A stretch of DNA of 56,253 bases, the filler included, from Sphacelaria rigidula (lineage: Eukaryota): the NCBI GenBank assembly GCA_964200075.2. It is 6 parts of 6 records of this genome, joined end to end, with 100 filler letters (N's around TTAATTAATTAA, not from the genome) between each part and the next. Parts side by side here need not be neighbours in the genome. Positions count along the whole stretch, not along the records: positions 1 to 9,293 come from CAXNAA020008825.1; 5 more parts are not named here. One strand, given 5' to 3'. The notes under the pieces were generated by a model that saw nothing but the letters and a program-made list of their open reading frames with translations, searched no databases and was not told the origin of the DNA. A program made the translations under genes and the position numbers. This document shows, one piece after another, positions 1 to 56,253 of the stretch (the first letter of the stretch is position 1; each line of letters opens with the position of its first letter).

Positions 1-135
1 GGGGGGGTGTTGACCCATTCCACAATACCAACATGTTTGGCATGCACCGGGGGGGCGTACTCATTTGTTGCACCGGGAGAGAGAGCCGTTGATACCTTGA
101 GACTACTACCACGGATTTGTCCCGAGGAAAGAGTC

Positions 136-656
136 GGGGGTGTTAAACTCATGGTCTTGCATGCCGTTGTCATGAGACCATTGATCTCGCCTCCCTACGA
201 AGCCGGGACGGAGCACGCCGGGTTTTCGCCGGACCAGGCTCGCAATCGCCAAGCGCCAAGCGCCGTGATGTGTTCGGCGAGTTGCATGAGGGATACTCTG
301 TGAATTCTGCTAAGATTGCGCGGCCCGAAGCGTACTGTTGTCTTGCATATGGATGATAACCTTCAGTGAGTTGCTTCATTTTTTGGCATCGCTTCTTCCA
401 GAGACGGTCACGTTTTACACGGCCTCGTGGGTGTCTCACAACATATAACACTACGTAGTACGATCGTCCGCTTAGCGCGGAGTTGCGGTTCTCCACCCCT
501 CACAAGATGATGTAGCTGGACCATGATCATTTTTCGAGAAAAATAACTCATGCGAAAACGAGAAGAAACTGGTAAGCTGGTTGCCCATCTTGCGCAGTGA
601 GTGGCGTGTTTTGCAGCATCGTTGCTAACCGACGCCGACCCTTAGAAGGAAGGGGG
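136..656 (-). mobile_element. Longest copy of the C-tract-associated non-coding repeat (family A)
   Basis: The reverse complement aligns by eye with 37121-37400 (AGGGT.GG.GTCGGTT...GGCAACCAG...GTGAG.CACCC), with 56120-56253, and with 8727-9255 (...CCCGGCGTGCTCCGTCCCGGCTT.GTAGGG...ATGAGT). G runs flank it on both sides. Confidence 0.75.
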
Positions 657-1038
657 TTGTATGTAAAAAAATGACGAAAAAACCTCAAGACGATGCCCGG
701 TGAGACGTTCCTTCCCTTTTTGAAGAGTCCATACGATGTCGTCCTTCGCTGGACGATCCCCGAAACTTTTGAAGCATCCGGCGTGTGAGCCGGCATCAGC
801 ATCCAAGGAGTTGGTTTGGCATCAAGAGCCCCACGACCACACAGTGAAGCGTCATGTATTTGTTACTTTGTGGACCTTGGATGCTCTCGTTCGTCAAATC
901 GTCTCAAAATAATGTCTGTGCGCAGCATCCAATCTTGATCGAGATTGTACGTTTCTTTTCGAAGTTTCACAATCTTTTCCACTAATTGTCATGTTCGTTA
1001 TGCGTTTACTCGTTTTACTTTCCTCTTGTACCTCGTAG

Positions 1039-4000
1039 GAACCGCGAACGGTGCATCAGAGGATACGCCCACAGAAGACCTCAACGACAAAAAACAAAAA
1101 TTGGTGGAGTCTTCTGGGGTGGGAAGTGGGAATGCGAAGACGAGCATGTTCTGGGTGCATTTCAAGGCGCTGGTGTCCAAGCGAACGACTTACGGCTTAC
1201 GAGACAAGAAGAGCATGTTTTTCCAGCTAATCGTCCCGACATTGCTGTTCCTGTTCGGGCTGATATTGCTTAGAGCCGGGTGAGGCGTTTTCGCGATACT
1301 GATACTGTTCTCTTTCAGGGGCAAGACGATTCTACAGTATAGATAACCTGCAGTGACATGTACCGGCATCAGGTTTTAGTTGGTAAAAGGTAATATCGAC
1401 CGCGTCAACAAAATGTGTCGAGTATATTGTCGCCAGAAGAGAAGGAGTCAAGATCGCGCTACCCCGCCGCTTCGATATGACTTAACTTTATTGTCGTGTC
1501 TTGTTCTCGGCAGCAAATGCCATGCGGCAGCAAGTGCCGTTTATCGCGCTACACAAGTAACGGTCCATGGGGTTTTGTATCGTAGGTGACGAGACGTGGT
1601 GCTATCATCGGTTGGCGGGTTGGCGTCCGCATCAGCCTTGAAGCTAAACACTGCGGAATGGCAGAACATAGCCCGCAGCAATATGTCCTTCACCTCACTA
1701 CCCGCCCTACAAGCAGTCTCATGAGATAACGCTGGAATTTATTTTTCTTCACACAAACGTCAACCCTGACTCTAACCCTGCATGCAGGCGATCATTCTTC
1801 GACCAGCCGTCTCTCCAACTCTCCCCGGCTATGCAGTTCAACCCCGAAATACCAAGTGCACTCAGAAACCCTGTGCCGCTGGCTTTTCCACAAGAACCAT
1901 CGCTAGCCCGTTCTGTGGCCGAGCGATTCGATGGCGTATCTGTTGAGGGGATCGGTGTGTCCACAGCTGGTACTGCGGTAGATGACGAGTTTGCTGGATG
2001 TGCTCAGGGAGCTGGTCCCTTGGTGAACATGAGCGATTTCTTGCTCAAGCCTCCTACTTCCGAAGAAGAGGGCGCCAGTCGGTAAGTGGTGAAGGTTTGT
2101 GCGTGGTTTTGCCGCTGCTGCTGCTGCTGTCTCCTGATTCTGATACGATTATCCTTTTTCGGCTCGGGGATGTAAATGTACGCGCTGTGCGCTGCCTCTC
2201 CCTTTTTACACATCGCGGAGCTTGTGGAAGTGTCGACCCTCTTGAGTTTCCCCGAAGGTGACGTCTTGATCAAGAACAATGTACTTGGTTGGGTGCGAAC
2301 CGGCGCCCCGCCAGGGAATATGCCGCTGTGGAATCGCCAGAAAATTCTCGCTTACAATGTCCGATGTGCAGGATATGATCGGCGTGTTGGCTGCTCTGAC
2401 GTATCTGCCATACGATGTACATCCATACGCAGTAGCGAAACGGGGCCTCCCACGTGAAAGCGGTATAGTGCGAGCTGGAAGCGGCCGCAATTGAGTCAGA
2501 AACCGAATTTTGTACCACAGGTTAGTACAATCTAAAAAAATGGCAGCAGGTCGGAAAAGCGTGCAGTGGTTTTGTTTGTACAATCTAAACAAATGGCAGC
2601 AGGTCGGAAAAGCGTGCAGTGGTTTTGTTGGCAGCCAACCATTTTGGTGCCCGCGGCCTGCCGCGCCTGGTAGCAGTCTCGTGGAGGATGTCGATGTTAT
2701 AGACAAGAAAGACCCTGACAAGATACTCGGGCGCTAAGGCGATGTCGTTTTGTTTTTGACCAGGAGGATTGCAGCGGCTTATCATGATGAAACGGCCAAG
2801 TGGAGATTTTGGTGCAGTCTAGCTTGTGTGTTATGTAACACTTTTGGCGAACAGGATGACTATGCCCCGTATGCCTCTGTATCCCGCTAGCGTTGCCGTT
2901 GACGCATTCATCAGCGGAGATGCATATGCGAATGCAGAACAGCTACTGGTGGTATGCAGGCATTGCATGAAGAGGAGAAGAGCTGTCTGCGTGGCAACGA
3001 CCTTGCGGGCCCGGACCCCCTTATCCACATGAAAGCGGTTTCCCTTCCGCCAAAACAACGATTTCAAAGTCCCCTCAGAGAATTGGAAAGAAACGACCTG
3101 TTGGTTCATGTGCGCTAAAGGGGTTAAGTAGGACCCTCTCGGTACGAGCACAGCTACGAGGCTTGAAGACGGAAGGGGTTGACAGAACGTTACCATGTGC
3201 TTCTCGCCTGGGAGGTTTGGTGCCAGTATGATTATGCTGCCGCACACGAAGCACGAGTCAATGTGCAGCAAACTATCAACCTGCTTTCTTCATTTTTGAT
3301 GCTCCCTCTTTGTCATCACTTGTAGACTGTCAGAAACGCTCAAAAATCATTTCCCTGCCCGGCCCTCGTCGCACCGCAATCGCAGATACGGTGCTGTCGT
3401 CCTAGACGAATCATCACACCTGCCGTCACCCGGAGCCCTTGCTAACGACCCCGGATCGCTTGTTTACGGCGTGCTAGTGAACGCTTCAGCTGTGCACGCA
3501 GCTCCCATGTTCATGAACCTTGTAAACACTGCCGCCCTTCAATCGATTGCTAACGCTACACGTGCTGAGAAGCATGCAGCAGTTGGTAATGGTGAGGGGG
3601 ATCTGCGGGGGGTCAGTGGCGCGGGGGGCGAGGCAAACAAAGGGCGTCTGGCGAATGAGTTACCCAGGTTGGTGTTCGATGCTTCCTGGCAACATGTCGA
3701 GTATGAGCTAGCGCTGTAAGACAACTACGTTTGTGAAGCATAACACGGGTACACAAGACACAGGGAGTTGGTTTTATCTCTTTCTTTCTTCCCTCGTTCT
3801 CGAGTTTACTCTAGTACCTTTGGTACTTTTAGTAACACCGGATGTCTCCGTTTTGTTTGCGTTGGGTACAAGCTGGGCCACCCGTAAAACATGCAGATAC
3901 TCGTCACACAACTTCTCAATTTTCCTGAATCAGCCCGACTTGAGCATATTGCTGTGAACTGCAGACAAGCTGGTATAACGCACGGCTCCGCCGCTGGTCG

Positions 4001-7000
4001 ATCGGCGCAGCTAAAAACGATGATGTTATTGTACTGCGTTGAGTATCCAGTGCGTGTCATATCGTGGCATGAGAGTATGTTCCGAGATGATTTTTTTCGG
4101 AGATGCGGTGGAATCACGTATGGCAACTTTGATACGCACGGTCAAGCGTGCACTGGAAGTGCTGCGAGATGACATTGGGCTTGTCAGCAGCTCCATCATA
4201 GGAGATGACTTCGGAGCCGATTGTCACATACAACGAGCACAGGCGCAAGTATCCAACAGGAACTAGGCTACGACGCCTTTCCTCGATTAAATCCCTGATG
4301 GTGATCGTGTACTTTTGCAGTTGGGAAAAAAAAACTGCCAGATATTGGACAAAAAATAGTCTTGTCGGGATTCGAACTCGTAACCTGTGTAATTGGAGGC
4401 ACGTGCATCAGTTGGACCACCAGGGCGCAGCGGTGTCACATAAAATGTGCCCGGCTGGGCCCAAGTCAGGAAGGTTTTCACCGAAATTTTACCAGGATCT
4501 CCTGCACGCAAGTACGTACAACATTTCTGGGGATGCCGCAATTTCACCCTTTTTTCACGGAGTTATGACTTTCCCTCAGTTTTTGCTGAAATTTCAAATC
4601 GCTCCAACTTTCTGTTTTTTTTTTCTTGGCATCCCGAGAAATGTTGTGCGTGTTGATGATGAAAATTCCATGTCAAAATTTCAGCGCCTAACTCCTCAAA
4701 TTTAGCATCGCCTGATCCGAAAACCTGTGAAGTCATTGTCAGTTGACCCAGCTGGCCCAGCTCGTACGTATTCCTCGAGTCTCCAGATGGCCCTCTCCCG
4801 CCAGTGACTGCTTTATTTCCCCCCCTTGGAAGAAGGATGAAATCTTACCCAACACTTACCCCGCCACCGGGTTCACATACCGATTACCCGGAGGCTCGGT
4901 CAGACTGTCTCGTGGAAGTTATGTCGGGTAGGCGCCTCGAGCGTGCGCAAGCTTTGTTCAAGGCAGAGTAGGGGTCCGGCCCACTAAAACCCTCCATCAA
5001 CTTGGTGCAGTGTACGCTTCGCCATGCTCTTGAGAGCTTCGGCCCTAGTAGCCCTGACTACTGTTACTTACTGTATCCAGCGAAAGATCAGGGTCGTACA
5101 CATTGGTAGAGCCGAACTTTTGAAGTATATACCCGAGTTCCCAAAATTTTGTCACGTCGAACGCGAGGCTAGTAAGGGTGACAGTTGCACGGTGGGATCA
5201 CTTCAAGCAAACCGCTATAATCGGTTGAACGAGCTGCTGACGCAACAGCAAAAGTGGTGTTTGTGCTGGACCATAAACCAACAAACTGACACTCGTCGTT
5301 GCAAGCCCGAGGCGACGCAAGTGATACACGCAGTGACGGTCGTGAGTCTCTGAGAAAATAAGGAATTTGAGGATTGAGAGTAGGGCCAGGGATGAGGCGT
5401 AAGGCTAGCTTCCACGGAAACGTATGGTCAGTGTTCCAGTTTTGTTCACTTTAGTCCTTCTGTTCTATCTGTGTCCGTTCGTATTCTCCATTTATTGAGT
5501 TTCCTTGAGCGAGCGAGTGTTTCCGTTTTGTACACCTCGAGTATGTCTATCTTGTGGGTCATGACCTGACGACGGCTGTATTTGTAGAGGATCAGTTGAT
5601 GTGCAACAATGAACCAATCACTGCATCAATCAATTGATCAATCTACACACCTCATCCTCTCTCCACACCTACAAACCTCCCCTTGAACAGCCCGAGTCCT
5701 CGAGTCCTCGAGTGTTTGTGCCTGTCTTGTGAAGTGACCCCGCGGGTGCAATGTTCCCACTCGCTGGTCGACGCCGGCAGCGAAATTTGCCGTGTAGCAC
5801 CTTCCCCCTGCAAACTTGAAAATCGAAACATTGCATGTCCGATGGTCGAATGGTGTTCTCATCAATGGCCGGGTTGTGAAGCCACGTCAACAAACCACGG
5901 GACTCCAGGCGTTGCGCTATTTCTTGCACTGTAGGCGTTGTTGTCATTCACTCGTTCATGACGGGTTTTCGTTTTTGACGGTTCTGAGAGTTTTCGGACG
6001 GTTTTGCTGAAAGTTTTAAATTTGGTCGAGCTCAGACAAGCTGCGCATGTGAGGAATCAGGGTCATGTGTGAAGGTGCCTTTTATCGCGAACCAGTGGTG
6101 TGTACGAGCTGGGCCAGCCTAGAGGCTGCATGAAAGTTTGCGGGCGGATGCGCCGGGCAATATTTGGAGTTAGACCCTGAAATTCGGTAGGGATAATGCA
6201 CAGGGCATTATCAAAATCGGGAGGAAGCACATGAAGTTTTTTTTTTTCGTGAGTTAAGGGCGTTTTGCTGAAACCTGGACACTGATTATTGCCCTTAACT
6301 CACGAAAAAAAAAAACTATGAAGAAAAAAATTAAGGCCCATTTTTTTTTCTATCCGGCACTCTTTTGTGGTCCTCCGTGCTAACTTTTAGATCAGAATTC
6401 TCGAACTTGAGCTTAAACATTGAGATAAGGCCTAACAGCGATGTACATTTCTTCTCAAAACTCCACTAAAAACACGAAAAAAATGAAAAAAAAATGAAGT
6501 AAAAATTAAAGAGATAACAAGCTGTTTTTATTTATTTCTATTATGCACTAGCGGTTCACCACACGAAATTTTATGGAACAACTGTCAAAAACTGAGGCGC
6601 GATATCCAGATATAGGGCATCTAGTGCCTCTGCTCGTAATATATCGATTTTAGTACAGAAACTTATGTGCGCCATATCTCGAGATAGATAACGAATTAGG
6701 TGAAGGTGAAGGTATCTGTTGTCTCCCCTTGCTCCAGAGAATGTCCACACCGAAAATTCGTTGCCATCCGCTAAATGCATCGATCGGGGGTTCCATAGAG
6801 ATTTCAGTATAGGCGCTATCTCCCTTAGGTATAGGAATCACTAGACATGGGGTTTAATCAACTAGAAAATATGGGCCCAAAATTTTAAGCAGATGGGCAC
6901 CTTCACCTTGATTAGACGATTAATACGATATGCCGATCACGGCCCAACTCGTCTGTGTCGATGAGATATTGCTTTTCGAGCTTACATCCGTTTGAAGGCT

Positions 7001-8549
7001 GGCCCAGCTCGTATAACTATGGTACTCAATTAGCGGTGTGTGAAACGTGATGTTTGTGATGTTTTTGCCTCGTGGCTGTGTATGTGACTCCTCTGCCACG
7101 CATTTCCCCGATTTGTGGGCGGCTAGTGATTCGCATCGTCCGTGTGCAGTTCTGCAGCGTGATGACCAAGTTCTACCTTGCTGTCGGTGTTCCTGGTATT
7201 ATTGCCCTCGGTTTGTTGATTTTCAGTATCACGATCAGGAGCAGTCCACTCCCAAGGACGACGTTAGAGGAGCGGTCACGTCAGGTATGCACCGTCATTC
7301 ACGCTTAACGGTTTCTGTGGTTGTATATCGGTCGATGTTGTGGAGGCCCCGCTGAGTGACACCGATATCTACAATGTATATGTTGACAATGTATATGTTG
7401 ACTCGTGACATGCACGTTGGTGTCGATTCCCATGACAATTTGTCCCCGCTATAGCGTAAGTTCATGAACGCGTTACATTAAATGTTTTGTTGAATCCGCG
7501 GAGAAAATGCTATATTTGAGGTTGCTGAGCCACACTTGGTCCTAGTGGTGAAGATTATGACGGTAGGCACCTCATATCGAGTACGTTCCCCAATGGCTAA
7601 CAAAGCACACATGAATATTTCCGTTGTCGCTCTCGCGTCATGTCGTTGCTTGGCAGAGCATCGAAGGGTTTTCCACGGCGATCATGGTTGTGATCGCCGT
7701 GTGCTTCTTGCCGGCTTCTTACGCCATTTTCGTGGTGAAGGAGAGGGCTGTCAAGGCCAAACACCAACAGGCGGGTAGATTTGATTCCTGATTGTGTGGA
7801 TTACCTCGTGGTGTATGTCGGTTCATTTGCCATGGAATCTGTGATGTCCAGTTGTATAGTCATGAAACCCCGCATCTCAACGCCTTATTTTGTTTCGATC
7901 TGGTGGTGGTTACAAGTATTTGGGGCAGAACTTCCGCCCCAGTTGGTCGAGTGTGATCTGCGAAACGTCGTCCGAAGTAAGCGCGATCACAGGATGAGTC
8001 ACGAGCCTGCACCCCTCAATTCGAATTGCGTGCCGTCTCGTGTTTACGTAGCGGCAGTACGGCTCGCGTCGTAGAGGTGTGCAGCGAAACGCCCCCGGGG
8101 CACTCGTGAGCGTGCACCTTCATTGCTTCAGGCACCACGATGAGTCAAATAGATCTACGAACTCATGTCAATCCCAAGTGGTGGTCTCATCTATCGACAC
8201 ACCACCACCGTAGAAGCAGTGCTGTCTCTGTGCCTTCGTCGATGGACTTCCCGCGTGATACCCGCGGTGCATTCATGCAATGACCCCGGCGGCAAGATTG
8301 CGCAGTTGATCCTCGCCCGAAACTCAAGCTCCGCTCTTCTCAATATCGCTTGTCGTAATCCAAAATGGCACCCACTGAAGACAATGCTGACCGTGCGTTT
8401 TACTTGATTCACATCAACGACAATCACGCAGATGATATCCGGCGTGGGCGTGGCGGCATACTGGGCGAGCACGTACGTGTTTGACATCCTGACGTATCTC
8501 GTGCCGTGCTCCGTGTTCCTCGGCCTCATCTACGCCTTCAATGTCCCAA
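1039..8549 (+). CDS. ABC transporter subfamily A (ABCA), internal exons of the second transmembrane half; partial gene
   Basis: Phase-consistent exons 1039-1279, 1788-2081, 3386-3667, 7227-7284, 7657-7770 and 8432-~8549. They give ...FKALVSKRTTYGLRDKKSMFFQLIVP..., VLVNASAVHAAPMFMNLVN, ITIRSSPLPRT and FLPASYAIFVVKERAVKAKHQQ|MISGVGVAAYWASTYVFD, all typical ABCA motifs. Confidence 0.9.
2526..2630 (+). repeat. Tandem duplication of about 53 bp (intronic)
   Basis: TACAATCTAAA.AAATGGCAGCAGGTCGGAAAAGCGTGCAGTGGTTTTGTT occurs twice in tandem. Confidence 0.85.
4351..4428 (-). other. tRNA-derived Pol III-like unit (possible SINE head or tRNA pseudogene)
   Basis: The minus strand has an A-box-like TGGTCCAACTGA, a B-box GAGTTCGAATCCC and a T6 run. 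I could not form a clean cloverleaf acceptor stem. Confidence 0.4.
4812..5048 (+). mobile_element. Interspersed repeat of about 240 bp with a Helitron-like 3' end
   Basis: Homologous to 40281-40519. It ends in a short palindrome GCTCT-TG-AGAGC, then 8 nt, then CTAG|T. Confidence 0.55.
6105..7011. mobile_element. Tc1/mariner-type MITE (about 907 bp)
   Basis: TIR CGAGCTGGGCCAGCCT...AGGCTGGCCCAGCTCG with TA on both sides, and an internal inverted repeat at ~6236-6317. The same terminus occurs at 4751-4764 and 46792-46862. Confidence 0.8.
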
Positions 8550-8716
8550 GTAGGTCAACATCAACATCACCATAGCTGCCTTTGGAGATGTGCAAATGTC
8601 GTTACCGTCACAAAATTGTTGCCCGGGCACGCCGGGAAATGGTCAGAGATGGAGAGATAAAACGAAACTTGACTTTGTCGACCTACAACGGTACTGTGGT
8701 ATGCCAATGCTATGGC

Positions 8717-9293
8717 TCCCCCCTCGCCGTGGCTGTACCTGGAAGTGGCCATACCGGAAAATAAAGCAACTCATTGTAGGCTGCCATCCATATGCAAGAT
8801 AACCAGCAGGCTTCGGGCCGAACAAAATCAGCAGGATGCAGCTCATCCTTTATGCGACTCGCCTGGCACACCACGACGCTTCGCGCTCGGTGATTGAGTA
8901 CGAGCCCGGTCCGGACTAATGCCGAGATAGCCCCCTCCACGAAAAAGTGCACCGGGGATCGTCCGACAAACCGGCTGCGATCCCATTATTGGGCTCGTTT
9001 GCAGCAATTTCGCCCCCATGGGAGGCGTGTAGTAGTCCGAAATCAGCTATATCGCCCAAATGAGTCGCGTCGTGCAGCACGACACCAGCTCAAACAGCAT
9101 TTATGATCATCGTCTCCGCGCACGTTTTTGGCCGGTTCAGGGGGGGGCTATCTCGGCAACAGTCTCCGGCAAAACCCGGCGTGCTCCGTCCCGGCTTTGT
9201 AGGGATGCGAGATCAATGGTGTTGTGACTATGCTGTGCATGATCATGAGTACCCCGACCCCCCCCCCCCCCCCCCCACCCCCACCACCCAACC
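8717..9293 (+). mobile_element. Family A copy, shortened at a C tract, interrupted by a MITE and ending ATGAGTACCCC-(C)n
   Basis: Aligns to 136-430 (minus strand) once 8914-9168 is removed. Confidence 0.75.
8914..9164. mobile_element. MITE family M1 (GAC...GTC termini, 4-bp TSD)
   Basis: TIR GACTAATGCCGAGATAGCCCCC / GGGGGCTATCTCGGCAACAGTC with TSD TCCG (8910-8913 and 9165-9168). A second copy lies at 35149-35396. Confidence 0.85.
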
Positions 9294-9393
9294 NNNNNNN
9301 NNNNNNNNNNNNNNNNNNNNNNNNNNNNNNNNNNNNNTTAATTAATTAANNNNNNNNNNNNNNNNNNNNNNNNNNNNNNNNNNNNNNNNNNNN
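9294..9393. other. Artificial contig linker (N44-TTAATTAATTAA-N44)
   Basis: Exactly 100 nt, with a core giving stops in all six frames; identical at five positions. Confidence 0.97.
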
Positions 9394-10699
9394 CGAAAAG
9401 ACCCTCCCCACGCCGTACCGACAAGACCGGTCATGGCCTTCGTCGGAGGACGGGGAACGGAGGACTTTCGCATACCATACCCGAATTCAGCACAATCATC
9501 ATTCCAACTCCATCTGCAATTCTTGCGCTCGTACGGTGGCGGTTTCTCTTCTTGTTCACATATCACACATGGGTCAAACAGCAATTCGGCCGCTAGCATG
9601 CTGAATCCATAAAGTAGTACACTCTTACTTTTACATGCCGTGCCAACATGTGTACATGCCATATGGATCCCGCCTGGCCGGCAATTTGGAACAACGACCA
9701 GCTCCCATATGGGTGATACAGTGCACTTCTCTATTAGCATGCTGTGCACATGCACCGCACCTCGCACATAATATCAGCTCTATCAGCCCTTAAATATGGG
9801 ACATGCGCGTTTTGCTGATCTGTAGCACAGGAATTTCACTTGTGCTCACAATCAACCTTCCGAAGTTATCATGATCAGATCAAGCGGCTAGTATTGCGCT
9901 ACTCAGCCCTTGCTCCTACCATAACAACGAAGTCTTATCAACCAATCCAGTCAGACACCGATGCCTCGCGAATCCTGCACCTCTCGGAATAATAACAACT
10001 TTTTCACTCTGGTGCCGAGTTTCGGAACCCACCTCAAATTTGTGGTCTTAACCATCATTCATCCGCATACCCCTCTGTGGGAACCTTTTGCCGACATCAC
10101 TCTCTAGCCTAGTCAGACCGTAGTGCCCCATGTGCCTGTACTCACCAAGGCGATGAACAAGGTTCCACCTCAACCAATCGAGTAAGGATACGGTGTCCCG
10201 CAGCCCTGCGCTCATCGGGGTGGCAACAATGTTATACATGGGCGTTGAGTTTCGCCATCCATGTCAAACATGTCCTCAAGCTTGATCCGTTCCTCGCGTG
10301 TACGGTGATAATTGAAGATTTTGCCCAAATCGCTGTTGGTGAGTCTCCTGGAAAAACGATACGAGCCTGCTCTACTGTATATTATAGCCAGGCCTTGCTC
10401 TGCGCAGAATTATATTTTGCTCGCCCTCCGGAACATGAACTGGTTCCTTGCCCTCGCCGCAGAAGGATGCAAACCTCCCATCTACACGTATGATAGCCCC
10501 GCGAATTTTTCTAACGCCGCAGGTACGCCACCAAAACTACTGGATCCAACACCGAGGTAGAAGGATTCGCGTGACCAGTCAGTACATATTTACTTACGAT
10601 ACCCAGAGATGGCCATGGCACTTTGTACCCCCCTTGACTTGTCAGCCTCTGCCGTTCACACCTGGCCGCACCACACTACGTTTACGTTGCGGCTCGAGA

Positions 10700-10872
10700 G
10701 ATGGGTGGCTGGGTGGAGGAGTGAGCTACGAGGTGCCATATCGCTCCCGCGTAGGTCAAGATTGGCCCGCTGTACCGACCAAAATTCCCAAGGTCCTCGC
10801 ACGTCTGCTGCCGAACCGCACATGCGACTTCGGCGTCAGGGCAAAGAATTCCGCTGGGTGGGGTGGAATTGG
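10700..10872 (+). pseudogene. Fibronectin type III-like fragment
   Basis: VSYEVPYRSR...W...LARLLPNRTCDFGVRAKNSAGWG resembles the FN3 C-terminal motif L.P.T.Y.F.VRA.N..G.G. No clear partner exons were found. Confidence 0.4.
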
Positions 10873-10960
10873 ATTTGACGTGCTCCGGGTACATCGCCGC
10901 GGTAAGCGAGTGGCCGGTCGAGGCCAGTGTATACAAAGAACCATATATTATATTATATCA

Positions 10961-11272
10961 TGATTTTACACACATTCTCATACACTGAACAGAAACACAA
11001 CAGGAACACAACAGGAACTGGACAGATGGGGGACAGCTGGCATCCCATTGGGAACCACATCTCAAATCCTGTCCGTTCCCTGGATCTTTGCTGCAAGCAT
11101 GATATCGGCTATACCTTAGTTCGTGTCACAATAAAATCCCAAATAGCACCAGTCTTTCCAGCCGTTGTTCCTCGAAATGTCATTGTCAAATCTTGATATA
11201 TATTTCCCCCTGCACTCAGGTATAGATCTCATGTACACGTATATCATCCTTGAGCGTGAGTATATTCGATCA
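10961..11272 (-). mobile_element. LTR fragment or solo LTR related to the Copia LTR at 50142
   Basis: The minus strand begins TGATCGAATATACTCAC.CTCAA, as at 50142, and shares AAGGT.TA.CCGAT...TTGCAGCAAA. Termini are TG...CA, but there is no matching TSD. Confidence 0.6.
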
Positions 11273-12991
11273 GAGCGACTATTCGGAGACCACAGAGCTC
11301 CAAGCTCCATGCGAGAAGGGCAAGGTCGGTGGGACGATCGACGAGGGGAGCACACAATAGCATAGTTCTGGTGGACGATTCTTGTGTCTTGATGCATCAA
11401 CTACGCACCAGCTCCCAGAGACTAGCACGACTGTTTGGGCGCGATCGCGGTCTGTTTGCCCGGCCCATTTCAACAATGGCACAGCGATATGACTAGTAAA
11501 TGTTGTCCATGCGGAGGGGGCGGTGCAGACTGCATGTTGCGATCAAATTCATATCATACGATGATGCTACAGCGCAGCAGAGCTCCGCCCGCTGATTGCG
11601 AAGAACCGCACCCCCAGTAAAACCACGTTAGTGTCGCTGGTACGTTGAAAAAAACTCTCGGATTGATCCCATGTTATGCGATGACAAGTACTGCGACTTG
11701 AAGTATTGTAGCGGCTTGCCTGCGCGTCGCACGCCAAAATTGTGCGGAACATGGGGTCGCATCATGATATCGAGCTACTCTCAGACCTAGGATGCCTTGT
11801 ATGGTGCAAACTTCGAAGAACTAGCTACTGCAGTTGGCTGAGAGTCGACGGCCCGGTACGACCCGGTTTCCGTACATTGTAACGACGCGTGCGTCGTGCT
11901 CGCCGCGATTTTTCTTCGTCGAACCGGTCTATTAGTGCTAGTATTATATGCGAGCGCCAAAAATGCGGCATCCCGCGGGCACTTCGCTCTTCAAGCGGTG
12001 CAAAAGACGGAAATCAGCAGAACGATGTATGCCATGACTACACCCAATTATAGGTTAAACGTTCACTAAGTAGAGCAGCAGCTTGCGTAGGACGCATACT
12101 CGTAGCCGTTCTAGGCGAGACCGATTTTTCAATACCATATTCTGGCGACTTTTCCAGCCGCTCCCTGTGTTTTCCTGCGTTCTGTTCGATATACTATGTC
12201 AAAAATATGAAAGTAGGAGGGAGTCGCCGTTTCCCAGTTTTGCTGACGGTGTTCGATGAGGAAATTCCCGCTCCCGGTTTGATTTCACGAAATACATGCC
12301 GACACCATGTTCCTGCACATGGTTTGGAGAATCAATGGGGATGCCTTGAAAAACGCGGGGAAATACGGTAGGTGTAGGCAACGAGATGATGAAAAACGAG
12401 ATCGTGTTGTGCCAAACCAATGAAGCGACGCGGTGTACCAAGGATATACCGAGTACCATAGTACAAACAGATCGAAGGGCGTCTGGATCGTTTGTCCTAC
12501 GGCTACCTATTGTGTCGAATCAATCGACATCCCCATCCATCTACACCCCAAACGACGTCGAAACGCCATTGCCGCGCCCTGACCCGTTTTCTTCCACTCC
12601 CCTGGTCCGTCCGTCCGTCTGTCCGTCGAGCGTGCACACACGAACTTCTCTGCAGGCAAACATTCGCTGCCGACAATTTATTGTATCCCAGTTCGCCGCC
12701 AACCCGATGGCTCGTTGCTTCTGCTACTGTGATGGAAATAATGAGAACGGACATCATCAACCCCTCGAACCAGCTAGCATGTACGTGGACAAGCCATCGC
12801 TCATGTACATGCCGGCCGGTACAACAAACTGGTAGCTTTCCCTATTGATAGCCCACCCTTGCATACGCGGGGACAGGTATTCAGAGAGAAGGCGATCGAC
12901 TGAGAAAAACGTCTCTGGGTATCTTCGTGTCCTGGCATTTCGTTGTGTGGGCGTCTTGCTGAGAGAGAATTCAACAACATCCATATTTTAC

Positions 12992-13545
12992 TGCCGTATC
13001 AGGCAGCCTATTCCTCGACTACATTCCTTGCCTCCCTACCCTCACCCATCCCCCCCCATAACCCGACCCAACACCCACTCACGCCCGCTCCGCGTACTGT
13101 GCACTACGGTATACACGCGTAAATCGCGCGAGTCTTTCGACCATATCCGCGCAAATCTTTCGACCGTACCTAACCAGAGAATCTTCATTTCTCGGTCCGC
13201 GTTCTGTGTACTTCGATATACTTGCGTGGATCGCGCAAGTCTTCGAGAAATCAACAAGAACCACATCCGCCGCCGTATCAGGCAGTCTGTTCCTCGACTA
13301 CATTCCTTGCCCCCCTACCCTCACCCATCCCCCTCATAGCCCGACCCAACACCCACCCATCCCCGCTCCGCGTACTGTGTACTACGGTATACTCGCGTGT
13401 ATCGCGCGATTCTTTCGACCGTATCCGCGTGAATCTTTCGACCGTATCCGCGTGAATCTTTCGACCGTACCTAACAAGAGAATCTTCGTTTCTCGGACCG
13501 TGTACTGTGTACTTCGATATACTTGCGTGGATCGCGCAAATCTTT
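12992..13545 (+). repeat. Tandem duplication of about 280 bp with internal (GAATCTTTCGACCGTATCCGC)-like subrepeats
   Basis: Units start at ~12992 and ~13271 (GCCGTATCAGGCAG.CT.TTCCTCGACTACATTCCTTGC). A degenerate third unit runs to ~13660. Confidence 0.85.
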
Positions 13546-16031
13546 CTTCGACTCTACCTGACCAGTCATTATTCATTCACAGGCCCAACCAACACCCACC
13601 CAGCCGCGGTTCGCTCGCCGTGTACTCTGGTCCTTGCGCGAATTGCGCGAATCTTTTCACTGCACAAGACGCTCTCCATCGACCCAACCCTCGATACACG
13701 AAGCTTCACGATACCCCAAGCGCAGCAGCATCTCCTATCAGCCACTGTCTGCAACGACCCCCTTTAGGCCGCCTTTCAGTCGCAGTTTGGTCATCGACAG
13801 CAGCATAGGCGCACAGCCAACTCTTGCCGCCGCGCTCGCCCTGGGTGATCGAGATACAAAACAAAAACTGGCTCTCCGACCCCAAACAAGTAGCAAGGCC
13901 CACGCTGTCGACGACAACAGCCACGAACTCACACGCGAAGCTAGTCTCTACCGACAGCACTGCTTGTCGTACATGCCGTGCTTACATTGTTGTGAGCATA
14001 CGGCTCCGAGGTGCTGTTGTACGGTCTTTACAACGATACAAACTCACTCCCGAAAAGAAGCGACACCTGGCCAGCACTTGGGGCACTACAGTTGTAGTGC
14101 TGCCGTCAAATGACATTCTCACTAGTGCACCGACAACACCATGTCCAAAGCAACAGTACCCGAATCGAAATTGTCTAGCACCACCGACATCCGTTCACGA
14201 GGGAAGGCGTGCTCAGCCAAGTGGCTTTCCTCCTCCCGCCCCTCACGCTCCACGTCCGCATACCGTCCAACCGCGTGCGAAGCCTTGACTTTACCACACT
14301 CCAGGGTATTGACCCTCACGACCAACGACAACGAAACTGCCCGCACCCACACGACAGTACCTGTCACTCTGCTGCGGACGTTCCAGGAAGAGTGTGAGCG
14401 AGACTGCTCCTTATACTTGTACGTATCGACTGCATCGTTCAGTTTCCAGCAAAGCAACACCGCATCCCCGAGAACCACGTGCATGTCTACGTCTACGTCT
14501 ATCCCTGTGTGCGGTCGCAGCAAGGCTTGAACATCTCACGACCGGAAGAGCTCCAGATGTCCTCAACAAACAATCGAAAAATGAAAAACCGAGCACAGGG
14601 ATAACCCAATAACGCTTCCATCGTAAGAGCACCGGAGGCGGGGGAAGGAACGAGGAACCTCGATACCATTTACACCAAAACGGCGGGAGATCTTTCGATG
14701 GCGCCAAGTACGGAGTTGTAGCCACCTCAAAGAAAAAAACGAACCTACGTCAACATGACGGCGGAGGTGCTCACTAGCAAATCAAAGACGTCGCTTGCCT
14801 AAAAAACGCGTGTGTACCCTTACGCCTCGCACTGAAACCGCTCATAGCAAGGCGCAAGCAAGTCAGTACAGCAAACGAGGCAGTCGTCCCCTGGAACGAC
14901 GGGAAAGAAAAACCAACACACAAACAAAACTATAGTGCCGGTATATAGGACATGAAGATATGCGCTAGGAGCTGCACGATACTGCCGCAGCTTGCCCAGC
15001 ACCGGAAACGTCCCCCCAAGTCTTGAATGGTGCAAAGTGTTCTAGGGCTCCCGTATGATCGACACGGACAAATCAAATCTCCAACAGCCACGCAAGCGAT
15101 CATATTTGCGTCCTGGCGAAAAACGAAAGAATGTCTGTAGGAGACAAAAACGGCCGTTAGAGCAAGCATAGAGTAGCTGAGACCGTATATCGGGCTTCCT
15201 GCCAAGCCCACCTTACAGCTCTGCAACAGCTACAACTTCACTCATTAGGCAAAGTACAGGAACCCGTCATGACCCACACCAAACTATGCACAACATACCA
15301 ACACGGTGCCAAACGTGGTCTGTGCACGCCTTGCCGCGGGGTTTATCCGTTTCTCGTTCAAGCCTGAACTTCTGTGTGGAGCCATCCGCAAGACAAAATG
15401 GTTTTGGCAGAACAGCGTTCAAGAAAAAACGACAAAATGTGCCCAGCTGGTCGAAGATCATGCAGCCGACGCCTGTTTGGTGACAGGCAAAGGTCGAGTC
15501 TGCCAGCGTGTGTTCCCCTACCCATTGCATCCGCCTCAGGGCTGCTGACGTGTGGCGCGTCGCTGGCCCTGCCTGTCTCTCCTAGAGATGGACGAGGCGT
15601 GAGCATTTGGGGGGGAACGACGGAAGAGGCAGGCAGGCCATATGACCATCGTCGACTCGCAGGTATCTGTAGCAACTATCGTGTGCCCAAGAACAAGAGG
15701 CATGCACTGTGCGTACCCAAATAAACCCATGGGCACCTCCATGGCTATGAACGGGACAAAAACAAAGCAGGTGCGCCGTGTGTCTGTGTCTGCAGAGGGC
15801 TCAAGCGGCATGGGAGACGACGGAGATCCGTCTCCATAAGCGTACATGGATGCACATGCAGTGGTATCCTCGTGTCCTAGCGAACAGTTCTGTATCACAT
15901 GCAGCATCCTTGGCGGAGCAAGATACCACAATGAAGTCGCAAAACACACACCAAGGTCAAGCAAAAGTCAAGACAAACTTCCCAGAGTGGTCCAAAGAAC
16001 CGTGATGAGCTACTACAGTATCTCCCAATTC

Positions 16032-18540
16032 TCACCTCCTCCGACCCAGGGTCACCCTGCCTCCCCTATCACGCGGTTGGGGGCTGTTCGCGTGCCTCCT
16101 CATGTGCGGGATCGACGCCCGCACGACAGGTAGCCACCGGGTAATGCGAGCCCATAGGGCGCACGTCGCCACGGCAAGCTCCAACGAAAGCACGACCATG
16201 GCAATGGGCATGCTCACACGAAGCAACGCCTCTAGCGCAGCAACCCATCGGTGGTCGGGCATGCTCACACCAAGCAACTCCTCTAGCGCAGCAGCCCGTC
16301 GGTGGTCGAACGGGTATTCCTCTAGAGAGACGATGCGGATCAGACGCCGCGAGTGCCCCATCACACCGGTCGCATCCTCGTCGTCGTACACAAACCCGAT
16401 GGCCGTCACGGTCACGGTCACCAGTACGAGCCAGCCTAGGGTCAAGGCCACCATACCTATGGCGTCCAGCTTGTGCACGATACGTATCGGCCCCGCAAGG
16501 TCTGGCCGAGCACACACGGCGTACGTGGTCATGGTGCTCACATAGGCAAAGACCAATGTGAGCGCGAGGTGCAACGCAAACATCACTACAGGACCCAGAT
16601 CGCCCCACCCGAGGGATTCCGCGTTCCACACGATACGACAGGCGTGTGTCACATCGTCGACCAGCGGGGTGATGGTGACCAGAGAGTACGCTGATGCCAC
16701 TGCGAGGGAGATGAGCTTCTCCTCGCTCCACGCGCTGTCGTCGGCTAAGCGCCCTAGGAAACGGCCAGGGAAGCACACGACGCACACTGTACTAACCCAG
16801 TGCTTCGCCGCCCGACAAGCACGGACGACGGACCGCATCCTAGCCAGCTCTCGCAGAGCTCGGCCACCGCAAATGATGCCGTGTCCTACGCGGACGAGCA
16901 GCGCCAACGTGAACTCCCACGCGAACCACACCAATGTACGGAGCATGGGGCAGACATGGACGACGCAGACCACGACAGATGTAATCGCTACTACCACGTG
17001 GACAACCAAAAGGCCGATATAACAGAGTGCCTGGAGGATGTAGGGACAAGTATACGGGCAGGCGGAGAGCAGAGGGAGTCGTGATCGTTTGCGGGCACAA
17101 ACACAGCAGCTGCTGGTGACGAATGTGCGCCCCTCCAACAGGGTGAAAGAGCGGGGGGAGGGGGGTTACCGCTACGCAGCAGCAGGGAGGGAGAGTTGGA
17201 CTTGAGGAGCAAAAGCACCAACGCCGGTTTTGATCTATACGAACACCTTTCGAAAATGGTGACGGATTGCTGACACGTTTCGATGACAAAATATGGTGAG
17301 GGCATGTGATACCTGCCTCAAGAACACGAGTAAACAAAGTGCGCTTGGTTCTACCTTGTCTGCCTCATCACCAACAGACTTGCACAAATACCTCGATACA
17401 AAAACAGCGCGAATGGTCTCAGACACAAGCAAGACTCCCCCCATTGCTATAGACTTCTCCCACTGAAACATGCGCCCTTCGGCCGCACTCGCGCCATTCC
17501 GCTGTTGAATTTCAAGCTGAAAATGAGCGTTACACTGCGGCCGACCTTTGTTTCAGGACACCGTGCATACAACGTTACACGCCTTCAACGTACGTAGCGA
17601 CATGCAGTGCAGCAGAAGCCCACCCACCTCCCATTGGTCGTGAAGCTGGAGGTATTTCTCCTCCAAAACCAGGTACTCGTACTGGAGTTCCAGGGTTTTC
17701 CGCTCCAGGGTGGCCCTGTCGTTCTCGACGAAACGTAGGCCATCCTCCGCAACGGCCAACTGCTCGGTGAGGTGGCCGATGCTCGCGTCAGCAGCAGACA
17801 GTTCGGCCCTGAGAATGTCTCCGTTGTCAATGGCTGCGCGCAGCTGTTCGCGAGCGTGCCGCAAGTTCGCCTTCTCTTCGTTGAAGGCAGTCTCTTGCGC
17901 GGTGTGCTGTGCGAGTGCGGCACTTGCGCTAGCGGACACCACGTTGGCCGCCTCTTTTACGCCCTGCACCGACTCGCGGCATCGTTGCAAGTCGAACTTC
18001 TCCTTCGTCATGGCCTTCTTTGCGGCCACCTGGAGCATGTTTAGCGCCAACAAGGAAGCAGTGCAGATTCAAATCATGACGAAATCGAACAATGTTGCGT
18101 GGTTTGACATGCAAATCGAGACGAAACAGGGCGGTGCGCCGGCAAACCCACTGCTGAGTGTTCACCCCTTCGGGTCTTTGTTCTCAGAGTCTTCCAGTAG
18201 ACTGCCGTTCTCGGGGTCTCTAGTGTTGCCGTACACGCAAGTGCCGTGATCTGCTGGGCGTGGAGGGCGGACGAGGTCGAGCGCAAGCACATGAACTCCC
18301 CACGCATACAACTCACCCGTGCCGTCTCCTCGAGGTCGAAGGCGATCAGAGGATGGACACACTCGATGCCCGTTTTCTGCGGCAGCTCCTGGTTTTCCCC
18401 GCCACCAACCCAGTCGTCGGCTTCGACCCCCGTCATTTTTTTCCCCTCACCCTCTCCTCCGACATTGGACCGGTTCGTCTCAGTGGAGCAGGAGGACCAA
18501 GACAGCAACCTTCGCAGAAACCCTTCGCCCCTGCACCCTC
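16032..18540 (-). CDS. Hypothetical spliced protein: coiled-coil region followed by a multi-pass membrane region
   Basis: Phase-0 compatible GT-AG exons ~18540-18317, 18250-18152, 18029-17628 (heptad-rich AAKKAMTKEKFDLQR...LEEKYLQLHDQWE), 17462-17313 and 17030-16032 (several hydrophobic segments, plus a 17-aa tandem repeat at 16207-16308). The 5' end is uncertain and I recognise no family. Confidence 0.5.
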
Positions 18541-18686
18541 TGCAGAGGGCGGCATAGACAGCCCGCCGGGGAAGAAGAGTAGGCAGCCGAGGGCAAACGG
18601 AGGCAAGGCTAGTGTCTTGGTCTGTGCGCAGCGCATCACACAGCATGGAGCACGACAAAACAAACAAGCACACTCTCGGAAAAAAC

Positions 18687-18786
18687 NNNNNNNNNNNNNN
18701 NNNNNNNNNNNNNNNNNNNNNNNNNNNNNNTTAATTAATTAANNNNNNNNNNNNNNNNNNNNNNNNNNNNNNNNNNNNNNNNNNNN
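18687..18786. other. Artificial contig linker
   Basis: Same 100-nt linker. Confidence 0.97.
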
Positions 18787-18872
18787 CCGGGGCGCCCCGC
18801 CCCCAAAGGGATGTGGTGGCAATGGGCACCCCACCAAGGACAGCCAACAATGGGTCCCCCCCCCCCCCCCCC
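18787..18872 (+). mobile_element. Degenerate short copy (family B) of the C-tract repeat end module
   Basis: AAAGGGATG.GGTGGCAATGGGCA...AAGG...ACAATGGGTC-(C)n matches the reverse complement of 39540-39604. Confidence 0.5.
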
Positions 18873-18906
18873 AGCTCCGACTGATCCCCCGTACACTCAA
18901 TCTCAG

Positions 18907-21900
18907 GTTCTGCCGCAAACACCAGGCACGGGCTGGCACCGACCCGAAGACTGTGCAGTCGCTCTCAAGGGGCACGATTCACCGCCGCTACCGCCATCCG
19001 CAGTATCCTTGGCGTCCGCCCTCACACAATTCAGCCTTTGTGAGGTATGCCGTTCGAGCATAGAGGAAGTGGGTGGTCGCGCGACTGTAACCTGGATTCA
19101 CACGAAGATCCCAACTTTGATCGCTGCACGAAGTAAGTCACTTCTGGTCCCTCCCCTTTGTTCACGTCTCCGCGTTCTCAGGAACATATCCGAATCTGAA
19201 CTCAAATCTGTTGGGTTCGTCTCGTTACCGGACAGCTGTAGTAATGCCCTGTCTTTACCTGGATCGCAAGCCGTTTTCATCCTCTCACATGCGGCCTTTC
19301 TCAGCATCGAGGACTTCGCGGAAACCACTCTGTGACATCCAGAGCAAAATGCAAAATACATCGATTAACCCTCACTATACGTGCCCTTGATCTCCGCTTC
19401 GTGAAACACCAGGTTCTCGGCTCTCTGAGACTTGAGCAAGAAACCGATGGCAGGTTCGCGTTTATAGGATATCGCGATCAGAAAAAAGAGGGTTTGCGTG
19501 GCAGAGATAGGGACGCATTCCGCTGTCTGCTGGAAGTGGCGTGGGATATGGCTGCAGGTGGAGTCTTCGTGAGGCGGTTCGGCATGGAGAGCGACAAGAA
19601 GTTTCCGCGGTAAGCAACGATAGTTCAAAGCCAAAACACTCTCTCCATCTTCTACATGTACCGGTAGGTATGCCCAGCATTCTGGTTATAGTCAAGCAGG
19701 TTGGGGTTGGGTCAGGGCTTCGTTCAAAAGATGCGGTTGTGGTCAAATTCCGTTCCACTTGCTTCATTGTTTCTTGTAAACCGAACGTTTGCGTCTAGCC
19801 AACCATAAACCGGTAAACTCGTTTAAGCTCGTGAATCTGACAAATTCGATAAATGTTAATTTTGCAGAACAGCTCCGGTATCGATCGAACACAGGGGGAA
19901 AAGATAGAAGCGTGGCCCCCGGGGGGTGAGTGGGTAGGGTATCGTTGCCTACACTGAGTTTTGTTTCTCGTTTTTGATTTTCGTTTACTCGGTGTCTCGG
20001 GTCTGCCTCCTTCCTCTATATTAACCCTTTCGCGAGTTATATCCAGCGGGCTCGTCCTTATTGTTCACCTCGAGTACGTCTAGCCCGTGACCATGACCGG
20101 ATCCCTCGGAGATCGGTGATGATGCGGTAATCAACGAATCAATTGACCAATCGATAAGTTTATCATGAAATTCTACAGGCTAGCACTTTCTCCATTCCAA
20201 TTTCACCTCGACATCACCATAGTACAGTATATGAAGCGAACTCTGCACATGGCCGTTCAACATGATTTCCCACCCCGTTGTAGGTTGAAGTTACGAGCAT
20301 TGGGCGTTCGCGGCTTTTCTATCGCTCAGCTCCCAGTCACACTGGAAGACATCGACGCCGTGTGGGAACGAGCGGACGCCGTGAAGTCATCCGAAGCGTC
20401 AGATCGGAGCCATGACGAAGGCGAAACAGGTTCTGCTTCGGACGAAGGAATTCTAAGCGACGACGCCGGATCTTCTCTCCACGGGTCGACGGCGCTGTCG
20501 TCGACACTCCCTACCGAGATTCGTTCAGATGGACCTACCGCACGTTCCGGTTCGCGTGACGTCGTCGACTCAACAGCTTCAGGGTCGACGCCGCCAGAAG
20601 AAAACGGATACAGGCAAAAAAACCAGGGCACCGGTAGCCGCACGTCTGATGGGGGCGATTGGCCAAATTCCGAACCTTTCGGTGAGGTTGACAGATCCCA
20701 GGCAGGGACCAACGCAGCCGAGGTTCTCTCCTCGGCACCTGCCGATCCCCCCGCAATCGATTGCTCAACTCCCGGAGACGAACCCGCAGGCGGTGGGAGT
20801 ACTAACGCTAACGATTCCAGCCTGACGGTCGTCGTCCCCCCAGCGCGAGTGCAAGGGCGAGATTGCGCGGGCGACGGGGGTAAGGTAGGAATTAGATCGG
20901 TGCGACAGGCAGACGCGGGTAACGTCGGGGTTGATACAACAGCCGCACAACGAAGTCGAGGACACTTGTCCCCTTTGCAGAAGATTGACGACAGGGGTGG
21001 TGACGCCGTCGAAGGTGACGACTTCTCGGGAGGTGTGGAAGCCGGAAACGAAGACACCAGCGGTGCCGACGGAAGTGTGTGTCGTACTCGCAACAAGAGC
21101 ATGCAGGGTATGACGGGAGAAGAATCTACTGTAGCTGAAAATGACTCAACGGAAAGTTCGAAGGCCAGAGGCGGGGAAGAAGTCGCTGGCAAACTTTCTT
21201 TGTCAGCAACCTCACGCCGCGAGGGAGGGATTACCACAGGCGATGGGACAGCTTCGGATAATTTGGACGAGACGGTGCCGGTCGTGGCACGCGACGAAGA
21301 GAACGGACCAGAAGAAATCTCAAGAGACAGTCCGGTGGGGGATAGGGTGGAAAATGGCAAAATGAGAGTACGCGAGACCGTTGCAGTATCAGATGCCGCA
21401 AAATCGTCCGACAAAGTCACACCGCTTCCCACAGCAACTGCAATCGACGGCACCACTGTTAGCAGTGACGTTGATGCTGCAGCAGTGGTTGACCCTGTTG
21501 CAAAGAGTGGCAAAGGTATTTATGTCCAGAATACGCTTCTAGGAAGGGGGTCTGAGCTGTCTCGAGATGGCGAAGACGTCGACACTTCAGCTGATGGTCG
21601 AAACTCCACAATTTCGTCAGCGAAAAAGAACAGGGTTGGAATTACGCCTGCTGCAGGCGACGCCGAGCAACCTGCGGCTGGCGAGTACGATCTCCTCGCA
21701 GATATTACAAACGATCAGTTGGAACTCATGCCCCACCGTGCCGTGAATCAAGCACCTGAAGTGCTAGAAACACCTTGCACCCTACCCGCCGAGAGGCAAC
21801 GGGAAGATCAGACGAGGTATGGCGACGCCTGCAGGGGCACACCGGCTGGACATGGCACAATGAGACGTCGGGAGGGAGAAAAGCACGATCATTTAACTTC

Positions 21901-24287
21901 TAGTTCTGGCTCCAACTATCAGCAAGTAGACGATACTGCAGTAACTACAGGTGCTAGAGGGGGCGACCAAAGAGAACGGAAAGGTGATGAAGCCGTCTAT
22001 GTGACCGCGATGGCTGAGAACGCAAGGAACACAGCGGGAAACGATGATATCGAAGCGCACCATAGTAGTTTTCACCAGCCAGCGGACTTTCCCGTAGACG
22101 AAATTGCCCACGTCATCGAGGAGGCTCCTGCCACCAGTTGTCCGGACGTTTGTAGGATCCCTCGTTTCTTTGAAGCCTCAGTCGTGCTCCTTACGGCCAA
22201 GGCGGACGAGCAAGACATCAAGTGCGTCGTTGAGTGCGGAATCGAGACGACTCGTGGAATTAATCCCTCCAAAGGTGTGGCACTATCTCCGGAAACTCTA
22301 GACATCCCCGAGACCAATGGGCGTATAGACAGCGCAACCACGGTGAAGCACCAGGCGCCGAGCAGTTGTTGGCGGGGCGCATACTGCGTTTACAAATTTT
22401 ACGCGCAAGAGGTCCTGTCGCCTTCAAAGGTCGATTTAGAGGATGACGACGCCCAAGATCGTCTGGAGAACCTCCTCCAGACTTTCGACCTGAGCTTGGA
22501 AGATGTGCTCGGACGTTTCCCCGTGGGAACAGACTTAGCTCGCAGTAGCGCTGTGATCGACGCTTTCACCGAGAGCATCTACCATCTGCAGCGCTCGTGT
22601 GAATCCAGCGCCAGTGGAACGGCAGAAGACAAACCATTCAATAGGACTAGAAGCATCCGAACGGCAGTGGAAATAGCCCTGCTTGGCACACCAGAATGGG
22701 TGGAGGTACACGTCGCCGTCGAAAACGGTCGCGTTCTCGAGGTCAACATCGTCAAGAAGTCAGAAGCCGGTGAGTAGGGCACGGGCCACAGGTACGTACT
22801 TGGATTCAAAGTACCGGGGAAAAACTTGCCAATATTTGGCACCGACGACGTTTTTTAAGACCGTTTCTGGCGACAACCCCCCCCCCCCCGACGATTTTAG
22901 CCCAACGGGATGAAATGGTGGTGTTATTTACATACGATTCATGTCACGGTAGGTGTTACACATTTGGGCCCGGATGTTTCTCACTGAGGGTCTCCTACAG
23001 TTGGAGCGACACAAGAATATGGGTAAGGACATTCCTGCTTTAGAACAAGTTCGATCCTATTGGAAAGCTAATCGTGGCGTGCTCCCACATATTTCATAAC
23101 TCATTTCTTGGATGTGATAAAGGTTTCCTAGAACTCCAAGCCTGATAAATGTTTTTGCGTGCCCCTACCGTGGCGTGACCCATCCGGTGTCGCTGATATT
23201 ATTTGCCACGTTGGTGCGTGTCAAACAAACGTGCAAGTTTTACATCGCTTCCATCGAATCTCTGTCTTGACCAGGCGATGCGGTTCTTGCGAGTATAGCC
23301 TGCACGGAATCAAATCCATCGCGAGAGGAACTAAGGGATCATGTTTTAGCCAGCGGAGCACCCATGTCCGCAGTGGACGTTCTTCAGCGAGCAGGACTAT
23401 TAGATAGCGGAGTGGTCGGCCTTTCGTGTGTGTTTGCACAACTGGCCGAAGGGGCAAAAAATCAACGACCCGAGTGCACTGACGCGCATGACGTAGTGAA
23501 TGGGAAAATACCAGGGGTGTATCCCGGGAAGAAGCAGGTTTGCTTGGACGTCGATGGTGTGCTCGAAACATTCGAGGTTAAGGTCAGAGTAGAGGGGGCA
23601 GCGGCCAGCCTGGATGTACAACTCCACCGCAGTATCTCAGCCGCAAACATGAAGAAAGTCGCTGGTATGCGGATTTCATGCATACAGGAGTGCGCGGACA
23701 GACGGGAAGTACAACTCTCGAGGTCCAACTCGGCATTGACGCCAGTGCATTCCGCATTGCCTGAAAAAATGACCATCGATTCTAGTCGTGAAGGACTTGA
23801 TGATGCAAGCATAAACGATAGACAAGCAAATTCAGACAACGTGGGTACTGCGACAAGCGGGGTGGCTGATGAGAATGAGCTGCACGTGGGTAGCATAGTC
23901 GAGGCGCGTTTCAGAGGCAAGGGTGACTGGTTCCGTGGTGTCGTCACAGAGGTGCATCACCACAAAAACGGGAAGGCAACAGTTCATCCTACCATCGACA
24001 TTGAATATGACGATGGGGATATTGAGAAAATGATACCGCGCGTGCGGGTGAGACTTCCGGGCCAAAAGCAGCCCAGGTTGCTAAACGAGGGAGATGAGGT
24101 GGAAGTGAAGCGGGGCAAGCGGATAGGGTTGGCGACCATTGTTTGCAGATGTACAAGCGAGGAGGGACGATACGACTTGAGGCTGCTGGATAAATCCGAC
24201 GCTGTTATCGAAAGAGTGCCTAGAAGTGCTATCATGGCCTTGCACAACTGGCCACCTCCAAAGGCAAAGCTTCCCGGAGACAGATGA
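18907..24287 (+). CDS. 3' part of a large protein with a low-complexity linker and C-terminal Tudor/Agenet-like domain(s)
   Basis: Phase-consistent exons 18907-19044, 19343-19609, 20284-22769 and 23275-24287 (stop). The last exon has LHVGSIVEARFRGKGDWFRGVVTEV...IDIEYDDGDIEKMIPRVRVR and a second, weaker barrel LNEGDEVEVKRG. Confidence 0.8.
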
Positions 24288-25364
24288 CATATGAAGTTTG
24301 TTGACGTTTTAGGTACAGATCACAGTGCCGGGGGAAAGTACGCTGCAATGATGCTTGCAGTATTATTTTATCCTCATAGATAGAACTGTGATGTGCCCAG
24401 AAATAAATTTCGGGGCATCGCGAGCACCGTCTAGACGCGCGGCCGGGAGTGGTCGCAAACGTCCAAATAAAGAAATAAGAACCAATACATTCCCAATTTG
24501 AGTTCGCATTCAGGGGAAAGCCTCGCGGGGGAAGGGAAGCTTCATGTGATTTGGTGTGCGGTTGTGGGGAAGGTTAGAGAGTACCTTGTGTGTCATAGTA
24601 TATCATCGCGAGCAGCACAAGACCATGCCGGTTTAAAGTTCCCGAGAATCGTCCGAAGTGTTGACACACGAGTGTTGGTAGTTAGAGCAAAGGGTACATG
24701 GAGAGACCTGGACAAACAGGCTTCGTGGCACGCATACGGCTATGTATTTGATGGATGCGGGAAGATTAATGTGTGATGTATACTGAAAATCCCAATTTCA
24801 CGAAGTGAATTTGGTTTCTGCGCCGAGTGAAAAATCGACTTACCGGTTTTTTTCGACTCGATTTTTGCGACTTCATTTTCGCGACTCGATTTTTTAGACT
24901 TTTTTCGCTAGATTTGTCAAGGGCAAAACCCCTGTTGATTTCGTTTTTTGGGGAAAAGCTTTGTCGAACAAGAACCAAACGCATCTTGCTTCAAGGGGCA
25001 CCTGGACACACAGCAGTTGATGCTGCTTACCTAGTATCATCCTCCAAATCGAAGACTTGAGTGAGAGCGCCCAGCGTAGAGCTGCTTGACGCGACCACTG
25101 CGTTCTATTACGGACCCTTCCCCACGTACCCGACAAGGGAGCAACATCCCCGTACAGACAATAGCAATGCTAGCGGATCCTATGTCCTGACTGTCTGGCA
25201 ACCGACAAGGTGGTTATGTTAGTGTCTTTCTAGCGATATCAACTTACAGCGCACTGGTGTAGACTTTGCAGGTGAATATTTCGGCGATTGCCTCACCCGC
25301 AGTTCGCCCAGATGTTGCGGATTTTTTTCACGATCTCACCGAGTAATATTACATATATTTTTAC

Positions 25365-25445
25365 ATGTGGAAATGTACCAGACCCTGCATTATAAGTGGA
25401 ATTGTCCCAGACCCTGCATTATATGTGGAAATGTACCAGACCATG
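25365..25445 (+). repeat. 29-bp minisatellite, about 3 copies
   Basis: ATGTGGAAATGTACCAGACCCTGCATTAT repeated. Confidence 0.8.
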
Positions 25446-26669
25446 GATAACGATTTCTACAGTCAGTACGAACATGATGTTGAAAGTGTACTGCGCAGTG
25501 TGTTGTGTGTGTTGTCGTTTCATCTATTCCGGACGCCGGTCTCCACCTTTCGGCATATGTGGGCGCACCAGCCGCGGCTGTGTTACCATACAGCTTCACC
25601 CAAGATACACGCAGCTATTGCAGCGGCGGAGGCGATCTTTCACTCCTGCGTGCGCCACCCGGGGCAAACGCATGCTGTAGCTGCAACACGGACAGCTTTA
25701 CAAATTGTGGCGTAGCGATATAGCGCGTAGCGACGGGTGATATCCTGAGTACACGTTGACCGCAAATACAAGCGGCTGCGTTCATGATGTGGCAAACTGC
25801 ATAGGACAACGCGAAATCTATGCAGGACAGGGATAGGCTAAGGAGGTGACGTCCTGCGGTGTGCTTCGTCACTCTGCACCCTGTCGCTGTGTAGTGAGCA
25901 GGTAGTACCGCCGAAGGCGTCACGCTGCGGTTAGTACGCAGTGTCGAACACAGAAGCAAATCGGCCCAGCGTGCAGCCGCTTGGTGCTTGACGCTGTCTC
26001 CTGTCTACCCGAGAAACAGCAGTTTGCAACTTATAGTATATGGCATACCGTGAAGCAAGTCGTGTACGAGCACTTGAAAGCAGGCAGGGTCGTGGCAGGG
26101 GCTAATGTGGGACGACCTAGTGGGAATATGCCGGGAAACGGCTCGCGTCTCAGCGCCGGCTTGCTGCGGGCCCTTGCAAATGTAGGGCGACGGCGATAAC
26201 ACGAACACGATATATGCTTCAATATAACTTTACGCTTCCGTGCAACGACACATCACCATACCCCGGGTGCGTGCGGCAGAGCTTCATCGTAGAGCCACTT
26301 CTAACAATGGTCCAGCCGAGACCACTCTGGTTTCACCGTCGCAATCCAAGACCGCAACGTCACAAACGCCGAAACAAACTATAGTTGGGAGCGCCCTGGG
26401 CACAGGACAATCTATGAAGAGAGAGATCGGCACATGTCAGTTCTTGATCGAAGTATATTTGACTTATTCATGTTGGCACTTGGTGCAATCTTGGTGTGCA
26501 GGAATAGGATGCCTCCCGACTTGAACTATGAAGTTAATAAAAACCGACGTGTGGGCTTATTGTATTGTGCTAGTACGTATTATGCCATTCAGCACAGATA
26601 ATAACACACATACGCTTAAATTTATCAAGTAGGAGAAGAACTAATTACGGCCTTGCATTATCGTGCAAT

Positions 26670-26825
26670 CCCCACCTGAGATATGGACGTCCATGTGAAA
26701 TATCCATCTGGGATGTACATACCCTTTTTGGATATCCATTTGAGGTATGGACATCCCAGATGGACTTTTATAGACCAGATGGACGCCCACATCGGAGATG
26801 GATGTGTACATCCGAGGTGGATATT
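26670..26825. repeat. Degenerate GGATATCC/GGACGTCC/GGACATCC short-unit repeat
   Basis: About 7 near-palindromic units, each followed by ATC/AGATG-like spacers. Confidence 0.55.
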
Positions 26826-27649
26826 GAACGATAATGCGACAAGACTCCAGAACTAAGATCCATTGGTGTGGCTTTGAACAAGCGCGTATACCGCACGCCA
26901 TATGGATCAAATGCCGCGCGCTATCTGATGCAAGTTCGGCAGTAAATGCGAGCAAAAAGAGTGTACAATAATCGAACAGGTCTCTAGACCATGGAATAAA
27001 GAGATATTTCGCCCAATCACTCTCAACTGCCGTAAAAACTTTGAACTCTGACAAAAGTATCGCGAGCATTACGCTCCCACCGCAGATCGACTACCGCGGG
27101 CGCTGTGTCGATGCTCTAGGTGTCGAGCCTGGGTTCGTGGATGTTGTGTGGCGCACACACAATTTGGCAGTCCTACGTTCATAGAGGGTCTTTCGTTGGA
27201 AACCAGGTAGCTGGCAAGGTGTTGATCGTGCAAAATGATCCTTGTGAATGTTCTCGAGGGGGCCAGAATCACTGAAGCCCGAGAACAGAGGATACGACGT
27301 GAGGGAACTGCAGCTCTTGTGCCCCCTTGCTTAGGAACGTGAACAATGTGCTTTCCACATCACTCGCCTCTTAATTCGCCTTGATGTGTGAACAGACCAA
27401 GACGTGTTGAAGGTTGAACTCCAGAGCGATTTCACAATGGTGTACCAGTAATTCAGGAATCAGAAAGCGTAGCGTAGGTCTTTGCGTCTTTTTCGTCCCT
27501 GCGCAGCATTACACTAGTCAAAGCATTCCAAGCGCTTTGTTCTAGCACTTCATGTTTCACCCAATTTTTTGCGATGCTGCATGCCCTGTCAGCGCTCAAG
27601 GGCCCGAATTTTTTAAGGTTGTGTTTTGCAAGATGGCTATGTTCGGTAA

Positions 27650-28005
27650 GGTATGACTTACAGGGCTTACGAAACTGTCGGGTACTGGCATGGACTTTTA
27701 CAGTACTCGCAGAACCTGTCGTGTACGGGATGGAGGTGGTATAGACCTTACCCGTAGCCGGGTATTTCTGCAAACGTGTCCCCGTACCCAGGATGGGGGT
27801 GAACATTTCGTACAGATCGTACAGAACTGCCGGCTACTGGTGTGGGAGGCTGACAAAACTCACAGAAATGTCGAGCACGGGTGTGGGATGTTTACAGAAC
27901 TCAACCTACATGATAACTCAACTCACAGAACTTGTCGGTGACGGTATCACCCGGGTAAATACGGTACCTGGGTATGCAAAGAATCCTATTTTACAGAACA
28001 TCTAA
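27650..28005 (+). repeat. Degenerate ACAGAAC/CGGGTA-rich repeat
   Basis: Recurrent TTACAGAAC, CTCACAGAA and CGGGTA motifs. Confidence 0.55.
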
Positions 28006-28078
28006 CAACAGTGGATCCTAGAAAATGAGTTTCATACAAAATATGGGGTTGAAGTGGCATTTCTCTTTTGCAGGGAAG

Positions 28079-28178
28079 NNNNNNNNNNNNNNNNNNNNNN
28101 NNNNNNNNNNNNNNNNNNNNNNTTAATTAATTAANNNNNNNNNNNNNNNNNNNNNNNNNNNNNNNNNNNNNNNNNNNN
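28079..28178. other. Artificial contig linker
   Basis: Same 100-nt linker. Confidence 0.97.
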
Positions 28179-28494
28179 GGCCAGTGGATTCTGGAGAAGT
28201 CCCTCACTGAATAGCCCTCTTGTCCAGATCGTCTGGCAGAGGCTATAGACAGGAAGAACCGGAGGATGAACTTGTTTCGTGTAAGTACAGGAGTTCACAA
28301 ATTGCAGACGGACTGTTGTTCACAGGAGGAGCCACGCCACACGGCACAATCGGAGAGTGCAGATTCTTTTTTGTATTGCGGGAATACAGTGATGTTTACG
28401 AAGGTTCCCAACACTCAACCTCAAAATAATATTCATCCCCAATTTTCAATATCGCGTCCTATCTGATGCAGTTCAACAGTCGGATCCATCCCCC

Positions 28495-28743
28495 GACACT
28501 TTCTGCGATAGCCCCCCCCCGAAACCAGCTAAAAGTGTCTCGAAAAAAATGGCTATACAGCACCTGATTTTCGAGTTTAGACTGCATGAAGCGCCTCATA
28601 TTGGCGACATTGGCTAGAACGAAGCCAAGCATCGGAATTCCCAGCTTCTCGTTGTGCTCGGCGTTTCCCATTTCGATCTTCGGGAAGATTTTGCATGCCA
28701 AAACCATGCATTTGTTTTGGGGGGGGCTATCGTAGAAAGTGTT
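28495..28743. mobile_element. MITE family M2 (GAC terminus, 4-bp TSD)
   Basis: TIR GACACTTTCT(G/A)CGATAGCCCCCCCC / GGGGGGGGCTATCGTAGAAAGTGT with CCCC flanks. The internal sequence is shared with copies at 41776 and 44035. Confidence 0.85.
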
Positions 28744-28997
28744 CCCCCCTGCGAATAGCGTTGCAGAAAGAGGCAATGCGGTGCATGACAGTACAGATAT
28801 ACGCGCCACGCCCGGGACGCAGCGCATCGCGCTTGTGTGCTCGCGGTTTGGCTTCATGCGCACGCTGATGTTGCACAAAAAACTTCATGCGCGCGCACAT
28901 TTTCCTAGCCGTATAGCGTAACTATCCGGCGTTGCGGGCTCAACTTCCTGCGCACGATCCGTCGAAACACGCGTCCACCTTACACCCCCAATGACAG

Positions 28998-31900
28998 GAA
29001 GTGTACGATGCGTTCGTGGAGGATATGCGTAATATGGGAGAGGGGGTGGCCGCAAGTCTTAGCTATTTGTACACCACGATGCGCAAGGACCGACCCCACT
29101 ACAAGGCCAAGGTCGGCGGCACATTCATGAAGTGTAACGCGTGCACTTTGTACCATGACATGCGTAATGGAAGTTCTGGTGTGAGGATCACCGCTGACCC
29201 CGGCAAGATGGGGGAGGTCGCTATGGAGCAGAAAGCGCACTTGCATGTGAGTCGTCTTCTCGTCGAAATTGTCGGCAGCTCGTCATGTCACCGGATAAAC
29301 GAGGATACGCAATCTATGAGATTACGCCACGAATAGCATCCAATTAGCCGCAGGTGTATCGAATCAGTCAAGTGGGAGGATATTTCCCGACCATTATATT
29401 TCCTCAGCTCGTACCTGCAGCGACCCGTCGATATCAAATGTTTCGACGCGAGTACGCATCGAAATTCTGTCGAGTAAATCTCCATCTCCCTATGCGACCT
29501 CGGCTCATTGCATCACGGTATCGTAGGTCGCGAGTACCCCTCCATTCAAGTTTCCCAGGTCCATGCGGTCGAGTAGCGTTTCCCAGTTACACGTGGTCGT
29601 GGCGGAAACTCTCTCCGCCCGAGCCGCGTATCAACAGCCGACCATTTCTCTTATCCTTTACCTAGCCTATTTTTGGTTCGTTATTTCGGATTGATTTCGT
29701 TTATTGTGGTACAGGTTGATTTATCTCGATAACTTCCCTCCTTGGAGGCACAGTGTGTATGTTGGTCTGAATTTATTAGCTATGTTTGTGTCTTCAATAT
29801 TTATGGTTACTTCACGCCTCCTGAGCGGGTGTTTCCGTGCTTCCTTCAACCCCGGGTTCGTCTCTCATGGGACCACGGCTTGAGGCACATGGTTTATCCC
29901 ACTGGTAGATACAATGCTCGAGATATTCCTCATCAATCTTACGATGCGCACATCCCCCCGACCGTTACACTTGGTGACTCTGGGCCGTCAGCGCCTGCCT
30001 TTCATCAGTAAGGCTGCCATTCGAGCGAAGGTCAATCAGGGGTCGTTGAAGTTCGTGTCTCTACAAGCCGATGCAGCAGCCCAAACGGTGTTCGCTCTAC
30101 CTATGTGCTCTCCAGTGACGCACGTCACAGACAAGTGAGTACGAACGACAACTAACCGTGCATTCGACGGTGTCCCCCTTTGGTTAGCGCCTCCAACACT
30201 CGCGAACACCCACAGTCGTGGCGCTGGTGTATACTCGCTCGCGCGTGCGTCGACGTCGATGTACACTGTATCGTGTCTGATAGGACTCCACGGTTATGCA
30301 CGATGCGCGATGTGGCGACTGACAGGGGATATGCCGAACGCCAAAAAATCATGGCAGTTTTCGTGGAGGGACAGTTCGTGGATTTTTTCCTGGCACCTCA
30401 GACCGTCGGAGGCGGTGAGTCCGAGTGCGGTGCTCGTGTTATGCAGTCGCCGAATTATACCGTGAGGCGATCGTCGACATGATTCGTTCGCATCTCGATT
30501 TTCGTTTACCGTGTTATCGCCGCCCACCCCCAATTCGAAGCAACTAGTTGTTCGTCTGCCCTAGTCTATTCGTTCGATACGTCCACCGCCGAGGCGCGTG
30601 GTTCGGTACAGCACACTGCACCACAGTCCACCACAGCATTTCTTCCACAAACCTAACGAACATCGCACACTGTCCGTCCCGCCATCCCGCCACCACTCTG
30701 CCGTGTACTTGTTTCGCAGGTAGCAATCTTATATGCACCTCCATTCACCGGGCAGTGGCGCGACTGTTCGACACGCACTGCAGCGACGGCACCCTAGCGT
30801 CATCGACGAACTGTACGCCCAATTGGACAACTGCATGGGGAAAAACAAGAGTCATATCGTCTTGACCTACCTGGGTTCTCTGGTTACTCGAGGTGTAATC
30901 GGTCGGGTTGAGATCAACTTCATGATGGTTGGACATACCCACATCATGATCGACCAGGTCTTCTCGAGGTGTGTACAAAGAAGTGTGCGTCGAAATTGAA
31001 GATCGGTATCGCACAATCGGGGAGCAACACCGCACAACCGCACACCACACACAACACAACACCTCGCAGCGGACCAGTCTGTGCCTGAACACCGAGTAAA
31101 GGTTTACAAGAGTTCTGTGCCTGGGGAAGTCTTACGGAGTTGCTAATTGGACGACAGACCCAAATCCCCATGATGTGTTTGGTACCAATGGCAGTAAGCG
31201 CGTGTGGCGCACGTAGGGGTGAGTTGTTGCGACAGAGCACCGAGAGCGCGTGTAACCCATATCGTATATGTTTTTCACCGCATAAACTGCGGTTAGACTG
31301 TGTAATTGGGGATGAACGTTGGGGACCTCCGACAGCAATGCATATTTTCGAAATAGAAAAACACAACTGGATCATGCGGCTGTGATGTATGGCCTCGCTC
31401 ATCCTAGGGTTAGGCCCAAACCCTAACCCTAACCCTAACCCTAACCCCCATGAGATGGAGGGCTCCAACAAATTCAAACGGTAGAAACATTTTGTGCACC
31501 CCTACCGTGGGATCACTCAGTAAACCTTTGTAATTTACCGCGGTAATTGACCTTGGTAATTGGGCTGGGAATCGGCTGTAACTCCCCACCTATGTAAAAC
31601 TATTGAGGACCGAGACCGTGGTTAGGTTCGTATTCGCAAAACCTCTCTCTTCCTTTTTTGAACCAAGTCTAAGCCGTCAAATGACAGAGTTTATGGACGA
31701 AATTCCAACCAATTAAACAATTCGAAATAAAATCTCGGAGTAAGTCCTGCAAATAATGCCGATACGCGGGTGGTCTTTTCCGATGTCAAATTATGTACGG
31801 TATCAGTATGACTCTCACAGGGGTAAGAAGGTACGGTTGCACAGTACATGAGTGTCCAAACATATCTCGATGTCACAATTTACTTCTGACATCGAAGGAT

Positions 31901-34000
31901 TAGTATGTAGGTGGAAGTATGTCATTGATAACCACTTTTGGTACTTAATTTCGATTGTTTACCAGGATCGCCGTACACTTCAAGGGCTCTTGACTGTTCA
32001 CGAGACAACAGCAGGCAGAGGCCTTCAGTGCCGCGTACACGAGCCTGCCTATCTACACCACCACTCTCCGCTCCTTGGGCAACTTCAAAGGGGCCCTGAT
32101 AAACGGCGGTCGCGTGTTTCCCATCGTTGGCATAACGTCGCCACGGTCGTTCGAGATCCGGCCTGCGGGGCCGGCCCAGGTCAGCGTTGGTATGAAGCAG
32201 TACATGCACAAGCCTGACTTCACTGGGATGACGGCTCCCGGTGTCTTCGAAGGCCCCCCACACTTACGTTTCCGAGCGGGTGTCCCAGATATGGAGTTAG
32301 CGCCTCCCTTCAACCTGAAGGTTGTCGATGCAGCCGCGCGGGCGTGCGTTCTGGCTCGCTACAATGCCGTGCACTGTCGCCTGGCGTCCCTCTACCCCCT
32401 AGGTGCGCGTACACCGGAGGTTCTTCTCTATATTGTGCCGCCCAAACTATCCTCGTGTGGTCGCGCGTGCACAGTTTTTGCAATCGCTTCCCACCTTGTT
32501 GTTATAATTGTTCCGTTTGACGCTTTAGCAACCGTTGTTGACTTGGTCCTTGGTCGGTGGTCTCACGATGTGCTCGGACCCTTAGTCTGTACCCGCTGTA
32601 CGGCATTATGTCAAAAGGGTGTAATCTTTCATACGCTCGTTATTCTCTGTCCTCTCAGCACACATTATTTGTTGTTGTCAAAACAATGGCGCTCAGAGAT
32701 GGAGCACACCCCCGACGCAAGGTAGACAGCGAGCCCTGGGGCAACCAAAGTACCTAAGAGTATAATACAGGGATAGGCAAAGTGGGTTTTGTTTTGACTC
32801 GAAATAGCGTCTCTGCCTTACCCCGGGGTACCCAAGTCGCAGTTGAGGGCCTATTTCCGGAGGGTTCAATACTGACAGTTTCATTTGCAGATAGGGCGGT
32901 CAGGGTAGACCTGCCGTCCTCTGTTCACACAGTTTGTTCTGTTTTTTGTCGACTACGTACGAGTGTGTACTTCTGCGCACATCGTGTTACGCAAGAGGCA
33001 GGCCGCAAAGGCCGACAACCTCTATTTCAGTTTGGGTATTCATATTTTTCCTGGTTTATGTAGTTCTGAGTTTGTTACCCACCTTCTTTTTTAACGGCTT
33101 GTATATGATTGTCCTTCACTTTTATCCAACGAGTGTGCCCGTTTCGGTTGTCGATAATGTTACCACGGCTCGATTGCTGGGGGATCATTTGCTGCGCGGC
33201 GATCAATTAATCAATCATCTTGCCGAATCAAAACCACGAGGAGGTCCCACACGGGCCGCGCCTGATCTCATCAGACCGCACGCGTGCTCGCAGATTTGGA
33301 GAGGCAGGAAACAATCAAAAACGAAATGACTACCTCCCACAGCGTACTCGAAGCAAAGGGCTCCGTGCCTTGGAATCTTCCTTGCCACTGGCTGCGACGC
33401 AACGACGTGCAGCCAGCCCAAGGGGCGGCGAAAGAGGACACGGGGACATGTGAATATAGTCTCGGCGATGGGTCGGGTAGGGAGCTAAACACTTCTGTTC
33501 ATTACAAGTCGGGGGGTGTCGTCCAGTACTCCGGGGTGTGTGGGCAGGGTGGGGCGGGCACCAGCGGTGGTGCCGTCCCTGGTGAGCAACCCGACATTCC
33601 CTCATTCGTCAGGGGAGACTTCGTTTTCTTCCTCGCCGACGAAGCCCCGGTTTTGGTGGGCAAGGTGATCGACGTACGGGAGACGGTCGGCAGTGAGGCC
33701 GACGTTCAGGTGCGCTGGTGGTCACCTGCGACCTCCAAAGCTCGCAGCGGCGCTGCTGATTGCAGCATCAGAGAATACGGGAAGGGTAAGCTCACCGAAA
33801 ACTACAAAACCACACAAAGTTGTGACGGGGCTGGGGTCGACACCATCAGCAGGAAGCGCAAGTTGGCCCCGGACGTGGAGTGGATGGTGTCAGATTTGGT
33901 CACGGCTTCATGTCGAAGACTCAATTTCGGGGCCAAGATTCCAAAGGGAGTATTGGATGAAATCATTGTCCCGAAGTCACAACAAGATAAAAATAAATAA
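28998..34000 (+). pseudogene. Decayed, intron-containing DDD transposase gene, Sola/DUF7869-like
   Basis: Exon remnants 28998-29246 (FMKCNAC...H), ~30000-30134 (LQADAAAQ...LP), 30326-30414, 30720-30968 (GSNLICT...; frameshift; LYAQLDNCMGKNKS...INFMMVGHTHIMIDQVFSR), 31966-32402 (in-frame TGA) and ~33275-34000. The DNC.G.NK and GHTH..ID..FS motifs are typical of this transposase class. Confidence 0.75.
31405..31448. repeat. Interstitial telomere-like repeat
   Basis: TAGGGTTAGG followed by CCCAAA(CCCTAA)4CCC. Confidence 0.8.
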
Positions 34001-34349
34001 TTAAAAATGACAGCGCTCTCGACATCCAGTTTTGGTCAATAAACCAGGGCAAGAGGTTTCGTCGGCTTATAAATTTGACCTCTTGTAAATTTCACACCAC
34101 CACTTGCTCGACCGTCCAAATGGGGGTGAGTGAGCGTATGTCGGTTTAGGCAGAGTTGTGTGCAGCGCCATGGAAGAAGAGGTGAGTCTTGGTGAAGGGT
34201 GCCGGGTAAGACGGTTGCGATAGTAATCACCCCCTCATGATCTGCCGACAGGAATCGTGTCTTGTAACCGACTGGGGAACACCGAAAAGAATATAACACC
34301 TGCGGATACGAGATTCCTGGCGTTGGATTGGGGTAGGGGGTTTGGGGGG

Positions 34350-34416
34350 CGTTCTCATGTGTTGCTTGCCTTAGTCGTTTGATCATTGACCATGCATCCC
34401 TTTCGAGACGGAGCAA
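34350..34416 (-). mobile_element. Family B short copy (67 bp) with a 14-bp TSD
   Basis: Flanked by identical GGGGGTTTGGGGGG at 34336-34349 and 34417-34430. Confidence 0.8.
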
Positions 34417-35039
34417 GGGGGTTTGGGGGGATGGTTCACCGTCCTGTCGCGTTGTGCGTGGTTTTGTTCCGGGGGTACCCGTTGATGAGAGTAGACGGCG
34501 TCATTGCTTGTCGTTCGCAACCGATGTTAGCACCGTGCGTGGAACACCTGCTCGCGTTCTCGAATTCGATGAAAGACAATGCATCATTCTTTTCGCCAGA
34601 AGGAAGGATTCAAAGGCGAGTATCCGAGTCGTTTCCGTGACGGAATCTTGTGGGCAATGGAGTATCCATGTTGCGTTGAAACCGACTTTTTGATTGAGGG
34701 GGAAGCACAAACCCGCAGCTGACCGATACCAAAACACGAACGGTGCCCGTCTTAGTCGTGCCTGACGAGCACCCCCCCCCTCCACCCTGTCAGGCATGAT
34801 CGGGGTGTTGTTCCTCGCGCAAGACATGGGATCCGTGCGATGCCACGTTTTTCCCTGTGGTGTAGAGTAACAAGAGTGCTCACCTGACTCACTTCTCTCG
34901 ATTCTTTGACGTACTGAATATGACGCGTTACGGGTTCACCTCCACAGGTTACTTCTTCGGAATAAGAGCATATCCTCGGTACTTCTGCTACAAACAGCTC
35001 GCAAGTCGGGTTGCCCACTTGAACCTCATCTCGGAGTAA

Positions 35040-36162
35040 AACCTCAATTCGCACAATTTGCTGTTACTTGCCTTTTGTCCCCTTTTCCTTGTCTCCCCCG
35101 GTCGGTGCTTGGGTCGCGTTTCGAGCGGGGCATTCTTTTTAACGTGGCGACTGCTGCCGAGATAGCCCCCCCCCGAACCGGCCAAAAAAGGGCACGGAGG
35201 CGATGATCATAAATGCCGTTTGAGTTGGTTTCGTGCTGCACGACGCGACTCATTTGGGCGTTATTGCTGAATTCGGACTGCTACGCGCCTCTCATGTGGG
35301 AAAAGTGCTGCAAACGAGCGCAAAAGTGGAATCGCAGCCGGTTTGTCGGACGGTGTCCGATGCACTTTTTGTGGGGGTGCTATCTCGGCATTGGTCTGGC
35401 CTCGCTTCCCGCAGCGGGAACATACTGTGCGATTTCTTCTACTATCACGACTTCCACTGGCTTGCATGGCGACCCCGCGGCCTGCGACCAAGTTGATGGC
35501 GTCTGGGCGAGAGAGATAATCGGTATACATGGTGCTGACCCTGTATCGGAGATCTGCCCAACTAAAATTACGTCTCTCGCAGCTAGCAATACGAACCCTT
35601 TCGTACTCGGCAGGCAGAGCTCGGAGGATAATGTCCTCGTACCGCTCGTCACGTATACATTGTCCCATTTCATCAAGGCGGTCACGGTAGCCGTCCATGA
35701 CAAACGGAAAGCTTTCCGGATCATCTCCTGACTGCATTGTTATGGTGTGAAGTTTGTCATGGAACTCCCTTCGCGCCTCTTTGCTGTTACCGTCGTATTT
35801 GTTGTGCAGCGCTACCCACGCTGCTTGTCCGTCCCCGACCCCATCTTGTTGGGTTTTCCCCATATGACGTCTGACGGTATTGTTTGCTGATTTTTCCGTA
35901 CTAAAAGACAGGATACTGAACATATCATTGTTTGCACGATCCCACGCCACTGGAGTTGTCGTATCACAGGGTGGTTGATCATCATCGATTACGGTGGATC
36001 TGGGTATTTGCCGCCCCTGCAGGATTTCTGTGGCCGCATTGTGGTGAAGGAACAAGATCACCCGGAGTGTTCATCTTTATAACCCCGGAAGCTCGCTTTG
36101 TCCCTGCCATCGAACTTTGGACAGAGTGCCAGTACCCCTCGAATACCCTCATTGTCCACCAT
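35040..36162 (-). mobile_element. Ty1/Copia gag remnant (frameshifted, MITE-disrupted)
   Basis: CPKFDGRDKASF..., GDGQAAWVALHNKYDG...DDPESF...IILRALPAEYE..., and a zinc knuckle CSRCGKRG|HVKK split by the MITE. Confidence 0.8.
35149..35396. mobile_element. MITE family M1, second copy
   Basis: Reverse-complement homolog of 8914-9164, with TSD TGGC (35145-35148 and 35397-35400). Confidence 0.88.
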
Positions 36163-37050
36163 GTGCATCCTGTTCGTAGTTCTGTTCCAACTCCACAAGT
36201 AAAGATAAAGGGTGTTCAAGAGTGTCCAAGTATCGTTTCCCCACCACCCAATCAACTTTACTCACTGCCGCGCTTGACTCGTCGGTAGCTCAAAAAGATA
36301 ATATATGTAGATTAATAGCACACGGGATAGTCCCACACTGCAGCAGCGTCCAACGGGTGTGCCGCTTAAATCCCACTGATGGACACTTACACGCAGAATA
36401 TGGATATACAGGGTATTACAGGTGTCGTCATGGCTCTGCACTTTGATACTAGACGCGTACAATTTTCCCCCCAACAGGATCCGACGATTGTCCCGCTGTT
36501 TTTAAATCACGTATGTTACCAGGTGCCCACAGGAGAAAGTGCCGTCCTCACTTCGTGACACACTGTCGCAGACGCACGCAGATGTAATGCCGTCTTTACT
36601 TTGACTCAACTCATGTTGTTTCCCAGCAAAGATCCGTCCTTCCTTTCTTCCGAAGTCCGATCCTTAGGCGCCAACGCCGAGGCTCAATAAACCTCTTGGA
36701 AAAGGTGTCGCTAGGACCCCTTTAATGTGATCGCTAGAGTTGGCGCAATAGCACTTGAGCCAAGCAAGCAGACAAGCTGCTTTGAAGTGTAGACAGAAGA
36801 TAATGTTCAAGGTGCCGCTTGCGGGCAAGATAGTCCAAACAACCCACCGTGTTGAGCGGTCAACCGAGGAGAGTGGGAGCAACCCGACAACTGCTGCGCT
36901 CCATATCAGACCAAACTGTCGGGAACAGTACCGGCGATCCACACAATGCCCCCATACAAATACAATACCATACGAAGCGTTGACGAGAGTAAGCCCCAAA
37001 ATCTTATTTTTTACCAGAATCAGATTGAAGACAGGGTATTTCCATGATAC

Positions 37051-37470
37051 TCCCCCCCCAAACGTGGTTGCCTGGTGCGGCGAGAACCCGGCGTGCTCCG
37101 TCCTGGCTTTGTAAGGGCGGACCCCCGATAGGGTTGGAGTCGGTTGGCGATGGCGCTAAAAAACACGCCCCTCATTGCGTAAGCTAGGCAACCAGGTTAC
37201 CGTATTGTTTTGCGCGCTTACTTTTTTTTTGCGGCTACCGTGATTGTAGTCGAGCTAGATCATGTTGTGCGGTGTGGAGAACCTCAGCTCCGCACAATAG
37301 GGATGATCGTACCATGTAGTGGTGAGGCACCCATGAGGCAGTGTGTAAGCGTGGCTGTCTCTCGAAGTGGCGATACCAGAGCATAAAGCAACTCATTCTG
37401 TTTTTGCTGATAGCGGTATGCCGTGTGTAGGCTAGACATGCCCTGTCTGTTGTGCTTCCATGACGATGCT
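37051..37470 (+). mobile_element. Family A copy (5' portion), cut by the contig end
   Basis: Starts after C8, carries the CCCGGCGTGCTCCGTCC module, then sequence homologous to 365-656 (minus strand). Confidence 0.7.
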
Positions 37471-37570
37471 NNNNNNNNNNNNNNNNNNNNNNNNNNNNNN
37501 NNNNNNNNNNNNNNTTAATTAATTAANNNNNNNNNNNNNNNNNNNNNNNNNNNNNNNNNNNNNNNNNNNN
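37471..37570. other. Artificial contig linker
   Basis: Same 100-nt linker. Confidence 0.97.
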
Positions 37571-37657
37571 GAGTTGCTTTATTGTCTGGTATCGCCACTT
37601 CCAGAGACAGCTATGGCTTATGCACTGCCTCATGGGCGGCGGGGGATGGGGGGCGGA
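37571..37657 (-). mobile_element. Family A fragment at a contig start
   Basis: Minus strand reads CCCATGAGGCAGTGCATAAGCCATAGCTGTCTCTGGAAGTGGCGATACCAGAC..., preceded by a C-rich tract. Confidence 0.75.
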
Positions 37658-38515
37658 TAACACCATTGTTCCCGTGTTGAACGATTCGTACGAGGGTGTC
37701 TCGAGATGAAAATCAGGGGATTTGATGTAGCTGTATTGTTTAGCCGCGCTTATTCGGGAGAACATACCCCCGTTGGTCAATGACCTACGCAATACCTACT
37801 TCCTTTGTTCAACGATCAAAATCTCTACTAACTGTGCGCAGCATACGCAAGATGATGGCATTGATACCGGGCAGTCCGGGTGAGGCGGACGCCGGGGTAA
37901 AATCTCAAGAAGTTATGCTTGCCTCCAACCCAGTTTAGTTGAAGCTAACGACTTTTAATATTGGAAGCTATATTTTCTCGTGCCACGAGCCGAAGCTCCA
38001 GAAATGCGCTGAAGAGGGAGTACCTTACCTTGTGGCGTTCCAAGCGATGGCCTCTGTTTCTCCTTGTCGAAATGTCAGGGTAAGCGATCCTCCCGTAGCC
38101 TGGCATCTGTAGCATTAAGCAGGGTACGGCGAAGCTTGGAGGCTCCCGCTGGCAATAACTCGTTATTTTTCATTACAGTGGGTGACCTTTGCCTTCTCGG
38201 GCGTTGATCTAAGCCACACTTGATGAAGTGAGCTTCGAAGGTAGCAAATAGCAAATATTTCTCAAACCGTAACAACTTTTCATGCACTCTTGCGCACATA
38301 TTTCATTACCATGAAATTTACAAACTTGCAGCCGGACCCCCAAGCTGCATTTTCTGCGGTAGCGACACAAGTGTGCATCTTGCTGTGCGTTGATCCTAAC
38401 TTGTCGGGAAGACTGCATGGAACCTCGGGAATGGGGCTCAAAGCACAAGCCGTTCGCCAAAACACAGCATTGCCGCAACGCTCCGATGTGTACCAAGAAC
38501 AACGATGTACTTAAC

Positions 38516-41500
38516 GTGATTAACTGCACTTCGTTATCCTGTCCCCAGGTTCCAGGGTCATCTCCAGTAGGACATACCCTTTCCGTGCAGTCGTACCCCG
38601 CATACCCATCATCGCACAAACACCTGATCGAGAACGGGATCAACAGCAGCACAGAACCGCCAAGAGCATATCAGGTTAGCTTCTGAAATAGATTCAACAA
38701 CTCAGTTGCCTCAACGCACTGGCCTGCGCAGCAGCACCTACATAAGCGATGCGCCAAGTGGAGCTCCCCGGCCACTTCTATCTCTGTACCGCCTGTCGCT
38801 CGTACCATAGGCGACCTCTCCTGGCACTTTTGGAGCTGGCGAGAGACAGTGTTCTTGTGCTTTCTGTACACAAACCCCCCCGAGCCTCCTCACTCCCTTG
38901 TGTCCTTACCTGTGTTGACTTTTCCATCACTTCTCTTACCCGTATACTCGATGAGCATCCCAGGTAGAGCCTTCGTTTGGGTCGTCCCCGTATGTGTAGT
39001 CGGTGGCGTCTCCGTTGCTCTCCGCCGCAAGAGCAAGCTCGGCCATTGTCACGCACCTATCGCCGGAGCAATCCACGGCGCAGCAGCCAGTTGTTCTCAT
39101 CTTCAGCACGTCGTGGAGTTACCACAGTCGTGAGGAAAAGAGTACGTGGTACTTGGCGCTGTAAACTCCTTAGATGAGGATACGGAGACCCACATACGGC
39201 CACATGCAACCGTCTAATCGTCTGGCACGAGAACAGCCACAACACTGATAAGCTCGATTCGATTCGAGTGGTAAAGCACGTAAACCGATCACTTCTAACG
39301 ACTGTTTAATTTAGCAGCACCGTCTAACCTTCCGTGGGTGTGACAGGCGTCGTCAGTGCCACCCGCACATATCATATACTCGCACGCTGCTCCATGAAAC
39401 AGCCCGCCGCACTCGCACTGTCCTGTCTCGCGGTTACACAGCCCCCCGTCGGAGCACTCCGTTCGCACGTCATGTGCCTTTTCGTCTTCGCTACAGCCGA
39501 AACGGTTGAAGCGGACGAGACAGGGGGGAGGGGGGAGGGTACTCATTTGTTGCTTGCCTTAGTCGTTTGGCCATTGACCACGCATCCCTTTCGAGACGGA
39601 GCAAGGGGGGGCATTTGCTTCGAACCCCAGCTGCAGGAGACGGCCAATTAAGAGAGTGAACACAGCTAAACCTACTACTTGTGTCAGCGACGCTTTTCAC
39701 ACACCACGAAATGCGATGTATGTGGCGCGGCTATTCCGGGGAACGCAGCATTTGCATGGTGTAGGATCAGTATTTCACACCCTTCAGGGGGTGCGGCCGG
39801 CCCTTTGAGAGACGAGCTATTGCTCGTGCTCATTTATCTGCCTTCTTTCACTGCCTCGCACATCGTTGTAGATCCTGAACATCGCGTACGGCTAGTAGCA
39901 CTATTCTTGGCAACCGAGAAGGTTGGCCTCGGTGTTTTAACAGCCTGTCGTAAACCTGAAGTGAGTTTTGCTTCCAGTGCAGCAGCACGAACGTTCAGCT
40001 TCTGACAGCGTGAGTTGAGCCTTCTCATCCATTGCTCCTGTGGGTACTCCACGTTCGCTACCCGAAACCTCTTTTTCTTGGAAGTTTATATCGGTATATG
40101 TGCCACATTGCCTCCCGTTGCCACGCGTTTCCGTGGCTGGATATAGCTGTGCAACCTTGCCGTTACGAATTTCACGCAAACATTGTGAGCAGGGCAATCT
40201 TCTCCATATCCTATAACGTCCACTGTAGCTGCTAGCTCGAAGGTTTTCCGGTACGAAGCGAACCGTGAACAATGATGTACTATTTCGTTTCTCTCCTGAA
40301 AGTAAGGGAGAAACCTGACCCAACACTCACGCCGCGAACGAGTTCGTGTGCCGATTACACGGAGGCTCGGCTAGACCGATTCGCGGCAGTCATGTGGGGT
40401 AGGCGCCTCGAGCGTTCGCAAGCTTTGCTCAAGGTAGTGTGAGAGCCCGACCCACTGAAACCCTCGGTCAACTTGGCGCAGCGCACGCGCCGCACCACTC
40501 TGGAGAGCTTCGGCCCTAGTATATTTTACTATGTTGTACAAAGTACCACCTTGGGTAGCTGAACCAACTCGAGCCAAATGGGCAAGAACGCTGAGAGCAA
40601 TCCCCAGCAGTCCATCCATCGTGGCAGTCGCACGTAAAGTCGGTCTCATCGCATGAGCCATGTCCGCTGCACGCCACTTCGCCCGAACACCCGGCCGTTG
40701 TTGTTACCTGATACCCACAGTCTCCGCGAGTTCCCGGTCCGTTGTATCTTTTTCGATGACAAAGTTAAAAAATATCCGATTGCGATGGGATAGCGTGTAA
40801 ATAGTCAAGTCGTGTTCTGCTTTTAGGGCAGAGGTTTTTCTTACGCCATCGATCACGGGACTGGAGTATGTGCGTGTGATTCTATTCGCTGCTGTTTGTT
40901 TTCATGATGCCATTTTTTGTCTCCCCCTTCTTAAAGGGTGTATAATTCGTTCGCCGTTGACATGGCTCCACTTGAACGACACCGGCGAGTTGAAACCAAG
41001 ACCTGAACAAGGAACTTACGCTCGCTGAAGTCGGTGTACCCACCAGTATAGTATTCGACACCGCTTTGGATCTACGGTACTTTTGCGGCTGGAGCACCAC
41101 GCTGTGCTTTAGTCTACCAGTTCGACTCACCCATCACTGCTCGCGAAAATGTCATCGTTCGAGGAGAAGCACTGGCATACACCCTCGTGTGGGTCACATA
41201 TTCCCCGGTTGGAGCACTCCTCGTTCTCCTTTGTACCTTTAATAGATGTATGCCTGTACACACAAAAGGTCGGTGGTTATTCGAAGGCAAAGTGCAGCAC
41301 GCATGTTCGTGTTTTCCTTCTACACTGCGAGCGTGTCCCGTGCACATTGCACCAAGCGCTTCGGGGAGACGGCTATAGCGATCACGTTGGCATGTTTTGC
41401 AGGTGATCCCGCGGAGTATCTACGACGTATCCCTTGAGGTGCTCGATATCGTTCGGCAACAGTGGAACGCTTCGGATGCCTCAATTTGCGTCCTACTCTG

Positions 41501-44500
41501 TCATCCACTGCTTGTTCTGAGCTTGTCGTGGCGTTGTTCTCACCCGACAGCGTCAGAATCGTACACCGTGCTACCGTCGGCAGTGATGCTGAGCTCCGTC
41601 ACCGACCCGGCTGTGAGACCATTGTAAGACCACATGGGAGAGAGGGAGCCAAAATTCCCCAAGAATTCCACCTGAAAAAGTGCGATTGATCATATACGCG
41701 GTTGGAGCTTATCAAGTGTCAAGGTATTCAAGGGTTTCCAAGAAACGTTGGCAAATAATATCTCGTTTTCCCAGGGACACTTTCCACGATAGCTTCTCCC
41801 CCCCCAAAAATGGCTGGTCTGGGAAGGCAAAATCTACACGTAAATCGAGATGAAGAACGCCGAGCACAACGAGCAGCTGGGGATTCCCACGATTCGGTTC
41901 GTTTTCGCCAATGTCGCCCATGTAAGGTGCTTCATGCAGCCTGAAACCAAACATCAGGCGCTGTATGACTATTTTTTTCGTGACGGTCTTGGCCTAGTTT
42001 TGGGCGGGGGGGAGGCGTACTAATTTGTTGCTTGCCTTGGTCGTTTAACCATTGACCACGCATTCCGTTCGAGACGAAGCAGCTTGTTTCGGGAGGGGGG
42101 TCTATTGTAGAAAAACACCAGGATTCAAACCAAGCACGACCTATGATTGTTGCCATGTGTTGCTGTCACATTCAAACTTGTCTCACTTGAGGAGAACTCT
42201 CTTAGAACACAACGTTGACTTTGAAACAAGATGTACTATACATTCAGGAAACCGAACGGTAACTCATGAAAGTGCCTCGTCAGCTGATCACAAACCGCAC
42301 ACGCCCACCGAAGCGATTATCCATCAACCGTCGTAAATTCTGCATAAACATAATAAACCTTCCTCACCCCGTGCCCAACGAACCACCTTCGAGCCACAAA
42401 CGCCAACAATAATCACAACAACGACCCAAAGCGTCGTACAGTAGTTCGATGAGCATCCTCAATCCCAATAATGGCCAAACGTCGAGGACCAGATGGGCAT
42501 CTACCCTGTAGAAAACGGTGAAAAAAACAAACCATACATATATGTAGGTCTTCGTATCCTCCAAGACCCTGATACTCTATCCAACCACTCGGTGAATATT
42601 CTTCTCACACCCATATTGTCAGGGCTACCACGTCTGTTCCATGGACGATGGACAAGGATACTTGAATTACTGGCGTCGCGATCATGTCACAAAGTTTGCT
42701 GATATTGTAGATGACGCCGCACAACAATCCTCAACGGGGAGCTCAGCTGGTGTGCAGACGTGCGCATCAACAACTCGTTTAGACGCGGCGTGCAAATTTA
42801 AATGAGAAACCCACGTCAACTGCCTGAAGGGAGCCCATGAAAACCCCACAGACGATCGCAATTGCCAACGGCATAGAAAGAGAAAGTAGCGGAGAACATT
42901 TCCGATTTTGAGGTTATAACGCACAGTAGGTACCGTCAATTGATCCGATCACACACCTGTATAACGTTTATTGCCGATGTGTTACACGCTCCGCTTGAGG
43001 GGATGGAGAAAGTCACATCGACGCCCTGGAGGATAGAAATTGAGTGCAGGGCGCTCTCCACGTCCTCCTCGTCAGAATCGTACAATAGTGTTCTGGAAGC
43101 GTAACCTTCGTAGTACAGAACGAACGAACCCGCTGTGGCCTGACAGAGGCAATCGAGGAAAGAGTCATTGCAGAGAGTAGCGTCGTCAACACAGGTTCCT
43201 CATCGGGGACACATGTCGACTGTACAGGGGATACCGGCAAGAAGAGCCAGGAAGCTCTATGCTCACGCACTTCTGGCGTTTTCGGAAGGCGACAATGTTG
43301 CGGAAGTCGCAAGCTCCTCGCACAAGCACCAACCTTATGTATCGATTTCGCCGTATTTTCGTGTACTTCTCACGTGTATGCTCAGTTCGGCGGCAAGAAG
43401 CGGTGTGTTGCACAGCTCACGAATGAAAAAAACGTAGCCATTATTTCTGCTATAAACATGTAATATTGTGGTTCATCAGAAATTTTGTCGGAGCACAGCA
43501 GAAGATTTCCTCGGTGGTTGGCAGGGCAGCATTCCAAAATTTTGTCGGTGGCTGACAAGGGCGCATTCCACCCGACAGCTCGATATTTCGTTCACTTGAA
43601 ATTAGAGTGCGTTTGTTTCCCGTCGAGCTCTGCCAGAAACGTTAAAATTTCGTCCGAGCACAGCACGATTTTTTCTTGGTGGCTGACAGGGCAACATTCT
43701 CCCCGACAGCTCGCCATTCCGCTCACTCGAAAGTAGAGTACCTGGGAGCCTACTTGAATACGCTAATCTCCATCCTAACCCCGATGAAAGCGGACCGAAC
43801 TTCCGGGGAGCGACCGTGTTCTACGTGGTCAAAGGGTGCGTTGTTCTACGGGCGTCGGTGTGAGTAAAAACACGTTTCGGTGCCGCGTGCCGCGCGCACA
43901 AAAGTTCCCCTGCATCGCAAGGGAACCGGGTGTTATGAAAACCGAGAAAAAGCCCGCATGGCGATCCTGATTTCGGCGTCTGCGGGCAATTATCGTACGC
44001 ATCGCTCTTTTCAGGGTCAACTTTTGGGGCCACGGACACTTTCTATGATAGCCCCTCCCCCCTCAAGAAGTGGCTGATTTGGGGAGGTAAAAGTTACACG
44101 TAAATCGAAATTAGAAAATGCCGAGCACAACGAGCAGCTGGGGATTCCATTCCCACGCTTGGGTTCGTTATCGCCAACGTCTCCCATATGAGGCGTTTCA
44201 TGCAGCCTCAGAATACGAACCACCGGTAGAATGTGTTTTTACAGTCGGAATGTGTATCTTTCCTGGGTTTGAGTCAGAATTGGACCCGCGAGATTGTGGC
44301 GTGGATTACCGCAGAAGGTCCCGGTGATACAAGGACGACGGGTATTTATACGTGTGTTCAATGTGTACTTCCGTGAATATGCAACAAGCAGAGGGGGGCT
44401 TCGTGACACAGGAGGCTAGGGTTCCATTTCTACCTTTAGAGGGATTGCACGAGGAACGATCTACTTCAATGTATCCATCACACATCTTGGAATCGATCTA

Positions 44501-45379
44501 CTGAGCGTGGCGACGGAAGCCACCGAAAACCTTGTACTTTGTATTGAGGTTGAGCCCGAAGCAATTCGGTAACACAAACGTCCAGTGAATGAAACGCCTC
44601 CTCGCTCACCTGACACACAACCAGTTGGACTTCGTTAACTTGGCCGGAAGTGAGCGGGTCATCTCCGCGCGGGCACTCGCGGAGGCTACAATCGAATCCA
44701 TGGTACCCGGTGTCGCACACGCAAGTGTGAAGCTTGTCGCTGTCCCACACCTGTTAACCGCCATCCAGCCCAACGAGGTGGATATTTGCGGCGTAGCGAT
44801 GAACGACATCAATGTGGACAGGATCGAGCGTGTCTCCAGGAGCTTTTCTATTCCTTCCTCACTTGCTAATCGTGACAACACCTATGGGGCGCTTAAGTGA
44901 GCCACACGAGCATACGACCACAAACAAAAGGTTCGACATTGGATCGCTGACGACATACTGCATACCCACTGACGGTACAAAAACATCAATAATATTGTCA
45001 AAGATACGAGACCCTTCATCGGTGTGGGTGGGGTGAAGACATTGTTGACGACAGACAATCGCAGACTGGTGCTCAAACCTCGTCGTATGAGTATTGCACC
45101 GATTCATCGCTGCGAGCCTCTTCGGCAAACTTAGACATAGTACGACACTGCCCATGTCCGGAGCACGATCGGGGGCAGTGGCTTCGCTCGCAAGCTGATC
45201 CAGAGAAGGCGCCCATGCACTGGCATCGGCCAATTTTATGGTTGCAGAGGCCTCGGTTGGAGCACTCAACCTCCCCGTGCGCGGTGTCTACGGCAGTTGC
45301 CGCATCACTCCAAGCGAGGCCCGTTGGGCAGTTTCGCTGAGAGCAATCTCCTCCACTCCAACCGTCCCAACATTCGCAC
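38516..45379 (-). CDS. EGF-like (tenascin-type) repeat extracellular protein; partial gene
   Basis: Phase-consistent GT-AG exons 45379-45079, 44750-44610, 43139-42957, 41671-41544, 41253-41131, 40747-40550, 39490-39329, 39056-38940 and 38623-~38516. Motifs include ECSNRGLC, CSGHGQC, CVCDTGYHGFDCSLRECPRGDDP..NEVQ, GTKENEECSNRGIC and GTRGDCG. Confidence 0.9.
39540..39604 (-). mobile_element. Family B short copy in an intronic G tract
   Basis: Near-identical to 34350-34416, with G runs on both sides. Confidence 0.8.
40281..40519 (+). mobile_element. Second copy of the Helitron-like 240-bp repeat
   Basis: Homologous to 4812-5048, with the same GAGAGCTTCGGCCCTAG|T end. Confidence 0.55.
41776..42118. 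mobile_element. MITE family M2 copy with a nested family B insertion (42017-42090)
   Basis: GACACTTTCCACGATAGC left end, degenerate right end, and TSD CAGG (41772-41775 and 42119-42122). Confidence 0.75.
44035..44222. mobile_element. MITE family M2, truncated copy
   Basis: GACACTTTCTATGATAGCCCC terminus and the shared core GCCGAGCACAACGAGCAGCTGGG. Confidence 0.75.
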
Positions 45380-46767
45380 CTCAAGACGTAGAGTACCGAG
45401 ATATTACGGGACAGTTATGTCAACCATAAGGTATAAAATCTCTTGGGGTAAGGCGCGGTTTGGACAATATTGTTGGTGGCAGATCAAATATAGAAGTCAT
45501 TTTGAGCGGTATTGTTATGGGGAGGTAGTTGGCACGATTCGTGATACGGAACTGATACGAACGCCCCCCTGCTCGATTGTGCTCGGTGCCAACTGGGAGG
45601 TATCACGCCAGCTTTGGTGTGGTGAGACCTCATATCCCTATTGAGTTGGCAGGATTCTGGGAAAGCATTCTCGAAATCTCTACTTCAAACCATACACACC
45701 ACCACTGACCATCTCTCCTTCGCCAGTACAGCACAATACGGTATAGTAGCCGTAGCTGCGCCTGATGTGTGTTGCAAACTTATGCAGGAGATCATAGAGA
45801 ATAGACAGCGATGAGCATCCCTGCAGAGAGTTGACAGTACAGTACTACTGTGGCGGGTTTTCGGTGGCGCTCTCGTGCATTCAACTATTTGTAATAGTTG
45901 TGATCACAGAAAAAACCGAGAAACACAGAGACGAAAACTGCGGCACTCTCAAAACTAGAGCCACCACCGCAACGGTGGTATGGCCACTGTAGGATGTACT
46001 ACAACCCAATCATTTACAATTCTACCTTGCTCAGAATTCTGCATCATGTGTGAGCATCATCAGAAGACGTTGGCGAGGTACAATATATGCTCCATAAGGC
46101 AAGTTTCTTGTGGCAGTCGTGTCCTGCGTCTCCATGCAAAAACGTATTTGGCACACACCGTATATGTGCACTGTTGCACGACAGTGGTACATTACAGTTT
46201 AGTACAACAGTCGTGCGAAAGAACTGTATCGTAGATGTGTGCTATCATCGATGGGTATCGGGAGGTTCATGCATCTGCGGTGGTGAGGATGGGCAGAGTT
46301 ACGAGTCACTGCTGCTCTTGTCTCCATCTTCAGCAGGGTTGGAAGATTCAGCACTGAACAGGGGGTGTAGTACATGCAGTGCTTTTGAAAAGGGGGTGGA
46401 TTCTGGCTCGGAGTGGTGGTGCGGATGCAGAAGACATCGAAGATCCGATCAAGTATTTGCCACCGAACAGCCGTGAAGAATCGATTTCCCCAAGGGGATA
46501 GAAAAGTTGGAAGTCCTCGACAGTCATGCTTTGTCTTCTCGTTTTTTGCTCGTCTCTTTTCCTGATACATATCCTCATGCACGTCGACCAAAACCCGCTC
46601 GCACTCGGTCCGTTGTGGAGATGAGAGATGACGTCCCCACTCTCGTCCCAAATAAAATGTGCGTTAAAACTAGGCGGCTCTACAGCTTAGCTTGTACGCT
46701 AGGCTTGTGACCTTTGATAGCTAGCAGTTGAGAGGTGTATACAGCACCATCATATATTGAGCTACTG

Positions 46768-46862
46768 TATATATATATATATATATATATACGAGCTGGG
46801 CCAGCCCAGAAACGGATTTAACCTGGCAGAGCAATATCTCATCACCGGAAACGAATTGGGCC
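46768..46862. mobile_element. (TA)n microsatellite followed by the end of a Tc1/mariner-type MITE
   Basis: 46792-46862 matches the reverse complement of 6941-7011. Confidence 0.8.
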
Positions 46863-46962
46863 NNNNNNNNNNNNNNNNNNNNNNNNNNNNNNNNNNNNNN
46901 NNNNNNTTAATTAATTAANNNNNNNNNNNNNNNNNNNNNNNNNNNNNNNNNNNNNNNNNNNN
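46863..46962. other. Artificial contig linker
   Basis: Same 100-nt linker. Confidence 0.97.
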
Positions 46963-49900
46963 CGATCGCCGGGGGGGGGGAAGATCCAAACGCCGCTCGT
47001 CGGGGGGGAGGAGGTTCATGGCAGCACCGCCGCCGCCGTCGCCACACCGCTGCTCCACTCGACATATCACACAGTGGAGTTCGAGCCGCCGCCGCCGCCG
47101 CGCCAGCAGACTCCGCCGACTCAGCCGATCCTGCCGCCGCCGCGCCCGCCGACTCCGCCGACTCAGCCGGTACTACCGCCGCCGACGGGCCCGTCCACTC
47201 CGCCGATGCATCGATCGCCGCCGATATCCCCGCCGGTCTTCTCCGGCTCTTCGGCCCCGATCCCATCCCCGATACCGTCAGCATCTTCCTCGACTGCATC
47301 GCGCGATGTATCATCCGCCCCTGAAGTGATGGACCGTTCTTTCTCGCCGCTCCCAATCAACGTGAGGAAGGAGCTGGATCTGGAAACAGACCCCCGGCAG
47401 CCAGAGCGGACGCGGTCAGGGTCGACGCAATACAAGACAGACAAGGCTGCACTCTTGCACCACAGCTGGGGACTCATGCAGCTGTTGGATAAGCGATCTT
47501 TGCTGTCTCTCCTCACGCGCGGCGTAGTTGATGCCGGGCGATAGGGCAACGATGGTGCAAAAGGGGGGCGCGGGGGGATACCGATGTGACTCGCGACGAG
47601 GCTGGCGACGCGTGAAGATATAGATACCGCTTTGCGCGAGCAGCGCCGCACCGGAACTCCCACAATGTCCAGCAAAGGATCTCAAGGTCCCCAACGGACA
47701 CACGCAGGGGGTGCGCTCGGAGTACGGTGATTTATGGGGGGACTCGATGGGGCGGGAATGGCTGGGAATTCTGGAGGCGGGGACGATAGACTCAGCGGAA
47801 AAGCAACTCGTGGACGACTGTATCCATGCAAAGTGGGTATATAACTGGAAGGCGGACGAGTTTGGATGGCCCACGAAGATTAAGTCGAGACTAGTAGCAA
47901 GAGGAGATATGCAGAGGACGAACATGGATTTTGAAGAGTTGTATGCCCCCACTGTAGCAGTTTCTAGCGTACGTTTGTTGGCGACTCTGGCTTGTGAGCA
48001 AAACCTTGCGTAGCGTCATTTTGAGAACGAACAAGCTTTTGTACAGTCTGAGTTGGACGAGGATGTTTTCATGCGGCTGCCACTTGGTTGTGGTAGCTTA
48101 TCTGGTAAAACAGTAAGACTCAACAAAAGTTTGTACGGATTGAAACAGGCAAGTTGGCAGTGGCATAATCACCTGGCGGAGTGTTTATTTGTCTTGGGAT
48201 TTGATCAGTGCTTGGCGGATTCATGTGTAATTCGGTTGATTGAGGATGGCAGGGTGGTTATCACCATTATTGTAGTACATGCAGAAAATATATTCGCAGT
48301 GGGAGAGAAGGACAGATGTGACGAGTTTGGTAAAGATCTCAACACGATGGTTCCAGTCAAGAACCTCGGGGATTTGCGTTGGTATCCTGGACTGTACTAT
48401 GAGATAGATATAGCAAGGGGGACTCTCTGAAAATTTCACAACAAACATACGCACAAGAGTTGGTGAAGGAATACGGAGTAGAGTGGGGAAAAAGTATCCG
48501 CATCGCTGTTGATGCGAAACTTGAAGAGTTCAGTGTAGAAGAGCAGGCAACGGAATTTCCGTTTCGGGAATTGATAGGGTCACTGATGTGGCTGGCATAT
48601 CAAACGAGGCCAGACATATCTAACGCAGTACGTGCAGTGGCGAGGTACTGTGCCTCACCAAAACACTTTCCTTGGCGCACTGCGCTTGGTATTTGGGGGT
48701 TTGTTAGGCGAACAAGTTCACTGGGGATTTCTTTCCGCAGAGGAAGTATACAGGGGTTGAGCTTTCATGTATTTGCAGACGCAGACTACGCAAGTGAGGC
48801 AGCTGATAGGCGGTCGGTATCAGGAGGGCTAGTGATGTGTGGAGGTGGATGTGTGTTTTGGCTTTCAAGGACTCAGAAATGTGTGACGCTGTCCACAACG
48901 GAAGCAGAGTACGTTGCCATGACAGCTATTCTGAAGGAAGTATTGTTTTTGAGACAGGTTTGGAGTCATCCTACGATAGGGGGGGGGGGGGATTTTGGGC
49001 AATTTGTTGCTCGAAATTTCGAGTCAGTGCGTAGTTGAAAGAAGCAAGCGTTGTTCGNNNNNNNNNNCGTTTTTCGTGCAACCAAATACCCCCCCCCTAT
49101 CGTAGGATGACTCTTTGGCGTTTCATGTTGCCGCAGATGGGAATGCCATGCACCCCGGTGTTTGAGGATACTCAGGGAGCTATTCAATCAGCAAAGAACC
49201 AAATCATGAACTCCAACTCCAAACACATCGACGTACGGCATCATTTTATCAGAGAGTTGGTTGGGAGGAATGAGGTTTCGGTTATTCACGTGAGATCGAA
49301 GTATCAACATGCAGATTTCCTCACTAAAGTGTTGCCGACAGTTTTTGGGGTTTCATCGTAATATTATCACGAACATCATGTAGAGTCTGCAGCACACTGG
49401 TACATTGGTTTGGTTCGGTTTAAGCTGGTTTGATTTATTTTCGGGGACATTAATCCACCTCGGAAACGTAGGGGTACGAGGCCATGGTTGCAAGATTTTA
49501 TTCTCGACAAGTACGGCCGGATTTGATTTTTTGTTGCAGACAAAATATTTTTCAATGGTTTTTAGTGTTGGATTTCGATCTTCGACGGGTACGATGGGAT
49601 TTGATTTTTTGTTGTTGAAGACGAAATATTTTTTCAATGGTTTTTGGTGATGGACTTCGAGTGCCACAAAAGTTGCAGTAGTAAATATCGGAAACTGGAC
49701 TGGTTTTCGAGTTTGCGTTTGGTTGATGTACTTCTGTATATTGTCGAATGTATCTCTGAGATTTTTTACATTTTGGTTTGAGATGATTTGAGTTTTTGAA
49801 CCCAAATTCGTTTTCAGTACTGAAAGGCGTGATGGGATAGATGAAGAGCATGAATATGTCATGACGTATTGAGGGGAAGGACTAAAGGAAGGAGTTTCAG

Positions 49901-50460
49901 TTTGCTAAGTAGATGACGTTACCGTATGTCTGCACACGGATGGGACGACTTTTTTCGTGCTTGGTAATATAGGATTGAATATTGTCGTTTTCGGGATGAA
50001 ACATCCTCGTACATTCAGATGAAAAATACGTCTATTGGAGTTTGAGACCTGAGCAGAATTAGGCCGTGAGTAGGAGGGCTAATCGAGTATGAGAGTATGA
50101 GACTTCAGAATTAAGTAGAGTTGAGCCGTGAGTAGGAGGGTTGATCGAATATACTCACACTCAATGATAGATACATGTAAACAGGCCTGAATGCGAGGGA
50201 AGTGGATATTGTGATTGGATCATGACATATGGGTGAAGGGCAAACAAGAGATACAGTTCTGTTATTAAAGGTGTACCCGATGTGTTGGTTGCAGCAAAAA
50301 TCTGCTGAGAGGCACACGCCCAATCGCGTGGCCAAGGAATCAGGCTCTGACGTGTTATTTTTGCATGAGTGGTTTTTCATGATTAAACCCCGCCCCTTTT
50401 TTGGTAGTGCACTTTTTGGGTTTCAACGTTTTGGGTGGAGAGTGGAACATACATTAGTCA
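46963..50460 (+). mobile_element. Ty1/Copia LTR retrotransposon 3' half (RT, RNase H, PPT, 3' LTR), inactivated
   Basis: KWVYNWK...KSRLVARG, YAPTV, LNKSLYGLKQAS, FRELIGSLMWLA.QTRPDI, ADADYA...DRRSVSG, LSTTEAEYVA, SKHIDVRHHFIRE and QHADFLTK, with stops and frameshifts. A PPT-like GAGTAGGAGGG at 50130-50140 precedes an LTR of ~50142-50460 (TGA...TCA). Confidence 0.92.
48963..49113. mobile_element. MITE family M3 (GAG...CTC termini, 4-bp TSD) inserted in Copia RNase H
   Basis: TIR GAGTCATCCTACGATAGGGGGGGG / CCCCCCCCTATCGTAGGATGACTC with TSD TTTG. Removing it restores LRQVWRFML. Confidence 0.9.
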
Positions 50461-50469
50461 ACAAGGGAA

Positions 50470-52835
50470 TCAATTCGACAACAGAGGTCCAACGACCTTT
50501 CTCAAACATAGACCCTTGCGCCGAGCAGGAAATTCAGCCTTTACACCCGTGGGGCTAGGTGCAATCATCAGTGTGCGTCGTCCATCTTGAGATTGCACCT
50601 GGCCGCGTGGTTGAGAGGTGGCCAGGTCAGACTGTGTTAGACGTGGCGCAGCGTCAGCGGGCCTAGTGTGATAGTACGATTGTTGGTAGTGCGAGTTGTA
50701 GTAGCGGTTATCGTTGCCTTGATGACGATGTCCCCGTCTAGGACGATATTGCTGTCGACGCGCGTCGCCGGATTGAGGGCGACGGTAAGAACGCAAACGT
50801 GCTTGCCAAGTTGGCCAGCATGATGCATAATATTGAGGATCGTGAAACGTGTTGTTCAAGACGCCGAATGCGTTCACGAATGGTGCTTCACATGTACGCA
50901 TTGAATGAATAGATACGCGCCCGTCGGCGGAATTCCCTGTCTGCCTATCGAACCATACCCCACAATGCAGACACTTATCCTTACACTCGCGAATAAGCTC
51001 ATTTCATATGTGGCGTTCGACATCGTGGGCCCAAAGGGGGGGTCATTGTTTGTCATCGAGATACTGACATTGTATACCTCCGGCCAAATTTCATCGGCCA
51101 ACGGCCAGCTGGGGAATCGACTAGCGAACGCGTCGGGCGCCTGTACCTGTGCAGTTATCATGACCTCCCCGATGGACGTCATAGATTCGTGCACCCATGG
51201 GGGTTGACCCGATTTTCTGGTCGTTTGCGCTCGTGGCGCAGAGGCAGCTGCAGGGTAAAGGGGTCCTGACTGTTGACCAGCGGGACATGCTGGCCAACGC
51301 CCGCGGTTGCACCATCTTGTCTCATCCCAGTTGACTCTATGACCTGTGTACGATTTGTGCGCAACCCATCTAGTCTACTCCACATCTCCTCTAGATCCGA
51401 AAACGGAATGGCTGTAGTAGCTGCATCGCCCCCAAAGACACTGGGCATCAGACTGGGATACTGTCGACCCATACTGGAACGAAAGAGTGACATTACCATC
51501 TCCTGAGTCCGAGCTACTTCACGCCCGCCATCAACGGTAACCGGAATCAATGAGCGGAAATCCTTGAGGTATTGATCGAAGAGGGGGTGTACCGGGACTT
51601 TGAAACTGAGCAATCTTTCGATGGACTCCCCTTCGTAGCTCGTGTCGAGCGACGAACTGAGTAGCCGGAGCAAAAGCGTAAATGCTTCGTTCCCACTTGA
51701 GCCTTTGTTAAGGGCCCGCGACACTTGGTCGAAGTGGGCGTCACACATTGACGTGATTTTTGACGATTGCAAAGAGTCAAGGTCGATGGCTTGCTCTGTC
51801 GCTCGATGCAATGGGCGGGTCCACCCGTGGATCCACTCACTGCTCTCCAGACTTACAAAGTGCGGGTCGCACACGGCGAAGATATCGCTCAATACGTTTT
51901 TGAGCGAAGATCGCAGCTGGCTACAATTGAGACTCGCGTTGGACCCTGCAATGAATGGCAACCGGGGTTTGACCTTACCTACACTTTTGATGTTAAGTTC
52001 GAGGTAGGTGCGACGTATACTTGAGGCGTCAGTGCGTGGTTTGTTGGTTGGTACAGGGAACGGTTCGCCTACTTCGTCACGGTGAGGGTTTGCAGTTGTG
52101 GGCGATTTACCTCCCGTCTTGACTGTCACAAGAACCTGTTTCTCCTCGTTTCTCGTTGATTGACCTTCCTCCTTATCCTTCAGGAGGGGGTGTCGTTGTT
52201 TTGCAACAGGAAGACAGAGGTGAGAAATTGGACAAGGTGTGTGTTGAGGGTCACTGTGGTCGAGCGCGGTCATTGTTGGGGAACTGCTCCTAACTATCCG
52301 TATCGCTTTCGTCGGTACGTGACGCATGGGACTGTGTGGGAGCTGTCTGTTTGTGTGATTACGTTTGTTTTTTGTGAGCGCTTCCATCCTTGATCGTACC
52401 TTGTCCTTTTCCCGCCATTTGCCGCTCTGTCTTTTTTTTCAGTGGAGTTTGTCCACCTCGTGGCACATTAGTCCCAATACCCCGATCCCAATCATCATGC
52501 AAGCTGTCGACGTGGTGCGTGGGTTGTTGTGAGTACGAGTACACAGTTTTCCGTATTTCTTCAACACCACGGAACATGGTAATGAGTGGCTCGACATAAT
52601 CGTTGTGGGTTTTTTTCGTCGTGTAGTCGAGGTAGGGTTGGGATTGTACACACGTGACAACCCCCGCGAGTGTAACTGTGCTGCGGTTATTGGGCAACCA
52701 GGGAAGAAGGTATTTGACCTTCTCTATGATTGGGTCCGCGAGGTGATGTGCCTGACATGTATAACGTACTAGCTCAGCGGAATCATCGACGAAGGACGAG
52801 AGGGCGGTAGCCGCCAAGTTCTGCACACCGGACAA
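50470..52835 (-). pseudogene. Degenerate gag-like ORF set of an unidentified retroelement
   Basis: Intronless overlapping frames 52835-52359, 52387-51179, 51194-50874 and ~51000-50470, ending in a C-x2-C-x18-H-x4-C motif and an R/Q/N-rich tail. Confidence 0.45.
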
Positions 52836-55800
52836 GTCCCATGTAGACTTACCAGGTTCTCACATCAGTAGTGGCGCAGCGTTTGCTTTTTCGTTAGCCG
52901 TGCTCATTGCCGCCATCGCGTACGACGGGTTAGCGTGTGAGACGCGGTTGTTGACTGGGGGGGAGGGGTACACGGCTACCTGATATCTGGAATGTGATGG
53001 CTGAGCGGTTTTGCTTCGGTGCCGCCGAAAGGACTTATTGTGAGGTAGGGGGGAGTCCTGTAGGTAAAGAGCGTGATGATGCCGCTCGTACCGATGTGGG
53101 CCTCTCGGCAGTCATGGATGAAATTTGCGGTCCATTCATGATCACAGGAGGGTCAACCGTCAGTAGGCGAAGACGTCTAAGTTGTTCGTCTAAACCTGAT
53201 TGCGTGACTGATAGGCGTGCAGTGGATTATTCGACAGGTAGGTTATGATATCCCAGCTGAAGCCCCAATGTGTAACAGTATAGCACTAGCAAAGCAAGCC
53301 GCACCCAAAAGGAGGGATGTGACAAGCCAGTCCCGTGTTCGGCTTGAGATATCAAAGCTGAAGGTTCGCTCTCAATACATTAAACCAGCTGTTCGGATTT
53401 TCACACAGCCCAAGCCTGAAACAATAATATCAATCGGTGGATAAGGATGGTACAGCACAGCTAGAGACTCACGTCAGTGGCTGTCGACTCGCGACCGTGT
53501 AGAGATTGGAGAGATTGATGGGGTAGGCGACAAGTGAAAGCTCTTCTTATATCCAAAAGTTGCCTGTAGACTGGTCGGTGGGTCAAGTGAGACGCGTGGG
53601 GGCGAGTCCCTTCCCGAAACCTCCTAGCCACGCATACAAATGTCATAATACCAAATAATTGAGGCGTGTGCTTCCAATCAACCTTTATTGGCAGGTGTGT
53701 GCCCCATATGACGAATCCGATACAGGCAGTCCAATACAAAATCATGCAGCAGCAAACGCCAATTGAAATGTGTTAGTCCAATTTCTACTTGATACAGACA
53801 CACTTTCGACTAGACTCTCTTTATACCCGCCGATCGTTTGTGGATCGATCGTGATGTCCCACTGGGCTAGTTTAATTCTCGCACACGGTCATATACCATC
53901 ACACATTTTCCTGGCGTCGCGTCAGCGGCGAGAACCCCCCCCCCCAGAGCGCAAAACACATCATTTCGTACGTTTGGGTTCGTTGCGGCTGAGTATCACG
54001 CTCAAACGAAAAAAGTGAAATGAGCTGACCTAGCAGAGCGCCAAGAAGAGCGATTTTTATTTTACACTACGCACTGGCGATGTATGAACAGGTCAGCAGA
54101 GCCACGATACCACAGCTGACTGCCTGTACATACTTGGAAGAATATGTAAACCATGCGATTTACACAAACATGCATCTTCGACCAAATGCTATTTTTTGGG
54201 ACTAATGTCACGACTTTTGCTTTGGTGGAATCCGCCTGTGCTGCTCTGTTCTGTGGGGATGTGTACAAAGGACAACCTCATGTATCATGAGCGGATACCC
54301 TTTCACCCCTTGGCTTGTAGAGGACGAGTTCACCGATGAAACACGGCCGTCCTGTGACAGACATTTTCGAGACAGAACCTTAGGCATGCGCGACGCCGCT
54401 GTTCATGGTATCCAAATTTCTATACTTTCTCGGTCTAGCGCGATGTCAGGCATGCCTTTCACTGTAGATGCGTTGGTGTGTGGCGGCCACAACTGCTGCT
54501 GTTCGTGTTCTTGTTATCTTCGCAATGGTGGTAAACGTGGGGTGACAGCTCGGGGGCGTGCGCTTCCCGAGTAGTACAGCAGCTGAACACTAGTGTAGAC
54601 ACCAGTCCGTGGCAAGGTAGTCAGAGCGGTCGCATGCCAGGACTTCTTAGCTTCCAGTAGATCTCCCGCACGTAGTTCAATGTTCGACGGATCTTTCGTA
54701 GTAAGGTGCTTTTTGTTTTGTTGGCGTAAATGTTCTGTTTCTCGCCGTCGTCTGCTGGCTTTTTGATTTATGGCTATGGATGGTATGCTCCTTGCACTCT
54801 GTGACGGACACAACAATGATAATGCCTGAATCAATAATGTCCGAGCAGATGTAGACTGGCACAGTCTGTACAGCAAACAACGGGCAACCGTATTACAGTA
54901 CAGTAGTAGTAGAAATTACTAGCAAACACACCTTTTAGTACTCGTGCTTTGCTGTACAGTTGACACTTGGTACGATACAGGAACGCTGCTGCTACGGTCA
55001 TCTGGAAAGCATATACAGGCAGCAGTGGTAGTAGGGATAGGATCTTCCCTCGAGGGAGTCACACGTTGGATTCGACCGAACCCATAGGATACGCTTAATG
55101 CATTCCTCGAATTATCCCCACATGTCACTCTCGAACGGGCGAATTGATGATGAAGCCGCCGAGGCCAAATACTGTTACAAACACTAATATGTGATTTCAC
55201 CATGTCTCGGTAGAGCAGCCTGTTCTCGATTGGGAATGGAGTTTTTCTGTGAGAATGAGCAAGACCCGGAATGGTGCACAGAAAGTGCCCAATATTTTTT
55301 TCCCGAAAATATTTCGGTCGTTGTGAAAGGCACTGCAACGATTTGCGACCTCGACCAAGTCGGTGGTGTATTGGCGGCAGCGCGAAAACGGTTTGCCATG
55401 AAAGCGATCCCAACCAAGTTCGTAGCGCACTGGGTGGAGCTCGAAATGACTTGTCATGATCTACTACCCATGAATGACATCTTCTCCCTCACGTGGGTTG
55501 CTAGTGAACAAAATGAGCGTTTGTTCGGAATGAAGAAAAGAAAAAAAAAATGGCTCTGTGTGCCCTCAATACCTGCTCCCTTCCCCCTCACCTCTGTTGA
55601 CCAAAGCAGTACATACGAAACGCGGCGAAACTATCCACACCAGCACACGGCGACAGCTAAACGGCCGAGCGCGGCGTGTCACACACGTGTACTATATAAA
55701 TCACAGCATACGTGACACATATGTATATATGTACTTACTGTGAAGACAACCCACACATGCACAGAAACACACACCCGCGAGGAAGCTCCACAGCCAAGGT

Positions 55801-56083
55801 AAACACCCGACACATGGTCGCGCCGGCGCCATGCAACAGAAACGCCTCAAATCAACACGACCTGGTCAATCCAACACACACACACACACCGCCGCGAGAA
55901 CTAACCATCACAAGGAAACAACAACTTGACAACTTGCACGATCTCCGCCCAACCCCGTTGGAGCCCCCTGGTCTACTCCGATTTCGAGTTCCGCCAGTCT
56001 TTTTTCGAGAATTGCAACAGCATACCTATGTAGGTTCCTGGGATATTATCTCCCGAGGAAGGAAATGGCACTTTCTACGATCG

Positions 56084-56253
56084 CCCCCCCCCCACCCACC
56101 CACCCACCCACCCCTCCACCCATGAGGCAGTGTTTAAGCCGTGGCTGTCGCTGGAAGTGGCGATACCAGAAAATGAAGCAACTCATTGTAGGCTGTCATC
56201 CAAATGCAAGATAATCAGTAGGCTTTGGGCTGGACAATCGTAGCAGGATGCGG
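56084..56253 (+). mobile_element. Family A copy after the C tract of an M2-like MITE terminus, cut by the contig end
   Basis: GGCACTTTCTACGATCG(C)n at 56067, then CCATGAGGCAGTGTTTAAGCCGTGGCTG..., matching 8727-8840. Confidence 0.75.

Follow-up and report, generated by a model that had tools for sequence, protein, structure and literature searches.

A C-tailed, non-coding brown-algal retroposon and its probable LINE partner in Sphacelaria rigidula

The window studied here is a stretch of 56,253 nucleotides from Sphacelaria rigidula, made of six contigs, each about 9.3 kb long, with N linkers between them, and taken from an assembly of 244 Mb in 27,214 contigs (GCA_964200075.2). Nine sites in it had been attributed, in a preliminary description, to one non-coding, retroposon-like family that targets C/G runs. 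What is this family, and which machinery moves it? The results point strongly to a pair of elements, a non-autonomous bipartite brown-algal retroposon and an autonomous LINE partner that encodes an APE endonuclease and a reverse transcriptase (RT) in a single ORF. Matched by description, they most likely correspond to RTEX-N1_Ec32 and RTEX-1/-2_Ec32, respectively.

Family sequence was found at all nine sites, spread over five of the six contigs, and the matches far exceed chance. The long-form pieces have E values between 1e-131 and 3e-17, and three of the short ones have values between 3e-15 and 2e-11. The boundaries needed revision, however, and the sites represent two things. Five are pieces of the retroposon; the other four, regarded until now as short variants of the long element, are 5'-truncated 3' ends, ~65 bp long, of a separate LINE. 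A tenth copy, a 13-nt insertion with its own duplication, had been overlooked. In the following list, reference positions are those of a 560-nt retroposon reference, which is followed by a C tail, and repeat A is a block of ~47 nt that occurs twice in it.

56..68, minus strand: extreme 3' end of the LINE, 13-nt insertion (read from the sequence)
136..641, minus strand: near-full retroposon with its C tail, reference 61-558 (504 nt aligned to the consensus at 83.5%, E 1e-131)
8726..8913, plus strand: 5'-truncated retroposon, first piece, reference 288-475 (87%, E 1e-54)
8914..9164, no strand given: unrelated 251-bp TIR element with 4-bp duplication TCCG, inside repeat A of copy 8726-9293
9165..9293, plus strand: 3' piece of the copy begun at 8726, reference 472-560 plus C tail (90%, E 1e-23)
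18794..18872, plus strand: LINE 3' end at the start of a contig, degraded or poorly assembled (C tail of 17)
34350..34415, minus strand: partner LINE 3' end with the final ~20 codons, stop codon and C tail (matches a natural LINE copy at 85%, E 4e-13)
37071..37397, plus strand: 5' part of a full-length retroposon, reference 1-337 (repeat A, head, core; 86%, E 9e-97)
37571..37636, minus strand: 5'-truncated retroposon from reference 269 on, interrupted by the contig start (91%, E 3e-17)
39539..39603, minus strand: partner LINE 3' end, between C runs (89%, E 3e-15)
42016..42081, minus strand: partner LINE 3' end, at the C-rich end of a TIR-like repeat (41774-42010; 82%, E 2e-11)
56117..56253, plus strand: 5'-truncated retroposon, start at reference 267, cut by the window end (93%, E 2e-44)

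The copy at 136..641 starts at the LINE-like head described below, without the 5' copy of repeat A. The small insertion at 56..68 is followed by a C run (49-55) and surrounded by a duplication of ~10 nt. For the site delimited earlier as 8717-9293, a truncated copy was confirmed (8726-8913 plus 9165-9252), but it is split by the TIR element; after the match in its 3' piece comes a run of 19 C (9258-9276), and the C tail reaches the contig end. Similarly, the site given as 37051-37470 matches the retroposon as far as 37397, with a C run ahead of it (37052-37059), but the 3' part and tail are missing and 37398-37470 had no match among 177 loci. The copy at 56117..56253 is preceded by a C-rich run (56084-56116). 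As for the LINE ends, 34350..34415 has a 15-nt target-site duplication and a tblastn match to residues 1342-1359 of the LINE protein P0001, 39539..39603 matches residues 1342-1360 at 95% by tblastn, and the local alignment of 18794-18858 outscored 2000 of 2000 shuffles. Of the ten internal contig ends, four fall inside a family copy or next to one (9293, 18787, 37571, and 37470, within 75 nt), and such copies help explain assembly breaks at C runs.

Other features were recorded along the window. The TIR element is ~250 bp long and non-coding, and its copies at 8914-9164 and 35149-35396 are 87% alike, with ends GACT..GCCGAGATAGCCCC and 4-bp duplications TCCG and TGGC, respectively. A Copia-type gag fragment (35261-36070, minus strand; PF14223, E 1e-7) ends under the second of them, and a frame at 48403-49038, plus strand, resembles Copia RT/RNase H by eye, with no Pfam match at E 0.01. 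Segments 28512-28745, 41774-42010 and 44036-44208, which are 76-82% alike, form a repeat family with C-run/G-run ends like GATAGCCCCCC; retroposon and LINE ends insert into its C runs at 42016, probably at 56084, and at loci L071 and L079. Two dispersed repeats were seen, one of 80 bp (6941-7020 and 46783-46862, 80% alike) and one of ~260 bp (4807-5065 and 40279-40535, 77% alike, 7-C run near one end), as well as local tandem repeats (12965-13656, unit ~280 bp; 25361-25448, unit 29; 2521-2626, unit 53; 43480-43739, unit 130-165) and two long imperfect palindromes (26655-26837 and 6235-6317). A host gene at 20147-24287, plus strand, is made of long exons, and a Tudor/Agenet-like domain was recognised in one of them (E 5e-5). 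Its exon 23271-24284 gave 17 matches, the sole NCBI-named one being a Scytosiphon protein, in keeping with a brown-algal host, and no usable match in the ESM Atlas.

A genome search with 136-656 returned 5,316 first-look candidates, 40 of which were scored, at 77-79% identity, and a search with the LINE end 39538-39604 returned 1,454. The loci sampled were the best matches to the queries, with no random draw; 30 of them, once aligned, provided the 3' end and the reference of the retroposon. Its copies are old, with a mean identity to the consensus of 88.5% (range 79.6-91.6%). The sequence is also abundant in sequence sets of four organism labels (5,315 to 128,615 contig pieces at 85% identity or more), each of which covers 28 of the 29 bins of one retroposon copy. 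It is therefore not local to the Sphacelaria genome.

The retroposon is ~570 bp long (full copies, 554-567 nt) and non-coding. It consists, in order, of repeat A, a 46-nt LINE-like head, a body of ~350 nt, repeat A again, a LINE-like tail and the C run. In the 30 aligned loci its 3' end is fixed, and reads ATGAGTAC and then the C run, so that the fixed ATGAGT-like end first described holds; so does the absence of poly(A), of terminal inverted repeats and of an ORF, the longest stop-free stretch of the consensus being 56 codons. Repeat A occupies reference 1-46 and 467-512, and 16 of 42 near-full copies begin with it. In a tree of 42 cores, which was star-like, these A-headed copies were scattered and formed no clade. 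A subfamily was rejected on this ground, and repeat A is taken as the normal full-length start. We infer that copies headed by A have their full length, their 5' repeat A having been left by an old head-to-tail insertion.

Both the head and the tail resemble the LINE. From reference ~55, the 46 nt of the head are 76-86% identical to the extreme 5' end of the LINE in six of 12 upstream stretches; the remaining six had no head match at E below 0.05, and the body matched none of the 12. Over its last 50 nt, the tail has 80% identity with the LINE end (41/51 columns), and over 60 nt 75% (46/61). Read in frame, it (..VNGLMTTACK..) is nearer to the Ectocarpus family P0099 (..VNGVTAKACKT) than to the resident LINE (..VNGQTTKASNK). 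A second LINE family of the P0004/P0099 type was not found here among 150 candidates scored out of 2,075, and a search of the Sphacelaria genome with the P0099-family C-terminus gave only 34-45% matches. Because the tail is nearer to a family that was not found in the genome, its true donor may have been lost from it.

The word "structured", used for the element at the outset, applies to part of it. Relative to shuffles, the consensus folded with a z score of -2.2 (reverse strand, -2.6), the signal coming mainly from positions 121-240 (z -4.2 and -3.5), but repeat A, head and tail folded no better than shuffles (head, z +0.6 and -0.7).

The partner was reached by walking upstream from the LINE ends. 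Four of the 30 loci from the LINE-end search extend upstream into common sequence, and five loci run at least 1.5 kb into an RT frame. The stretches fetched contain endonuclease, RT (RVT_1, E 9e-10) and Cys/His-knuckle fragments, and all LINE copies seen in the Sphacelaria genome are broken. An intact relative, P0001, is 1,360 aa long and 80% identical to the RT piece; like P0002, it carries Exo_endo_phos and RVT_1 within one ORF. The C-terminus of the two proteins, ..NGAPSRKG(C/R)VVNGQMTKASNK, is the peptide encoded by the short module. An RT-encoding element that ends in the same 3' module, which the preliminary description proposed to look for, thus exists. P0002 clusters with Ectocarpus proteins, one such cluster ending in the same peptide, and Ectocarpus proteins are 47-78% identical to the RT piece. 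All NCBI-named matches of the partner RT at E below 1e-30 are from Ectocarpus, which leads in 13 of 14 named matches.

The ATGAGT motif contains the LINE stop codon. Among 33 LINE ends, 25 have a readable stop, and in 17 of these 25 the distance from stop to C run is 5 nt; a run of five or more C follows 68 of 80 LINE ends. Since the stop codon stands 5 nt before the C run, the shared tail is coding sequence, the last ~20 codons of the LINE, whose 3' UTR is about 5 nt long; the derivation from a LINE 3' UTR that had been suggested is not borne out. On the 5' side, the UTR of the LINE (L146-L151, L153 and L157) is built of ~62-bp tandem units, about 6 to over 20 per copy. Residues 1-165 of P0001 and P0002, ahead of the endonuclease, have no Pfam match and are conserved in the LINE copies of the genome; they are possibly a fused or vestigial ORF1. 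A PDB search retrieved proteins of L1 and R2 alone and so gives no placement of the clade. Through its Ectocarpus homologs, the partner would be of the RTE-X kind, the label used in PMC12477816. This label is provisional, because RTEX elements, unlike RTE, usually have a real ORF1 (PMC3905857), whereas the brown-algal elements have one ORF.

To characterise the insertions, hits to the 3' end were collected from 157 loci and the window: 204 hits gave 192 after deduplication, of which 168 had enough flank (24 dropped). Target-site duplications were scored by a strict test (at least 10 nt, at least 4 non-C bases, at most 1 mismatch; control, swapped flanks), which by design excludes pure-C duplications. 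They were present in 11 of 88 retroposon copies (control 1.4%) and 20 of 80 LINE ends (control 2.0%). We assume that decay with copy age accounts for the 77 retroposon copies and 60 LINE ends that failed the test. The duplications are 10-23 nt long and variable, and 24 of 31, both elements taken together, begin with three or more C. The C fraction in the 12 nt after the end was 0.66 and 0.79 for the two elements, and 0.50 in the 12 nt before the start, versus a background of 0.25. For 32 of the 168 insertions there is a family tail in the 40 nt upstream, versus 3.5%. Across the 88 retroposon copies, 5' starts vary and the 3' end is fixed. Target-primed reverse transcription at C runs is supported by this fixed 3' end, by the C run and by duplications above control. 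The initial proposal of such priming at C/G runs therefore stands, and the enrichment of C-run flanks and of duplications suggested as its check was observed.

The 5' joints were inspected in 35 truncations, full-length starts and starts favoured by the query (455-470) being left out. Two window copies do start at an internal CCC, between CACCC and ATGAGG, as had been noticed, but this is the case near internal CCC for only 3 of the 35 (8% expected). C microhomology at the 5' joints, also put forward, is therefore not supported. In copies with a resolved duplication, the 5' joint comes after its non-C part. Ten of the 35 starts fall at 252-277, versus 2.1 expected (p about 1e-3, with a rough scanning correction and post hoc), and two window copies, which start at 267 and 269, are inside this hot spot. 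It is located at the 3' foot of a predicted stem closing positions 103-252, where RT may stall.

A mechanism can be proposed on these grounds. By extension of established LINE biology, the LINE protein would bind the tail RNA and nick the G-rich strand at a G run; the C tail of the RNA would pair with the freed G end and prime reverse transcription, a scheme that would be L1 poly(A)/T-tract priming with the bases swapped. A second nick 5-13 nt beyond the run would generate the duplication, and reverse transcription would often halt at the 3' foot of the predicted stem domain. As every insertion would add a new C run, copies come to stand in head-to-tail stacks. Read-through into the flank of the donor copy is the probable source of the C tail, and, more speculatively, Pol II might transcribe both elements from the shared head.

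The match of its head to the LINE's own 5' end favours reading the retroposon as a bipartite derivative of a LINE over reading it as a Pol III SINE. That it would be a true Pol III SINE, with a head from tRNA or another small RNA, is very improbable, even though it has internal T runs and hairpins and the Ectocarpus authors leave SINE status open (PMC12477816). No tRNA was detected in any of 12 loci scanned and no A or B box on either consensus strand, and Rfam had no match to the window at gathering score or to seven loci at E up to 5. Pol III stops at T runs, and two such runs (8-9 T, positions 133 and 153) would terminate it. With no head from tRNA, 5S, 7SL or snRNA found, the SINE-like nature supposed at first is not supported in the strict sense. 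The ~47-nt direct repeat near both ends of the 16 A-headed copies might instead evoke a non-autonomous Penelope-like (Chlamys-type) or LTR/TRIM-like element, repeat A being a pseudo-LTR, and N-terminal EN+ Penelope-like elements favour microsatellites (PMC8557442). This is exceedingly unlikely: the ends are shared with an APE-RT LINE and with no GIY-YIG/RT element, the repeat is not terminal on the 3' side, the duplications vary over 10-23 nt, and Chlamys-1 of Ectocarpus is described with an (A)n end. Both the Penelope/Chlamys and the LTR readings were rejected on the LINE homology of the two ends.

There is also a small chance that the retroposon is a separate, undescribed non-autonomous family, which uses the same C-tailed LINE machinery but has a different body and an origin apart from RTEX-N1_Ec32. 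The two were compared by description only, the reference measures 560 nt plus tail versus 604-607 published, the A...A direct repeat is absent from the supplement rows on RTEX-N1_Ec32 in PMC12477816, and Ectocarpus is reported to have a second such family, RTEX-N2. Against this, five traits match together (size, C-rich duplication, tandem habit, tail and weak 5' homology), and the abundance of the retroposon in the four organism sets shows that it is not restricted to this genome.

The bipartite retroposon thus compares best with RTEX-N1_Ec32 (a/b) of Ectocarpus sp. 7, an element of 604-607 bp with a C-rich duplication and a tandem habit, a 60-bp tail 83% like RTEX-1/-2 and weak 5' homology to RTEX-2 (PMC12477816). 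Both are brown-algal, ~600 bp long, non-coding, present in thousands of copies and found in tandems, with C-rich duplications, a short 3' end in common with a (C)n-tailed LINE and weak 5' homology to it. The first impression of an undescribed family is accordingly not supported, with the reserve that the likeness is one of descriptions. The differences are the genome, the greater age of the Sphacelaria copies and a tail 75-80% identical to the resident LINE versus 83%; the text and rows covered of the published description mention no internal direct repeat, no truncation hot spot and no derivation of the tail from coding sequence. RTEX-1/-2_Ec32 have one EN-RT ORF, a (C)n 3' end and C-rich duplications (PMC12477816), all of which the partner LINE shares; unlike them, it is seen only as broken copies, and its 5' UTR carries the variable ~62-bp array. 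RTEX-1 was also reported in Saccharina (PMC4421812). The most abundant unclassified repeat of Ectocarpus, "Sower", amounts to about 2.5 Mb (PMC3145265) and RTEX-N1_Ec32 to 2.48 Mb (PMC12477816). This like genome share suggests that they are one family, although the name Sower is absent from the text and five supplements of PMC12477816.

Bipartite non-autonomous LINEs are known as Bov-A, RTESINE, RIME and NARTc, and the sources listed in the part of PMC5786205 covered are only RTE, Ingi, Vingi and R2. Like the retroposon, they retain both ends of a LINE and lack an ORF. In contrast to their UTR-derived parts, the 3' part in Sphacelaria is coding sequence; none of the LINE stretches compared matches the body, and the head comes after a copy of repeat A. 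An HDV-like self-cleaving ribozyme is common at the 5' end of RTE, Ingi and R2; no such fold was found in the consensus or in six LINE heads with a home-made descriptor run without positive control, nor any Rfam match. The parallel with L1 and Alu concerns priming. Their poly(A) tail primes at T tracts, and here likewise a homopolymer tail would pair with a nicked homopolymer target, with 10-20-nt duplications and 5' truncation in both systems. Here, however, C/G replaces A/T, the C tail is not one that polyadenylation could supply, and the 3' sequence common to both elements is of the stringent recognition type (PMC3747384).

While this kind of family is already published, the LINE 5' head on the retroposon, the ~47-nt direct repeat and the truncation hot spot are new here, relative to the parts of the published sources covered. 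A literature search, with most subscription journals beyond its scope, brought up no study of how poly(C)-tailed LINEs work. A bolder reading, to which we give a low probability, is that the 46-nt head common to both elements is a new RNA module that sets or processes the 5' end, and that the LINE reads a packaging signal in its own last codons and primes on poly(G) with a poly(C) tail obtained by read-through. A possible H-type pseudoknot was seen by eye in the head (GCGTCG/CGACGC with GTGGC/GCCAC); the folding z scores of the head and the lack of an Rfam match speak against such a module. If true, this reading would make RTE-X the fifth LINE clade with bipartite parasites, with 5' and 3' signals of its own. 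Priming by non-poly(A) retrotransposons would have a clean test case in a LINE that combines a poly(C) tail with a G-run target and carries a recognition signal in its last codons.
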